NCBI GenBank assembly: GCA_965224565.1 | Contig: CBDCZN010000002.1 | Location: 1,636,309 to 1,700,308 of the forward strand | Origin: Methylococcales bacterium | Lineage (GTDB): Bacteria > Pseudomonadota > Gammaproteobacteria > Methylococcales > DRLZ01 | Direction of reading: 5' to 3' | DNA: 64,000 bases | In this document: positions 1 through 64,000 of the stretch, one piece after another | Layout of the letters: each line of letters begins with the position of its first letter | How positions within the stretch are numbered: position 1 is the stretch's first letter | The notes under the pieces: generated by a model | Told to the model about the DNA's origin: nothing | Database searches by the model: none | The model's input: only the letters and a program-made list of their open reading frames with translations | Made by a program: the position numbers and the translations under genes

Positions 1-199
1 CGTCGCATGTTTATAGGGTAAGTGTATAATTGATAGTATAAAGATTACCATCAATAAGAAAATTAAGGTGTTAATGACTTGTATCATCATCAATGAATAC
101 GGACTTTATAATTGAAATAAAATGCGGGATAAACTTGTTCCGCGATGCATGAATAGTTACAATCACACAGTTTATAGACAATTAGCGGAGTACCCACAA

Positions 200-469
200 A
201 TGACTCTTAGTGTAGAAGAAAAGAGTGCTGTTATTAGTGAATATCAAACAGCTTCTGGTGATACTGGTTCAACAGGCGTACAAATTGCCTTGTTGACCAA
301 GCGCATTACCACATTAGCACCACATTTTGAAAGCCATAAACATGATCATCATTCACGGCATGGTTTGCTGCGTATGGTTAATCAGCGGCGTAAACTCCTT
401 AAATATCTCAAAGGTAAAGACGCAGAACAGTATAGTCAATTAATCCAGCGTCTTGGCTTGCGTAAGTAA
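200..469 (+). CDS. rpsO: 30S ribosomal protein S15
   Basis: ORF 122..469 contains an S15-like sequence ([16 protein letters not shown]...[24 protein letters not shown]). The internal ATG at 200 gives an 89-aa product of canonical S15 length. Classic rpsO-pnp synteny. Confidence 0.93.
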
Positions 470-545
470 AATTATCGCCAAACCAAAACATCAGTAAACA
501 TTGCGGAGAAATCCGCTATCGTCAAGCAGAACAGGTAGTAAAATA

Positions 546-2645
546 GTGAATCTAATTCGGAAAGAATTTCAGTATGGCGCACATTCAGTCACCTTGGAGA
601 CAGGGCAAATAGCTCGTCAAGCTGACGGTGCTGTGATGATTAATATGGACGGTACTGTGTTGCTGGTGACAGTCGTTGCTAAAAAAGGCTCAGTCAATAA
701 TGATTTTTTTCCGTTGACGGTCAATTATCAGGAAAAAGCATATGCAGCAGGTAAAATTCCGGGAGGTTTTTTCAAGCGCGAAGGTAGACCAAATGAACAT
801 GAAACGTTAATTTGCCGTCTTATTGATCGTCCGATTCGTCCCTTGTTTCCTGATGAATTTTCCAATGAAGTACAGATTATTGCGACAGTCATGTCATTGA
901 ATCCGGAAGTCTCAGCTGATATTCCTGCGTTACTTGGTGCATCTGCTGCATTAGCGATTTCAGGCTTACCCTTCAATGGTCCCATTGGTGCTGCTCGTGT
1001 CGGTTATCGCGATGGTCAGTATTTGCTGAATCCTGGCTGGGAAGAGGTGGAAACCTCCGATCTGGATTTGGTTGTCGCTGGAACGGAAGGTGCGGTATTG
1101 ATGGTTGAATCAGAAGCTGATTGTCTGCCTGAGGACGTCATGTTGGGTGCGGTCATGTTTGGTCATGAACAAATGCAAGTCGCAATCAGTGTTATCAAAG
1201 AGCTGGCAGCTGACGCTGGCAAAGCGCCAATGGAATGGACGGCACCTGAAATCAATGTTGACCTGGTTAATCTGGTTAAAAGTGAAATCGGTGAGCAAGT
1301 GTCAGCTGCTTACCAGATTGCTGAGAAAGCCAAACGACAAGATGCTCTCAAGTTGATTCGTACCGAGCTGATTGAAAAGCTCACAGCGGATGAGCAATAT
1401 GAGCAATCCGACATCGCTTCTGTCATTGAAAAGTTAGAAAAAGAGATTGTCAGGGCGGCTATTTTACGTGATAAAAAGCGCATTGATGGACGCACACTTG
1501 CCGAGATTCGTGCTGTTTCAGTACAAACTGGTTTGCTGCCGCGTGCCCATGGTTCAGCCGTATTTACCCGTGGTGAGACTCAAGCGATTGTAGCCACAAC
1601 ATTGGGTACTGAACGTGATGCTCAAATCATTGACGGTTTGGATCACGATTTCAAAGACCAGTTTATGTTGCATTATAATTTCCCGCCATTTTGTGTTGGT
1701 GAGACCGGATTTGTTGGTTCACCAAAGCGACGCGAAATTGGTCACGGCAGATTAGCCAAGCGTGCAATTAAAGCCGTATTGCCGGATCCTGAAGAATTCT
1801 CATATACATTGCGGGTAGTTTCAGAAATAACAGAATCAAACGGTTCGAGTTCAATGGCAAGTGTTTGTGGAACCAGTCTGTCGCTGATGGACGCAGGAGT
1901 GCCGATCAAAGCACCGGTATCAGGTATCGCAATGGGCTTAATCAAAGAAGGCGAGGATTTCGCTGTATTATCCGATATTATGGGTGATGAGGATCACCTC
2001 GGCGACATGGATTTCAAGGTTGCTGGTACAGCAGAAGGTCTGACTGCATTGCAGATGGATATCAAAATTGACGGGATTACCAAACAAATCATGCAATCCG
2101 CATTAGACCAGGCGCGTGAAGGTCGTATGCATATACTCTCCAAGATGAATGAGGTGATTAAAACTCATAAGGAAGAAATGTCAGATTTTGCGCCACGTAT
2201 TGAGGCTTTCTCAATTGACCCAAGTAAAATCCGCGATGTGATTGGTAAAGGTGGTGCAACCATCCGCAATATCACTGAACAAACCGGTGTCAGTATTGAT
2301 ATTTCAGATGATGGTGTTATCAAGATCGCCTCAGTTGATAAGGAAGCAGGTCAAGCAGCTAAATCAATGATTGAAGATCTGACTGCTGATGTCGAAGTCG
2401 GAAAAATTTACGAAGGTCGCGTAGCACGTATCATGGATTTTGGTGCGTTTGTCAACATCATGCCTGGAAAAGACGGGCTGGTACACATTTCACAAATCTC
2501 CCATGATCGCGTTGAAAAAGTTGAAGATCAGTTATCAGAAAATGACGTGGTTAAAGTCAAAGTGTTAGAGATTGATCGCCAAGGCCGTGTACGTTTAAGT
2601 ATGAAAGCTGTTGATGATGAATCTGAAACGTCTACCGAGGAATAG
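546..2645 (+). CDS. pnp: polynucleotide phosphorylase (polyribonucleotide nucleotidyltransferase)
   Basis: ORF 501..2645. It has two RNase PH-type halves ([24 protein letters not shown]), a KH domain ([20 protein letters not shown]) and an S1 domain ([20 protein letters not shown]). The TTG at 501 lies next to or inside a small hairpin (503..516). The GTG at 546 gives a canonical N-terminus ([11 protein letters not shown]). The exact start is uncertain. Confidence 0.93.
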
Positions 2646-2699
2646 TAACTTTGGTTTTGTCTCGCTAGAGATCAACACAGTCTAGTTCTTAGTAATAAC

Positions 2700-2730
2700 G
2701 ATAAGGGATAAATTCTAATTATCCCTTATC
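2700..2730 (+). terminator. hairpin downstream of pnp (possible terminator)
   Basis: 12-bp perfect stem GATAAGGGATAA / TTATCCCTTATC with a 7-nt loop, 55 nt after the pnp stop. No clear T-run follows, so terminator function is uncertain. Confidence 0.35.
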
Positions 2731-2758
2731 ACAGAATGTAAATCGGTTGCTAAATCTT

Positions 2759-2854
2759 CTAGGAGGCTGTCCGAGAATAGAAGTCGTCGCGAGGAAAAGC
2801 TGGTCAAATTCAGCTTTTCCGCAGTAGGTTCTCTATTCTCGGACAGCCTCCTAG
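2759..2854. repeat. 96-bp nested palindromic (REP/MITE-like) element
   Basis: Perfect 22-bp inverted repeat CTAGGAGGCTGTCCGAGAATAG (2759..2780) / CTATTCTCGGACAGCCTCCTAG (2833..2854). It encloses a second 10-bp stem, GGAAAAGCTG (2793..2802) / CAGCTTTTCC (2811..2820). Confidence 0.7.
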
Positions 2855-3155
2855 AGAGTCGCGCTGTGCTTTCGACAATCTTAGCGTAAGAAAACTCAGT
2901 ATATTTCCATAGTTGCTTTGCAACAGTGATTTCAGCCGCACTCCTCATCTGTTCGAATAGTCTGTGCAAAAGCTAGATATTAGCAAGCAGCAAGATATTA
3001 ATTCAAATCATCAGAGAATAACTTCGTTGTTCTTGTGCTAAGGAGCGAGAATTTAATAACTTCGCCAAAATGACAACGTTATTAAATTTCATTCCTAATC
3101 AGTTTTATTCGTCTCACATGATAAAGTCAACATCATGAGATGATAGGATAAAGCA

Positions 3156-3803
3156 ATGACAAATCTGAAATCACATTCCCGCTTCGATGCTAATTGTCGA
3201 CAGTGTCCCCGTTTGGCCGCTTTTCTTGATCAAGTAAGCCTCAAGTATCCAGACTACCACGCGCGACCAGTTGCTCCATATGGTCCGGCAGAATCAAGTT
3301 TGCTAATCGTTGGCCTGGCGCCCGGTATGCATGGTGCAAATGCAACTGGTCGTCCATTTACTGGTGATTACGCTGGAATTTTGCTTTATGAAGCCTTGTA
3401 TCAGTTTGGTTTTAGCAATCAATCGCAATCAATTCATCTTAATGATGGTTTACAACTGACTGATTGCAGAATTACCAATGCAGTGAAATGTTTGCCCCCA
3501 GATAACAAACCAGTCTCCAGTGAAGTTAATCAATGCAATACCTATCTGATGCGAGAATTAAGCGATTTAGCTGATGGGAGTGTGATTTTGGCATTGGGAA
3601 CGATTGCCCATAAAGCAGTGATCAAAGCCATGCAGCTTAGGCAAGCGGATTTTCATTTTGCGCATAATACAGTTCACCAGTTAAGTGGAAAAGTATTGGT
3701 TGATTCTTATCACTGTAGTCGTTACAACGTAAACACTAAACGCCTGACGACAGAGATGTTTCATGAAGTTTTTAAGCGTATTCGAACCTTATTGGATGAA
3801 TGA
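3156..3803 (+). CDS. uracil-DNA glycosylase superfamily protein (family 4/5-like, Fe-S type)
   Basis: 215 aa. N-terminal CRQCPRL cysteine pair, motif GLAPGMHGANATGRPFTGDYAG, NAVKCLPP...C..YL, and C-terminal HCSRYN. This pattern is typical of family-4-like UDGs. Confidence 0.7.
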   Translation: MTNLKSHSRFDANCRQCPRLAAFLDQVSLKYPDYHARPVAPYGPAESSLLIVGLAPGMHGANATGRPFTGDYAGILLYEALYQFGFSNQSQSIHLNDGLQLTDCRITNAVKCLPPDNKPVSSEVNQCNTYLMRELSDLADGSVILALGTIAHKAVIKAMQLRQADFHFAHNTVHQLSGKVLVDSYHCSRYNVNTKRLTTEMFHEVFKRIRTLLDE

Positions 3804-5637
3804 ACGAAGTGTGCAGCCTGATTCACAGAATGCATTTGATTTAGAGGCGTTTCTAGCTCATTTAAGCCGCAGTTGTGGTGTTTACCAGATGGTTGATAAT
3901 GCTGCCAAGATCCTTTATGTCGGTAAAGCAAAAAATCTAAAAAACCGGGTTTCCAGTTATTTTCAATCACGCGATAGTAGTCCCAAGCAGCGTGCCATGG
4001 TTGCTCAGATTGCATCAATTGAAATCACTGTTACTCATACAGAAGGCGAAGCGTTATTGCTGGAAAGCCAGCTCATTAAAAAGTACAAGCCACGTTATAA
4101 TATTTGCTTAAGAGATGACAAAAGTTTCCCTTATATTTATATTTCTATCCAGCATGATTTTCCGCGTCTGGCATTTCATCGTGGAGCCAAAAGTAATGGC
4201 AAGTATTTTGGCCCTTATCCCAGTGCCGGAGCCGTTCGTCAAAGCCTAAAGCTGTTGCAGAAAATTTTTCCTGTGCGCCAATGTGATGATAGCTATTACA
4301 ACCATCGCTCTCGGCCTTGCTTGCAGTATCAAATCAAACGCTGCTCAGCGCCTTGTGTTGGATTAATCAGCAAACAAGCTTATGCTGAAGATGTTGAGAG
4401 TAGTGTGCGTTTTCTTGAGGGTGGTGGCAAGCAGTTGATTGATCAACTAATCAAGCGTATGGAAACTGCTTCTGACAAACAGGTATACGAAACAGCAGCA
4501 CGCTATCGGGATCAAATTTCAACTTTACGCAACGTTTTGGAACAACAATTCGTCAGTGTTGATCAGGGTGATCTTGATCTGGTTGTTTGTGCAACCAAAA
4601 TGAATGTGGCCTGTGTCCTGGTTTCTTTTTTACGGGGAGGGCAACAATTGGGACATCGAACGTTTTTTCCCAAGTTGCCGGAGGAGGTTTCTCCGCAACA
4701 GGTGTTACAGGCTTTTCTACCACAATATTATCTTAATAATACAATACCAGAACGAATCATTGTTGGGCATGTCGTACCAGATGTGGATTTAATCACGGAT
4801 GCATTGCGTAACAGGGCGAAACACACCGTGCAAATCAATCATCATGTGCGTGGTGAACGCAGACACTGGCTGGAAATGGCACAAACCAATGTCAAGCATG
4901 CACTCATGTTAAAATTGGCAGATCGACAAGGCATAGGGGAGCGCATTAACAGCCTTAGAGATTTGTTGGGTTGCGAACAGCTAAAACGTATTGAATGTTT
5001 TGATATAAGCCATACAATGGGTAGTCAAACAGTGGCTTCATGCGTTGTGTTTGATACAGAGGGAGCTGTCAAGTCAGCCTATCGACGCTTTAATATTACT
5101 GGAATTGAACCAGGAGACGATTATGCGGCAATGGCACAAGCAATCTCGCGCCGATATAAACGTGTGGAAAAAGGTGAGTTTAAAAAACCTGATGTGTTAT
5201 TAATTGATGGTGGCAAAGGTCAGCTGGGAATCGCGCGCGATGCTTTGGAGCAGCTTGAAATAGCAGATATTCTTGTTGTTGGCGTTTCCAAGGGACCGGA
5301 TCGCACACCGGGTATGGAGAAAATTCACTTATTAGGCGACAATGGTCAGCTGGAATTGGAACCAGGGGCTCCTGCCAAGTTATTGATACAGCAAATACGC
5401 GATGAAGCCCATCGCTTTGCAATCACAGGACATCGGCAACGGCGAGCCAAAGCAAGCAAGCAATCGGTGCTTGAGCAGATTGAAGGTGTTGGGCCAAAGC
5501 GTCGCCAGAATTTGTTAAAACAGTTTGGTGGATTAAAGCAGATTACAGTGGCAGGCGTTGATAGTTTGTGCCAGGTTGAAGGAATTAACCGCGAACTCGC
5601 GCTAAGGATTTATAATGTATTTCATGGTCATGAATAA
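3796..5637 (+). CDS. uvrC: excinuclease ABC subunit C
   Basis: ORF 3763..5637. GIY-YIG block (GVYQMVDNAAKILYVGKAKNLKNRVSSY), UvrC central region and C-terminal (HhH)2 (IEGVGPKRRQNLLKQFGGL). The ATG at 3796 overlaps the upstream stop by 8 nt (ATGAATGA) and gives MNERS... as the likely start. Confidence 0.93.
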   Translation: MNERSVQPDSQNAFDLEAFLAHLSRSCGVYQMVDNAAKILYVGKAKNLKNRVSSYFQSRDSSPKQRAMVAQIASIEITVTHTEGEALLLESQLIKKYKPRYNICLRDDKSFPYIYISIQHDFPRLAFHRGAKSNGKYFGPYPSAGAVRQSLKLLQKIFPVRQCDDSYYNHRSRPCLQYQIKRCSAPCVGLISKQAYAEDVESSVRFLEGGGKQLIDQLIKRMETASDKQVYETAARYRDQISTLRNVLEQQFVSVDQGDLDLVVCATKMNVACVLVSFLRGGQQLGHRTFFPKLPEEVSPQQVLQAFLPQYYLNNTIPERIIVGHVVPDVDLITDALRNRAKHTVQINHHVRGERRHWLEMAQTNVKHALMLKLADRQGIGERINSLRDLLGCEQLKRIECFDISHTMGSQTVASCVVFDTEGAVKSAYRRFNITGIEPGDDYAAMAQAISRRYKRVEKGEFKKPDVLLIDGGKGQLGIARDALEQLEIADILVVGVSKGPDRTPGMEKIHLLGDNGQLELEPGAPAKLLIQQIRDEAHRFAITGHRQRRAKASKQSVLEQIEGVGPKRRQNLLKQFGGLKQITVAGVDSLCQVEGINRELALRIYNVFHGHE

Positions 5638-5642
5638 TAATA

Positions 5643-6197
5643 ATGATTAAACTCACTTTACCATCTCAGCTAACACTATTACGCATACTATTGATTCCGG
5701 TATTGGTGGTTTGTTTTTATCTTCCTTGGCAGTGGTCAGGATTACTAGCATGGTTTGTTTTTTCAATCGCTGGCATTACAGACTGGCTGGACGGGTATCT
5801 AGCGAGAAAACTTGGTGAAAGTTCTGCTTTTGGAGCTTTTCTCGACCCTGTTGCCGACAAGTTATTGGTTAGCGCAACATTGGTGTTACTGGTCGAGGCG
5901 GAACATACTCTGTATCTGACCATTCCGGCACTGATCATTATTGGGCGAGAGATTGTTATTAGCGCACTGCGTGAATGGATGGCTCTAAAGGGTAAGCAAC
6001 AAGCTGTTAAGGTTTCTGATTTGGGTAAATGGAAAACTGGAACACAGATGGTCGCAATTGGTGGTTTATTAATGTACCAGAGCCTGCCTTGGTTGTTTAT
6101 TCAAGTGGTGTCATATGTCAGTTTATATGTGGCAATGGTATTAACTATTGTTACAATGATACAATATACCCGTTCTGCTTTCCCTTATTTTAAGTAA
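5643..6197 (+). CDS. pgsA: CDP-diacylglycerol--glycerol-3-phosphate 3-phosphatidyltransferase
   Basis: 184 aa, multi-TM, with the CDP-alcohol phosphatidyltransferase motif DWLDGYLARKLGESSAFGAFLDPVADK. Conserved uvrC-pgsA synteny. Confidence 0.9.
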   Translation: MIKLTLPSQLTLLRILLIPVLVVCFYLPWQWSGLLAWFVFSIAGITDWLDGYLARKLGESSAFGAFLDPVADKLLVSATLVLLVEAEHTLYLTIPALIIIGREIVISALREWMALKGKQQAVKVSDLGKWKTGTQMVAIGGLLMYQSLPWLFIQVVSYVSLYVAMVLTIVTMIQYTRSAFPYFK

Positions 6198-6208
6198 CGA
6201 CTCAGCTA

Positions 6209-6297
6209 CCCTCTATTTTGTCCAATAGCTGCTTTGAAAGTGCTCATTTACACCTGTAAACTCCGTGCTTTCGCCTTACTTTTGCACAAACAGAGGC
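6209..6297. repeat. imperfect long palindrome (REP/MITE-like)
   Basis: CCCTCTATTTTGTCCAATAGCTGCTTTGAAAGTGC ... GTGCTTTCGCCTTACTTTTGCACAAACAGAGGC. The arms are imperfectly complementary. The right arm core TTTCGCCTTACTTTTGCACAAA resembles the MITE core TTTCGCCTTGCTCTCCACAAAA at 45630/50130. Confidence 0.45.
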
Positions 6298-6417
6298 AAT
6301 CTGAGCGGTTACAGATTATGCTGAGTAATTACTATTTTGAAGGGTAACGGGCTATGTTTAGATTCTACAGGTACAGTTTAATATTGAAATCTTTTTTGTT
6401 TAATTGGGGGAAAAATA

Positions 6418-6717
6418 ATGCTAAAGAAAAGGTTTTTGAAAACAAAATGTAAAGTAACCTTTGAAACCCTTGAGGATTTTGAAGCTAAATCAGTGGCATT
6501 GGTTGGTGATTTTAATAATTGGGAACAATCCACAATTCCAATGAAACGTTTGAAGTCTGGCGTTTGGAAAACAACAGTCGATTTGGATAAGGATGCAAGC
6601 TACCAGTTTCGATATTTGATCGATGGCGTAACATGGGAAAATGACCAGTCTGCTGATGGTTATGTACCCAATAATGTTGATGGTGATAATTCTGTTGTGG
6701 TGACCCGCGACACTTGA
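6418..6717 (+). CDS. glycogen-binding / CBM48 (AMPK beta-type, E-set) domain protein
   Basis: 99 aa. VALVGDFNNWEQSTIPMKRLKSGVWKTTVDLDKDASYQFRYLIDG..W..D matches the CBM48/isoamylase N-terminal early-set signature. Confidence 0.7.
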   Translation: MLKKRFLKTKCKVTFETLEDFEAKSVALVGDFNNWEQSTIPMKRLKSGVWKTTVDLDKDASYQFRYLIDGVTWENDQSADGYVPNNVDGDNSVVVTRDT

Positions 6718-6753
6718 TAAGTATAATCTTAAACCATTGATAATTACTTTACT

Positions 6754-6791
6754 AAGAACTCAGTGAAGCCTTGTTGCTTCACTGAGTTCTT
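6754..6791 (+). terminator. rho-independent-type terminator
   Basis: 16-bp perfect stem AAGAACTCAGTGAAGC / GCTTCACTGAGTTCTT with a 6-nt loop, followed by TGATTT. It lies 37 nt after the stop of 6418..6717. Confidence 0.65.
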
Positions 6792-6878
6792 GATTTAGGG
6801 GCGATTGAAATGACGAATGAAAGTGATGCAGATAGCTGAGAGTCGCTATCGCAATGATAGCTTTAGGAGAAAACAAGA

Positions 6879-7532
6879 ATGAAAATTATCTTGGTCGGTA
6901 GCCCAGGTTCAGGTAAAGGGACTCAGGCACAATTTATCTGCAAGCGATACAGCATTCCTCAAATATCAACTGGTGATATGCTCAGAGCGGCAGTGAAAGC
7001 CGGCAGTCCACTAGGACTTAAGGTCAAGTCAATAATGGATTCTGGTGCACTGGTTTCAGATGATGTGATTCTGGAACTGATCAGAGAACGAATTCAACTG
7101 CCGGATTGTAAAAACGGTTTTTTACTCGATGGTTTTCCACGCACATTGGCGCAAGCAGATGGGCTTGCCGAAATGGGGATTAGTCTCCATTTTGTTGTGG
7201 TCATTGATGTTGATGATGAGGAGATTATTAAACGCCTCAGTGGTCGTCGAGTTCATCCAGATTCTGGTCGTATTTATCATATCGAATTTAATCCACCACA
7301 AAATGATGGCGTTGATGATGAGACAGGGGAGCCGTTAATTCAGAGAGATGATGACCAGGTTGATGTTATCAAACAGCGTCTTGAGGTTTACCACCAATTA
7401 ACTGAGCCACTGATTAACTATTACTCAGACAAAGCAGACAATGATTCTTCATTGACTGTTGCTACGGTTCAGGGCACTGGTACTGTTGATGAAATTACCG
7501 GAAAAATACAAATGGCACTGGATGCAAACTAA
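6879..7532 (+). CDS. adk: adenylate kinase
   Basis: 217 aa. P-loop [15 protein letters not shown]-binding [23 protein letters not shown] and a long LID region. GGAG RBS upstream. Confidence 0.95.
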
Positions 7533-7584
7533 GCAAAATCTGCAGGTTGCTGATACCAATAAATATTATCTATTTCACCATGAC

Positions 7585-7687
7585 AGAGCATGAAGGACTT
7601 GATGATATTTCATATGTTTCATGAACTTTGAGCACACAACCAATCACCTTATTCGATAAATCGCTGGATTCTTTTCCTTCATGCTCT
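7585..7687. repeat. 13-bp inverted repeat pair in the adk-lpxD intergenic region
   Basis: AGAGCATGAAGGA (7585..7597) and TCCTTCATGCTCT (7675..7687) are perfect reverse complements 77 bp apart. CCTTCATG recurs again at ~7693. Confidence 0.35.
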
Positions 7688-7814
7688 TTATCTCCTTCAT
7701 GATAATAAACAAGAATAAAACTGGATAAAAGATATTGAGTAGACATCGTGCTGTTTCAGCACAGTTTTGTGATATATATTAGTGGAGTATAGCCGGGTTT
7801 AAAATGCATTTTTT

Positions 7815-8900
7815 ATGATAAAAATACGTTGTTCTGATTTAATCGCCACACTTACCTCCGAGACGATTGAAGCTAAACTGATTGGTAACGATAATACTAT
7901 TCAATCCATTCAACCAATAGAAAGCTGTTCTCCTGGGGTGCTTACCTTCGCGGAGAAGCATCAGTATTTAATAACGGCATTGCAACAACAAGTCGCTGCG
8001 GTTGTTGTGCCTGAAAACATCGGGTTTGATGATCTGGATCTCGGCGAAACATCCTTAATTCAGGTTTCTGATGTGCGTGTAGCACTGGCGTATATTCGCC
8101 AGCATCATGATGATAACAATCCATATCAAAACAAATCGCCATCTCAAAGCGAATGGGTTCGCATTCATCCATCAGCTGTCATCCATAAGGATGTCACTGT
8201 GCCAGATACCGCCATCATTGGCCCGGGCGTAGTCATTGGTTCACAGGTTATTTTGGCAGAACATGTTGTTATCCTGGCAAATGCTGTGATTGAACAAAGA
8301 ACCAGAATTGGTGAGCATAGTATTATTCATCCATGTTGTGTAATTGGCTGGGGTTCGGAAATCGGTGCTGATGTGATTATCAAAGCTGGTGCAATTCTTG
8401 GAGCAGAAGGGCATGGCTTTGCGCGTGATAGTGCAGGGCAGTTTCACAGAATTCCTCAACGTGGGAAGGTTGTGATTGAAGATAAAGTAGTCATCGGAGC
8501 CAACTGTACAATCGACCGTGCAACCTATCATGAAACCAGAGTGCATCGAGGCTGCATTATTGATGCCCAATGTCACTTGGCACACAACGTGGTACTGGAT
8601 GAGGATTGTGCATTGGTTGCGCAAACTGGTATTGCTGGTTCTAGTCGTTTAGGCAAGCGGGTCATGGCTTCAGGACAAACTGGGGTACTTGATCATGTCA
8701 ATATTCCGGATGATACTGTGTTGGTGCATCGAGCAGGAGTCATTAACAGCATTAAACAATCAGGCATGTATGCGACAACACCACCGCAACCATTTGCACG
8801 TTACTTAAAAAATATTGCTGTGTTTCAGCGTCTTGCCGAAGTTTGGGAGCGACTGCGCGTGCTTGAGAAAAAAGTTGCCGATTTAACTGATAAGCACTAA
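7815..8900 (+). CDS. lpxD: UDP-3-O-acylglucosamine N-acyltransferase family protein (LpxD paralog)
   Basis: 361 aa. LpxD-like N-terminal domain, left-handed beta-helix hexapeptide repeats, GAEGHGFA...RIPQRGKVVIEDKVVIGANCTIDRAT, catalytic-His context CHLAHNVV, and a C-terminal helix. It is not in the usual lpxD-fabZ-lpxA context. Confidence 0.78.
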   Translation: MIKIRCSDLIATLTSETIEAKLIGNDNTIQSIQPIESCSPGVLTFAEKHQYLITALQQQVAAVVVPENIGFDDLDLGETSLIQVSDVRVALAYIRQHHDDNNPYQNKSPSQSEWVRIHPSAVIHKDVTVPDTAIIGPGVVIGSQVILAEHVVILANAVIEQRTRIGEHSIIHPCCVIGWGSEIGADVIIKAGAILGAEGHGFARDSAGQFHRIPQRGKVVIEDKVVIGANCTIDRATYHETRVHRGCIIDAQCHLAHNVVLDEDCALVAQTGIAGSSRLGKRVMASGQTGVLDHVNIPDDTVLVHRAGVINSIKQSGMYATTPPQPFARYLKNIAVFQRLAEVWERLRVLEKKVADLTDKH

Positions 8901-8916
8901 ATTCAAACTGCATGTT

Positions 8917-9762
8917 ATGCTCAGCGTAAACAATCATTCTCGAGATAGTGCTGGATTCACCTATGTTTACCCGGTTATTTCTCGACGTGCGAATGGCTTA
9001 TCGATTGGCATCAATCTAAATCCCAACAATGCTTGCAACTGGCGTTGTATTTACTGCCAGGTTCCTGATCTCAAGCGCGGTAGTGCACCAACTATTGATC
9101 TTCAATTATTAAGTACCGAATTGCTTAGTTTGCTTGATGATATTCAACAGGGTGATTTTTATGAACGCTTCGAAGTGCCGCATCATCAACGACAAATTCG
9201 CGATATTGCAATCTCAGGTGATGGTGAGCCAACCAGTGCACGTGAGTTTTCTGATGTTATTGTTTTATTGGGGGAAACAGCTAAACAAGCCAGCTTGCTT
9301 GGAAAAATAAACATTGTACTGATTACAAACGGTAGTTTGATTCATCAAGCATCAGTCCAGGATGGACTTAACGCATTGGCACAACTGGGTGGTGAAGTAT
9401 GGTTCAAACTGGATCGTGCCACAAATTCTGGTTTGCGTGAAATCAACAATGCAGCTTCTAGTCGGGAGCGAGCACGATTAAACCTTAGTATTGCTGTGAA
9501 ACTCTGTCCACTATGGGTACAAACTTGTTTGTTCGCACTGGATGGAAAGCCTCCATCAGAAGTTGATTGGTATGTCTATTTGAACTTGCTCAGTGCATTT
9601 AAGAATCAAGAACATCAACCACTTGGTGTCTTGCTCTATGGATTGGCTCGACAGTCATTTCAACCAGAAGCATTAAGACTGGAACGCTTATCTGAGGTGC
9701 AAATGGAGCATTATGCAGAAACTATCCGTGCTCTCGGTTATGAGGTTAAGGTTAGTTATTGA
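8917..9762 (+). CDS. radical SAM protein
   Basis: 281 aa. CxxxCxxC cluster motif CNWRCIYCQ near the N-terminus and GDGEPT (SAM-binding-like). It starts 16 nt after the lpxD-like stop. Confidence 0.72.
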   Translation: MLSVNNHSRDSAGFTYVYPVISRRANGLSIGINLNPNNACNWRCIYCQVPDLKRGSAPTIDLQLLSTELLSLLDDIQQGDFYERFEVPHHQRQIRDIAISGDGEPTSAREFSDVIVLLGETAKQASLLGKINIVLITNGSLIHQASVQDGLNALAQLGGEVWFKLDRATNSGLREINNAASSRERARLNLSIAVKLCPLWVQTCLFALDGKPPSEVDWYVYLNLLSAFKNQEHQPLGVLLYGLARQSFQPEALRLERLSEVQMEHYAETIRALGYEVKVSY

Positions 9763-9824
9763 CTGCTATATGGCATTAATGTTGATTGATTCGAGATGAG
9801 GAAAGTTATTATTGCAAAGAGATA

Positions 9825-9867
9825 AGGGAAAAGATTGTGATCATTGAAAACCCCAATCCTTTTCCCT
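9825..9867. terminator. bidirectional hairpin between convergent genes
   Basis: AGGGAAAAGATTG ... CAATCCTTTTCCCT (13-bp stem with one bulge) between the radical SAM gene (+) and fba (-). Confidence 0.5.
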
Positions 9868-9909
9868 GTTGTAATTGAATATTATAAACGGTTGTTTCTT
9901 CTGCTTGGG

Positions 9910-10989
9910 CTATAGAGAATTAACCGCATTTAAATCTTGTAAAGCTTGCTCTAAACGAGTTGCCATTGCCACTTCGCCAGCGCGTTGCCAAACCCGCGGG
10001 TCGTAATATTTTTTGTTTGGTTGATCTTCACCCTTGGGATTGCCGATCTGTCCTTGCAGAAAAGCCTCGTTTTCCTTGTAGTAGTTCATTACACCAGCCC
10101 AGGTAGCCCATTGGGTATCAGTGTCGATGTTCATTTTTACCACCCCATAACTGATTGATTCCTTGATTTCTTCAGGGGTTGAGCCTGAGCCACCATGGAA
10201 TACAAACGTTAATGTGTTTTCAGGAACACCGTATTTTTCAGAGACAAATATTTGTGAATCACGCAGAATGGTTGGCGTTAACTTAACATTACCAGGTTTG
10301 TAAACACCATGAACATTGCCAAACGAGGCTGCAATAGTGAAACGGTCGCTGATTTTACTTAGATTTTCATAAGCATAAGCAACTTCTTCTGGTTGTGTGT
10401 ATAGCAGGGATTGATCCATGTCAGTATTGTCTACGCCGTCTTCTTCTCCACCTGTAACGCCTAACTCAATTTCAAGCGTCATGTCCATTTTGGACATCCG
10501 TTCTAAATACTTGCCGCAAATTTCGATGTTTTCTTCCAGACTTTCTTCAGACAGATCCAGCATGTGGGAACTGAATAATGGTTTTCCGTTTGCGGCGAAA
10601 TGTTTTTCACCAGCATCAAGCAGGCCATCAATCCAGGGGAGTAATTTTTTGGCAGCATGATCTGTGTGTACAATAACAGGAACGCCATAATATTCAGCCA
10701 TTAAGTGCACGTGTTGAGCACCTGAAATAGCACCTAAAATGGAATTCTGTTGACCTTCCAGTTTAAGCCCTTTACCAGTAAAAAATGCCGCTCCGCCGTT
10801 AGAAAACTGGATAATGATTGCAGATTTTACTTTAGCAGCTGCTTCTAGCGCAGCATTGATTGAATCAGTATTAATTACATTGACAGCTGGCAGTGCAATC
10901 TTGTTTTGTTTGCAAAATGCAAATACCTTTTGTACGTCGTCACCGGTGACAACGCCGGGTTTCACGATGTCTAAAATTTTCTGTGACAT
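9910..10989 (-). CDS. fba: class II fructose-1,6-bisphosphate aldolase
   Basis: 359 aa, FbaA-like throughout (LPAVNVINTDSINAALEAA, VHTDHAAK, FGNVHGVYKPGNVKL, FVFHGGSGS). Confidence 0.95.
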   Translation of the reverse strand: MSQKILDIVKPGVVTGDDVQKVFAFCKQNKIALPAVNVINTDSINAALEAAAKVKSAIIIQFSNGGAAFFTGKGLKLEGQQNSILGAISGAQHVHLMAEYYGVPVIVHTDHAAKKLLPWIDGLLDAGEKHFAANGKPLFSSHMLDLSEESLEENIEICGKYLERMSKMDMTLEIELGVTGGEEDGVDNTDMDQSLLYTQPEEVAYAYENLSKISDRFTIAASFGNVHGVYKPGNVKLTPTILRDSQIFVSEKYGVPENTLTFVFHGGSGSTPEEIKESISYGVVKMNIDTDTQWATWAGVMNYYKENEAFLQGQIGNPKGEDQPNKKYYDPRVWQRAGEVAMATRLEQALQDLNAVNSL

Positions 10990-11136
10990 ATGTAGGACCT
11001 ATTGTATTTTAGTTATCTTGTATTTGTTTTCACACTGGGTGTGAGAACAAAGGGATAATCTTGAATGACTAAAACTAATCCCCTGGTGCAATACTTATAG
11101 AAGATATGCACCCAGGAATTAGCAGATAAGCGAGCG

Positions 11137-12138
11137 TTATGCAGTTTCGAGGACTTTTTCGATGTTTTCCAGGCGTTCAGCAAGTAATTCCTCAAGAGAA
11201 ACCAATGCTTTAGAAAATCCATCAATGCCTTCGGCAAGTTTGTCTGAAGCCATGCGGTTATCCGCATGCATTTTTTCGAAAGTTGCCTTGTCCATCGCTA
11301 TTTTATCGATAGATGCATTAGCCGCAGCTTGCGGGGTAAGCTTGCGTGGTAATTCAGCCTCAGTGGACTGTAATTCATCCAATAAAGCAGGAGCTATTGT
11401 TAACAGATCAACACCAGCCAATTCAGTGATTTCGCCGATATTACGGAAGCTTGCGCCCATTACTTCAGTTTTGTAACCAAATTTTTTGTAATAGTTGTAA
11501 ACCTCAGTGACAGAAAGTACGCCCGGATCTTCAGTAGATGGGTATGAATCACGTCCGCTATCTTTTTTATACCAGTCGAGGATACGTCCGACAAATGGAG
11601 ATATCAGGGTGATGTCGTTCTCAGCACATGCAATTGCCTGATGTAAACCAAACAACAGTGTCAGATTACAGTGGATACCTTCTTTTTCCAATACTGCTGC
11701 AGCCTGAATACCTTCCCATGTTGAAGCGATTTTGATTAATATGCGCTGACGATTAACACCTGCAGCTTCATATTGAGCAATCAATTCACGACCCTTGGCT
11801 ATCGTTGCTTCGGTATCAAATGAAAGTCGCGCATCGACTTCAGTAGAGACACGACCTGGAATGATATCAAGTATCTTAAGTCCGAAAGAAACTGCTAAAC
11901 GATCAAAAGCAAGGGTAACCACCTGCGCTTCTGATGCATCTTTGCCTAAAGTCTCTCTGGCCCCTTTCAATGTGTCATCAACAATGCTCTGATATTGCGG
12001 CATCTGTGATGCAGCAGTAATCAGGGAAGGGTTGGTTGTTGCATCTTGAGGTTTGAATGTTTCAATGGCCTGGATGTCGCCGGTATCAGCAACAACCACG
12101 GTCATTTCTCTAAGTTGTTCAAGTAAATTTTTAGCCAT
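11137..12138 (-). CDS. tal: transaldolase
   Basis: 333 aa. [39 protein letters not shown] and [12 protein letters not shown] (Schiff-base Lys context). Confidence 0.95.
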
Positions 12139-12671
12139 AATTATGCACCATTATGTATGTATTGATAAAGTTCTCATCGGTGTAGATTATACTCCGAATG
12201 ATTCTGATATGTTGTATTTTGAATGCTGATGGTTGATTGCTTAGAAAAGCAATCAACCATTGACCAGACAATCAAATTTGTTGTGTTCTAGCTCGGTTAT
12301 TATGAACAATAGCAACTAAAAAATGAGTAAGCCTTAGCAGAGACAGTTCAAAGAAAAGTTGTAAATTAGTCCAGGTTACCACCGCAATATTTTGAGCCAA
12401 CCCTGTTTTTCTCTTGAAAAAAAAACAACAGCTGTCAATAATTTAACGATAATGTCAGCATATGATCGAGTCACATTGGCACTAACTAATTCAGCGCATA
12501 AAACAGTGACAGAACCCGCATTTAATCCGCAGCCCTGTTTTACTTGCGCGGATTGTACTGAAGAAGAAATGGACTTGATAAATGATTCTTGTTGATTGTG
12601 ATTTTTCTTATAACAATAAACGAAGTTGTTTGCTCACGGTATGATCTGCAATCGAATCTACTGTGTTTTGT

Positions 12672-13103
12672 TTAGCCTATTTTCTTCAAGTATTTTTCAA
12701 CGCTTGATGGTACAGCTGGCTGTTGAGTAGCTGCAGCTGCTGTTACTTTTGCTAAATATTTTTCAACACCGCTTGGAGCTGCAGCTTTTGCGGCGGCTGC
12801 TGCTCTTATTTGATATTCTGGAATAATCTGTTTTACCAGATATCTTGCTACTCCGGTCAATGCTGCGGGTTTTATGTTCCCTACATATTTAGCCACGCTG
12901 GTAGGGGTTTGTTCTGCAGCTTGTTGATTTGATGATGTTTCTGGTGCTGTTGCGGTTTGTTGTGGTGGCGGTTGTTTGTCTTGTAAATATTTTGCAACCC
13001 CAGTGAGTCCATCAGAGCTTCTAGCAGCTGTTGAGCTATCTACAGAAGTCTCTTGTGCAGCAGGTTGTTTATTGAATATTTTTCCGAGTAAATTCTGAGC
13101 CAT
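12672..13103 (-). CDS. low-complexity protein with five [ST]-[GS]-V-[AE]-[KR]-Y-[LV] motifs
   Basis: 143 aa with no signal peptide, rich in Ala/Gln/Thr. Motifs: TGVAKYL, TSVAKYV, TGVARYL, SGVEKYL, SSVEKYL. The same motif occurs in the adjacent gene, which supports real coding. Confidence 0.6.
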   Translation of the reverse strand: MAQNLLGKIFNKQPAAQETSVDSSTAARSSDGLTGVAKYLQDKQPPPQQTATAPETSSNQQAAEQTPTSVAKYVGNIKPAALTGVARYLVKQIIPEYQIRAAAAAKAAAPSGVEKYLAKVTAAAATQQPAVPSSVEKYLKKIG

Positions 13104-13514
13104 AAAGGATACCTAATTATGTTTCCAAGTAAAAAATCCACATCGACATACACATGAATTAAAATACTGAGGTTGATTTAATGTATGTGAGTAAGGCATC
13201 TATCGGTCTTAATGTGTGCCTTACATTATGAATGCAATTTGTCTTATATTCTCACTGAAACACATATCACTTTATCCTGTTTCAGAACTTAATTAATTAT
13301 GGAGCAACTCTAGTCTTTCCTGGTTCTCACAAAGTGCTCTGCTTTTAACGCAAGATAAATCCACACAATTTATGGTGATAAATGAGCCGTTTTTTGATGG
13401 TTTATTATACGATTCTAATGCAGAGATGACCACGCTTGCCAATTATTATCTAACTATCAACAATTGTTTAATAAGGCGCACTCTTCTCTGCAGTTCCCAT
13501 TGGTAAGTTCGGTT

Positions 13515-14177
13515 TTATCCTCGATCACGCAGGAATTTTTCTACTCCTGTCGCATTGGCTATGGTCTGCTGATCCAGGTATTTGGCAACTCCAGTTGCTT
13601 CTGCCATATCGTTTTGCTTCAGGTAGTTTGCAACTCCAGTTCCACCGCCTGATGCTACATTATGTGCGGGAGCAGGAGCACTACTCTGTGACCCTTCGCT
13701 GGTCGGACGTCTGCTGTACAAAAATGCACCGACTGCCAAAAGAACTCCTAAGCCAATTAGATATTGACTCATACCACCAGACTCCTCTGGAGATGCATCG
13801 GTCTCACTTGAAGATGAGTCGCTTGTCGTACTACTTGATGCCGAAGTACTTGAGCTTATGCTACTTTTCTTGACAGGACTTGAACTATTGCTTTTAGTAT
13901 TAGCAATGTAGTCTTTGTCTTGATAAACAATTTCCGGAGTAAAATCACCAGGAAGTTCAGAATTAGAACTTGACGAGCTACCGCTAGAGCTTGAACTTGT
14001 TGAGGGTGATGGGCTTGCACTTGGTGCAGACCCTCCGTGTTCTGCAATGTAATCTTTATCCTGATAAACGATTTCCGGTGTGAAATCTTCAGGATAGTTG
14101 GGCTCAGCTAAAACTACACTGCTACTGGCTAATAGTAGAGTTGAAATAAAACTTGTGGTCAAATATTTTGTTTTCAC
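13515..14177 (-). CDS. single-pass membrane protein with Ser-rich ectodomain and three TGV-x-K/N-Y/F-L tail motifs
   Basis: 220 aa. Signal peptide (…SSSVVLA/EP), two copies of DFTPEIVYQDKDYIA, poly-Ser linkers and a TM segment (YLIGLGVLLAVGAFLY followed by SRRP). The predicted cytoplasmic tail carries TGVANYL, TGVAKYL and TGVEKFL. Confidence 0.6.
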   Translation of the reverse strand: MKTKYLTTSFISTLLLASSSVVLAEPNYPEDFTPEIVYQDKDYIAEHGGSAPSASPSPSTSSSSSGSSSSSNSELPGDFTPEIVYQDKDYIANTKSNSSSPVKKSSISSSTSASSSTTSDSSSSETDASPEESGGMSQYLIGLGVLLAVGAFLYSRRPTSEGSQSSAPAPAHNVASGGGTGVANYLKQNDMAEATGVAKYLDQQTIANATGVEKFLRDRG

Positions 14178-14211
14178 CTGTGAATGCCTCTCTATATCTG
14201 AAGTATTGAAA

Positions 14212-16224
14212 TTAAAGCACTGCTTCTACGTTGCTGACAACATTATCAGCTGTGAAACCGAATTCTTTGAACAGATCGCCCGCAGGTGCTGATTCACCGA
14301 AACGATCCAGACCAACGATTTTACCGTTTGTACCTACATATTTCCACCAGCCATCAGTGACTCCAGCTTCAACAGCGATGCGTTTGGTCACGGAAGGTGG
14401 CAGGACTGAGTCACGGTAAGCTTGGTCCTGACTATCAAACACGTTAGTTGACGGCATCGACACTACACGCACATTTTTGCCTTTAGTGCCAAGCTGTTCA
14501 GCTGCCTTCACTGCAATTTCTACTTCAGAGCCAGTAGCGATGATAATTGCATCTGGTTGACCCTTGCTATCACTTACCACATAAGCACCGCGTGAAATAT
14601 CTTTGATCTGTTGTTCGCTACGAGGCATGTGTGCCAGCCCTTGTCGCGAGAAGATTAATACAGATGGCCCATCTTTTCTTTCAATTGCAGCTTTCCATGC
14701 TACCGCTGATTCGACTGCATCGCATGGACGCCAGACTTGCATGTTAGGGATCATGCGTAATGTAGCGGTTTGTTCGACTGGTTGATGCGTTGGTCCATCT
14801 TCACCTAAACCAATTGAATCATGTGTGTAGACGAATATAGTTGGGATTTTCATCAACGATGCCATACGTAATGCATTGCGAGCATATTCAGAGAACATCT
14901 CAAAAGTTGCACCGTAGGGTTTAAAACCACCATATAAAGTGATGCCATTCATCATTGCGGACATGCCGAATTCTCGTACTCCATAATAGACGTAATTACC
15001 ATCGTGACCTGGAGCATTCACATCTTTACAGCCAGACCAGATAGTCAGGTTGGATCCTGCTAAATCGGCTGAGCCACCCAGTAATTCTGGCAATAGTGAA
15101 CCAAAACCATCAAGTGAATTCTGAGAAGCTTTGCGACTGGCGATTTTTTCTGCTTTTTGGTTGACGGCAGCAACGAACGCGTTGGCATTTTGTTCCCAGT
15201 CATCTGGTAGGTCACCTGACATACGTCGTTCAAATTCTTTTGCAAGCTCAGGATGTGCGCTACGATAGCTCTCGAAACGCTGTTTCCATTCAGTTTCAAA
15301 ACCTGTGCCTTTTTGATTTGCATCCCAACCGTCGTAAACTTCTTTGGGTACTTCAAACGGCGCATGAGGCCAGTCGATTGTTTTGCGTACCAAAGCAATC
15401 TCATCATCGCCAAGCGCTGCACCGTGACAGTCTTCTTTGCCTTGTTTGTTGGGAGATCCCCAGCCGATGATAGTTTGGCAACAGATAAGTGTTGGTTTAT
15501 CAGTAACTGAGCGAGCTTCTTCGATGGCTTTTTTAACGGCTTCTGAATTGTGTCCATCGACAACAGGGATCACATGCCAGCCATAAGCCTCAAAGCGTTT
15601 TGGAGTGTTGTCAGTGAACCAGCCTGTTGTATCACCTTCACCACGGACTTCGCCATCAATGGAGATGTTGTTGTCATCGTAGAAAGCTATCAGTTTTCCC
15701 AGTTTCATGGTGCCTGCTAGTGAGCATACCTCATGCGAGATGCCTTCCATTAAACAGCCATCGCCCAAGAATACGTAGGTGTTATGATCAACGACATCAT
15801 GACCAGGGCGATTGAATTGTCCGGCGAGCGTTCGTTCTGCAAGAGCCATTCCTACGCCATTTGCAATGCCTTGACCTAATGGCCCGGTTGTTGTTTCTAT
15901 GCCAGGGGCATATCCATATTCAGGGTGACCAGGTGTTTTGGAATGCAGTTGGCGAAAATTCTTGAGCTCTTCAATGGGTAAATCATAACCTGTGAGATGT
16001 AATAGAGAGTACAGAAGCATTGAGCCATGGCCATTGGACAGTATGAAACGGTCGCGATTAGGCCAAGCCGGATTGCCAGGATTATGACGCATATAGTCAT
16101 TCCATAACATTTCGGCGATATCAGCCATGCCCATGGGGGCTCCAGGGTGGCCTGAGTTGGCTTTTTGCACGGCATCCATGCTTAAAGCGCGTATTGCATT
16201 AGCTAAGTTTCTGCGCGATGTCAT
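14212..16224 (-). CDS. tkt: transketolase
   Basis: 670 aa. [26 protein letters not shown] (ThDP motif) and GEDGPTHQP. Confidence 0.96.
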
Positions 16225-16321
16225 TATCTGTATTACCTATTTCTGATTTTTTTGGCTATAAATAAGGATGTAAGAAAACAGATGATCTGTTTTCTTGAAC
16301 ATGTCTCGAAATTTGCACTCA

Positions 16322-16352
16322 AATAACGAGCGGTTTAATACCGCTCATTATT
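16322..16352 (-). terminator. hairpin between phi and tkt (terminator/attenuator candidate)
   Basis: On the minus strand, AATAATGAGCGG / CCGCTCGTTATT forms a 12-bp stem with one G-U pair, followed by TTGAG. It lies 19 nt downstream of the phi stop. A second near-perfect palindrome is at 16272..16296. Confidence 0.45.
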
Positions 16353-16370
16353 TAAAGTTTTCTTTTACAG

Positions 16371-16904
16371 CTATTCTAAGTTAGCGTGTCTTTCTTTCAT
16401 CTGTTCTTCAGGGATTCCCTTCTCGTGTATAAAATGAGAAATTAATGCCTCTAGAAAAATCAAGGTGGAGAGTTCAAATACTGTCCCCATCGGCATCCCT
16501 ACGACTGCTCCATACAAGTCAGGTTTACCAATTTCGAATACAGCATCTGCAATATCACCAAGTGCTGAGTCGCGTTTTGCAGAGATTAATACGACTTGTG
16601 CACCAATCTTCTTGGCGCGATTAGCAAATGCAACTAATTGCTCAGTTCCCCCAGAACCTGAAATAACGAGCAACATGTCGCTGTCTCTAACGCTTGGTGT
16701 GACAACTTCGCCAACCAGATAAGCTTCATATCCAGCATGCATTAAACGCATGACAAAAAATCTTGCGATTAATCCTGACCTGCCTGCGCCTGAGACGAAG
16801 ATACGAGAAGACTTGTCGAGTAGCTCAGTCAGTTTCGCCTCATATGAATCATCGGTAGCAGCAAGAATTTCAGTGATTTTCCTTAATACGAGTTGCTGAT
16901 GCAT
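16371..16904 (-). CDS. hxlB: 6-phospho-3-hexuloisomerase (SIS domain)
   Basis: 177 aa. SIS fold motifs (IFVSGAGRSGLIARFFVMRL, LLVISGSGGTEQ). It lies immediately downstream of hps. Confidence 0.88.
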   Translation of the reverse strand: MHQQLVLRKITEILAATDDSYEAKLTELLDKSSRIFVSGAGRSGLIARFFVMRLMHAGYEAYLVGEVVTPSVRDSDMLLVISGSGGTEQLVAFANRAKKIGAQVVLISAKRDSALGDIADAVFEIGKPDLYGAVVGMPMGTVFELSTLIFLEALISHFIHEKGIPEEQMKERHANLE

Positions 16905-16913
16905 TATAGACCT

Positions 16914-17555
16914 CTATGCAGCATCAACCAGCTGACGAATTTCACGAGCTGAATCTGCAGGAGAAGGAGCGCCGTAAATAGCAGCACCAACAACAACAAT
17001 GCCTGCACCAGCTTGAACAACTTGCTGTACAGTTGATTGGTTGATTCCGCCTGCAACAGATATTCTGACTGGCAGGTTTAATGCAGCAATGCTTTGTAGA
17101 TCTGTGAATGGTGTGTCGCCAGCTGCTTGTGCATCAAGGCCAGTATGAACACCAACAATTTGAGCGCCCATTTTGGCTGCTTCTCTGGCGCACTGTGCTT
17201 TGTTTGGAACGTTGATTAAATCGACCTGGGCTTCTGCATTGTTTGCATTAGCGGCTTTAACAACACCAGCCATCGTTGCATTGCCTGAAACGCCAAGTAC
17301 TGTGCAGATGTCTCCACCAGCTGCGTAGAAAGGAGCTGCTTCGTATTCACCAGCATCCATCGTTTTAAGGTCGACTAAAACCAGATTGTTGGGGAACTTT
17401 CTTTTCAGTTCCTGAACCAGCTTTACTCCATTGTGCTTGATGCATGGTGTGCCAATTTCAAGGATGTCAACGAAAGGGGCAACCTGAGTAGCCAGTGCTA
17501 CAGTATCGTTGAAGTCCAGTGAATCCAATGCCATTTGAATTAATGCTTTTGCCAT
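16914..17555 (-). CDS. hxlA: 3-hexulose-6-phosphate synthase
   Basis: 213 aa. OMP-decarboxylase-fold HPS signature (LQMALD, DILEIGTPCIKHNG, LVDLKTMDAGEYEA, VHTGLDAQA, ISVAGGI). Confidence 0.9.
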   Translation of the reverse strand: MAKALIQMALDSLDFNDTVALATQVAPFVDILEIGTPCIKHNGVKLVQELKRKFPNNLVLVDLKTMDAGEYEAAPFYAAGGDICTVLGVSGNATMAGVVKAANANNAEAQVDLINVPNKAQCAREAAKMGAQIVGVHTGLDAQAAGDTPFTDLQSIAALNLPVRISVAGGINQSTVQQVVQAGAGIVVVGAAIYGAPSPADSAREIRQLVDAA

Positions 17556-18083
17556 GATATTTGCTCCATTAGTTAAGCGAAGGTTATAGTTTTTGTTACA
17601 TTATGTTTGTAAACTCTGTGAACTTTAAATCAGAACAGGGACGGATGTCAATGTTCTTGTTGGTGCTGTTATAGACGGTGCATTTTGCAATTTAAGCTTG
17701 TTGATCAGCCGAAAGCACAACATCATCGCGGATTATTTTTTATTATTATTCATGTAGTTATATTCATGTTAATCTGTGCAGGTAAATATTGTTGTCAATT
17801 AATTCTGATGTTAGATAGGCTGATGGTTTTTGTGTAAGACTGAGGGCTAACTCTCTGTAAAAATAATTTTTCCTGGATTAAAAACTAATTAGAAACCAGT
17901 GAGTTCAAATCACATCATAATTTAAATTATTAGCAATAAATCTTGGGAAATCGTATGATTCGCTGCAAATAATAAAGTTGTCACAGTAAAAATATAAATT
18001 TATATTGAAAAACATCGATAAACGAATGTTTTCCCAAAGTAAACCTTCTACCATATTCTAAAACTATTGTACGAGAAGCCATT

Positions 18084-18917
18084 ATGGAATGTTTAACCGA
18101 TACGAGTGCATTTATCATCGATATGGATGGTGTGCTGTGGCATGGGGAACAAGCAGTTCCGGGGCTGGTTGATTTTTTTCAGGCGCTGAGAAAAAAAAAG
18201 ATACGTTTTATTCTGGCAACAAACAATGCCAGTTTGACCCCACAACAATACGTTAATAAGCTTGACCGCATGGGTGTTTCAATTGATGCGAATGACATTC
18301 TCACCTCAGGTATGGCAACAGCACTCTATTTGTCAGAACAGGTGGATCCAGCGTCAACCAGTGTTTATGTGGTGGGTGAACAAGGAGCACGACAACCACT
18401 TGTTGATCAAGGGTTTATCTTGACAGAAGGCTATGAACTTAATGCAGATAGCAATAGTACGATGGCCGCTGCACAGTTTGTGGTTTGTGGTAAAGATGAA
18501 ACCCTGAATTGGGACAAGCTGGCGATTGCAACGTTGAATATTCGAGCCGGAGCACAGTTTATTGGTACCAATGCAGATACTACTATGCCGACTGAGCGTG
18601 GTTTTACCCATGGAAATGGTGCGATTTTGGCAGCGTTGCAAGTAGCAACTGGTGTTGAACCAATCATTATTGGTAAGCCGGAACCGATCATGTACCAGCA
18701 AGCGCTTGCGTTACTCAAGGTTGATCCGGCAGGAACAGTGGCGATTGGTGATCGACTGGAGACTGATATTCTTGGCGCTGTACGTACAGGGATTCGCAGC
18801 ATTATGCTGTTATCTGGAGTGTCAACTGAAAAGGATTTAAAAGAGTCGGATTATCAACCTACGTGTGTAATGGAGGATATTCGCGCTATTACCGAAATAC
18901 TACTGAAGGTATCTTAG
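18084..18917 (+). CDS. HAD-IIA family (NagD/PGP-like) sugar phosphatase
   Basis: 277 aa. DxD nucleophile motif IIDMDGVLWHG, ATNNAS, GKPEP and GDRLETDI. Confidence 0.8.
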   Translation: MECLTDTSAFIIDMDGVLWHGEQAVPGLVDFFQALRKKKIRFILATNNASLTPQQYVNKLDRMGVSIDANDILTSGMATALYLSEQVDPASTSVYVVGEQGARQPLVDQGFILTEGYELNADSNSTMAAAQFVVCGKDETLNWDKLAIATLNIRAGAQFIGTNADTTMPTERGFTHGNGAILAALQVATGVEPIIIGKPEPIMYQQALALLKVDPAGTVAIGDRLETDILGAVRTGIRSIMLLSGVSTEKDLKESDYQPTCVMEDIRAITEILLKVS

Positions 18918-18928
18918 GAGTTGTGGCA

Positions 18929-19915
18929 ATGAAAAAATTTATCAATAAAACAGACACCTTGCTCGATGAAAGTTTGCAGGGTTTTGCCAAGGCGCATGCC
19001 GACCTTGTTCAGTTCAACCCTCAACCAAGGTTTGTAAAACGCATTTCTACAACCCCCAAAGGCAAAGTTGTATTAATTTCTGGTGGAGGGGCAGGGCATG
19101 AGCCGTTACATGCTGGTTTTGTTGGTACCGGTATGTTGAATGCTGCGTGTCCGGGGCAGATTTTCACCTCCCCAACGCCTGATCAAATGCTTGCTGCTGC
19201 TGAAGCCGTGAATAGTGACAGTGGTGTTTTATTCATCGTCAAGAATTATGCGGGTGATGTGATGAATTTTGAAATCGCAGCCGAAATGCTTGATTACCCA
19301 AGTCAAACTGTATTAGTCAGTGATGATGTGGCATTGCCGAAAGATCATAGTACTGGTCGACGCGGCGTGGCAGGTACGTTGATTGTCGAGAAAATAGTTG
19401 GTGCAGCGGCTGATAAAGGCATGGATTTGATGGCTTGTAAAACGTTGGGGGATCGTGTCAGCCAAGCGACAGCGTCAATGGGTGTTGCTTTGACCAGCTG
19501 TACAGTGCCAGATCTGGGTAAGCCGACATTTGAACTAGGTGATGATCAAATGGAAATAGGTGTGGGCATCCATGGCGAACAAGGACGTGAAACTACCAGC
19601 TTGACCAGTGCCCGGGAAATAGTTGAACAGTTAGCCAGCACCATTGATGATGATTTGAAGCCACAAAAAGGTCAGCGAGTGTTATTACATGTCAATGGAT
19701 TTGGTGCCACGCCGTTAATGGAGCTGTATCTTGTCTATGATTTAGCATACCAGTTCTGGGAGCAGCGTGGAGTTACTATAAGCCGCTCCCTGGTAGGTAA
19801 CTACACGACTTCGCTGGATATGGCCGGTTGTTCGATTACCTTGAGTTTATTAGATGAAGAGCTGATTAGTTTATGGGATGCGCCAGTACATACAGCCGCG
19901 TTACGTTGGGGTTGA
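18929..19915 (+). CDS. dhaK: dihydroxyacetone kinase, DhaK (DHA-binding) subunit
   Basis: ORF 18863..19915. The ATG at 18929 gives MKKFINKTDTLLDESLQG..., typical of DhaK. Also ISGGGAGHEP, FIVKNYAGDVMNF and GVGIHGEQG. Confidence 0.88.
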   Translation: MKKFINKTDTLLDESLQGFAKAHADLVQFNPQPRFVKRISTTPKGKVVLISGGGAGHEPLHAGFVGTGMLNAACPGQIFTSPTPDQMLAAAEAVNSDSGVLFIVKNYAGDVMNFEIAAEMLDYPSQTVLVSDDVALPKDHSTGRRGVAGTLIVEKIVGAAADKGMDLMACKTLGDRVSQATASMGVALTSCTVPDLGKPTFELGDDQMEIGVGIHGEQGRETTSLTSAREIVEQLASTIDDDLKPQKGQRVLLHVNGFGATPLMELYLVYDLAYQFWEQRGVTISRSLVGNYTTSLDMAGCSITLSLLDEELISLWDAPVHTAALRWG

Positions 19916-20545
19916 GTGTTCAATCATCACATCAGCAATCGCGCAAATCATTAATTGACTGGTTCTTGCGCCAGCATCGATGTGTCCTTTGCTGCGCTCG
20001 CCGAGAAAAGAGGCACGACCTTTGGTTGCGATCATCTCACGGGTGGATTCAACACCCTCAATAGCGACCTGTTTTATTTGCTCAAGCAAATCAGCCATCA
20101 CTAAACTATCTGTCGCAGCTTGTTGTAAATATTCAGAGACAGGAATGTGTACATCAAGCATGGTTTTTTCACCAGCATCGGCTTTGCCGCGCTTCTTGAC
20201 AGCTTCTACACCTTGTGCAAACACCTCTGGAAAATGTTGTAGAGTGACAGGTTGATCACCAGCAGCTTTGCTCATGGCGATAAACAGCGTGCCATATAGA
20301 GACCCTGATGCACCACCAATTGTCGACATGGCTATCATGCCTATCTTCTGAAATGCATCAGCCCAGTTGAGCAGGCTGATTGCATCACTTTCTTTAATAA
20401 GCGCTTGAATGCCGCGCTGCAAATTTGTGACATGATCACCGTCGCCAATGGCTTGATCTAGAGCTGTGACTTCTTCAGCATTGGTTTCGATTATTGTGGC
20501 GATGGATTGGATTATCTGAGGGAGTAAAGAAGGGCTGAATGACAT
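19901..20545 (-). CDS. dhaL: dihydroxyacetone kinase, DhaL (nucleotide-binding) subunit
   Basis: 214 aa. DhaL motif LDQAIGDGDHVTNLQRG, GGASGSLYG and GRASFLGERS. It is convergent with dhaK, and the 3' ends overlap by 15 nt. Confidence 0.85.
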   Translation of the reverse strand: MSFSPSLLPQIIQSIATIIETNAEEVTALDQAIGDGDHVTNLQRGIQALIKESDAISLLNWADAFQKIGMIAMSTIGGASGSLYGTLFIAMSKAAGDQPVTLQHFPEVFAQGVEAVKKRGKADAGEKTMLDVHIPVSEYLQQAATDSLVMADLLEQIKQVAIEGVESTREMIATKGRASFLGERSKGHIDAGARTSQLMICAIADVMIEHSTPT

Positions 20546-20637
20546 GATTGTCTCCGCTTAAGTGAATGACGTTGTCTTGAGGATAACGTGCAATTTACCG
20601 GCCTGTCTAGTGAGTGAGTAACTTCTGGGGAGTGTGA

Positions 20638-21747
20638 TTATTTAGACACGCAGTTAGCCACTGTTTGTGTGAGGCTATCGCGATAGTGATCGATCAGGTT
20701 TTTCCACGACATTGCTGACACATTAGGCGCCTCAATCCGAGGTTCAGATCGGGAACGATTCAACCAATACTCAATTTTGTCACAGAGCCCCTTGGCTTCT
20801 GAATCAATGTTATCCAATTGTGACGGATAACAGTATTTATTATCAAAAAACTCTGGATAACTGAGCCTATCCGGTACAACAGGAATACAACCACACGCAA
20901 CAGCTTCCATGACAGCTAAACCTTGAAATTCATGTATGGCTGTCGAAATAACCAGATCGGATTCTGATAAAATCCGCAGATATTCTTTGCGATTCTTAAT
21001 ATAGCCAAATTCACCGATGTGTTCAGAAAAACTATTGTGTAGTTGTACAAAAATTTCAGGCGAATTTCGAAATTGTTGGCCGATGATATGAATGTGGAAA
21101 TCAATACTGCGTGATTTTAGTAAGGATAAAGCTGCATAGAGTCGTTCTGGTCCTTTGTCGTATTCCCAGCGATGATTCCAAACCACTGTTAAAGGACTGG
21201 AAAATATAGCTTTTTTTGATGGTATGGATAACTCAATTGGCACTGGAATAACTTGTGATTTACTGGAGAGTTGACCCGCAATCCCTCTGGGCACACAATC
21301 TGGCATTTTTGCAAGCAATTGTTCAACCCCAATCAGATAAGTACTTCGGTTATACTCAGAGTTGAAAACCAGTTGGTTTGCTACCAATCCACTGTAAAGC
21401 GTAATCATTTGAGGCTCAATGCGCTGATGCTGATGTGAACTGAGCGGGTAAGCAAACTGGTTTTCATGAAAATAGACAATGCTCGGTGTTTTGGCTAAAT
21501 TGGGAACCAGCCCTTTCAATGTTGCCAGGTCGACCATCGATGTAGCGATGATGGCATCGTAATTTTGTGATAACACATCTTGTTCGCTGAATACCCAACT
21601 GAGCGGATTGCCGCGGATTCGCCAGTTGAAATGTCTCGCTGGCAGATACAATAACTGCCAGTCTATAGAGTCTAGGTGACGGACTAATCCCTTGCGCCAG
21701 TATCGATGGCTGGCAACATCATAAGCTGAAAGTAATAACACTTTCAT
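20638..21747 (-). CDS. glycosyltransferase with DUF3524-type N-terminal domain (GT4/GT1 fold)
   Basis: 369 aa. The N-terminus MKVLLLSAYDVASHRYWRKGL...ARHFNWRIRGNPLSW resembles DUF3524 (the N-domain of queuosine-tRNA mannosyltransferase-like enzymes). The C-terminus has the E-x7-E-like region HEFQGLAVMEAVACGCIPVVP. Confidence 0.6.
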   Translation of the reverse strand: MKVLLLSAYDVASHRYWRKGLVRHLDSIDWQLLYLPARHFNWRIRGNPLSWVFSEQDVLSQNYDAIIATSMVDLATLKGLVPNLAKTPSIVYFHENQFAYPLSSHQHQRIEPQMITLYSGLVANQLVFNSEYNRSTYLIGVEQLLAKMPDCVPRGIAGQLSSKSQVIPVPIELSIPSKKAIFSSPLTVVWNHRWEYDKGPERLYAALSLLKSRSIDFHIHIIGQQFRNSPEIFVQLHNSFSEHIGEFGYIKNRKEYLRILSESDLVISTAIHEFQGLAVMEAVACGCIPVVPDRLSYPEFFDNKYCYPSQLDNIDSEAKGLCDKIEYWLNRSRSEPRIEAPNVSAMSWKNLIDHYRDSLTQTVANCVSK

Positions 21748-21950
21748 GAGAATAAGTGTAAATTAGCAGTGGAATGTTCTAACATGCAAGATTAGTCTCG
21801 AACTGGAAGGAGATTATCCTTAATCCAGCTCGTAAATATTCCAGATTTCAATCGATCAGTCCAGTCAAATATAAGCAAACACTATACATAGACATAGCTT
21901 TACATGATCCAAATATTATTTCTTTTCAGCTTTTTTTCGAGGTGTCATAG

Positions 21951-22268
21951 GTGATTATTACTAATATAGAAATTATTCCGGGTAAAACCGTTGTCAAGCA
22001 TTTAGGCATGGTGCAGGGCAATACCGTGCGCGCCAAACATGTGGGACGCGATATTATGGCGGGGTTTAAAAATATTTTTGGCGGAGAGCTGAAAGGCTAT
22101 ACCGAACTTTTACAGGAAGCACGTGAAGAATCTGTGGCCCGGATGACTCAGCAGGCTGAAGCGATTGGTGCGAATGCGGTGATTAATGTACGCTTTTCTA
22201 CATCATCAATTACTGCTGGAGCAGCAGAGCTATTCGCCTATGGCACAGCTGTAATCCTTGAGGAATAA
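21951..22268 (+). CDS. YbjQ/UPF0145 family protein
   Basis: 105 aa with a GTG start. GMVQGNTVRAKHVGRDIMAGFKNIFGGELKGYTELL...ANAVINVRF is a typical YbjQ fold signature. Confidence 0.85.
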   Translation: MIITNIEIIPGKTVVKHLGMVQGNTVRAKHVGRDIMAGFKNIFGGELKGYTELLQEAREESVARMTQQAEAIGANAVINVRFSTSSITAGAAELFAYGTAVILEE

Positions 22269-22279
22269 ACGGAATAATC

Positions 22280-22729
22280 ATGACTAATATAATTATCTTC
22301 CTGGTTTTATTGGTGCTGGGCTATGTGTTTGGTCGAATGGCTGAGCGTCGTCATTTTAAATCGATTATAGACAGAGAAAAGCAGTACAAACATATCCTGT
22401 GTTTTAACGAACGCACGCTGCCAGTCCACACGCCAATACCAGAAGTATCATTGGTTGCTGGCAATGTTGTTATCTCAATTGATTATTTCAAGCGTATTGC
22501 AGCAGGACTGAATAATATTTTTGGCGGACGCGTTAGAGCCTATGAATCACTGATTGAACGAGCGCGCCGCGAAGCAATTCTGCGCATGAAAGAAGATGCT
22601 CAACAACACGGTGCGCAAGCAATATTTAATGTAAAGCTTGAAACAGCATCGATTTATAAAGGTCGCGGGCAACAAATTGGATCTGTAGAAGTTTATGCTT
22701 ATGGCACAGCACTGATTAATAAAAGCTGA
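22280..22729 (+). CDS. membrane-anchored YbjQ-domain protein
   Basis: 149 aa. N-terminal TM helix (IIIFLVLLVLGYVFG) followed by a YbjQ-like domain (NNIFGGRVRAYESLIERARREA...VYAYGTA). Confidence 0.72.
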   Translation: MTNIIIFLVLLVLGYVFGRMAERRHFKSIIDREKQYKHILCFNERTLPVHTPIPEVSLVAGNVVISIDYFKRIAAGLNNIFGGRVRAYESLIERARREAILRMKEDAQQHGAQAIFNVKLETASIYKGRGQQIGSVEVYAYGTALINKS

Positions 22730-22740
22730 GGTTTTATGGT

Positions 22741-23628
22741 ATGGGATATGAAAACAGGGATATTCCGGAAGGCATTAATGTTTCTAAAGCACATCCACTC
22801 AAAGAATTTGCCTGGTTAGCTGCTGGACTGATTATCCTTGTTGTATTCTCAGTGTTAGTGTTGTCTTTAATGGCAGAGCATCTGACACGCTATATTCCAT
22901 TCTCTTTGGAACAGAAAGCAACAGCCTCTGTATCGAAGCGCTATGCCGATGAGCATCCATTAAATCAGCAACAACAAGAAGTTCAGACATATCTGCAAAC
23001 ACTTGCGGACACATTGGTTGTCAATCAAGGGCTTGACGATGACATGTCAATTACAGTGCATTACGTTGATGATGACACAGTGAATGCATTTGCTACGCTG
23101 GGCGGACATGTGATTATCTTCAAGGGCTTATTGCAAAAGATGCCTCACGAAAATGCATTAAGCATGGTCATGGCGCATGAAATTGCCCACATCAAACATC
23201 GTGATCCGATTATATCGCTCGGGCGTGGATTAACAGTTTATCTTGCATTGAGCAGCATTGTCGGTATTGGCAATAATAGCACTTTCGAGCAGGTGCTGGG
23301 GCAGACTGGTTTACTGACAATGATGAGTTTCAGTCGAGAACAAGAATCCGCCGCCGACAGAACAGCACTATTGACCCTGAAACGCTATTACGGACACTTA
23401 AAAGGCGCTGCGACCCTGTTTAAGCTACTTCAAAAAGAAGAGGCAGAACATAGCGCACCGTCTTTTTTCAATTCCCATCCCTTGACAAAAGACAGAATCA
23501 AAGCAGTGATGGGGTTTGCCAAGTCGATTAAAGCCCCGGCAGATTCCACGGTGAAAGCTTTTCCAGATAATATACATAAAGCATTACGACCCCCAGCGGA
23601 AACACTGGAAAAAGCAGAGAATCAATAG
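22741..23628 (+). CDS. M48 family zinc metallopeptidase
   Basis: 295 aa. TM helix, HExxH (MAHEIAHIKHRD) and the downstream ESAADR third-ligand region. Confidence 0.8.
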   Translation: MGYENRDIPEGINVSKAHPLKEFAWLAAGLIILVVFSVLVLSLMAEHLTRYIPFSLEQKATASVSKRYADEHPLNQQQQEVQTYLQTLADTLVVNQGLDDDMSITVHYVDDDTVNAFATLGGHVIIFKGLLQKMPHENALSMVMAHEIAHIKHRDPIISLGRGLTVYLALSSIVGIGNNSTFEQVLGQTGLLTMMSFSREQESAADRTALLTLKRYYGHLKGAATLFKLLQKEEAEHSAPSFFNSHPLTKDRIKAVMGFAKSIKAPADSTVKAFPDNIHKALRPPAETLEKAENQ

Positions 23629-24397
23629 TTCCCTGAAGTTTTTTTCATGATCTCTTTGTTCCAGGGATTGGGATATAGACTGCTCTTGAAGTCACAGGAG
23701 TACTAGATACGGAGTTTTCGGTTTTGAGAATCCGATTACAACAGTTGATAAAGGTTTCTTCTCTGTGAAGCAAGGTACCCCGGGTTTGTATTCAGATAGT
23801 CACATCCACGTCTTTTGTTCATCGATAATGCAATAAGAAACCGATTCCAAAGTAACCATTGAAATGAAAATGGTCAACGCAACACAGGCTTGCGTCTATC
23901 TATGAAGATTAAGACGCTGACCTCACTCGCCCCGAATGATATTAACTGTGTTCTCAAAAACTTGGTCGGTACAATCCTGTTGTCATCTTGATGAGACAAT
24001 TAAGATGGTCAAACAAGGTGATTAGTAAAATGTTCGTTACAGGAATCGAAGCAGAAACTATGCATTATTAAACGATTTTTCCTCAATCAATCAATCACTG
24101 TGACCGTTTATCTTACAAAGGATCAGAATATTTCTATTTTTTTTTACAAAAAAGTTGATTTCATTGGATTAATAGTAGTAGTATTGACCCTGAGTGATGT
24201 GAAACTCAATTCGAAACTAATTCACGATGTAGTTAGGTCTATCATTTATAGGTAATCTATGGATTATATATGATGTGCGTATCTTAACTATAGTGTCAAT
24301 TCGTTTTTAGAAAATTCCTTGTATTGGGGGTTTACAGAGTTTCATTGTTTCACTCATTTTTGTACTTTTTACTTAACTTTAAGAAGAGGAAAACAAA

Positions 24398-24688
24398 ATG
24401 AAAAAAGAATTAGGTAGTGCATTAGCAGTAGGTTTATTGTCTAGCACCGCAATGGCGGCTGATTTTCATGCTCTTTCTGGAGTTCAAGCAGCTCCTGCGC
24501 CAGTTCAAGACACAGAGTTATCTGCGACTGAAGGCGGAGCAAGTTGCGACTTTAGTGAAGTAGCTAGTGGCGGTGGCGTTGCCCTGTGTGCATACTTGGA
24601 ATCAGGAGCTTCAAAAGGTACTGCAAAATTCACAGTAGCAAATGAATTACCTGTGACGGCTGCACAGTTCCTACAGGTTGTAAACTAA
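24398..24688 (+). CDS. small secreted protein, single copy of the 'C...C...VAN-LPV...FLQ' module
   Basis: 96 aa with a good RBS (AGAGGAAAA). Signal peptide ...STAMA/AD, ELSATEGG at nt 24515..24538, two Cys, and C-terminal FTVANELPVTAAQFLQVV. It is a paralog of 24912..25211 and of the repeats in 48468..50027. Confidence 0.7.
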   Translation: MKKELGSALAVGLLSSTAMAADFHALSGVQAAPAPVQDTELSATEGGASCDFSEVASGGGVALCAYLESGASKGTAKFTVANELPVTAAQFLQVVN

Positions 24689-24911
24689 CCTGATTTTCAG
24701 GATATGCCACAGTATTACGTATTGATATACGCGTAAAACCAGCTGGTATTTCTAACGGACAAGTGTTTGTGTTCTCAAGCTCTTGTCCGTTGGATTCACA
24801 AGAATCATATTCACTTGCTTCTATAATTCATTTTTTGCGAGTTAGTAAACATCAAATACTGTCTAGCAGAAAGGTCTCGCTCGATGATGTAAGTAATACA
24901 GGAGATAAACA

Positions 24912-25211
24912 ATGAATAAACTAACAATTTTAGGTAGTACATTAGCTCTAGCATTGCTGTCTAGCGCCACAATGGCTGTTGATTTTTATGCTCTCGAATC
25001 ATTTCAAACAGCTCCCGCTCCAGTTAAGGATGTAGAATTGTCATCAGTTGAAGGTGGGGCTACTTGCAGTAGTGCAACGATTGGCGTTGGATCAGAAGGC
25101 GTTGCCCTGTGTTCATTCATTAGCCCAGGTGCATTTGGAGGTACGGCATCTTTTGTGGTAGGGAATGGCATACCTGCTACGGGAGCACCATTTCTGCAGA
25201 CTGTCGAGTGA
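24912..25211 (+). CDS. small secreted protein, single copy of the 'C...C...VAN-LPV...FLQ' module
   Basis: 99 aa with an AGGAG RBS. Signal peptide ...SATMA/VD, ELSSVEGG at nt 25035..25058, two Cys, and C-terminal FVVGNGIPATGAPFLQTV. By eye it shares about half its residues with 24398..24688. Confidence 0.7.
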   Translation: MNKLTILGSTLALALLSSATMAVDFYALESFQTAPAPVKDVELSSVEGGATCSSATIGVGSEGVALCSFISPGAFGGTASFVVGNGIPATGAPFLQTVE

Positions 25212-25585
25212 TCTTCATATTTCAAGATTATAACTTATTGGTAATCGACCGCGTCTACCCATAGATTTAACCTTGGTTTCTTATAATTGGGTACATCAAA
25301 TAGGCGTGTAATAACCCTCCTGTAGCGAGATGTCTAGGAGGTTTTCCCGAGAAAAAAAAGATGTTGTAAAGGAAAACTGACTTAAACCAGTTTGTTCCTT
25401 TATCATTTCCATTATTGGGGGTGAAAACTCAAGCTATTTACGGAGATTAAACAATCTAATGAGGCCTGATGTTTTTCTGCGGCAAGTCGTTCTCTATTGC
25501 AGTGCAAACGCTCCTGCTTCTTTTCTCCATGACAAGAGGTACTTGTTAGCAATCCTTGAAATTTAATTCAAACTAAAGATTTATC

Positions 25586-26510
25586 ATGAAATTATTACTC
25601 ACCGCCTACAAGACAGCAATATTCCTGGCAGAATATTCCTGGCAGGAATATTGCTGTCCAGTTTGTCGTATGCTGATTATAGTCAAGTGATTTCATTCGG
25701 TGACAGTCTGTCGGATACCGGTAATTTATTTCAAGCGACTGGTTCGCCCCCTCCACCATATTTTAACGGTCGATTTTCCAATGGTCCGGTATGGAACGAA
25801 ATATTGACAAACAATTTTGGTTTGTCGACGCCCACCCCTTCATTACTCGGTGGAACAAACCATGCCTGGGGTGGAGCGCAGACAAATTCAGCTGGCAATG
25901 TTCCTTCAACAGTAAACCAGGTTGCAGATTTTTTAACCGCTTCAGGTGGTTCCGCAGAGCCTGGTGCGTTATATACTATTTCAACAGGGAGCATGACTTT
26001 GGTAGCGGAATGGTCGCTGAATCTGCAAGCAGTGTAGCAACAATGGTAGATGATTTGAAAACCGCTGGTGCTCAAAGAATTTTAGTGCTCAATGTTCCAA
26101 ATCTTGGCCTCGTTCCGGCAGCAACTAGCAATCCTGTTGCTGCAACTGCTTCAGCAAATCTTTTTAATACGACCCTGACTAGCGCTTTGGCTGGAACCAG
26201 TGGAGTTGAGGTGGTCGACATATTTAACGGGACGACAGATATCGTCTCTGATCCGGCATTATTTGGATTGGATAATGTAACGGATTCATGCATTACTACT
26301 GCTTTTCCTGACTGTTCCGAGTATCTCTTCTGGGATGAAGCCCATCCTACTACAGCTGGCCATGCATTAATTGCTGATGCTGCGCTTCCACATGCCATTT
26401 CACTGACGGCTATTCCTCTGCCAGGAACACTGCCTTTAATGATTTCTGCTCTGGCTGGAATGAGGTTGTTAGGTAGAAAACGTCTTCAATCTGTGTACAT
26501 GAAAACGTAA
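25586..26510 (+). pseudogene. GDSL/SGNH lipase-esterase with VPLPA/PEP-CTERM-like tail, disrupted by two frameshifts
   Basis: GDSL block I is FGDSLSDTGN and block V is FWDEAHPTTAGH. The C-terminal sorting-like tail is IPLPGTLPLMISALAGMRLLGRKR. There are two lesions. (i) A 14-bp tandem duplication AATATTCCTGGCAG x2 (25618..25645) breaks the signal peptide; a single copy would read MKLLLTAYKTAIFLAGILLSSLSYADY. (ii) One missing A near 25992..25995 (GGGAGCATGACTTT versus the expected GGGAGCAATGACTTT) breaks the G-S-N-D-F block III. The result is ORFs 25651..26037 and 25791..26510 in different frames. Confidence 0.75.
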
Positions 26511-26703
26511 TTAGACAAAGCAGAAATATTTATCGGTTATACGTTACCAGGAAATATTAGCACTGTTCATCAATCTGTTGCAGGGACATATCGATCAATT
26601 TACTTGTAACAATTTGGACAACTATCACTGACCCTTCATTGGTTTTTTTAGTTTAAAATTTAAGAGAAGATAAATTATTCATCTATCTATTAAGAGGTTT
26701 AAT

Positions 26704-29574
26704 ATGAGCGCTAATAAAAACGGCATCACAATAATTTTAATAATTCTCATGTTTGGTTTTTTTGGCGAGACAATAGCCTCAGAGGATAATGCACAGTCTT
26801 CCTTCGTTTTATTTGAATCTGGGCAAGTACGCCCTTTGGCGTTATCGCCTAACGGTCGAACACTGTTTGCTGTCAACACCCCGGATAATCGCCTCGAGGT
26901 TTTTCGAGTTTCGAAAAATGGTTTAAAACATTTAGGTTCGGTTTCAGTTGGGCTTGAACCCGTATCCGTGGCAGTGCGAAATAATCGTGAAGTGTGGGTT
27001 GTCAATCATCTTTCCGATAGCATTAGTATCGTGAAATTGAATAAACGTTTTGACAAGCGGAAACCACATCGTGATCGTTTCAAAAAAACACTGGTTGGAA
27101 ATGTAGTACGAACGCTTCATGTCGGAGATGAACCGCGTGATATCGTTTTCGCAGGTGCGTTAAAAAATCGGGCATTTATTACAACAGCCCACCGAGGACA
27201 AAATGTGCCTTTTGATCCCCAACTGACCACACCAGGTGTTGGTCGTGCTGATGTTTGGGTTTTTGATGCCAATAAGACAGGGCGTGTATCAGGGGGTAAA
27301 CCGCTGTCAATTATCACCATGTTTGGCGATACCCCGCGCGCGTTAGCCGTCTCCCCGGATGGAGAATATGTTTACGCGGCGGTTTTCCACTCTGGAAATA
27401 AAACGACCTCTTTGTTTGAAGAAGTGGTTACAAGAAATTCAGGTTTACCCTTTCCACTGACTAACTTCGAATCGCTTGAACAACCACCGACAAGTTTGAT
27501 TGTTCAATTCGATGATCAAAAATGGGTAGATGATACAGGACGTGATTGGAGTGAACATGTTAAATTCTCACTGCCTGATAAAGATGTTTTTGTCATTAAT
27601 GCCAATGCAAACCCACCGGCACAAATTCAAGGCGATAACGGGGTTTACAGTGGGGTAGGGACTGTATTATTCAATATGATTGTCAACCCTGTTACGCGTC
27701 AGGTTTATGTGGCAAACACCGATGCTCAAAACCTGACACGATTTGAAGGGCCGGGAGAATTTGGCGGAACAACCGTTCGGGGCCATACCCATGAAAGTCG
27801 TATTACTATTCTGGAGCAAGATGGTTCTGTCGAAGCGCGTCACCTCAACAAACATATCGACTTTAGCCAGTGTTGCGCGCCCATTCCCAATGAAGAAAAC
27901 AGTCGCAGCCTGGCATTTCCTATGGATATGGCGATTACTGAGGATGGTAAGACCCTGTATGTGGCTGCCTTTGGTTCAAGAAAAATAGGTGTTTTTGATA
28001 CAGAATCTCTGGAAAATGACAGCTTTGAACCCTCAACAGACAATCAGATTAAGGTATCAGGCGGTGGTCCAAGTGGATTGGTGCTGGATGCTAAACGCAA
28101 GAAAATTTATGCATTGACCCGTTTTGATAATTCTATTTCAATTATCGATACGGTCAACAATAAAGAAATAGCTCATGTCCCCATGTTTAATCCAGAACCG
28201 GAAAGCATCGTTGCCGGACGCCCCTTTTTGTATGACGCATCATTCACTTCCAGTCATGGAGATTCCGCTTGTGCAAGCTGTCACATCTTTGCTGACTTTG
28301 ATAGTCTTGCCTGGGATTTAGGCGATCCGGATGCAACAGAAATCAATAATCCAGGACCGTTTTCTCTTCGTCCTGAAGAGGCATTATCAGCGACCAGTGT
28401 GCATTATCGCCCTTTGAAAGGACCGATGACTACACAGAGCTTGCGGGGTATGGCCAATCATGGTCCTATGCACTGGCGAGGAGATCGAACTGGCGGAAAT
28501 GATGAACCGATTAGTCAGCCAGACGGCGGTACTTTTAATGAAGAACTCGCTTTTAAAAAGTTTAACGTGGCGTTCGATGGACTAAACGGCAGACATGGCC
28601 CACTGACTGATGCGGAAATGCAAGCCTTTACCGACTTTGTCTTGCAAATTACGTATCCGCCTAACCCAGTTCGAAATCTTGATAACTCACTCACGCCTGA
28701 TCAGTCAGCTGGAAGAGATTTCTATTTTAGTGATGAGCCATCAGATATATTTTTTAACTGCAATGGCTGTCATGTGCTAGACCCTGACGCGAATAAAGAA
28801 TTTGGCGTTGCTAAACCAGGTTTCTTTGGCACCGACGGCAGATCTTCGTTTGAAAATTTAACACAGGTATTCAAAACACCGCATTTAAGAAATTTATATC
28901 AAAAAGTAGGCATGTTCGGACAAGAGGTATTACCTTTTGATCCGACACAGTCTTCTCCTTTTTTCTTGCCAGAACCTTTAAATAATAACGATTTTATGGG
29001 GGATCAAGTGCGTGGCTTTGGTTTTTTGCATGATGGTAGTACGGATACACTATTCCGTTTTCACGGCTCTTCAGTTTTTGCCCAACTCCCTGAACGACCT
29101 CCTTTACCCGCAAATCCAGGTGGCTTTCCATTGGATGCAACTGGTATCGTCAAACGCAAACAAGTTGAACAATTCATGCTGGCTTTTGATACTAATTTAG
29201 CCCCAATTATCGGACAACAGGTTACGTTGACCAGGTACAATAAAAAACAGGTCGCTCCTCGTATTGATTTATTAATAGCAAGATCAGAAGCAGGAGAATG
29301 TGATTTGGTCGCTAAAGCACGCATTGGAAGACGGGAAGTCGGTTTTCTTTATCGCGGTGATGGTCGGTTTTATCGTGACATAGAAAGCAAACATCCGATA
29401 TCCGATGAAAGTTTACGAAAAAATATACGTAGAAGGCGTGGGGAAGTAACCTATACTTGTGTGCCGGTGGGGTCGGGTGTCAGAATAGCTTTGGACAGAG
29501 ACGAAGATGGGATTTGGAATGGGGATGAATGGAATGCGGGTAGTAAACCTGCAAATGAGTCAATAAGTAATTAA
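26704..29574 (+). CDS. secreted beta-propeller / di-haem cytochrome c peroxidase-like protein
   Basis: 956 aa with a signal peptide. YVTN/lactonase-type propeller repeats (LALSPNGRTLFAVNTPDNRLEVF, LAVSPDGEYVYAAVFHSGN, ITEDGKTLYVAAFGSRKIGVFD, KIYALTRFDNSISIID). Two CxxCH haem motifs: CASCH (nt 28270..28284) and CNGCH (nt 28759..28773). Confidence 0.78.
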   Translation: MSANKNGITIILIILMFGFFGETIASEDNAQSSFVLFESGQVRPLALSPNGRTLFAVNTPDNRLEVFRVSKNGLKHLGSVSVGLEPVSVAVRNNREVWVVNHLSDSISIVKLNKRFDKRKPHRDRFKKTLVGNVVRTLHVGDEPRDIVFAGALKNRAFITTAHRGQNVPFDPQLTTPGVGRADVWVFDANKTGRVSGGKPLSIITMFGDTPRALAVSPDGEYVYAAVFHSGNKTTSLFEEVVTRNSGLPFPLTNFESLEQPPTSLIVQFDDQKWVDDTGRDWSEHVKFSLPDKDVFVINANANPPAQIQGDNGVYSGVGTVLFNMIVNPVTRQVYVANTDAQNLTRFEGPGEFGGTTVRGHTHESRITILEQDGSVEARHLNKHIDFSQCCAPIPNEENSRSLAFPMDMAITEDGKTLYVAAFGSRKIGVFDTESLENDSFEPSTDNQIKVSGGGPSGLVLDAKRKKIYALTRFDNSISIIDTVNNKEIAHVPMFNPEPESIVAGRPFLYDASFTSSHGDSACASCHIFADFDSLAWDLGDPDATEINNPGPFSLRPEEALSATSVHYRPLKGPMTTQSLRGMANHGPMHWRGDRTGGNDEPISQPDGGTFNEELAFKKFNVAFDGLNGRHGPLTDAEMQAFTDFVLQITYPPNPVRNLDNSLTPDQSAGRDFYFSDEPSDIFFNCNGCHVLDPDANKEFGVAKPGFFGTDGRSSFENLTQVFKTPHLRNLYQKVGMFGQEVLPFDPTQSSPFFLPEPLNNNDFMGDQVRGFGFLHDGSTDTLFRFHGSSVFAQLPERPPLPANPGGFPLDATGIVKRKQVEQFMLAFDTNLAPIIGQQVTLTRYNKKQVAPRIDLLIARSEAGECDLVAKARIGRREVGFLYRGDGRFYRDIESKHPISDESLRKNIRRRRGEVTYTCVPVGSGVRIALDRDEDGIWNGDEWNAGSKPANESISN

Positions 29575-29691
29575 GGAACGCGCACGGAGTCAGTCTTGGT
29601 CTGGATTTCGTTCCTCCTGTCGGGAAAAGTGCGTTGCAATTCCGATTCATCTATTTTTCAGTGGCAATTATGGAGGAGAACAGAAACCGTA

Positions 29692-30912
29692 ATGACTGTA
29701 GTTCAAACGAGCGATGAGACGATTGAAGAGTTAGTGGTAGCTCTTATTCAGTTGGTGCAGGGTTGCGGTGGTTTTATACACCCTGCATTAAAGATAGTGA
29801 GTACACAGGGAGAATTTTCTCTGGCTTTGGATAAAAAATTGGAGCCAAAAACCTGTGTGTTAAGAGTACCTTTCCAGTGTATGCCGGTCATTGAGGGATT
29901 TGATTTAACATATCAACAGCAGACAATTGTTGTTACACCAAAAACAGAAGTTACTGATGCGGGGGTAGAGCTTCAGACAGAGCTGCAAGTTAGCTGTATG
30001 GATATTTTGGTTCGTTTATACAACCATACAAATAAGATAGAGGAGTTTAGTCGTGTATCGCCAGTATTAGCTCTAAGACAGCACCCAAAGTTGCTTGGTT
30101 TGCTCGCTACGGCCGTAGGGCAACAGTTGAGCGATTTTGATGTGCTAGACAAATTGGGGATGTTAAATTTGGCTGTCTACCTGAAAAGCAGGGTGTTCCA
30201 TCGTTCGGATGTAAAGGGGAGCCGATTGTTACCACTAATCGATTTTGCTGATCACGCGATTTTTGCTGATCCTTTAAGAATCGGTGATGGTGGAGTGCAG
30301 AGTGATGAATTTATGCAGATTAACTATATGCCGGTTGATAACAGTCTTCAATGTTTCGTTTCTTATTCAATGATGGATTGTCTCGATAGCTACATGTCTT
30401 ATGGTTATGTAGATAAGACGGCTTTTTTTGTTAAATCTTTACCCTTTACCGTAGAGCTTGAGGGTTTTGGGACATTCTCCGTGGAAAGATGGAATGTAAA
30501 TGCATCTCAGTTGGATCCTGCGGAGTGGGATAATAGTGGGCGAGCTGCTAGTTTTTATGCGGCAAACTTTACTGCAAGTCCGCAACAGATTGAAGTTAGA
30601 TTTGTATTGATTCCACCGGTTGAGCATATGGAAGCATTTGATGAAGTATTAGGACTGTATCTGACCGAGTGTGAGCAAGTATCATCCAGTTCAGAGGGAA
30701 AATTGAATACCAGCGAAAACAAAAAGTTAATTATGCAAGCAATGCTAAAGGTGAATCTGGATTTTTACATGTCACTTCAAGTGCATATTTTAACTGGATT
30801 GGCAGATGATAAAGCTTCTGCGGTGTTAATGCTGAAGCAGATGATTCAGAAACAGTTAGACATCATTTTGGAATTTAAGCGGGGACTGGAAGCCGCGTAT
30901 AAGCAGTCTTAA
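29692..30912 (+). CDS. hypothetical protein, possible SET-domain (LSMT/SETD6-like) methyltransferase
   Basis: ORF 29596..30912; the ATG at 29692 is preferred (GGAGGA upstream). It shows weak but ordered SET-like blocks: GGFIHPALKIV...GEFSLALDKKLEPKTCVLRVPF, LLPLIDFADHA (compare PxxDxxNH) and CFVSYSMMDCLDSYMSYGYVDK (compare fiSYG..sN.eLl..YGFv). This was recognised by eye only. Confidence 0.45.
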   Translation: MTVVQTSDETIEELVVALIQLVQGCGGFIHPALKIVSTQGEFSLALDKKLEPKTCVLRVPFQCMPVIEGFDLTYQQQTIVVTPKTEVTDAGVELQTELQVSCMDILVRLYNHTNKIEEFSRVSPVLALRQHPKLLGLLATAVGQQLSDFDVLDKLGMLNLAVYLKSRVFHRSDVKGSRLLPLIDFADHAIFADPLRIGDGGVQSDEFMQINYMPVDNSLQCFVSYSMMDCLDSYMSYGYVDKTAFFVKSLPFTVELEGFGTFSVERWNVNASQLDPAEWDNSGRAASFYAANFTASPQQIEVRFVLIPPVEHMEAFDEVLGLYLTECEQVSSSSEGKLNTSENKKLIMQAMLKVNLDFYMSLQVHILTGLADDKASAVLMLKQMIQKQLDIILEFKRGLEAAYKQS

Positions 30913-31100
30913 TAGATGCTTTTTAAAATAAGCCAGTCGCGCTGAATTGCATACCGACACGTTGATTCTTGCTTTAGAGTCACCCGCTTTAAATATTGTA
31001 TTGAATGGGAAATACTGAAATTAGCTGTACCTATTGATTCCCTAGTTTTTCTAGGCAGAGATAGAATAACACTACTCACCCAACTTGGGTCGTTAGCATT

Positions 31101-33122
31101 ATGACACAAACAAATAGCTCTGAAAAAAAATACGCAGTACCGACCCAGATGTTGGAAGAGGCTCATACCCTAAAACTCGCTGGTCAATATGCTGATGCGT
31201 TTACTATTTATCAGAGTTGCCTTGAGCAATACCCAGATAACGCAGAGGCGTTTTGCAGTGCAGTCAGCCTTATCGAGGAGCAGACCTCACTGAATATCTC
31301 TCTTAAAGAATTTGGCATAAACTACAATACAGAAGAACTGCAAAATGCCTTGTTAGCAACAATGCAAACATTACAGGTATCCGGCAAATTTAATGATGCG
31401 CTTGCATACGCTGGCGCACTTTGTACGCTGGACCCGAGTAACTGGATGTTCCCGGCTTTGACCGGAAAACTTTATTTAAACAAGAGGGAATTCGAAGGTG
31501 CAATACGCGCTTTCAATGCCGCTTTACATCTGGCTCCAGACAATATCCAATGCAGGGATAATTTATTAAAGACTTTCTATTATCTGGGTTCTGGCAAGTT
31601 TGATGTAAAGACCAAACGCTGGATTTCTCTCTTCCTTAAAGAGCTAGATACCGTCGATATTGGAGTTTTGGCACGCGTCTGGGTCATGCTGCTATTAACA
31701 GATCCCGATTTCAAGGAAATCATGCAAGGGCAGCAGTATACGAAATATAAAAATTTTAAAAAATGGCTGGAAACTTTATCTGAAAAGAGCTTATCCCAAT
31801 TAAGTAGCGACTATTTACTAGATGGTCTGCGTATTTGCGTTGTACCAAACATCAATATAGAACGATTGCTCTATCATCTGCGTAGAACGATCTTGAACTA
31901 TAGTGTTAATAATTTGAAAGAAGCGCCGACCTGGGCTACAGGTTTTGCCTATGCCCTTGCCGAACAATGTTTTTTGAATGAATATATTTACGAAGAAACA
32001 AAGGAAGAAAAAGAACAGGTAGAAACCCTGATTAATGCGTTGAACAATAAGCAGAATATTACTCCACTTTCTGTTTCTGCTTTAGCTTGTTATCGTCCAT
32101 TGAACTCGTTTCCGGCTTTAACCAAGACGTTTTTAAAGTTACTGGAAAATCTTTCGGAAGACGACAGGATTTTGTATCAGCGTGTGATTAGCCAACAAAT
32201 CGAAGAGCCCGAGATAGAGCAACAACTGAAAAAAGAAATAAAATCATTTTCCACAATCGATAACGAAGTCTCCCAAAAGGTTAGGGATCAATATGAAAGC
32301 AACCCCTATCCACGCTGGATAAGCACGGGATCAGTTGAAAATGATGAAGGGGGTTTTGTCTTTGCAGAGACTGATCCTCTCAAACATTACGATATATTAA
32401 TTGCTGGATGTGCAACGGGTCATTACCCAATAAAAGTCTGTAAGAACTACCCGTCTTCCTCTGTAACTGGGGTAGACATTAGTTTATCGAGTCTCGCCTA
32501 TGGTTTGCGAAAAGCGCAGGAAATGAAGATGGAGAATCTCAAGCTGATGCATGGTGATATTCTTGGGCTTGAAAATTTAAAACAACAATTTGATATCATT
32601 TTTAGCAGTGGTGTTCTTCACCACATGAAAAATCCTGAGGCAGGATGGCAGGTGCTTACAAATATACTGAAACCAGGCGGTTTGATGAAAATAGGCCTCT
32701 ATAGTGAGCTGGAACGACAACATATTACCGATTGCCGTCAGTATATTGTGGAACATAAAATACCTGATACACCCAAAGGTATCAGGCGAATACGCAAAAT
32801 TATTGCAGGTTTTCCGGAAGGCCATCCTTTCAAAAAAGTCATGCCGTTCAATGATTTTTATTCAATATCAATGATGCGCGATCTCTTCTTTCATGTTCAG
32901 GAACAATGCTTCACGATTCCACGTATTCAACAAGCCCTGGATGATTTTGATCTTGAATTTCTTTCTTTTTCAATGGTGATGCCTCAGGCAGTGCAGCAAT
33001 ACAGTCAAATGTTTCCCGATGATCCAGCCATGACCAATCTTGAGCACTGGGATCAATATGAACACAAATATCCAGACACTTTCACAGGTCTTTATCAATT
33101 CTGGTGCCGAAAAAAACAATAA
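31101..33122 (+). CDS. TPR-repeat protein fused to class I SAM-dependent methyltransferase
   Basis: 673 aa. N-terminal TPR-like repeats (AGQYADAFTIYQSCLEQYPDNAEAF, REFEGAIRAFNAALHLAPDN). C-terminal Rossmann methyltransferase motif I ILIAGCATGHYP and post-II/III FDIIFSSGVLHHMKNPEAGWQVLTNILKPGGLM. Confidence 0.8.
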   Translation: MTQTNSSEKKYAVPTQMLEEAHTLKLAGQYADAFTIYQSCLEQYPDNAEAFCSAVSLIEEQTSLNISLKEFGINYNTEELQNALLATMQTLQVSGKFNDALAYAGALCTLDPSNWMFPALTGKLYLNKREFEGAIRAFNAALHLAPDNIQCRDNLLKTFYYLGSGKFDVKTKRWISLFLKELDTVDIGVLARVWVMLLLTDPDFKEIMQGQQYTKYKNFKKWLETLSEKSLSQLSSDYLLDGLRICVVPNINIERLLYHLRRTILNYSVNNLKEAPTWATGFAYALAEQCFLNEYIYEETKEEKEQVETLINALNNKQNITPLSVSALACYRPLNSFPALTKTFLKLLENLSEDDRILYQRVISQQIEEPEIEQQLKKEIKSFSTIDNEVSQKVRDQYESNPYPRWISTGSVENDEGGFVFAETDPLKHYDILIAGCATGHYPIKVCKNYPSSSVTGVDISLSSLAYGLRKAQEMKMENLKLMHGDILGLENLKQQFDIIFSSGVLHHMKNPEAGWQVLTNILKPGGLMKIGLYSELERQHITDCRQYIVEHKIPDTPKGIRRIRKIIAGFPEGHPFKKVMPFNDFYSISMMRDLFFHVQEQCFTIPRIQQALDDFDLEFLSFSMVMPQAVQQYSQMFPDDPAMTNLEHWDQYEHKYPDTFTGLYQFWCRKKQ

Positions 33123-33203
33123 GCATAAATAAACAATACAACCCTTGTTATGCTTACCGATGTTCAGATCAGCTGTTTCGGAGTACAAGATGGAGAGCAA
33201 TTT

Positions 33204-33929
33204 ATGATAAAAATCAAACGTTTGATTGGATGTGTTCTTTTTCTTCATATGGTCAATATTCAATGCTTTTCCGCTAATTCTTCCGAGAGCGACTCCTCCA
33301 ACGCCAAAGAAACTATCGTAAAGCGGCATACCTGGAAAGAACTTCGCGATTTACATGTAGTTAAACAACAGGAAGATATGTCGTGTGGTGCAGCCGCCTT
33401 GACTACCCTGATGAGCCAGTACTATGGCGAGAAAACCACTGAGAAAGAGATACTTGACATCCTTCAAGTACGCATAGATAAAGCTACTGACGAGGAGAAA
33501 GCACGCAAGAAAAAAAATGGATTCTCACTCCTGGATCTTAAATATGCGGCGAAACAAAAAGGCTATGATGCCGCAGGTTTCAAGTTAACTTTAGAGCAGC
33601 TCAAACAACTTAAAGCGCCAGTTGTTGTGTATGTCGAACCGTTTGGCTACCACCATTTTGCAGTATTGAGAGGGATTGCCGGAGATCGGGTATTTCTTGC
33701 AGATCCCAGTCGAGGTAATCTTCGTATGACGACCGCACAGTTTGCCGATGAATATGGTGGTGTTGTGTTTGCTTTGGGAAAAGATGGCGAAGAAAATATT
33801 CTCAAATATCCCTTGGCATTGTCTCGACGTGATGACTATGTTCGGCCAAACCTGGACAGGCTGGTTCATGGCGCTAATTCTTTTGGAAATTATGCTACTA
33901 ACTTGACGATTCGGGCGCGATTGCGTTAA
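33204..33929 (+). CDS. stand-alone secreted C39-family cysteine peptidase
   Basis: ORF 33150..33929. The ATG at 33204 (GGAGAG RBS) gives a signal-peptide-like N-terminus, MIKIKRLIGCVLFLHMVNIQCFSA. C39 blocks: QQEDMSCGAAALTTLMSQYYG (Cys codon 33384..33386), then HHFAVLRGIAGDRVFLADPSRGNLRMTTAQF (His/Asp). Confidence 0.78.
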   Translation: MIKIKRLIGCVLFLHMVNIQCFSANSSESDSSNAKETIVKRHTWKELRDLHVVKQQEDMSCGAAALTTLMSQYYGEKTTEKEILDILQVRIDKATDEEKARKKKNGFSLLDLKYAAKQKGYDAAGFKLTLEQLKQLKAPVVVYVEPFGYHHFAVLRGIAGDRVFLADPSRGNLRMTTAQFADEYGGVVFALGKDGEENILKYPLALSRRDDYVRPNLDRLVHGANSFGNYATNLTIRARLR

Positions 33930-34290
33930 TAATTCGTAGTTTTCACTGACTATATTCATTGATAACCGCCTGGAAATTATATTAATAAAATATTCTTAGC
34001 AAGACCAGCCCACTAAAACCATTTTACAATATGCTGTGGACGGCTGATTTTTCATAGATATATTAATGTTATTTCTCATGATATTTCCATAATTCATTGC
34101 TATTCATCAATATTTTAATAGTATTTTATTTGCCAATCTCAATGGTTTTGCGGTATGCTCTCCATATTGTGGGGGATGCGGATTCCATGTTTTGTTGTAA
34201 GAAACATTGTCATTTTAGTCAATAACGGTAAGTTCAATTCCGCAAGACAAAATAGTATCGTTGATATACACCAATAAAAACAAAGAATTT

Positions 34291-36051
34291 ATGTTTAAAA
34301 TGACCTGCGTTATTGCTGTTTTTTCTTGTACAACAGCTTCTTTTGCTAACAATTCGATTGTTTCAGCAGAAACCAAATCATCGCCGACCAGGGTTTCTCA
34401 ACTAGCTGGTGATAAGACCCCTGGATCAGATGAGTCCTCTGTCAAGTTATCCAGTGGCAAAGAGCATAGTATGCTGAAACGCCTCCAAATAGGTTTGTTT
34501 CCCAGCCGGGCAGAGGTCGATAATACTGTGGTCAGGTTACGTCAGCTTGATTTTGAAACCTGGATTATTCCGTTTAATGATGAATATGCAGTGAGTATTG
34601 GAGCATTTTCATCTCAATCGAATCTTGAGCGGGAATTGAAACGCCTGACGGCGGCTGGATTTACAGACAAAATCCAGATAATTGTGGTTGATAAAAAGGT
34701 ACAACACTCACAGAACATCCCTCCAGCTCAGGTTGCTAGATCGACTCTTTTTGATGCCAGGACATCTCAACCCGAAGGGCAGTACGTTCCCAAAAAAAAA
34801 TATGAAAAACTGGAGCAAGAGGTCGAACTTCTTAAATCCCAGATGCAGTTGTTGATGGAGAAAAAGTCGCCCTCAGAGCAATCGTCAAAACCCACAGCTG
34901 AATCAGCTGCTCAAGCCAGCCCGGAGCCTTCTGGAACCGATCCAGTGGTGGTTTCATCGGAAGAACCAGCTGCTGCACCATCAAATGAGAGTAATGATGC
35001 CAGTAGTGATGATACCAGTACTAAAGAAGATAAGAATTTAGCGGACGGTAGTCGTGAAGAAGAGGCTGAGGATGCCAAAAGGCAGATGGATATGTTCTTG
35101 AGAGAACAAACAGTCTTGTTTAAACGTGGTCAGCTCGAGCTGGAGTTTGGTCTGAATTATTCCCAGGATACTGCTGTAGCTACCTGCTTTAACCCAGATT
35201 CAAACACTGGATTTTGTTCGTCAGGCAGCGCGGTTACCCCTAAACTATCTACGCGATCAGTCGATACAAGACTTGGTGTAACCTATGGTATTGCTGATGA
35301 TTTAGCGCTCAGTTTATCAATTCCATATAGCTACAATGAACAGGAAAGTGACTTCACTGGTTTTGATGTCGCTCGTAAAGTGATCCATAATGATCGCTTA
35401 GGGCTAGGGGATGTCAGTGGAAGTTTAAGATATACTGCTTGGCATGAGAAAGGCAGTATCCCTGGCATTACCTTGAATATAAACGCCAAATCTACAACAG
35501 GCGATGATGAAGCAGGCGCTAATGAAACAGGTGACGTTAATCAGCGACTTGGTACCGGGTTCTGGAATGTTGGAGGTGGAATCTCGTTTACCAAGTCTTT
35601 TGATCCAGTGGTTTTTTTCGGTTCAGTCGGATATACCGCAACATTACAACATGGGAGGGTTGACCCCGGGGATCAGATTTCTTACTCTTTCGGCGGGGGG
35701 TTCGCTTTAAATGATCGAGTCAATGTCTCGACAGCTTTTAGTGGTTCTGCTGTACTCCGTACCGTAGTTAATAGATCTGCACCTCTCGGATCAACCGATG
35801 TCCCTGTTCCTGGATCATCAACAGATATCCCTGCTCCAAGCTCTTTAGTTTCTGGTTCAGCAGAGATTCCCGGTTCAGCCCAGAATATTAACTCCATCCA
35901 GTTTAGTTCAACGATCAAAATATCCAAGGCGTTATTTGTAGAACCTTTTGTGGCTTTTGGGCTTACCAGAGAATCAGGCGATTTTACTGTGGGGTTAAGA
36001 GTACCGTATCGGTTTGGTGAGAAGTTTCCACTGCCGTTTTTTCATGACTGA
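34291..36051 (+). CDS. SPOR-domain protein fused to an outer-membrane beta-barrel (MetA/phenol-degradation-type transporter-like)
   Basis: ORF 34261..36051; the ATG at 34291 gives the signal peptide MFKMTCVIAVFSCTTASFA. SPOR-like region (LQIGLFPSRAEVDNTVVRLRQLDFETWIIP..YAVSIGAFSSQSNLERELKRLTAAGF), coiled-coil and acidic linker. The C-terminal half has alternating beta-strand pattern and GLGDVSGSLRYTAW. Confidence 0.65.
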   Translation: MFKMTCVIAVFSCTTASFANNSIVSAETKSSPTRVSQLAGDKTPGSDESSVKLSSGKEHSMLKRLQIGLFPSRAEVDNTVVRLRQLDFETWIIPFNDEYAVSIGAFSSQSNLERELKRLTAAGFTDKIQIIVVDKKVQHSQNIPPAQVARSTLFDARTSQPEGQYVPKKKYEKLEQEVELLKSQMQLLMEKKSPSEQSSKPTAESAAQASPEPSGTDPVVVSSEEPAAAPSNESNDASSDDTSTKEDKNLADGSREEEAEDAKRQMDMFLREQTVLFKRGQLELEFGLNYSQDTAVATCFNPDSNTGFCSSGSAVTPKLSTRSVDTRLGVTYGIADDLALSLSIPYSYNEQESDFTGFDVARKVIHNDRLGLGDVSGSLRYTAWHEKGSIPGITLNINAKSTTGDDEAGANETGDVNQRLGTGFWNVGGGISFTKSFDPVVFFGSVGYTATLQHGRVDPGDQISYSFGGGFALNDRVNVSTAFSGSAVLRTVVNRSAPLGSTDVPVPGSSTDIPAPSSLVSGSAEIPGSAQNINSIQFSSTIKISKALFVEPFVAFGLTRESGDFTVGLRVPYRFGEKFPLPFFHD

Positions 36052-36104
36052 GTGGAGTGAGGGCATACTTTATCGTCAGAATATCTGATTAGTTTTGACC
36101 CTAT

Positions 36105-36162
36105 TGTAGGAGTGGCTTTAGCCGCGACATAGATCTATACCGCGGCTAAAGCCACTCCTACA
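36105..36162. repeat. REP-type hairpin (also a likely terminator)
   Basis: Perfect 22-bp stem TGTAGGAGTGGCTTTAGCCGCG / CGCGGCTAAAGCCACTCCTACA with a 14-nt loop that is itself palindromic (ATAGATCTAT). It lies 54 nt after the stop at 36051. It resembles the TGTAGGAGCxxxxxxGCxCGCGA class of REP elements. Confidence 0.8.
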
Positions 36163-36472
36163 AAACAAAATGTATTAAGTGAATGAAAGGTTGTCAATCA
36201 CCGGAATAATTTCATAGTTAGAAATCACAAGCATGCAACTTGCATGTTACCAACTATTTGACTTTTTTAACCAGGCAACTTTTAGACGGGCTTCCATAAT
36301 TGACCCTTGGTAATGTAAGTTTATATTTACACTGTATCAGGAGCTTTCATTCTATTACAGATTGTTGTACGTATTAGCTGAATAGAGTAGTCTGACCCAT
36401 GGGGGTCGATATATAAGTAAGGACGTGATAGCAATATGCATATCACTTAATTTGAATGACAGGAGGAAATAT

Positions 36473-38344
36473 ATGTTTTTTAATGTTTTTAAGTCTGAAC
36501 TGAACTTGTCCACTGACATTTCTCAAAAAAAATCCAAAAACACGATTATACGATTTGCAAGTCTATTGGTTTTATTTGGTGTCTCAGGGCTCTACTTCCC
36601 TAATCTTCAGGCCGCGAGTATTTCTTGTACCTGGGCTGGTGGAGCGTTGGATACGGGTAATTGGACTGACTCGAACTGGACTGTTGATGGCGACTGTGGA
36701 GGGATATTTCCCAATAACAACGGTGATACTTTCGCTGCGACTCATCCAAGAGGGACCATTACTCTGGATCGAGACATCGAAATCGATGAATTTAATCTGG
36801 AGGGGGGTACGCTTGCTGGTTCCAATAATTTGACAGTTAATAAAGCCTTTAATTGGACCCGTGGCACAGTGTCAGGTACAGGGACGATACGGGCGGCTGG
36901 TGGGCTAGAGCTGAATGGTACTTCATCAAAAACTTTTAAGGATAGTGCGACTGTAATTAATAGTGCGGGTCAAGTAGCGAACTGGAGCGAAGGAAATATC
37001 CTCATGTTTCGCGGTGAATCGGGGTTTGTGAACGAGGCTGGTGCGAATTTCAATGTCACCGCAGATGATGGGAAAATGCTCCTGTTGGGCAGTGGCGCTA
37101 AAATTGACAATGATGGAATCTTTACAACAAATTTAAGTAGTGTTGACAGCAATGTAGTGATTAATGCACAAATGAACAACCGCGGGCAGGTGGGTGTACA
37201 AACAGGCGAGTTGCGACTCGGTGGCGGTGGCACCAGTAGCGGATCGTTTGTGGTCGGAGAGCAGGGTAAGCTCAACTTTAGAGGAGGTGAGCATGTACTA
37301 CAAGCAGGCTCCAGTATCACTGGTTCAAAGGTGGAATTCAGTCAATTTGGTACAACCACTATTGAAGGAACCTACAATGTAGCGAGTACAGAATTCAAAC
37401 CAGGAGGCAGAGCCAATTTTGATTCTGAGGCGGCCAGTTTTACAGAAACGCTGACCATGAGCGGTGGTGATTTGAATGGCACTGCGAACGGTGCCTTGAT
37501 AGTCACAGGCGATGCGAATTTCAGTAGCGGTCAAATGAGAGGGTCGGGGCAGACAATTGTGGGCGGTAAACTGGATTTCAACGGTAATATTGCATCTATT
37601 CGAGACGATAGATTATTAATTGCTGCTGGACCGCAAGCCAACTGGACGGACGGAACGATTCTTTTAAGACATGAAGGCTCGGCTATTATTGTCTCAGCAG
37701 CGACGACTTTCAGTATAGAGGCAGATAAAGGCAGAATGTTTGGCCTGGGGACAGTGATTAATCAGGGGGTTCTAGAGGTTAATTTGGCTGACGATGCAGA
37801 ACCAGTAGTGATTAAGTCGAATGTAACCAATCTCGGTTCATTGATTCTCCAAGGGGACAATTTACTGATAGGTAATGCACTGGGCGGTGGAGACGAAATC
37901 AATGTATTTGATAATGAAGCGACTCTCTTTAACGGAAATTTTATCCAGGGGGAAACTGGTACCACGTTTGTTGATATCGCTGGAAACATAGCAGGTGAAG
38001 AATACGACGTATTGAATATTTTCGAAAATGCCTTTCTGAGTGGACTGTTTGATATTAATTTGAACTATAACCCTGCTGATGGTGATTTCTTTGATATTTT
38101 AACGGCAAAGACTATTGTTGATGGTGGACTTTTACTTAGCGGTCGTAGCGGTGAGTTGTTCGATTTTAACATTGTGGACCTGGATAATGGCAATCAGGCA
38201 TTGCGCTTGAGCTTATCAGGAGAATTATCTGACATAGACATAACGCCTCCTTCTCCTTCTTCTCCAGTACCCATTCCTGCAGCATTCTGGCTATTCTTTA
38301 GCGGCTTGTTAGGAGTTTGGCGCATTGGAAATCGACAATCATAA
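36473..38344 (+). CDS. large secreted beta-helix-like protein with VPLPA/PEP-CTERM-type C-terminal sorting signal
   Basis: ORF 36425..38344; ATG at 36473 with an AGGAGG RBS. Signal anchor, then Gly/Asn/Thr-rich repeats (GGTLAGSNNLTVNKAFNWTRGTVSGTGTI...). The C-terminus is VPIPAAFWLFFSGLLGVWRIGNRQS (motif, hydrophobic helix, basic end). Confidence 0.75.
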   Translation: MFFNVFKSELNLSTDISQKKSKNTIIRFASLLVLFGVSGLYFPNLQAASISCTWAGGALDTGNWTDSNWTVDGDCGGIFPNNNGDTFAATHPRGTITLDRDIEIDEFNLEGGTLAGSNNLTVNKAFNWTRGTVSGTGTIRAAGGLELNGTSSKTFKDSATVINSAGQVANWSEGNILMFRGESGFVNEAGANFNVTADDGKMLLLGSGAKIDNDGIFTTNLSSVDSNVVINAQMNNRGQVGVQTGELRLGGGGTSSGSFVVGEQGKLNFRGGEHVLQAGSSITGSKVEFSQFGTTTIEGTYNVASTEFKPGGRANFDSEAASFTETLTMSGGDLNGTANGALIVTGDANFSSGQMRGSGQTIVGGKLDFNGNIASIRDDRLLIAAGPQANWTDGTILLRHEGSAIIVSAATTFSIEADKGRMFGLGTVINQGVLEVNLADDAEPVVIKSNVTNLGSLILQGDNLLIGNALGGGDEINVFDNEATLFNGNFIQGETGTTFVDIAGNIAGEEYDVLNIFENAFLSGLFDINLNYNPADGDFFDILTAKTIVDGGLLLSGRSGELFDFNIVDLDNGNQALRLSLSGELSDIDITPPSPSSPVPIPAAFWLFFSGLLGVWRIGNRQS

Positions 38345-38492
38345 TGCCTGTCGTTGCCGTAAAGTCATGCGCGTCGTTGATGCTGAACTGGACAGTTCGG
38401 ATCTAGAAGATTTGACAGGATAAGTTTATAAGGCTGGTGTTTTGCCAGTCTTATTCATAATATTAAATCCTCCTTAGAAGCCGTCTAAGAAA

Positions 38493-39140
38493 TTACTTTA
38501 CACCGAGGGTATTTTGAAAAGTCCGGGTGTAGTTGATTGCCTCAATATGTTCAGGCACTCTTATTAGTACTTGTTGATAAATAACGTTAGCTGCTTCATT
38601 TTTGCCTAGTTTATGTTTTGCACGAGCCAGATAAACCAGCGCTGTTGTATCACTTGGATAGTGACGGGAAAATTCTTCAGCATGAGCTGCAAGTTGTTCC
38701 CATTGTCGTAATCCTTCTTCACAGACAAAAAGACGGCTGTGAGCTGTATAGTTCCAAGGTGATATGGTAACTATCTGGCGCAAATATATCTCTGCCTTAT
38801 TCCAGTCTGCTTGAGCCAGGAGAGGTAGACTTAGACCAAGTCTGGCATCAATAGAGGCGGGGTTGATCTTGAGAGCTTGTTTGTAATATCGAACAGCGTC
38901 GTTGTAATTACGTTGTTGATAGGCGAGCCAGGCATAGCGTAGCAGGACATATTCCCGGTTTTCGTCTCCGTTGAGCAGCGGCTCGATGATCGCTGCTGCT
39001 TTTGCATACTCTCCTTGGTGCTCAAGATTAAAGGTTTGTGTCCACATATCGTCTATTTCATTTCCCTTGACTAAAAAACTGCTGGTGTACAACATACCGA
39101 TAGCTATATGGATAATTAGTTCTTTTTTCATAAGAATCAT
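38493..39140 (-). CDS. secreted TPR-repeat protein
   Basis: 215 aa. N-terminal hydrophobic segment, then TPR repeats (GEYAKAAAIIEPLL, RNYNDAVRYYKQALKINPASIDA, WNKAEIYLRQIVTISPWN, KNEAANVIYQQVLIRVPEH). It is the last gene of the 45075-to-38493 operon. Confidence 0.72.
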   Translation of the reverse strand: MILMKKELIIHIAIGMLYTSSFLVKGNEIDDMWTQTFNLEHQGEYAKAAAIIEPLLNGDENREYVLLRYAWLAYQQRNYNDAVRYYKQALKINPASIDARLGLSLPLLAQADWNKAEIYLRQIVTISPWNYTAHSRLFVCEEGLRQWEQLAAHAEEFSRHYPSDTTALVYLARAKHKLGKNEAANVIYQQVLIRVPEHIEAINYTRTFQNTLGVK

Positions 39141-39167
39141 AAACTGTGTGTTTTCAGGAGCAGCCTA

Positions 39168-40148
39168 TCAGAATGATATCGAATAGTTAGCATAGGCAAG
39201 GGGGAGGATGTATGTATCGCCAACGAACCCGTTTTTATAGCGGCTAAGGCTGAAACCAAACAATAATTTCTGGTTATCAGTCAGAGCCCATTGAGTTGTT
39301 AGTGAAACGCTACCTTTCTGTGTGTTGGACAGATTAAAAACATCAGCAGTATCGCCATCAACCGCAAAGACACGTTCACCTGCCAGTAACCCTATTTTTA
39401 TATTTTCCAGTGCCCCCAGTGGCATGTCATGTCCAAAGTAATGTGTCCATTTGGCTTCAACTGCAATGGTTTCGGATTTTCCCTGGGAACGTAAAGAATC
39501 GGTGGAGTGGATCAAATAACTGCGTAATTGAATCCAGTCATATTTCTGATTAAAGGCGAAACCAACAGTGGGTGTGAATTGGTTGATATCCAGATGATGT
39601 CGATAAATTGAGTGAGCATACCCCAGATCAAAATAGAGCGATTGATTCTGGTTTATCCACGAAACCTGAGGGGCGATGACAACGACATCATCAGTAAAGT
39701 CACCCGGATCGTTATTATCGACTCTGTAAATATCCAGGCGTGTCGAGAGTTTTCCCGTTAATAGCGCTGGTTGAAAATGCAATCTGCCACTGACAAACCA
39801 GTCATCTTGATCAATATCGCCAATTCCTGCTTTAAAGTTAATTCGGGTGCGATTATATCCGAGAGTGACACCGCCTGCTGGGTGATCAGCACGAACAAAT
39901 AGACCCGCACCTGCAATAGCGTTGCGAAATCGTGAATTGCTATAGACACCGCCTTCTCCCGGTATATCCAAACGATAGTTCCAGCTACTTTCCCCAAAAG
40001 CAACTGATGTGAAAAAAATATAACTTAGCACGAGACCGTTAAGGATACCTCTGTTAATTCTGGATAAGACAGGTTTTGGGTTCAAGATGCGCGTACATGA
40101 ATAAATAGAGGTGCCCTTAACGCAGCGATTCTCCATTATTTTTCTCAA
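39168..40148 (-). CDS. outer-membrane beta-barrel protein (family not recognised)
   Basis: 326 aa. Hydrophobic N-terminal segment (LVLSYIFFTSVAFG), alternating amphipathic strands and terminal ...YANYSISF (aromatic C-terminus). The start overlaps the upstream stop (ATGA at 40145..40148). Confidence 0.6.
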   Translation of the reverse strand: MRKIMENRCVKGTSIYSCTRILNPKPVLSRINRGILNGLVLSYIFFTSVAFGESSWNYRLDIPGEGGVYSNSRFRNAIAGAGLFVRADHPAGGVTLGYNRTRINFKAGIGDIDQDDWFVSGRLHFQPALLTGKLSTRLDIYRVDNNDPGDFTDDVVVIAPQVSWINQNQSLYFDLGYAHSIYRHHLDINQFTPTVGFAFNQKYDWIQLRSYLIHSTDSLRSQGKSETIAVEAKWTHYFGHDMPLGALENIKIGLLAGERVFAVDGDTADVFNLSNTQKGSVSLTTQWALTDNQKLLFGFSLSRYKNGFVGDTYILPLAYANYSISF

Positions 40149-42349
40149 ACAGTTTGAATGTTGGTGATGTGTTGCGGTATTCCGATATCATGTTCCAGGC
40201 CGGTTCCACAGAGTTCAGCTTCAAGATTTATATTGTCTCCTTTCAGAGCTAACCGAATACATCCTTTTTCCGGAGTAAGTGTTGCTTGTGTGTTGATAGT
40301 CCTGCGGCGAATAACAGCACCGTTTAATAGATGTTCAGCGGCTTGAATCCAGGCATTTTGCTTTTCATCCCAGTGACGTTCGTAGCGGGAATCCAGGCCT
40401 CCACTTGACCAGTGAAAGAGTTCTTCCAGATAGTGCTTGATTGGAGACAAAGGAAACAATCGCCTCGAAGGTTGATCCCGCCATGACAATATCTCTTCCC
40501 CAAAAGGCGTTACTCCTAGACAAAGGACAAACAGGTCAAGGAATAAATCATAGCTACCTCGACGGTCATAAAAAGCAAGCATATGATTACTCTCGCTGAA
40601 AGAAATCTCACTGCCAGAGCAAACTTTTAGACGAAATTGTCCCTCCAATGTCAATACAACGGTAATAATTCTGGATTCCCATTCCTCGTTATTTTTACGG
40701 AACCGATAGTATAGTTTTCTTCCAACAGGCAAGTGTAATGCAGCTTTCAGATAAGGGTTGATTGTTGGGGAGCTAACTCTTTGGTTTTCTAACGGACGGG
40801 TATAAAACTGAAAAGTTCGCTTAGATGATTCATCAACAGTTGTCACTTGGGTGAGATGAAATGGTACTGTCGGGCTATCCAGGCTAGCATCTTTCTGGAT
40901 GTGAAGATGGATATGGGGTTGAGGAGAACGTCCCGAATTTCCACAACGTGCAATGCTTTGTCCGGGTTCTATGATTTGCCCTTCAATGATTTCCAGTGAG
41001 TATTGTTGCAGATGGCAAATCAATACATGACAGTGATTGTAGAGACGGATTAGAATCAGATTCCCCCAGTTTTGTTGGGTATTGACCTCGCCTGGTAGGT
41101 TATCGGGCTGATGGTTAATACAGCGTACCACTGTGCCATAGACAGGCGAGACGATCGGTACACCAAAGCAGTAATAGTCTTGCGGTTGTGTTCCTGAATT
41201 TCGATAACTTTGTCCATCGATCATGATGATGAAATCGAGGGCATGTTGCCACGGAGGGCGGTGTGTATGTCGACCATTAAATCCCTGGGATATCATCCAT
41301 TCTCCCAGGAAAGGTGCATAAACTGGGATACTGTCTGGTTGTCCGCCTCGTGCCCGAATCAATCGGGCGCGTTCAAGAGACACTTCGGGTAAATCAGGCC
41401 GATCCAGTAATAAATACGGAGGCGCGCTAGTAATGCGTTTACTTAATGCTGTTAGAACAGTGAGCGTGGTTAATAAGTATGGTATGGCCATGACAGGCAA
41501 ACCATACATCAGCAAATAGGTTTGTGTTGCCGTAGTGATGACTGCCGCAAGTGCCGCTCCTAGCATAGCGATTAAAAAACTGGTCCATCCCGGCACCATA
41601 AAGACACCGCCGAGCGCCATTGCTGTTAATGTGAAATTAAACCCGGTCCAGTCCGTCACTGCTGAATAAGATAATCCTGATAAGTAGTGATAAAGAGTAT
41701 GTCCAACGAAATAGCCGCTAACCGCAAGCAATGCCAAGTAGTGAGACATCATTAGTATACTGATAAATATTAGCAGGGCAGGGATGGGGTGAGGTATAAA
41801 AAATGTGGATCCGAGGGAAGTCAGAAAATGATCCGCCTGTTCGAAAAGGAAAGGTTCAATTGGGGCTAACGGAGTCAGATATCGACTGAGCGAACCAAAT
41901 CCGTGAGCAGCAAACGTCACGGTGAAAGCAACGAGAACAAAGGGTAAGCTAAGTGCGGGCAGTCGTTCGAATCGCCAGAGTGCATCGGCAATGGCAACAG
42001 TTACACAGACTGTTAGGATTGCTGCTAAAACAATCAGAATAATCAAATGCCCATCTAATTTATAGGTAGCACCTAGCGTTAGCCCGACGAGCAAACTGTT
42101 ATATGCATACAAACCGCTGTGAGTATTGGAAAATTGTATCACTCTGGCGGTAATGGTGCCGGTTATTGCTGCCAGTAACCCTGCGATACCAGTGTTGGGG
42201 AACCACAGTGTTGCCAGTAAAAAAACTGCACCTACACGTGCATCAGTAATAAACAGGATTGCTGCGTAACTGCGTAACAAACCCTGGATACTAGGGAGGA
42301 TCCATTCCCAATCAGAGAGTCGACACCAATATGTCGGAAATCTAACCAA
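40145..42349 (-). CDS. fusion protein: urea-transporter-like membrane domain + M23 (LytM-type) metallopeptidase + unknown C-terminal domain
   Basis: 734 aa. The N-terminal ~330 aa are polytopic, with a UT-family-like start (LRSYAAILFITDARVGAVFLLATLWFPNTGIAGLLAAITGTITARVI...GLYAYNSLLVGLTLG). The M23 core is QHALDF..., GVPIVSPVYGTVV, and HLQQYSLEIIEGQIIEPGQSIARCGNSGRSPQPHIHLHIQ. The last ~240 aa are unassigned. Confidence 0.72.
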   Translation of the reverse strand: MVRFPTYWCRLSDWEWILPSIQGLLRSYAAILFITDARVGAVFLLATLWFPNTGIAGLLAAITGTITARVIQFSNTHSGLYAYNSLLVGLTLGATYKLDGHLIILIVLAAILTVCVTVAIADALWRFERLPALSLPFVLVAFTVTFAAHGFGSLSRYLTPLAPIEPFLFEQADHFLTSLGSTFFIPHPIPALLIFISILMMSHYLALLAVSGYFVGHTLYHYLSGLSYSAVTDWTGFNFTLTAMALGGVFMVPGWTSFLIAMLGAALAAVITTATQTYLLMYGLPVMAIPYLLTTLTVLTALSKRITSAPPYLLLDRPDLPEVSLERARLIRARGGQPDSIPVYAPFLGEWMISQGFNGRHTHRPPWQHALDFIIMIDGQSYRNSGTQPQDYYCFGVPIVSPVYGTVVRCINHQPDNLPGEVNTQQNWGNLILIRLYNHCHVLICHLQQYSLEIIEGQIIEPGQSIARCGNSGRSPQPHIHLHIQKDASLDSPTVPFHLTQVTTVDESSKRTFQFYTRPLENQRVSSPTINPYLKAALHLPVGRKLYYRFRKNNEEWESRIITVVLTLEGQFRLKVCSGSEISFSESNHMLAFYDRRGSYDLFLDLFVLCLGVTPFGEEILSWRDQPSRRLFPLSPIKHYLEELFHWSSGGLDSRYERHWDEKQNAWIQAAEHLLNGAVIRRRTINTQATLTPEKGCIRLALKGDNINLEAELCGTGLEHDIGIPQHITNIQTV

Positions 42350-43721
42350 GTTTAAAATCTCCGTTTAGATGTTCGGGTAACAATTCAAGCTGATTGATGA
42401 AAGATAGATCTTCTGCCTGACGAATGATAGATACTTGACCATCTTCATGCGCCATAACGATATTGGGACGATATTCGATAAACTGTAACCATTGAGTATT
42501 GTTATAAGCACCTACAGGACTAATGACTAGTTGGTCACCAACTTGCAATGGTGGGATCATAATACTTTGGCGTACCACGTCAATGTTCATGCAGAGCGGC
42601 CCGTACATAACTGTATCTTCGGCAATACCCTCCAGGGGGCGGGTGGGTTGGACGCGGTGATGATACCAAAATGCAGTAAATAGCAAATTCACCCCAGCAT
42701 CCAGTACCACCGCAGGCTTACCGTTGGATAGTCGGCTGGTGGAAACGACTGAAGAAATTAACACTTCTGCGTCATCAATGACGAAACGCCCACTTTCCAG
42801 TATTAGTGTTGGAAGCGGCTTGTTTTGTGCGCTGCGTTTTGCTGTTGCTCTTGTCAGGGTTGTACAGATAGCATCAGCATATTGCTCAATAGTCGGTGTG
42901 ACTTGTTCTGCAGGCATGTACATCCCCTGAAGGTCGATACGAGAAGCAAAGCCACCTCCAATGTCCAGGCTATCTATAATGCAGTCAGTTTCCTGTTCTG
43001 CAGTCTCCATGAACTGACACATAATCACTATTTGGGCTGAATAGGCGCGGGGATCCAGGATAAACGTGCCAATATGACTGTGCAGTCCGCATAATTTCAG
43101 CCATTGGCTATTGCCAATTTGTCGTGCAGCATCGATTGCTTGACCTGACTCAACATTAAAACCAAATCGACTCCAGGGTTCGGTGTATCCGGTATCGAAA
43201 TTGAGTCTGATTGTTACAGGAATTGACTTTTTCGCTGCGCGCGCAACTTCTTCAAGTAAATAGAGTTCGTCCATGTTATCAATATGGATGCGTGCTCCCT
43301 CTTTTACGCAGAGCTCCAGAGTCTCTTTGTTTTTATGTGGGCCGTTGAAAAGTATCCGGTTGCCCGGTACGCCCAGAGCTCTTGCCTTCTCATATTCAAA
43401 TAAAGAAACGACTTCTGCCCACGCGCCTTCCTGGTGAAGAATGGCGCAAACAGCATTCAAGTAGTTGGTTTTATAAGACCAGCCAAGGAGCACGGGTTGA
43501 TAGCGGGTCTCGAAGGTCTGTTTCAGGAGACGAATGTTGGAACGTAAGCGTTTTTCGGAAAGTACGAACAGAGGAGAGCCGTATCGGCTTATTAGATCCT
43601 TAATGGGAACATCTTCAATTTCTTCGATATACTCTTTCGCTGGTATTCTTCCAAATTTATTGAGCGTACCCTCGCTATGTGGAGTGATCGTTGGTTTGAT
43701 CCAGGGTTTTCGAACAGACAT
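42342..43721 (-). CDS. PLP-dependent decarboxylase, Orn/DAP/Arg decarboxylase family 2 (alanine-racemase fold)
   Basis: ORF 42342..43763. The ATG at 43721 lies 2 nt after the ATP-grasp TAA, with GAGGAAG upstream. Motifs: WSYKTNY (PLP Lys), HSHIGT, LDIGGGF, ESGRF, GPLCMNIDV and VGAYN. Confidence 0.82.
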   Translation of the reverse strand: MSVRKPWIKPTITPHSEGTLNKFGRIPAKEYIEEIEDVPIKDLISRYGSPLFVLSEKRLRSNIRLLKQTFETRYQPVLLGWSYKTNYLNAVCAILHQEGAWAEVVSLFEYEKARALGVPGNRILFNGPHKNKETLELCVKEGARIHIDNMDELYLLEEVARAAKKSIPVTIRLNFDTGYTEPWSRFGFNVESGQAIDAARQIGNSQWLKLCGLHSHIGTFILDPRAYSAQIVIMCQFMETAEQETDCIIDSLDIGGGFASRIDLQGMYMPAEQVTPTIEQYADAICTTLTRATAKRSAQNKPLPTLILESGRFVIDDAEVLISSVVSTSRLSNGKPAVVLDAGVNLLFTAFWYHHRVQPTRPLEGIAEDTVMYGPLCMNIDVVRQSIMIPPLQVGDQLVISPVGAYNNTQWLQFIEYRPNIVMAHEDGQVSIIRQAEDLSFINQLELLPEHLNGDFKLG

Positions 43722-43723
43722 GT

Positions 43724-44800
43724 TTATTCTTCCTCTGTAATTGTTCCGTTGCGTTGTCCCCAAATTGCCATATTTTCGAATTCCGAGAGATCAATAACCC
43801 TCTCCTGGGCATAGCGGATATAAAGTTTTCCGAGGTCTGGAACAGGGCGTAGAATGGTTTCTTTCTGGATCATCTTGACTAATGCCCAGGGTAGATTACA
43901 GCCAGCTGCGGCTGAGAGATATATCCAGGCGGGAAATCGAGGATTGATTTCAATGAGGTGATAATCACCTTGGGGAGTCTTCAATATTTCAACTTCGAGC
44001 GGACCCGGCCACTTCAATACTCGAACCAGTTTTTTCGCCGTATTCAACAGCTCTTCATCATGGATTGTGATGCCAGCCCAGGCTTTACCCTTCTCGGTAA
44101 CAGCACGTTTTCGCATCATTACTGCATTGTTGATATTGCCTTTCCCATCTCCCAGGGCGGCTAGATTCAATTCTTCCCCAGATACGAATCGTTGGACTAA
44201 TATAGGCAATCCCCACTCGGCAGAAATTTTGCGGAATAATGTCACTCCCTCCTCGGCATTGTTGGCGATACCTGCATCGTAGAATGTGCCTTTGATTACC
44301 AATGGGTATTGCCAACCTTCTCGATGGCAGGTATAGAAAAAGTCTGCATGAGATATTTGAGTGAGTTGTGGTGATTTAACATTCGCCTGACTAGCGAGTT
44401 CAGCAAGACGATCTTTACCACGTATCTTCAATTGCTTTGCATTAGGCAGCAGTAGTCGAATACCCATTTCTTCGAGCTGATTCTGGATTCGAATGACGTT
44501 GGATAATTCCGCATCCAGACAAGGAATTAGAATGTCAAAAGGGTCACTTTTATAGATTTTTAGGAGGCGTTCCAGCAATGCCTGATCACCACTGGAGGGG
44601 TAAGGCAATAGATATGCGGAATCAATGGTCTCATTCAGGTATAACCCCGAATCCATAACATCATAACTTAATCCGATTATTTTGCCTTTAAATTCAGCTG
44701 ATTCCCGAATACAACGTGCAACAGACAAACCGGAACTTGGGTTGTCTGGTTTGGCGCTTAGTCCGGTAATGGCAATGCGTATGCAGGATGTTTGAGTCAC
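43724..44800 (-). CDS. ATP-grasp family ligase
   Basis: 358 aa. Pre-ATP-grasp domain, then KDRLAELASQANVKSP, YPLVIKG, ILVQRFVSGEELNLAALGD and LIEINPRFPAW (Mg/ATP-binding E-x-N). Confidence 0.8.
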   Translation of the reverse strand: MTQTSCIRIAITGLSAKPDNPSSGLSVARCIRESAEFKGKIIGLSYDVMDSGLYLNETIDSAYLLPYPSSGDQALLERLLKIYKSDPFDILIPCLDAELSNVIRIQNQLEEMGIRLLLPNAKQLKIRGKDRLAELASQANVKSPQLTQISHADFFYTCHREGWQYPLVIKGTFYDAGIANNAEEGVTLFRKISAEWGLPILVQRFVSGEELNLAALGDGKGNINNAVMMRKRAVTEKGKAWAGITIHDEELLNTAKKLVRVLKWPGPLEVEILKTPQGDYHLIEINPRFPAWIYLSAAAGCNLPWALVKMIQKETILRPVPDLGKLYIRYAQERVIDLSEFENMAIWGQRNGTITEEE

Positions 44801-44808
44801 TGTAGTAT

Positions 44809-45075
44809 TTAATTAATGTGACGTCTGATCTGTTCCAGAAATTCTATAACGTGGCGTTCAATGGTCTTTTCTCCTCCATCAAACTCCCGTGCAATCCTGG
44901 CTTTTAAGTCATCGAGATTGCTATCTTGCTGTAACTGCTTTATCAACCAGAAACCTGTTTCGTTAACCGTATAACTTTTACCGGATACAGGGTCGAAAAC
45001 AAAACCACTGTCACTCAATGCCAGTCGTTTAAAGGTATCTTTATTTAGAGTAGAATCTGTAGATAGTTGTCCCAT
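44809..45075 (-). CDS. PqqD-family (RiPP-recognition-element-like) small protein
   Basis: 88 aa. GFVFDPVSGKSYTVNETGFWLIKQLQQDSNLDDLKARIAREF....IERHVIEFLEQI follows the PqqD beta3-alpha3 pattern. AAGGGA RBS. It is the first gene of the operon. Confidence 0.72.
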   Translation of the reverse strand: MGQLSTDSTLNKDTFKRLALSDSGFVFDPVSGKSYTVNETGFWLIKQLQQDSNLDDLKARIAREFDGGEKTIERHVIEFLEQIRRHIN

Positions 45076-45529
45076 GGTTATCCCTTATAATTGTTGACTT
45101 TTTCGAAGGTGCCGATGATGCATTCGTGAGTAATGAACAATAAGCTATTCAATCGCAAGCGAATAGGTTTTTAAAAAGCAGTATTTGCGGTCTTCAGGTC
45201 GCTTCTGATATGTCTGACCTTGATTTTCACGACTTTCCTATCATGCCTTTGTTACCGTATTTTCTTGATAGTATTTGCAATAGAAGGCTCTTGATATTCA
45301 CTATCACTTTAAGATTTGTGTGTATAAGTGACGGACGAGATGGCAAAACGAGTTTTGACTCCAATATCGCCCCTGTAAATAATTCACACGTGAATTATCA
45401 AATTAAGTTGTTAACTTATTTGGAGGGTAGTAATTAATATGGGTGATCTATAGTTATGAATGCATTTTACAGGGAGTGATTATTGATGTTTTGTGCATTC
45501 AACAACTACTTGCCGTCATCTCCCCATAA

Positions 45530-45694
45530 TATACTCTTCGCACATGAAAATATAGCATCCTGTGCACGCACTTTCTTGCGGATAACTGCGTTGAAAAACC
45601 TTGCTGTAGAGTGACTACAGCTAAGATTTTTCGCCTTGCTCTCCACAAAATATCACGCACACAAAATGCTAGATTTTCATGTGCGAAGAGTATA
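45530..45694. mobile_element. 165-bp MITE, copy 1
   Basis: Terminal inverted repeats TATACTCTTCGCACATGAAAATATAGCAT / ATGCTAGATTTTCATGTGCGAAGAGTATA (29 bp, 1 mismatch). Internal hairpin GCTGTAGAGTGACTACAGC. No ORF. It differs from 50029..50193 at 5 positions, counted by eye. Confidence 0.85.
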
Positions 45695-46710
45695 GCGTTG
45701 TGTTAGTACTTCGAATGATTACATATTCACATTCTTCGTTAATCTAAGATATTGTTTGTTTCTATACAATCCAATTCTAAGTAAATTTGGTTAAAACTTA
45801 ATTGTAATGATAGTGAATCAATCAGTGAATTTTTTTCGGTAGAGGAATGAGAGACTGACATTATGTGATTTGTATCTTGAAAGTATCCAAAGTAATAAAT
45901 CTTCATTCAACGCAGGCTGTTCTTGTAGGCTAAAATCCCCGATAACTTATTGACTAGTAAACAAGATATTAAATTGAACCAGGATACTATTGTGCTAACT
46001 GAACAACTTACCGATTCCTGTGTAAGGGCGATGCCGCACCCTATGAGCAATATACGAAATCTATTACTGTATTTTTTGGTTTCAGCCAATGGCAATTATA
46101 ATACCAGAATGTCTTTGTACAGATTCTGGTTCTCAATGTGGAGTGCTTTTAGGATTATTCTAATAGCTTGATTGATTTTGCAACGACCCCACATTGGACA
46201 TAAACGACTGTGAAGTGTAGCTTACTCCATCACTGAACTGCATTCAATAGCTAGTAACTAAAAGTTATCAGGAAGCTGGAATTAGATTACGAATCTAGTG
46301 CAAGATTTTTGTCCGACCTTAAGGTAGTAAAATAGGTCTATAGTTGAGCATGCAACTATTTTACTAATGTTGAATAGGAAAAGCCTAAGTTTAGGGAGAG
46401 ATTGATGTGGGTAGCTTTGCAGGGTGTAAAAGTCCACCCATAGATGATTGGAGGTACTCGCTATGAAAATATGCGATTTTAACTTAAGGAACGCGCAAGC
46501 AATAGCCATAAACAACTGACGTGTTTTTTTTGTTCATCTTCTGCTTTGTAGTAACAGTTACATAACCTGCCCATGTGTTTGGTGTTGTACCTTGAAAACG
46601 GAGAGAATTTTACGCCAGTTGCTCAGTTTATTTCTGCACGTTGCTTACCATCAGTCATCGAAATCAAGAACTCTCGATTGTGAGAATGCTGGGGTGACGC
46701 CATAATGCAG

Positions 46711-47400
46711 TTAGGTAATAGTACGCTTCCTGAAGCCGATTAGACCTGCGGCTCCTGTTACAAACAGCCAAATGCCGGCAGGTATAGGGACAGCAGTTAG
46801 AATCGATTCATTGATGGCAATCGTGTCGATGAAATAGTTCCATTCCCCGTTTATCAAGTCTGGGGAAAAAAGCACTGAGGTTATTGGTAGTCCATTTGAA
46901 TCTAGTTTGAATACATCAAATCCACTTGATAAATTCGCAGTCAGGTTATCCAAAGAAGCTGAATCAACTAACTCTCCATTGGAAAAAGCTTCTATTGTAT
47001 AACTGCCGGAGCGATTCAGGCCATTTAGCAAAAGACCTTCGATCGTTGTCGCACCAAAAGAAGGTGCAATATCAATTGATATTGATGCGTTGAGACTTGG
47101 GTCACCAACGACTCCTCCCGATGGATGGTTTGCGGTGGCATAATAATTAGGCGAAGTGGCAAATGGAGTTGTCGGTAAAAATGTAGGTAAACCAAGGACA
47201 ACCCCGCCATTAAATGTCAAGTTGTCATTAATCTCGATTGTTTGTGCAGGGCCGGCTCTGCCGAAAGATTTTGGGGCACTGGAAATAAATGGTGTTGTTT
47301 CAAAATCCACAACTGTGGAAAATGCAATTTCAGAAAATCCTGCCGCACTACAGAAAATAGTTGCAATAATATACATTTTTAACGATTGACGGTGTTTCAT
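46711..47400 (-). CDS. secreted protein with VPLPA/PEP-CTERM-type C-terminal sorting signal
   Basis: ORF 46711..47568. The ATG at 47400 has a GAGGTG RBS and gives the signal peptide MKHRQSLKMYIIATIFCSAAGFSEIAFS. The C-terminus is VPIPAGIWLFVTGAAGLIGFRKRTIT. Confidence 0.7.
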   Translation of the reverse strand: MKHRQSLKMYIIATIFCSAAGFSEIAFSTVVDFETTPFISSAPKSFGRAGPAQTIEINDNLTFNGGVVLGLPTFLPTTPFATSPNYYATANHPSGGVVGDPSLNASISIDIAPSFGATTIEGLLLNGLNRSGSYTIEAFSNGELVDSASLDNLTANLSSGFDVFKLDSNGLPITSVLFSPDLINGEWNYFIDTIAINESILTAVPIPAGIWLFVTGAAGLIGFRKRTIT

Positions 47401-48467
47401 TTTTATCACCTCAAGAAGATTTTTGGTTGTTGTTGTAAATATCTCACGAAAGACTGCTACTACAGGTAGTCCGAGAATAGAGTGCCTGCAGTAGAAAGTT
47501 GTATTTATCATGTGCTTTTTACTGTTTGCATGATGTTTCCGAATCAATTTATATTTCAAATAACACATGCATAACTAGGATCGGTTGCTTTAGTTAGTGG
47601 GTTTTTATTAAGTCATTCAGGAACTGAAAAATACCTAATCACAAAAAAGTAATGCGATGTGATCCATAGTCTGATCCAAAAATACCTTTTGATGATTCAA
47701 GCCAGTATGGATACATGGCTCTTGACTTTGTACCTGTTTATTCACGAAAAATCCCTTTTAAATTTTAACCTGCTGATATCAGTCGCGGCATATTTTGCGG
47801 TCAATATTGATGAATAATTCCCTAAGTCTAACTAGGTGCTGTTTACATAGATTTGACCGAGTGTTAATCCAAATAGACCAAACAGGTTTAGTAATATGCC
47901 AAAATATCATTTAGAATAACTATATAAAAGATGGTATTGTAACAGAAACTTAAAGTAAAGTATGAATAATGCCGTTTGGGATTAGGGTCATCGCATTAAA
48001 ATTCACCAAAGAATCAACGAGTTGAAGTTTCGACGCTGATCAGAATTTCTGAGCCATTTGCGTAATAGACATCAGATACTGTTAAAAGTGCAAAGTTGTT
48101 GATGCTGAATTGAATTTTTTGTAAAGACCAGAGATCCAACTGACAAGTGAACTTTCTGAATGATTTAGTTTTCTTACAATAGATGTTTAACTAATTCATA
48201 TGTAACTGTTTAGTTCGGATTGAAATGCATGGAGGGTCAAAAGAATCAATTTGTTCAAACACCAGTGTTGATGCTGCAGAAGTAAAAAGCACATTGATCT
48301 TGGCTCAAAAAAACAACAGCTGAATCTGGATTACTGTGGCCGATATATGAAACGTTTTTGACACTGTAACATTCGGATTGCAGATGCCTGATAAATCAAA
48401 ACCGGTACCCTGACATGAATAGATAGGATTAACTGTTACTTGGGTGCGACACTATGGGAATATTACA

Positions 48468-50027
48468 ATGATAAAAAAAATGACGTTATTAAGAAGAGTG
48501 TTGTCTTTGACTCTGATTTTCACCATTTCAATGGCGGCAGATGTTTCTTCCGACACCGGATTTCAAAACACCATTCCTATTTCCTCTCTCGATACGCTAT
48601 TGAACGCAACGGATGAAAAAGCTGAATGTATAGCCATCGACGATTCAACAGAGACTACCTGGAATGCTGGTGAGATTTGCTTTGCTTCAGACAAAAATTC
48701 CTCAACAGCAAATTTATCAGTTGCCAATGCACAATCGAGAGCTGCCAGTCTGGAGGTATCAGAAAATATAGTGGGGGACAGTAGTCGACTTGGTGCAGAA
48801 TGCATTTCGGATGGCGGATCGTTCCCTGCAAGTGACAGTCCTGAAGGGTTTTGCCTGGCTGCCGACCTTAATACCTCGATATCTGGTCTCGCTAACTTTG
48901 CAGTCGCCAATGAATTACCCGTGGCAGGAATGCAATTTCTGCAAGCTACTTTTGCTGATGGTAGCACTCTGGGAGCTAATGCACCTATTTCTGCAGATAG
49001 TGCAGAATGTGTGTCAGCTGGTGGATCACTCTCATCGCAAGTGAATTCAGAAGGTTTCTGTTTGGCATCAGATCTGAGTCGGTCGGCATCAACCTTTGCG
49101 AATTTTGCTGTTGCCAATGGCCTGCCGGTTGTGGGCTTACAGTTTTTACAGGTACTATTTAGCGAGACAGGTGCTTCCTCCGACACAAATACGGACTGCG
49201 CGTCGGTTGGGGGTTCGAGCGCTGCTACTGGATCCACTGGAGGGTTTTGTCTGGCTTCGGATCTTAGTACATCGACAGCAGGCCTCGCGAATTTCTCGGT
49301 TGCCCATGACGTACCCGTAACAAATTTACAGTTTTTACAGGTTACATTTGAAGATGCCGAATCGTCTAGTGAATCGTTTTCATTCCCGGGTGCAGGTGCA
49401 CCGTCCGGTGCAGAATGCATTTCTGTCGATGATTCAATCGCTGCAATTGCAAATCCACAAGGATTTTGCCTGGTTTCGGATCTCATGGAGTCACTAGAAG
49501 ACTCTGCAGATATTACGATTGCCAATAATTTATCTGTATCGGGAATGCAATTTCTACAGGCAGAGTTTGCAGCTGGTGGATTACCCGCTTCTTCCGGTGG
49601 CGGTGCAGAGTGTGCGTCTGATGCTGGTTCGATTGCAGCTGCCGGGAATCCAGAGGGATTTTGTCTGGTTGCAGATTTGATCAATTCAACAATGGAATCG
49701 GCTAATATTGCAGTTGCCAATGATTTACCCGTTGTGGCTTGGGAATTTATACAAGTCCCATCTGAAAACGTTCCTCCACTTGATGGATCCGGTAATCCCA
49801 CAGACGCAGGTGTGCCAGTAGGTGTTGTTGTTTCCGGTTTCGAGGAATTCCCTTTTATTCCAACACCTGATGATTTACCAGAAGAAATATCCTCATCAGC
49901 ACTTGTAGACAGTGTTGAAAGTCAAACCCCGTTTTTTCACTTATCTGATCAAACGAATGGGATAGAGATATACTCGACCCCATATTGGCGCACTTACCCA
50001 CATCTAGGGCTTTGGATTGGTCGCTAG
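48468..50027 (+). CDS. secreted protein with ~6 tandem Cys-containing modules (AEC..GG..EGFCL.SDL...ANFAVAN.LPV.G.QFLQ)
   Basis: ORF 48444..50027; ATG at 48468 (MIKKMTLLRRVLSLTLIFTISMA/AD). One degenerate and five clear ~58-64-aa repeats lie between nt ~48621 and ~49760. Each has two Cys and ends in [ML]QFLQ or WEFIQ. An ~85-aa non-repeat C-terminus follows. Confidence 0.75.
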   Translation: MIKKMTLLRRVLSLTLIFTISMAADVSSDTGFQNTIPISSLDTLLNATDEKAECIAIDDSTETTWNAGEICFASDKNSSTANLSVANAQSRAASLEVSENIVGDSSRLGAECISDGGSFPASDSPEGFCLAADLNTSISGLANFAVANELPVAGMQFLQATFADGSTLGANAPISADSAECVSAGGSLSSQVNSEGFCLASDLSRSASTFANFAVANGLPVVGLQFLQVLFSETGASSDTNTDCASVGGSSAATGSTGGFCLASDLSTSTAGLANFSVAHDVPVTNLQFLQVTFEDAESSSESFSFPGAGAPSGAECISVDDSIAAIANPQGFCLVSDLMESLEDSADITIANNLSVSGMQFLQAEFAAGGLPASSGGGAECASDAGSIAAAGNPEGFCLVADLINSTMESANIAVANDLPVVAWEFIQVPSENVPPLDGSGNPTDAGVPVGVVVSGFEEFPFIPTPDDLPEEISSSALVDSVESQTPFFHLSDQTNGIEIYSTPYWRTYPHLGLWIGR

Positions 50028-50028
50028 T

Positions 50029-50193
50029 TATACTCTCCGCACATGAAAATCTAGCATCCTGTGCACGCATTTTTTTGCGGATAACTGCGTTGAAAAACCT
50101 TGCTGTAGAGTGACTACAGCTAAGATTTTCCGCCTTGCTCTCCACAAAATATCACGCACACAAAATGCTAGATTTTCATGTGCGAAGAGTATA
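50029..50193. mobile_element. 165-bp MITE, copy 2
   Basis: Same element and orientation as 45530..45694. It starts 2 nt after the stop codon (50025..50027) of the repeat-protein gene. Confidence 0.85.
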
Positions 50194-50232
50194 TCTCGAA
50201 TGTTTACAACGTTCTACTATTGGTCATAGAGA

Positions 50233-50276
50233 ATTCACGAGTTCTTAAAAATGTACTTTTTTAAGAACTCGTGAAT
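50233..50276. repeat. 18-bp perfect-stem hairpin
   Basis: ATTCACGAGTTCTTAAAA (50233..50250) / TTTTAAGAACTCGTGAAT (50259..50276) with an 8-nt loop. It may be a terminator or an operator. Confidence 0.6.
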
Positions 50277-50311
50277 AGAGATAGAAATTACAGATTTTAT
50301 CGCCAGTAATA

Positions 50312-50478
50312 CTAAGAAGCTGTTTGGTTAAAAATGTCCGCTGCAAAGCCCTTGAAATCGTTGTATTTTTCCGCTTCTCCTCGTTAAATAGCGCAACTAT
50401 TCGCCTCGAAGCAGCGAAAAAATTCAATCGATTCAAGAACTTTTCGCTTGGACATTTTTTAACCAAAAAGCTTCTAAG
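50312..50478. repeat. 167-bp imperfect long palindrome (MITE-like)
   Basis: The ends CTAAGAAGCTGTTTGGTTAAAAATGTCC and GGACATTTTTTAACCAAAAAGCTTCTAAG are imperfect reverse complements. The interior is also self-complementary (CTTGAAATCGTTGTATTTTTCCGCT / AGCGAAAAAATTCAATCGATTCAAG). Confidence 0.55.
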
Positions 50479-50632
50479 TTGTTTTTTTATAGAAAATATA
50501 ATTCCATTCTTTAACTTCTGAAATTTCTACGTTTTCATACGGATTGTATTCACAACAATCTCATTGACCATTGTGCTTCTTTTAATTTCTTTTTACTTCA
50601 ATCTCTGGCTAAACTTTGTAACAATAAGAGAT

Positions 50633-52756
50633 GTGAACGTGCAGCTTAATACAAACCAACCTTTGGTTTTGATCATTGATGACGATGTAACCACCCAAGT
50701 GCTCGCCAGCCGATTTCTTGAAAATTCTGGATTCCGAACACTTTCAGCGACTAATGGTCAGCAAGGTCTGGAAATCTTTGAACAATCCAATCCAGATATC
50801 ATTCTGCTGGATGTTGAAATGCCGGAAATGGACGGGTTTGCAGTTTGCAAAAAACTGCGTGCATTGCGTCAAGGTAAAAACATTCCAATTTTAATGATTA
50901 CCGGGTTAGATGATGTCGCATCCATTCAAAACGCATATGGATTAGGCGCTACCGATTTTGCTACCAAACCAGTCAACTGGGAAATTATGGTCTATCGGGT
51001 GCGCTATTTACTACGCGCAAGCATGGTGGTCAAGGCGCTTGAAGCAAGTAAGATACGTTTGGCGAAGGCTCAACAAATCGCCAATATGGGTAACTGGGAT
51101 TGGGATATTTCCAAGGATACCATTGATTGGTCGGATGAAGTCTATCGTATTTTTCAAGTCAATCCGATCACAGTAAAGTTTAATCGTAAAATTTTTTTCG
51201 ACCTGGTTCATCCAGATGATCGTGAGGAACTAATAACATCCTTTAAGGTTGCACTGGATAAACAGCAGCCCTCCAACTTCGAATATCGCATTTTGTTAGG
51301 GGATGGTAGTGTGCGTTATTTGCATCACCAATCCGAAATCACGCTCAGTCCAGACAATGTAGCCATTAAACTCTCCGGCACTATCCAGGATATCAGTGAG
51401 AGGAAGTTGGCTGAGGAAAAGATACGACGCTTTGCCTATTACGATAGCCTAACTGGTTTGTTAAATCGCTTGTCTTTTCTGGAGCGGTTGGAAAGCGCCT
51501 TATCGTTTGCTAAAAGCAATAATCGAATTATGGCGATATTGTTTCTGGACCTGGATGATTTTAAACGCGTTAATGATACCCTCGGGCATGATCGAGGTGA
51601 TTTGCTGTTAAAATCGGTAGCTCAACGATTACTTGAAGGAACAGAGGCAAACAATACGATACCAGGTCGTGAGGTAGATGGCATGCAAGCCAACGTTGCA
51701 CGTTTAGGGGGTGACGAATTTACCGTTCTGTTAACCGAAATAACCAAAATAGAAGATGTTGGCCAGAATGCACACCGCATCCTGAAATTGTTATCAGAGC
51801 CAGTTTCCCTGGATGGCCATAAGGTTTTCGCAACGCCGAGTATCGGTATTGCAATTTATCCTTACGATGGACAAGATGTCAGTAGTTTGCTCAAGAATGC
51901 CGATACCGCAATGTATCATGCCAAAAAGTCTGGTAAGGGCAATTACCAATTTTACGCGAAATCCATGAATGCCCATGGTTTTATGCGCTTGAGCCTGGAA
52001 AGCGATTTACGCAAGGCGCTTGAAAACAATGAGTTACTTCTCGATTATCAGCCAATTGTAGATGGCCGAACTGAAAAGATTATTGGAGCCGAATCTTTAC
52101 TGAGATGGAATAATCTGAATCATGGTTTAGTACCCCCCGACGAGTTTATTTCGATCGCTGAAGGGAATGGCATGATTGTCGAGATTGGCAAATGGGTCTT
52201 GCGTAGTGCGTGTATGCAAAACAAAATATGGCAAGCAGCAGGTTTTGAACCAATTCAGATAGCGGTTAATCTGAGCAGTCTCCAATTCCGACACAGTGAT
52301 TTACTGGATACCATTACTGATGTTTTAAAGGAAAGTGCATTGGATCCTGAACATCTGGTGTTGGAATTGAACGAAGCGATGATCATGCATAATTCCGAAC
52401 ATACTATTTCTATCTTGCAGAAATTGAAAGAAATTGGGGTCAGGGTTTCAATCGACAATTTCGGCACTGGATATTCTTCTTTGAGCTATCTCAAGCAATT
52501 CCCTGTGGACATTCTTAAGATTGACAAGTCTCTTTTAATTGACCTGCCTGAGGATCACAAAAATGCTGCCATCACTACAGCGGTTATCGCAATGGCGCAT
52601 GGTTTGGATTTAGAAATTATTGCTGAAGGGGTCGAAACACTCCAACAGGTAGCGTTTCTGAGAGAGTTGGATTGCGATGCCTTGCAAGGTTATCTGTATG
52701 GTAAGCCGATTTCGGCAAACGACTTCACAAATATGCTGGAAAGCAATCACAGGTAG
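50633..52756 (+). CDS. response regulator with REC-PAS-GGDEF-EAL domains (c-di-GMP turnover)
   Basis: ORF 50564..52756 has no ATG before the REC domain, so the start is TTG 50564 or GTG 50633 (AAGAG upstream). REC (LVLIIDDD...LLDVEMPEMDG...TKP), PAS (NMGNWDWDISKDTIDWSDEVYRIF), GGDEF (RLGGDEF), and EAL with variant motifs (AESLLRW, DNFGTGYSS, EGVET, QGY). Confidence 0.88.
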   Translation: MNVQLNTNQPLVLIIDDDVTTQVLASRFLENSGFRTLSATNGQQGLEIFEQSNPDIILLDVEMPEMDGFAVCKKLRALRQGKNIPILMITGLDDVASIQNAYGLGATDFATKPVNWEIMVYRVRYLLRASMVVKALEASKIRLAKAQQIANMGNWDWDISKDTIDWSDEVYRIFQVNPITVKFNRKIFFDLVHPDDREELITSFKVALDKQQPSNFEYRILLGDGSVRYLHHQSEITLSPDNVAIKLSGTIQDISERKLAEEKIRRFAYYDSLTGLLNRLSFLERLESALSFAKSNNRIMAILFLDLDDFKRVNDTLGHDRGDLLLKSVAQRLLEGTEANNTIPGREVDGMQANVARLGGDEFTVLLTEITKIEDVGQNAHRILKLLSEPVSLDGHKVFATPSIGIAIYPYDGQDVSSLLKNADTAMYHAKKSGKGNYQFYAKSMNAHGFMRLSLESDLRKALENNELLLDYQPIVDGRTEKIIGAESLLRWNNLNHGLVPPDEFISIAEGNGMIVEIGKWVLRSACMQNKIWQAAGFEPIQIAVNLSSLQFRHSDLLDTITDVLKESALDPEHLVLELNEAMIMHNSEHTISILQKLKEIGVRVSIDNFGTGYSSLSYLKQFPVDILKIDKSLLIDLPEDHKNAAITTAVIAMAHGLDLEIIAEGVETLQQVAFLRELDCDALQGYLYGKPISANDFTNMLESNHR

Positions 52757-52781
52757 TTAGGGTTGCATAAATCCTCACTCC

Positions 52782-55499
52782 TTATCCGTCTGATTCTTTC
52801 AGAAAGCTTTCATAGGCTTTCTCAACTAAATGGTATTCATCAATAATGGACTTCCATGCTTTTTCTGCTTTGAGGGAATCACTTTGTTTAGCGGCAGCCT
52901 CTAATTGCGTATAGAGTTCAGATAATTTCGGGGCGGCTATATTCATGCTGCTGGTTTTCAATTGATGTGCATTTTTTGCAATTGTATCCATTTTCTTTTC
53001 TGAAAAGGCCAATTCAATTTGTGGAATCAATTGTTCAGTGCTTGTAAAAAAGGCCGCACTAATTTTAGCAACAAAGTTTTTTGATCCTGTCTTATCCAGT
53101 TCCATTAATGCTTTTATCATTGTCGCATCCAGGGCATTGTTTGTAGATTGCTGATTATCCTTCGGCGTATCGGTTTGATGTTTGATATCGAATTTCAACC
53201 ATGGCTTAACCACATGGAGCAATTGGCTTTTCTTAAACGGTTTGCTTAAATAATCATTCATTCCGACAGCTATACAGGCTTCGCGATCATCCTTAAATGC
53301 GTTTGCTGTTAATGCAATAATCGGTGTGTGGTGTCCAGTGTGTTTTTCTATCTGGCGTATCGCACGGCTTGCAGCAAAACCATCCAGAACCGGCATCTGA
53401 CAATCCATTAAAATTAAAGAAAAAGAGTTGGATTGATAGCGTTCAATAGCTTGTTGGCCGTTAGACGCAGTCTGATACTTTAAGCCTATTTGATTAAGGA
53501 TGGCTTGCGCCATCAGCATGTTAACCGGATTATCTTCAACAAGCAGAATATTAACTTCTTCGAACTGACTACTAAAATCAGCGTCTACCAAATCTGTATT
53601 GATGAGTCGGTTAATCTGTTCAACCATTTCCAATGCGTCTTGACTGATGTTGATTGATGGTAGTTTGGATAGATGCTTTTCCAGTTCATTGTTTTCATTG
53701 TTTTTGGGATAATAAGCCAGTGATTTTTTTTGCGTACTGAGCTGTTGCCGATCATACCAAAAGACTGTCTGGTCAAGACATTCCTGAGAAAACAGCAACA
53801 CAGCGTATTTGTTGGCTAAATCCGGCTGATGTTGTAGTAAAGGCTGTTTTTCTCTATCGATCGTCTCAACAGCATAGCCTAAATGTTTTAATTGTCGCTT
53901 AAACGCTGAATCAATTTCATTCTCAAACAATGCGATTAAAGGTATTTTTATTGGATTTTGATCAGATTCAGGGGGGCTAAGTCCTAATGGTAATCGCAAC
54001 GTAAACTCAGTCCCTTGTCCCTTGGTACTCTGAAAATTAATTTCGCCATCGAGTATCGCCACCATTTTTTTTACGATCGCCAAACCCAGGCCAGTTCCAC
54101 CATATTTTCGGGTATTTGACGCATCTGCCTGGGTAAATGGATCAAACAATTGCGCTTGTTTTTCTTCTGAAATGCCAATCCCTGTATCCTTTACAGAAAT
54201 AATCAGGTTACAAGAATCAGTATCGATTTTCTCTGAAATTACCTTGAGTAATACAGAACCTTGCTCAGTAAACTTGACCGCATTACTCAGCAAGTTGTAT
54301 AAAATCTGCTTGATTTTTTGTTCATCTCCATATAAATAACGAGGCGAATCGTTATCAACCTGGTGTTCTAACAACAGCGACTTGCGACTACTTTCAAAGC
54401 GATTACCAGCCAATACTGTTATCAATAACTCGAATAGATCAAACCAGACAGGATCCAGTTCCATTTTTCCGGCTTCAATTTTGGAAAAATCGAGAATATC
54501 GTTGATTTGGTTCAGCAGGGAATTGCCTGATTGATTGATAATGCTGATATGTTCGTTTTGCTGATGATCCAGATGCGTATCTTTCAGCAAATCCGAGAAA
54601 CCGATAATAGCATTCAGTGGCGTGCGAATTTCATGACTCATGACTGATAAAAATTCAGATTTTGCAAGACTGGCTTTTTGAGCTTGATCGGCTAGCATAA
54701 GTGCTTTGTTTTTTGACTCAGTTAAGTCATGGGTGCGTTCTAGCACTGTTTCTTCAAGGGTGTTTTTTTGTTGGATCAGTCTATCGTTCCAGAATTCGAT
54801 GCTATCAAGCATATAGTTAAATGCATGACCCAGGCGTCCGATTTCATCGGTTGACTGAATGGTTGCGCGTTGACCAAATTGACCTGAGTGACTGATTTGT
54901 TCGCTAATAGCCAGTAGCTCCAGAATTGGGGCAGTGAGTTTTTTGGCAAATTGATCCATAATCAGAAAAATCAGCCAGGACGCAATCATTAATCCCAAAA
55001 ATGCAATCCCCAGTTCTTTAAACAAACGTTGGTAAATATCATTCAAGCTGATTATCAACAATATTTTCCCATAGTTAACATTATCTAAAATCAATGACTT
55101 ACAGGCAGTAAGAAAGGATATGCTGAATGTATATTCCTGACATTCATTGAAAATCGCTTTTTTATTTTTTGGCAAAAACCAATGACCTTCACGCTGATAA
55201 AACGCAAAAACGTGTTGTTCGTTGGGTTTTAAAACAGCCGCATAAACTATATTTTTACGGGCTTGAAGAGTCTCTAAAGTTTGTTTGGCATCTTCGTGAT
55301 GATCAAAAATTAATGAGGGGGTGATTGCTAACGTGGTCACTTTTGCCAGTGCATTGATCTCGTTTTTTAAAATAGATTTGTTGGAAAGGAAAGCATTGAG
55401 TAATAAAGTGCTTCCTGCAACGAACAGCATGAATAAGATGCTCTTGCCTAAGAGGTTCCTTAATTTAATTCTAATCGAAGTATTCGCTAATGAGGACAT
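52782..55499 (-). CDS. hybrid sensor histidine kinase (periplasmic sensor-HAMP-HisKA-HATPase-REC-Hpt)
   Basis: 905 aa. Two TM segments flank a ~150-aa periplasmic region. HAMP, H-box [14 protein letters not shown]-box [14 protein letters not shown] ([10 protein letters not shown]...[11 protein letters not shown]...SKP), and C-terminal Hpt (AHQLKTSS). Confidence 0.9.
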
Positions 55500-55556
55500 G
55501 ATCTCAATATGTTTTTGAATGACGCTTCATGCAATGATTCAATACACTCAATTTGT

Positions 55557-56102
55557 TTATGGTAAATCAACAATTGTCGCTAATTTTAAAATTCTTGAAC
55601 TAATGACCAGTCCAGATTGTTTAACGATGGGCAAATGAATGCTTAATTGAATTTTTCCATTAATTTTTTCTAAACTCACCATTCCCCTGGTTTTTAGAAA
55701 AGCACTATTTTCACCCACTGTTAAAACGGGTCGTCCAATCACTTCTAATAATACTTGTTGCAGATCTCGGCGTTCTAATTCACTAACATAAATTAAATGA
55801 CACTCGGCTAAATTACGCAGACGTGAACGATTTAAAATACGCAAGGTTTTACCTTTAATCGGTGTGTTGTCCAGATCCGCAAAAGATGCTTGAACCACAT
55901 TATCACCAATGACACATAAATTTAAGAGAGGTGTATCCTTGTCAAAAACCCATTCGGGCCAACGGGTATAACGAGCCAGGTTGAGCGTTAAAACAGCTAG
56001 AATCGCTTGTTTTTCAACGGATCGAGAGTGAATCGGCACAGGGCGACTAAAAAAAAGCAACACACAAACAATCAATACTACTTTTTTTGTCGTGCTCAGC
56101 AT
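55557..56102 (-). CDS. YfiR/DUF4154 family periplasmic protein
   Basis: 181 aa. Signal peptide, LAVLTLNLARYTRWPE motif, and the common TonB-receptor/DUF4154/sensor-kinase gene order. Confidence 0.7.
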   Translation of the reverse strand: MLSTTKKVVLIVCVLLFFSRPVPIHSRSVEKQAILAVLTLNLARYTRWPEWVFDKDTPLLNLCVIGDNVVQASFADLDNTPIKGKTLRILNRSRLRNLAECHLIYVSELERRDLQQVLLEVIGRPVLTVGENSAFLKTRGMVSLEKINGKIQLSIHLPIVKQSGLVISSRILKLATIVDLP

Positions 56103-56122
56103 GGTTTGATGGTAATTAATGA

Positions 56123-58156
56123 CTAAAACTGCCAGGTTAATTTACCATAAAAACCTCGGTCAATTTCTGTAGGGGTTGTTATTACTTCCTGTAGGTATTC
56201 CAGATGCTGATTAGCCAGTAAGTTTTGCCCAACCAGCGATAATTCAAGGTTGTTGATCGGTCTCCAGGCCAGACGAATATCCATCGAAACATAATCACTA
56301 ATCGCTGTAGAACCAAATATACCGACCGCAGTATTGGTATCGACATAGCGAAACAGCACATCAAGGTCAATGTTTTTCCAGGGCGACATTGAGCTGCGCA
56401 GTGACACGCGCTGTTGCGGACTGAAACCAGTTTGAATGCGGGCATTTTGGTTACTATAATCTGTTTTTAATAAGCTGTAATTAACATCCCAGCGCCACCA
56501 GTCAAGCATTTGCCAGACTGTGGCAATTTCAAATCCATAGGATTTGGCAGCATGGTTATTGTTGAAAATAAGCGTTTGTTCAACGAAAGCACCATTAAAG
56601 TTAGACAAACCTGTATCCACAGATCTTAAATTGCTGTAATCATTATAAAACGCGGTAAAATCGATAGACACATTATCAATAAGTGTGGTTCTATAACCTG
56701 CTTCATAACTGATAACTTCTTCAGAATTATACTGTTTATTCCCGGTAAGTGACACTGCAACGGTGGGTGAGAAAAAGGGAGGGGCGGGCAATTGTTGTGC
56801 AGGAATGACACTTTTCAATATCGTTAAATCCTGCTCGGCACGTGAGGGGGTTCTCACGGCTCTTGATACAGCTGCCCAGAGACGGTGTTCTTGATGAGGC
56901 GCCCACATTATCCGAGCAGTCGGCTGAGCTTCAAACCCGGTATAGTCATTATGTTCAAATTTGGCACCCAGCGTAAACCATAAGGTGTCATCAACCAGCG
57001 TTATTTCATCCTGCACAAAAGCGCTGAAAAGTTGATCATTGCGATTAGGTGAACGGATTTCGACAAGATCACTCAGGTGAAAATCATCATGGGTATAGCG
57101 GTAGCCTGCACCCCAGATCACATCGTTGATTTCGTATAGAGCAAAGCGATTTTGAAAATCAATATCGACTGTATGCCGACTTTCTTTTAAGAAAAACTCA
57201 TCGCGTTCATAGAAGTCATAAAAAACCTGCAAGGAATAATCAGCAGTAGAAGAAAAAGTATGCTGTTGACGCAGCATCAGATTTCCGCCAGAACTATCAA
57301 TGTTTTCATTAAATTTGTTTTGAAAAGGCGGTAAAACTTGAGGCACTGTAGTTTGTTGATTGATACTACCGTAATAAGCATCGCCTTCTATTGTTAGAGA
57401 ATCATGATCAGTCAGCTGAGAATCCATTCTGAAGCCACCTTGAACCTTATCCCAATCATCGCCGGCCTCTTCACCTGTTTTTCGGCTGCTCTCATCACGC
57501 TTAAAACCTTTTACATATGCTCGCGCTGTGGTGTCGGGATTTAGTTCAGCACCATAACGAAAAGCACCAAAAGCGCGTTCCTCGGTACCGCCACCAGCAA
57601 CGAATAATCCACCTTGGGTATCTGCTGAATGTTTGGTAATGATATTAATTACGCCATTCACTGCGTTTGCTCCCCATAATGTCGCACCTGGCCCACGAAT
57701 AATCTCAATACGGTCGATATCTTCCATCATTACATCCTGATTTTCCCAGTAGACCCCGGAAAATGCACGCGTATAAGCATTACGCCCATCAATTAAAACC
57801 AGTAGTTTATTGGCAAAACGACCATTAAAGCCTCGGGCACTGACTGCCCATTTGTTTGTATCGATGCGGGAAACGTCCAGGCCAGGTGCCAGGCGTAATG
57901 CCTCAGGAATAGAGGTTGCACCAATGCGTTTGATGTCATCCTGATTGATGACGAATATTGCAGCGGGGGAGTCATTCAGAGACTTTGCTTTTTTGGAAAC
58001 GGAGATTACTTTTGCATTGAGAAGATCTTCCACACTTAACCCCAGTAAGTCATCGACATCAGAATAGGCGATTGAAATGTGACTCCAATAGAATAAGGTT
58101 GTGAATAAGAATATTTTTATCGTGTGTTTTTCGTAGTTCATTAGGATGTTTATCAT
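56123..58156 (-). CDS. TonB-dependent receptor
   Basis: 677 aa. Signal peptide, plug domain (SPAAIFVINQDDIKRIGATSIPEALRLAPGLDV, IDGRNAYT, IEIIRGPGATLWGANAVNGVINIITK), 22-strand-type barrel, and terminal ...GKLTWQF. Confidence 0.9.
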   Translation of the reverse strand: MINILMNYEKHTIKIFLFTTLFYWSHISIAYSDVDDLLGLSVEDLLNAKVISVSKKAKSLNDSPAAIFVINQDDIKRIGATSIPEALRLAPGLDVSRIDTNKWAVSARGFNGRFANKLLVLIDGRNAYTRAFSGVYWENQDVMMEDIDRIEIIRGPGATLWGANAVNGVINIITKHSADTQGGLFVAGGGTEERAFGAFRYGAELNPDTTARAYVKGFKRDESSRKTGEEAGDDWDKVQGGFRMDSQLTDHDSLTIEGDAYYGSINQQTTVPQVLPPFQNKFNENIDSSGGNLMLRQQHTFSSTADYSLQVFYDFYERDEFFLKESRHTVDIDFQNRFALYEINDVIWGAGYRYTHDDFHLSDLVEIRSPNRNDQLFSAFVQDEITLVDDTLWFTLGAKFEHNDYTGFEAQPTARIMWAPHQEHRLWAAVSRAVRTPSRAEQDLTILKSVIPAQQLPAPPFFSPTVAVSLTGNKQYNSEEVISYEAGYRTTLIDNVSIDFTAFYNDYSNLRSVDTGLSNFNGAFVEQTLIFNNNHAAKSYGFEIATVWQMLDWWRWDVNYSLLKTDYSNQNARIQTGFSPQQRVSLRSSMSPWKNIDLDVLFRYVDTNTAVGIFGSTAISDYVSMDIRLAWRPINNLELSLVGQNLLANQHLEYLQEVITTPTEIDRGFYGKLTWQF

Positions 58157-58587
58157 CTTTCTAATTCAGGTTAATAATTATGAAATTATTGAAAAATTAT
58201 TAATTAATGTAAGTGGCTAAAAGCAGTGTTTCTATATATTGCTGAGTATTTTGGTTTTAAAAAGGTATAGAAATTTATGTTAGTAACTTATTAGATATCA
58301 GAAAACGACGTATTGATGGATTTAGTGGTTCACTGATTGTTTATCAAGGTTGATGCATGCACTATGCTTGTAAACGAGAGTACGGTAGGATCCTATGAAT
58401 TATGTTTGTAAAAAATATGGACAAATACTATCACATCATATTCGTAATTCAAATAGTGTCAGGATACTCTGTCAGTTAAATCGAGATTAAACAGATTTTT
58501 AGTTAAATACAAGGTTAGTAATAGAATAATGGATGGCGCGAATAAAACATCACGCAACAGCATTTAAGGGTGTGAGAGTATAACCTC

Positions 58588-59298
58588 TCAGGTTTTTTTA
58601 AAAGTAATCGTCTTATTAACTGGGCTGCATGTGATTTCATCAATCACTGACCCTTGTCTTAGATTCAATACCAGAGCAACCATTTCAGCGATATCTGTAG
58701 GTGAAATTGATTCAGATGGTTCCAGGCCAGGTTCGAAATTCAATTCGTCAAAAAAAGGTGTTTTTACCATGCCTGGGTTAACAATACTGACACGCACTCC
58801 GCTTTTAGCACATTCATCGCGTAAAGCTTGCGCAAAACCACGCAGTGCAAATTTACTGGCGCAATAAACACTGCCTTTGCGACTACCAGTCAGTGCGGCT
58901 TCAGATCCGATGAATACAAGATCTCCACGTTTCGCACATTTCATTTTCGGGATTACCGCACGAGCAAGATAGGCTTGGCTGGTAAAATTAATCTCTATTA
59001 ACTCGCGAATTTGTGAGTAGGAAAATTCTTCTATACTCCCGAATTGTCCCTTGCCTGCACAGAAGATTACGGCGTCAATCGATGGCATCGATTTAATGAG
59101 TTGATTCAGTGTGTCTGGTAATTGTTCCAGGTCTGCTAGATCAATGGTTACTGGTGTGAAGTTGGGGTTGTCAGTCAGTTGTGTGGATTTTGAAAAGTCG
59201 CGGGCTAATCCAGTTACTTGCCAGTCCTGTTGCAATAGATGCTGGCATATCGCCAATCCAATTCCGGAGCTTGCACCTGTAACTAATGCGTTGCGCAT
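58588..59298 (-). CDS. short-chain dehydrogenase/reductase (SDR)
   Basis: ORF 58588..59310. The ATG at 59298 (MRNALVTGASSGIG) overlaps the upstream TAA by 1 nt (TAATG). Catalytic YCASK and NPGMV. Confidence 0.85.
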   Translation of the reverse strand: MRNALVTGASSGIGLAICQHLLQQDWQVTGLARDFSKSTQLTDNPNFTPVTIDLADLEQLPDTLNQLIKSMPSIDAVIFCAGKGQFGSIEEFSYSQIRELIEINFTSQAYLARAVIPKMKCAKRGDLVFIGSEAALTGSRKGSVYCASKFALRGFAQALRDECAKSGVRVSIVNPGMVKTPFFDELNFEPGLEPSESISPTDIAEMVALVLNLRQGSVIDEITCSPVNKTITFKKT

Positions 59299-60290
59299 TA
59301 GTTGACACACGGGAATAGTTTTTCTTGTGGAACATGCCTAGTTAATTCTTGTGTGCAATAGTCCATCATTTCGCTTTCAAGTTCTGTTGGATATGATGCC
59401 ATTCCTTGTGTGACTGGAAATGTGGTGGCCAACAGTTTTTCTTGTGGATAGAGTTTTTTTAGTTTGCGCATATAGCGATCAGGTAATCTAAAAGGTCCAA
59501 GGCTGACTGAATGTACGTTATCGACGTCAATGCTGGAAAAAACGTCTTTAAATAGCTGACGATACAGTGTTTGATAATTATCGCAATAGATGAGAGGGTC
59601 AAAGCGTAGTCCAATCGACCAACCATGTTGTTGGATTTTTTGCATTGCATTGATGCGTGCTTGATTGGGTGGAACTTTGTATTCAATCGCCCGATTAATT
59701 GGATCGGGAGTGAAGCTGTAGGCGACGACACAATTTTTAAACGGTTGGTGTTGGGTGAGTGTTTTTGTATAGGGGCTTTTAGTGCGCAGTTCTAGCCAGG
59801 CGGTTGGTATTTGTCGGAATACATCGAGAAAATAGTCTGCAAAACCAGTAACAGATTCCAATACCAGACTGTCACAATCATAGCCGGAATAAAATCCAAC
59901 CAGTTGATTGTGATGTTGTGCAGTGGTTTGCTGGATTGCTTGTTTGAAGCTTTCATAATTGACGAACCAGACATAATTTGCCGATGCGAACATGCCCTGC
60001 AGAAAACAGTAACGGCAGTCGTACAAGCAATTCAGCATATGAGAAAAATAATAATTATGTTGCATACCAATGCCATAGGCATCAGGGGCTGACAGCACAT
60101 ATTTATTGTATTTCTCAGCAATAATTAGCGCTGGGTTGAGTTTTTGTAAGCGAAAATTCTGTGCTGAAGGATTAAATACCTCTGCATAATGTTCACAAGG
60201 GATGACCCGTGCAGTAGAATAACGTTGCATGACTTGTTGTGCGCGTGGATGTTGCTGTAATCCTGATTCAATGTAGATGGTGTCAATCAT
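59298..60290 (-). CDS. spore-photoproduct-lyase-family radical SAM protein
   Basis: 330 aa. CxxxCxxC as CLYDCRYCFLQG. Length and flanking blocks are typical of proteobacterial SplB-like proteins. Confidence 0.75.
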   Translation of the reverse strand: MIDTIYIESGLQQHPRAQQVMQRYSTARVIPCEHYAEVFNPSAQNFRLQKLNPALIIAEKYNKYVLSAPDAYGIGMQHNYYFSHMLNCLYDCRYCFLQGMFASANYVWFVNYESFKQAIQQTTAQHHNQLVGFYSGYDCDSLVLESVTGFADYFLDVFRQIPTAWLELRTKSPYTKTLTQHQPFKNCVVAYSFTPDPINRAIEYKVPPNQARINAMQKIQQHGWSIGLRFDPLIYCDNYQTLYRQLFKDVFSSIDVDNVHSVSLGPFRLPDRYMRKLKKLYPQEKLLATTFPVTQGMASYPTELESEMMDYCTQELTRHVPQEKLFPCVN

Positions 60291-60496
60291 GTTAGTGCCT
60301 GTATTCGCCCAAGAGTAAGGCGTGATGACGAGTCATAGCTGATCTATTACGAGGAATAACAACGCTGCTATTGGGTAGGGAGATGTTAGAATTCACAGTT
60401 TGAAAATGGTGTTGAGTATCTATGTGGTTGTGTCGAATACTGCGGTGGCTAAAATATAATCGACACTCTTTAAATATGATTTTATAACGAACAATA

Positions 60497-61351
60497 ATGA
60501 ACAAACCTAATCAGTCCGCGACAAAAAGCCCTGAAGAGTATACCATCGGATTTATTGGTGCTGGCAATATGGCGAGCAGCTTAATCTGCGGTCTGATTGC
60601 TACTGATTTTCCAGCACAGCGTATATGGGCTTCTGATCTTGATACGCAGCAGTTAGCCAGACTTGCCAAAGATCAAGGTATTCATACCACCAGTGATAAT
60701 AATCAATTGGTTAGTCAAGCCGATGTTGTGGTGCTGGCTGTTAAACCGCAGGTAGTCCCTGACGTTGTCAAGCCGCTGCATGAATTACTTGATGGCAATA
60801 AACTGGTCATCTCAATTGCTGCTGGAATTAATTCAACAGCATTGAATGCTTGGTTGCCAGAGGTTCCTGTGATTCGATGTATGCCGAACACACCTGCTTT
60901 GGTCGGACAAGGAGTTACTGGATTATTTGCTACCAGTAAGGTCAGCGATCAACAAAAACAAGCCGCTGAAATGATTATGAAGGCAGTTGGACAAACAGTC
61001 TGGTTGGATGATGAAACGTTGATAGATACTGTTACGGCAGTATCAGGCAGTGGTCCTGCATATTTTTTTCTGCTGATGGAAGCAATGGAAGCTGCGGCTA
61101 TTGATTTGGGGGTGACTCCTGAAACAGCCCGTTTACTGGTGCAACAAACTGCACTAGGAGCAGCAACCATGGTTGCTGAAACAGGTGAATCACCAGCACA
61201 ACTGCGCAGAAAAGTGACTTCTCCTGGAGGAACAACTGAAAAAGCTCTGGGTATTTTTGAACAACATAATTTTAAGCCAGTGGTTGCGGAAGCACTGCAA
61301 GGCGCACATGATCGCTCCATTGAACTCTCTAAAATAATAGGACAATCCTGA
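60497..61351 (+). CDS. proC: pyrroline-5-carboxylate reductase
   Basis: 284 aa. GFIGAGNMA NADP motif, AVKPQ, RCMPNTPALVGQG and TSPGGTTEKAL. Confidence 0.92.
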   Translation: MNKPNQSATKSPEEYTIGFIGAGNMASSLICGLIATDFPAQRIWASDLDTQQLARLAKDQGIHTTSDNNQLVSQADVVVLAVKPQVVPDVVKPLHELLDGNKLVISIAAGINSTALNAWLPEVPVIRCMPNTPALVGQGVTGLFATSKVSDQQKQAAEMIMKAVGQTVWLDDETLIDTVTAVSGSGPAYFFLLMEAMEAAAIDLGVTPETARLLVQQTALGAATMVAETGESPAQLRRKVTSPGGTTEKALGIFEQHNFKPVVAEALQGAHDRSIELSKIIGQS

Positions 61352-61926
61352 TGAATTCAGATCCATTTGTTTTTTTAATTGATACAGTTTTCAAAATCTT
61401 TATTTTTCTTGTTCTGTTGCGTTTTTTAATGCAATGGATGGGTGCGGATTTTTTTAATCCGATCGCACAGTTTGTGGTTAAAATAACCAAGCCATTGTTG
61501 AATCCCATGCGAAAAATCATACCATCGGCTGGACATTATGATTTTGCAGCGCTCGTTGCCTTATTTGGCTTGCAAGCGTTGTATGGTTATTCGATGGCAA
61601 TGTTACAAGGTGGTCAAATTAGTGTGGGCCCACTCGCAGTGTGGACAGTCGGAGAGCTGATTGATTTAATTCTTAATACTTTCGTTATCATGATTGTCGT
61701 GCGTGCGCTGTTAAGCTGGATAAATCCCGGAACCTATAATCCAGCTATTTCGCTACTTTATAGTATCACTGATCCGATACTTAATTTTGGACGCAAACTG
61801 ATACCACCGATTGCTGGTATTGATCTTTCACCAATAATCATTATTGTTGGACTGGAGTTTCTGAGACGATTATTGAATCCGATGTTTCAACAGATGATGC
61901 TTACTGTTCAAACTGCAGCATTTTAG
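61351..61926 (+). CDS. yggT: YggT family membrane protein
   Basis: 191 aa with two YGGT-type repeats (LLRFLMQW..., VRALLSWINP). 1-nt TGATG overlap with proC; conserved proC-yggT synteny. Confidence 0.8.
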   Translation: MNSDPFVFLIDTVFKIFIFLVLLRFLMQWMGADFFNPIAQFVVKITKPLLNPMRKIIPSAGHYDFAALVALFGLQALYGYSMAMLQGGQISVGPLAVWTVGELIDLILNTFVIMIVVRALLSWINPGTYNPAISLLYSITDPILNFGRKLIPPIAGIDLSPIIIIVGLEFLRRLLNPMFQQMMLTVQTAAF

Positions 61927-62131
61927 GGCTAACTAAAAACTGATTTAGCTACTTTTATTTATTGAGGCATTTGAGTTAATAGGCAAAAATAGTACTCAAT
62001 GCGTCTCTGGGTTGATGAAGTATGTGTGTCAATAGTTAAAAGATGTCACCCTTACCAGAAAACTATATGAATTCAGAGAAAATTTCTGATGCACCAATGC
62101 GTTCACATGATAGATTTTGAGGCTCTATGTA

Positions 62132-62167
62132 AATCAATCGATTCGCCGTACGGCGAATCGATTGATT
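62132..62167. terminator. bidirectional hairpin between convergent yggT and the deacetylase gene
   Basis: 17-bp perfect stem AATCAATCGATTCGCCG / CGGCGAATCGATTGATT with only a 2-nt TA centre, so the innermost pairs must open. Confidence 0.55.
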
Positions 62168-62234
62168 GGTTGTTTACTAAATCCCGCTATTTGTACTTTG
62201 TTTCCAAACCACTTAGCTTTCGAGAAATAGTGGT

Positions 62235-63830
62235 TTAAAAGGTTGCACCGACTAATGTTGCAAGTTGAGGTAAATAACCATGTATTTTCTGTTTATTTGA
62301 TGTTTGCTCTGATCCAGCAAGCATTTTCTGGTCAAGATAAGACAATACAAGGTTTAATTTTATAATTGCCAAATCTGGCTTTCCATTCCAGCAGTCGTTA
62401 GCGGCAGCTAACAAATCAATTGAAATCTGATCTTTAGACGACAATTGTTCTTGCCATGTGTTACCAGCAAAATAAGTTAATGGTAATGTATCACTGTATT
62501 CCTGAAGATCATTAATTGCCGCACCTAAGGAAACTATTGCTTCCCAAGGATCTTGAGGGGTGATGTCAGGTGTTGTGGTCGGTTCACAGCTTGTGCCGCA
62601 GTCAAGTGGCGAAGGGTTTCTCATCCAGTTGATAATTGAATTAAAAGGTACGATTCGCACATCAGGTTTAGACAATGCGTAAGTAATAAACGCTTCAAGC
62701 ACCTCTTGTCTTTCACGAACTGATATCTGGTTAGCCAGATCTGCTTTTTTAGAACTAAAATTGCCAATATGTGCTCCCAGCATAAAAGGGGCGCGATTTC
62801 CGTTTTGCAAGCGAAGATCAAGTGTATATTTAAGCGTTGCTAGTGTCTCTGCCTTATTTAATTTGGCTTGCGCCCAAATATTCCAGTCAAATGCTGTGAT
62901 TTTCCCACCCGCTAGATCAAACCATGGCATGTTTATTTTAACTTTGTCTCTTATGGAAGAATCTATTCCATAATCAGCCGTTATATTATCAGGTGGGATA
63001 ATCAATGGAGTCACACCAAGCTCCCAGAGACCTGCATGAGAAGATATCGGAGTTTTATTTGGAAAACCATCATCCACCATGGATTGATTGCCAGGGCTTC
63101 CTGAATTCAACGTATAGGGCCATGGATAATTAGTACCATCCAGTAAATGATGCCAGCCTTCCTCAATACTGGTGTCATACGTCAAACCTTTTTGTTTTAA
63201 TGCTTTAAATGTTGCGTCATTATATTCAAGGAAAGGTGTTCTGAATCCCGTTAGTTGTGCAATGTCAGCTCCCATTCCAGACGTTGAACTTGAGTTGCCA
63301 GGTTGTTCATTCGGGTCAAAAGGTTTGCTCAGAAATACTTGTGTATTGCCGATTTCAGCGAGCCATTGGGTAAGAGTAAAGTTGCTTCCATGGCTATGGT
63401 CAACTGTATGATTGCCAATTTCATGACCGGCAGTCATCGCAGTGTGCCAAGCACGTTTGATATATACTGGATCATCGCTTTTCCATTCTTCCTGATAGGA
63501 TGATGTATTAAAAAAAGTGACTCTTGCTGGTGTGGAATCGTATGTTAAAAGGTTGCCTGTACCAGCCGGGTTTTTTTTGGTTCTCATGTAATTCAGAAAC
63601 CAGGTTAAACCACCCGTGCCTCCAGATCCCTCTAGACCAGAAACCCCATTGTCATCGAATCCAATGCTTACAAACATGGGAACTTGATTTGGATTTAAAC
63701 CGTGTGGAGGTGTCTGGGAATATGGTTGATCATCAGTGTAATCATAAGCTTGCGTAGTTAAAGAGAATGCAAAGCCGACAATTGAAAATATTGAATGGAG
63801 AAATACAGATCGAAAACTGATGTTTTTCAT
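62235..63830 (-). CDS. secreted polysaccharide deacetylase (NodB homology domain) protein
   Basis: 531 aa. Signal peptide, FVSIGFDDNG (Asp-Asp motif), GHEIGNHTVDH (His-His metal motif), and a C-terminal ~150-aa unassigned region. Confidence 0.75.
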   Translation of the reverse strand: MKNISFRSVFLHSIFSIVGFAFSLTTQAYDYTDDQPYSQTPPHGLNPNQVPMFVSIGFDDNGVSGLEGSGGTGGLTWFLNYMRTKKNPAGTGNLLTYDSTPARVTFFNTSSYQEEWKSDDPVYIKRAWHTAMTAGHEIGNHTVDHSHGSNFTLTQWLAEIGNTQVFLSKPFDPNEQPGNSSSTSGMGADIAQLTGFRTPFLEYNDATFKALKQKGLTYDTSIEEGWHHLLDGTNYPWPYTLNSGSPGNQSMVDDGFPNKTPISSHAGLWELGVTPLIIPPDNITADYGIDSSIRDKVKINMPWFDLAGGKITAFDWNIWAQAKLNKAETLATLKYTLDLRLQNGNRAPFMLGAHIGNFSSKKADLANQISVRERQEVLEAFITYALSKPDVRIVPFNSIINWMRNPSPLDCGTSCEPTTTPDITPQDPWEAIVSLGAAINDLQEYSDTLPLTYFAGNTWQEQLSSKDQISIDLLAAANDCWNGKPDLAIIKLNLVLSYLDQKMLAGSEQTSNKQKIHGYLPQLATLVGATF

Positions 63831-64000
63831 TGATTATCCTTAAGTCTTATTTTTTTTGGAGTATGAATTGTAGCTGATTTTTTTAGATAACAAAAACGAT
63901 TTAAGGAGTAGACATTTAACAGAGAGATGGCAATTCTAAACGTGCAAAGACACATTTTTAATATGGCTACGACCAGACCAAGTCTGAGTGAATACAATTT

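What the first reader, a model, noticed from the sequence alone, without database searches (positions are those of the whole stretch)
24398..25211. Sec signal peptide followed by a canonical double-glycine-leader motif in two small paralogs
Seen in sequence: both precursors begin with a standard signal peptide (AMA/AD and TMA/VD). About 20 residues later they carry V-x-D-x-E-L-S-x-[TV]-E-G-G (nt 24515..24538 and 25035..25058), directly before the first Cys of the conserved module.

Established knowledge: double-glycine leaders of class II bacteriocins and related peptides have E at -8, L at -7, hydrophobic residues at -4 and -12, and GG at -2/-1. They are cut by C39 peptidase domains, normally fused to ABC exporters, and such precursors normally lack Sec signals. 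Here -8 E, -7 L, -12 V and GG all fit, and -4 is V in one paralog and T in the other.

The only C39 peptidase in the window (33204..33929) is stand-alone and itself has a signal peptide. No ABC/PCAT transporter is present.

Inference: a two-step maturation, with Sec export followed by periplasmic GG cleavage by the soluble C39 enzyme.

Caveat: in the 6-module protein the linkers before the Cys also often end in G/GG-A-E-C. The GG may therefore belong to the module rather than to a leader.
Basis: partly seen in the sequence, partly recalled or inferred. Interest (0 to 1): 0.7.

Follow-up and report, generated by a model that had tools for sequence, protein, structure and literature searches.

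The report
Sec signal plus double-glycine leader precursors
Two small secreted proteins carry a normal export signal followed by a second, strongly conserved "double-glycine" leader, and in related genomes their genes sit beside a periplasmic C39 protease and a FapF-type outer-membrane pore, which points to a candidate substrate class for a protease family whose target has been unknown since 2017.

Summary
Both small genes (24398..24688 and 24912..25211) encode a Sec-type signal peptide. A 27-residue pro-region follows and ends in V-x-D-x-E-L-S-x-[TV]-E-G-G. That strict motif occurs nowhere else in the six frames of the window.

Across about 60 homologues, L(-7), E(-3) and both glycines never change. 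The pro-region is more conserved than the mature part.

A profile of the leader alone finds 122 protein clusters. They share the signal peptide and the leader, but the sequence after GG is unrelated between many of them. The leader is therefore portable and is not part of the Cys module.

In other genomes these genes lie directly next to a stand-alone C39 peptidase with its own signal peptide. A FapF-like outer-membrane barrel lies there too. This held for 15 of 23 loci of at least 5 kb.

The best reading has three steps. Sec exports the precursor. The FapD-like C39 then cuts after GG in the periplasm. The roughly 49-residue product leaves through the FapF-like pore.

Cleavage has not been shown. 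This is a new variant of the Fap-type secretion system. It offers a testable candidate substrate class for FapD-family proteases.

The parts
24398..24688 (+). Small precursor P1 (96 aa). Signal peptide aa 1-20 (24398..24457). Pro-region aa 21-47 (24458..24538). Predicted mature Cys module aa 48-96 (24539..24685).
   Evidence: Shine-Dalgarno AGAGGA upstream, read.
24503..24538 (+). Double-glycine leader motif of P1: V(-12) Q D T E(-8) L(-7) S A T(-4) E G G.
   Evidence: L, E and GG are invariant in the family. AF2 puts a helix at residues 38-44, at low confidence.
24912..25211 (+). Small precursor P2 (99 aa), 54% identical to P1. Signal peptide aa 1-22 (24912..24977). Pro-region aa 23-49 (24978..25058). 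Mature module aa 50-99 (25059..25208).
25023..25058 (+). Double-glycine leader motif of P2: V K D V E L S S V E G G.
33204..33929 (+). Stand-alone C39 cysteine peptidase with an N-terminal signal peptide (FapD-like). The catalytic Gln, Cys, His and Asp are conserved.
   Evidence: Pfam PF03412 1.9e-25. NCBIfam FapD 4e-30 and FilB 1.5e-24, both below the equivalog cut-offs. PDB 6mpz, the LahT150 double-glycine protease, 3e-10. Alignment A4.
34261..36051 (+). FapF-like outer-membrane protein: signal peptide, SPOR domain, coiled-coil, Ser/Pro/Glu-rich linker, plug-helix region and beta-barrel.
   Evidence: Pfam SPOR and Phenol_MetA_deg. NCBIfam FapF 2e-20 and FilC 1.5e-13, both below cut-off. PDB FapF 5o65/5o68 4e-14 over residues 268-585.
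48444..50027 (+). Six-module paralogue (527 aa; the likely start is 48468). It has a signal peptide and a degenerate copy of the pro-region (DTLLNATDEKAEC, no GG). Six Cys modules and a conserved C-terminal tail follow.
   Evidence: Weak match to the leader HMM. AF2 predicts all-beta modules, pTM 0.62.
31101..33122 (+). TPR plus SAM-dependent methyltransferase with no signal peptide. It is a constant neighbour of the cluster in Methylococcales-type loci. Its role is unknown.

Best explanation
P1 and P2 are precursors with a two-part N-terminal address. The proposed pathway has four steps.

Step 1 (inferred from sequence). A Sec-type signal peptide takes the precursor into the periplasm and is removed at AMA|A or TMA|V.

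Step 2 (inferred from conservation, synteny and homology). The exposed 27-residue pro-region is ADFHAL...PAPxxDxELxxxEGG. It forms a short helix that places the hydrophobic residues at -12 and -7, and the V or T at -4, into the groove of the periplasmic FapD-like C39 peptidase (33204..33929). The peptidase cuts after GG.

Step 3 (inferred by analogy with Fap). The released Cys module of about 49 residues begins A-[ST]-C and ends FLQVxx. It leaves the cell through the adjacent FapF-like barrel (34261..36051).

Step 4 (weakest inference). Outside the cell the modules act as matrix or fibre subunits, together with the six-module paralogue. That paralogue carries the same module six times and only a degenerate, GG-less copy of the leader.

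The system is a Fap-type Sec/C39/barrel secretion pathway with a new substrate family and an explicit, portable double-glycine leader.
For: Motif and signal peptide are present. The strict motif is found only in these two genes in the window, with 0.05 expected by chance.

Family alignment: L(-7), E(-3), G(-2) and G(-1) are invariant. Mean pairwise identity is 71% in the pro-region and 56% in the mature part.

Leader-only profile: 122 clusters at E<=1e-3. In 112 aligned representatives:
- the signal-peptidase -1 position is Ala in 109;
- L(-7) is present in 104;
- E(-3) is present in 100;
- G(-2) is present in 103;
- G(-1) is present in 89 of 93 aligned;
- position -12 is L, M, I or V in 104;
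- position -4 is V, T or I in 103;
- only 45 keep the Cys that follows.

Cargo after GG falls into 37 BLAST-unlinked groups among 82 representatives. One neighbour carries curlin-like repeats.

Synteny:
- The order small gene, C39, FapF-like, small or multi-module gene is seen in L001, L002, L003, L031, L034 and L035. L044 shows small gene, C39, FapF-like, and L054 shows C39, FapF-like, small gene.
- Two to five tandem small genes precede C39 and a SPOR-FapF-like gene in Methylococcales loci L010, L012 and L014.
- L021 holds an array of about eight small leader-bearing genes (seven ending in GG) with two C39 and two FapF-like genes.
- In all, 28 of 53 non-redundant loci, and 15 of 23 loci of at least 5 kb, show C39 and/or FapF-like genes in the fetched stretch.

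Enzyme: Gln, Cys, His and Asp are invariant across leader-associated C39s and FapD-like proteins. [quoted passage not shown]

Precedent: FapD is periplasmic and its catalytic Cys is needed for secretion. Its substrate is unknown, and the N-terminus of FapE appears to be removed (PMC5557850; PMC6173800). FapE-like proteins next to FapD-like genes in Polymorphobacter and Aeromonas carry a signal peptide plus [LI]xDxELAx[LM]RG[GR].
Against: - No direct evidence of cleavage or export exists.
- No bacteriocin or GG-leader HMM matches the precursors, even at E<=10.
- Position -4 is Thr in P1 and in most of this subfamily, not the canonical hydrophobic residue.
- E(-8) is not conserved.
- In the window the small genes lie 8 kb from the C39 gene, and 8 of 23 longer loci show no C39 within reach.
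- About 15 of the leader-family representatives have a non-G/A/S residue at -1 (EGT, EGE, EGK). Aeromonas FapE has RGR. Cleavage specificity may therefore differ from classical C39 enzymes.
- The second glycine coincides with the G-A-x-C start of the internal modules.
- Structure models are of low confidence, and no fold match supports a fibre role.
Confidence: 0.65

Rival explanations
1. The pro-region is not cleaved. It is a retained targeting or chaperone-binding segment that docks the substrate on the FapF-like pore or on the C39 protein, as the N22 segment of CsgA docks on CsgG. The C39 enzyme would then cut something else, for example the FapF-like linker or plug, as one of the models proposed for FapD.
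For: Rouse et al. left open that FapD cuts FapF or acts partly as a chaperone. The conserved DFHAL block far from the GG has no role in classical C39 recognition. Some family members lack G/A/S at -1. The multi-module paralogue keeps a GG-less version of the region.
Against: The catalytic residues of the C39 enzyme are invariant. Conservation stops abruptly right after GG, which is the pattern of a leader-core junction. No conserved GG lies in the plug or linker region of the FapF-like proteins read here.
Confidence: 0.2
2. The GG belongs to the Cys module, as a structural turn before the first Cys, and not to a leader.
For: Eight of 12 internal module starts in two multi-module proteins read G-A/P-x-C. 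The -1 glycine therefore aligns with a module position.
Against: The -2 glycine position is K, L, D, N, S, F, M, T or V in all but one of those twelve internal modules (the sixth window module reads GGGAEC). The L..xEGG context occurs only at the N-terminus. The same leader ending in EGG is fused to cargo with no Cys module at all. Multi-module proteins mostly lack GG at the homologous N-terminal site.
Confidence: 0.04
3. The maturation route is as proposed, but the mature products are diffusible antimicrobial or signalling peptides (microcin- or bacteriocin-like) and not matrix or fibre subunits.
For: The products are small and disulfide-containing. There are arrays of many paralogues with variable cores behind a constant GG leader (L021). 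One array member has a faint Bacteriocin_IIc hit.
Against: No immunity or ABC genes lie in the neighbourhoods. The machinery is homologous to the Fap amyloid exporter. One neighbouring cargo carries curlin-like repeats, and another cargo class is rich in Asn, Gln and Val. The module also exists as a six-fold tandem repeat protein. The surrounding locus is rich in PEP-CTERM proteins and c-di-GMP regulators.
Confidence: 0.2
4. The small proteins are RiPP-like precursors. Their conserved leader would be read by the nearby PqqD-family chaperone and ATP-grasp enzyme before export.
For: A PqqD / ATP-grasp / PLP-decarboxylase / M23 cluster (38493..45075, minus strand) stays next to the small-gene/C39 cluster in four Methylococcales loci despite rearrangements.
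Against: That cluster is absent from every non-Methylococcales locus that has the small-gene/C39/FapF core. The precursors have Sec signals, which is unusual for RiPPs. The ATP-grasp best matches carbamoyl-phosphate-synthase-like proteins, not peptide maturases.
Confidence: 0.07

Closest known systems
Fap functional-amyloid secretion system of Pseudomonas (FapD C39 peptidase, FapF trimeric barrel, FapE/FapB/FapC substrates; PMC5557850, PMC6173800)
   Same: - Substrates are Sec-dependent.
- The C39 peptidase is stand-alone and periplasmic, with conserved catalytic residues.
- An adjacent FapF-type barrel has a coiled-coil and a plug region.
- The C39 and barrel genes are paired, as reported for fapD-fapF in several phyla.
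- A repeat-containing paralogue accompanies small subunits.
   Different: - There are no FapA, FapB, FapC or FapE homologues.
- The substrates are a new Cys-module family.
- They carry an explicit, invariant double-glycine leader, whereas Fap proteins were reported to lack canonical C39 sites.
- The barrel protein carries an extra SPOR domain.
- The C39 and barrel proteins score far below the FapD and FapF equivalog cut-offs.
- In this window the genes are dispersed over 25 kb.
Double-glycine leader peptides processed by C39 domains of PCAT/AMS ABC transporters (class II bacteriocins, lanthipeptides; LahT150 6mpz, PCAT1 4ry2, ComA 3k8u)
   Same: - GG lies at -2/-1, with a hydrophobic residue at -7 and -12 and V, I or T at -4.
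- A helix is predicted before the GG.
- The leader is conserved and the core is variable.
- There are several paralogous precursors per locus.
- The protease shares the Gln/Cys/His/Asp active site.
   Different: - The leader sits behind a Sec signal peptide instead of at the extreme N-terminus.
- The protease is soluble, secreted and not fused to an ABC transporter.
- No ABC transporter lies in the window.
- Processing would occur in the periplasm.
- E at -3 and an upstream DFHAL block are additional conserved features.
- No bacteriocin-leader HMM hit was obtained.
Fil putative pilus system of Acinetobacter (NCBIfam FilB C39 peptidase, FilC)
   Same: The C39 and barrel proteins give their second-best NCBIfam matches to FilB (1.5e-24) and FilC (1.5e-13). 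An Acinetobacter plasmid gene next to a FilB/FapD-like C39 encodes a signal peptide followed by LSNQEMKDTQGA, a canonical GG/GA leader.
   Different: Scores are far below the Fil cut-offs. No other Fil components were found. I found no experimental literature on the Fil system in the library.
Curli (CsgA/CsgB secreted through CsgG)
   Same: Subunits are exported by Sec and then pass a dedicated outer-membrane channel. An N-terminal targeting segment precedes the repeat units. One protein of the leader family has curlin-like repeats as cargo.
   Different: The channel is unrelated (CsgG is a nonamer). There is no protease step, and the CsgA targeting segment is not removed.

Membership tests
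Double-glycine (C39-cleaved) leader peptides | Gly-Gly (or GA/GS) at positions -2/-1 | tested here: met
   GG is present in P1 and P2 and invariant in 39 homologues. In the wider leader family, G(-2) is found in 103 of 112 and G(-1) in 89 of 93 aligned.
Double-glycine (C39-cleaved) leader peptides | Hydrophobic residues at -4, -7 and -12 on a short helix (LahT150 co-crystal, PMC6363468) | tested here: inconclusive
   Position -7 is an invariant Leu, and -12 is V, L, I or M. Position -4 is T in P1 and most of the subfamily, V in P2, and V or I in 70 of 112 of the wider family. AF2 predicts a helix at -10..-4, but at pLDDT of about 55.
Double-glycine (C39-cleaved) leader peptides | Glu at -8 | tested here: inconclusive
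   E is present in both window proteins. In relatives it is replaced by V, Q or A.
Double-glycine (C39-cleaved) leader peptides | Leader at the extreme N-terminus, no Sec signal, cytoplasmic processing by a PCAT/AMS ABC transporter | tested here: not met
   A Sec-type signal peptide precedes the leader. No Walker A or LSGGQ motif occurs in any frame of the window. No ABC exporter appears in the related clusters.
Double-glycine (C39-cleaved) leader peptides | Match to curated bacteriocin or GG-leader HMMs | tested here: not met
   No NCBIfam hit at E<=10 for the full precursors or the isolated pro-regions. No Pfam hit at E<=0.1.
Double-glycine (C39-cleaved) leader peptides | Demonstrated cleavage after GG by the cognate C39 enzyme | not testable with these tools
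   This needs an in-vitro assay or N-terminal mapping.
Fap-type (FapD/FapF) secretion system | Stand-alone periplasmic C39 peptidase with a catalytic Cys and His | tested here: met
   PF03412 1.9e-25. Best NCBIfam hit is FapD at 4e-30, but 104.7 bits against a cut-off of 330. An N-terminal signal is present, and Q, C, H and D are invariant.
Fap-type (FapD/FapF) secretion system | Adjacent FapF-type barrel with a periplasmic coiled-coil, linker and plug | tested here: met
   Best NCBIfam hit is FapF at 2e-20 (72.8 bits against a cut-off of 700). PDB FapF 5o65/5o68 matches at 4e-14 over residues 268-585. A heptad-like KKKYEKLEQEVELLKSQMQLLMEKK segment and an S/P/E-rich linker are read. The trimeric state was not tested.
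Fap-type (FapD/FapF) secretion system | FapA, FapB, FapC and FapE homologues with Asn/Gln-rich amyloid repeats in a fapABCDEF operon | tested here: not met
   The substrates give no Pfam or NCBIfam hit. They are a different Cys-module family, and gene order differs.
Fil putative pilus system (Acinetobacter) | FilB and FilC at equivalog-level similarity, plus FilA/D/E/F | tested here: not met
   FilB scores 86.8 bits against a cut-off of 475. FilC scores 50.9 bits against a cut-off of 630. No other Fil hits were found.
RiPP precursor peptides | Leader recognised by a co-encoded modifying enzyme or RRE, and a core that is post-translationally modified | not tested
   PqqD and ATP-grasp genes lie nearby only in Methylococcales loci. 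No modification can be assessed in silico.

The most novel reading that the evidence does not exclude
The Sec-signal plus DFHAL...L..[VIT]EGG leader marks a widespread, undescribed route for moving small proteins across the Gram-negative outer membrane. Sec delivers the precursor. A FapD-type periplasmic C39 peptidase reads and removes a portable double-glycine leader. A FapF-type barrel exports cargo of many unrelated kinds, including Cys modules, curlin-like repeats and Asn/Gln/Val-rich peptides. The Pseudomonas Fap amyloid system would then be one special case. Its unexplained FapD requirement would be explained by cleavage of a related leader on FapE.
Probability: 0.45. Interest if true: 0.85.

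Novelty: new variant of a known kind. Interest (0 to 1): 0.72.

Why it matters
FapD-type periplasmic C39 peptidases are required for Fap amyloid secretion. Their substrate and recognition sequence have been open questions since 2017 (PMC5557850). They were still described only as "a protease" in a 2024 review (PMC10903470).

This locus and its relatives supply a candidate substrate class with an unambiguous, invariant and portable recognition motif beside the enzyme. The question can therefore be tested directly with a peptide and a purified protease.

If confirmed, three things follow:
- The double-glycine leader and C39 logic would extend from cytoplasmic ABC-coupled export to the periplasm.
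- A two-part "Sec then GG" address for outer-membrane export of small proteins would be defined.
- A simple leader HMM would be available for mining such cargo, including matrix proteins, possible amyloids and possibly peptides with other activities, in methanotrophs and other environmental Gammaproteobacteria.

Tried and rejected
- **GG-leader or bacteriocin HMM test.** No NCBIfam hit at E<=10 and no Pfam hit. The test is insensitive for a short motif behind a signal peptide, so it weighs little.
- **AF2 of P1 with 39 homologues.** pLDDT was 60, not usable for fold search.
- **AF2 of the six-module protein.** pTM was 0.62 with all-beta modules, but Foldseek against the PDB gave nothing below E=0.2. 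No fold-based functional assignment was possible.
- **Genome-collection scan with the family alignment.** It returned only 7 loci. Context had to come from exact-protein look-ups and the metagenome scan instead.
- **Attempt to reach Pseudomonas FapE from the Aeromonas FapE-like protein.** Only Aeromonas relatives were returned, so the FapE comparison rests on Aeromonas and Polymorphobacter, plus an unassigned Cupriavidus neighbour of the C39 gene (KLDDVRGG, no FapE HMM hit).
- **Literature search for Fil (FilB/FilC).** Nothing was found. A search for recent FapD work was swamped by unrelated acronyms.
- **"GG is part of the module."** Rejected.
- **"Hidden PCAT in the window."** Rejected.
- **RiPP reading via the PqqD/ATP-grasp neighbours.** Considered and kept only as a low-probability rival, because the association is lineage-specific.
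- **Neisseria gonorrhoeae stand-alone C39 homologue (L017).** No recognisable leader-bearing neighbour was seen. Not pursued.
Full report
**1. What is in the sequence**

- P1 (24398..24688, 96 aa) reads MKKELGSALAVGLLSSTAMA|ADFHALSGVQAAPAPVQDTELSATEGG|ASCDF...FLQVVN.
- P2 (24912..25211, 99 aa) reads MNKLTILGSTLALALLSSATMA|VDFYALESFQTAPAPVKDVELSSVEGG|ATCSS...FLQTVE.

Both start with a textbook Sec signal: a Lys-rich n-region, a hydrophobic core, and an A/T-x-A cleavage site with no lipobox. Both have good Shine-Dalgarno sequences.

The strict pattern [LIVM]xxxELxx[LIVMT]xGG occurs only twice in all six frames of the 64-kb window, both times in these genes. Residue shuffles give 0.05 expected.

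The window holds one C39 peptidase gene (33204..33929). It has its own signal sequence. No Walker A or LSGGQ motif occurs in any frame, so no ABC/PCAT exporter is encoded here.

**2.

The gene directly downstream of the C39 gene (34261..36051) encodes a signal peptide, a SPOR domain, a coiled-coil, a long Ser/Pro/Glu linker and a beta-barrel.
- Its best NCBIfam match is FapF (2e-20). Its best solved relative is the FapF barrel (PDB 5o65/5o68, 4e-14 over residues 268-585).
- The best NCBIfam match of the C39 protein is FapD (4e-30), followed by FilB.
- Both proteins score far below the equivalog cut-offs. They are relatives of Pseudomonas FapD and FapF, not orthologues.

In the Fap system FapD is a periplasmic C39 enzyme, and its catalytic Cys is required for secretion through FapF. 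Its substrate is unknown. [quoted passage not shown] A 2024 review adds nothing further.

A Sec-exported substrate meeting a periplasmic C39 enzyme is therefore not unprecedented. A defined recognition motif is.

**3. Conservation**

A homologue search found 61 proteins of about 100 aa from Methylococcales and other gammaproteobacterial MAGs. The window itself comes from a 3.3-Mb contig of a Methylococcales MAG.

In the alignment the invariant columns are K3, A20 (signal-peptidase -1), F23, L41 (-7), E45 (-3), G46, G47, C50 and L92.

Mean pairwise identity is 71% in the pro-region and 56% in the mature part. The supposed leader is thus under stronger constraint than the cargo.

E(-8) is not conserved; it is V, Q or A in relatives. 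Position -4 is usually Thr in this subfamily.

**4. Is the GG part of the module?**

The six-module protein (48444..50027) and its 89 homologues begin with a region clearly homologous to the pro-region: AADF..S..GLQG..P.PLQN..LGAKEFGAEC, and in the window DTLLNATDEKAEC. In most of them the TEGG is replaced by KEFG, DEKA, NELM and similar sequences.

Internal module starts usually read G-A/P-x-C. The -1 glycine therefore coincides with a module position. The -2 glycine and the L..xE context do not.

The decisive test was a profile of the signal peptide and leader only (alignment A3), searched against 1.84 billion cluster representatives.
- It gave 122 hits at E<=1e-3.
- Nearly all are proteins of 90-120 aa with the same architecture.
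- In 112 aligned representatives, the signal-peptidase Ala is present in 109. D-F-[HQ]-A-L follows in about 95-105.
- Position -12 is L, M, I or V in 104. L(-7) is present in 104. Position -4 is V, T or I in 103. E(-3) is present in 100 and G(-2) in 103. G(-1) is present in 89 of 93 aligned.
- After the GG the sequences diverge completely. Only 45 keep the Cys.
- Cargo from 82 representatives falls into 37 BLAST-unlinked groups. The largest (30) is the Cys module. The second (13) is a CxxC plus NIAVxTQxN type.
- A neighbour of one hit has the leader followed by curlin-like repeats, with a weak Pfam Curlin_rpt match.

A conserved leader with a sharp junction and interchangeable cores is the pattern expected of a processed leader.

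**5. Co-occurrence with the C39 and FapF-like pair**

- In four gammaproteobacterial MAG contigs the small gene lies directly upstream of a C39 gene. In the three long enough to show it (L001-L003; L006 is only 1.8 kb), a FapF-like gene and a second small gene or a multi-module gene follow, flanked by unrelated housekeeping genes.
- In Methylococcales relatives, two to five tandem small genes precede the C39 gene and a SPOR-FapF-like gene.
- A contig carrying a different cargo class (L021) has about eight small leader-bearing genes in an array (seven end in GG). Two C39 genes, two FapF-like genes and a sigma-54 activator lie beside them.
- Across all fetched loci, including 38 metagenome contigs, 28 of 53 non-redundant loci show C39 and/or FapF-like genes in the stretch available. 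The figure is 15 of 23 for loci of at least 5 kb. Many contigs of 1-2 kb simply read small gene then C39 gene.
- Eight longer loci have no C39 gene within reach. One is from the cultured methanotroph Methylocaldum szegediense. Linkage is therefore strong but not obligatory, as in the window, where 8 kb of other genes intervene.

**6. The enzyme**

The closest solved relative of the window C39 protein is LahT150, a double-glycine protease domain (6mpz, 3e-10).

The oxyanion Gln and the catalytic Cys, His and Asp are invariant in an alignment of leader-associated C39s and FapD-like proteins. All of them have N-terminal hydrophobic signals.

In the LahT150 co-crystal, residues -1 to -3 are extended. 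[quoted passage not shown] The family consensus has the same spacing. The low-confidence AF2 model of P1 puts a helix at -10..-4.

**7. Link to FapE**

Operons retrieved with the C39 protein from the plasmid collection include Fap-like clusters.
- In Polymorphobacter the gene between the C39 and FapF-like genes encodes MKCAVLLIATLFGGTSAEA|HPLGATITDYELATMRGG|IRL....
- In Aeromonas the FapE-like protein (NCBIfam FapE 2e-12) has a signal peptide followed by ...LADGELAHLRGR. This is conserved across the genus.
- In Cupriavidus a neighbour of the C39 gene has ...KLDDVRGG.
- On an Acinetobacter plasmid the neighbour has a signal peptide followed by ...LSNQEMKDTQGA.

These are leads, not tests. They suggest that the same helix-Gly leader logic applies to FapE, the suspected FapD substrate.

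**8. Mechanism proposed, and what is shown versus inferred**

Shown:
- the sequence features and their conservation;
- portability of the leader;
- gene linkage;
- conserved catalytic residues;
- homology of the two machinery proteins to FapD and FapF.

Inferred:
- Sec export and signal-peptidase cleavage;
- recognition and cleavage after GG by the periplasmic C39 enzyme;
- export of the roughly 49-residue disulfide-capable module through the FapF-like pore.

Weakest inference: an extracellular structural (matrix or fibre) role. The following observations suggest it:
- the Fap homology;
- the six-fold tandem-module paralogue, which AF2 predicts as all-beta with pTM 0.62;
- curlin-like and Asn/Gln-rich cargo elsewhere;
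- the surrounding PEP-CTERM-type proteins and c-di-GMP regulators.

A bacteriocin-like or signalling role for the peptides cannot be excluded.

**9. Verdict**

The locus is not a member of the classical GG-leader/PCAT family, because a defining feature is not met: it has a Sec signal and no ABC transporter. It is not a Fap operon either, because no Fap substrates are present. It works like both.

I found no description of a Sec-signal-plus-GG-leader substrate class for FapD-type peptidases in the searchable literature. I rate it a new variant of a known kind, with high practical interest because it makes the substrate question for FapD-family enzymes directly testable.

Noticed in passing
window 25633..26510 (+): A GDSL lipase with a PEP-CTERM-like tail (IPLPGTLPLMISALAGMRLLGRKR) is split by a frameshift near 25983-25992. 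An intact 305-aa homologue sits inside the same kind of cluster in L012 (11320..12237). This is either a pseudogene or an assembly error.
   Followed up: partly
window 38493..45075 (-): Six genes stay next to the small-gene/C39/FapF-like cluster in four Methylococcales loci, in different orientations, but are absent from other lineages. They encode a PqqD-family chaperone (44809..45075), an ATP-grasp enzyme, a PLP-dependent decarboxylase (best hits FslC and LysA), a urea-transporter-like/M23 peptidase fusion, a 326-aa outer-membrane protein and a TPR protein. Their function is unknown.
   Followed up: partly
window 31101..33122 (+): A TPR plus SAM-dependent methyltransferase (673 aa, no signal peptide) is a constant neighbour of the cluster in Methylococcales-type loci (L010-L014, L025, L026).
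   Followed up: partly
window 36425..38344 (+) and 46711..47568 (-): Two further secreted proteins end in VPIPA...-type PEP-CTERM / VPLPA-CTERM sorting tails (TIGR03370, weak hit for the second). With the lipase, this makes three exosortase-type substrates in the locus.
   Followed up: no
window 50564..52756 (+) and 52782..55499 (-): A response-regulator/GGDEF/EAL protein and a large hybrid histidine kinase lie beside the six-module gene. Related loci L020 and L021 carry sigma-54 (VpsR-like) activators instead. This is regulatory context typical of matrix loci.
   Followed up: no
window 48444..50027 and homologues P0095, P0099-P0101, P0111-P0116: Some multi-module homologues carry C-terminal RTX calcium-binding repeats (PF00353). 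All share a conserved tail, YFHLS.QT.GIE..STPYWR.YP..GLW.GR, of unknown role.
   Followed up: no
L012 10593..10880: A small paralogue inside a tandem array has a decayed leader (LSAIKEKTTC, no GG), like the multi-module proteins. Loss of the GG therefore happens repeatedly within the family.
   Followed up: no
L015 6572..7219 (Aeromonas), L009 5573..6256 (Polymorphobacter): FapE-like proteins carry a signal peptide followed by [LI]xDxELAx[LM]RG[GR]. This resembles the leader studied here and sits where Rouse et al. saw N-terminal processing of FapE.
   Followed up: partly
L017 5800..6549 (Neisseria gonorrhoeae record in the plasmid collection): This stand-alone C39 homologue is 42% identical to the window enzyme. 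No obvious leader-bearing neighbour is present. A possible barrel fragment lies upstream (2737..3279).
   Followed up: no
window 26704..29574 (+) and L012 12426..12728: A 956-aa beta-propeller protein lies between the small genes and the C39 gene. A 100-aa fragment matching its C-terminus lies at the equivalent place in L012, which suggests a past rearrangement of the cluster.
   Followed up: no
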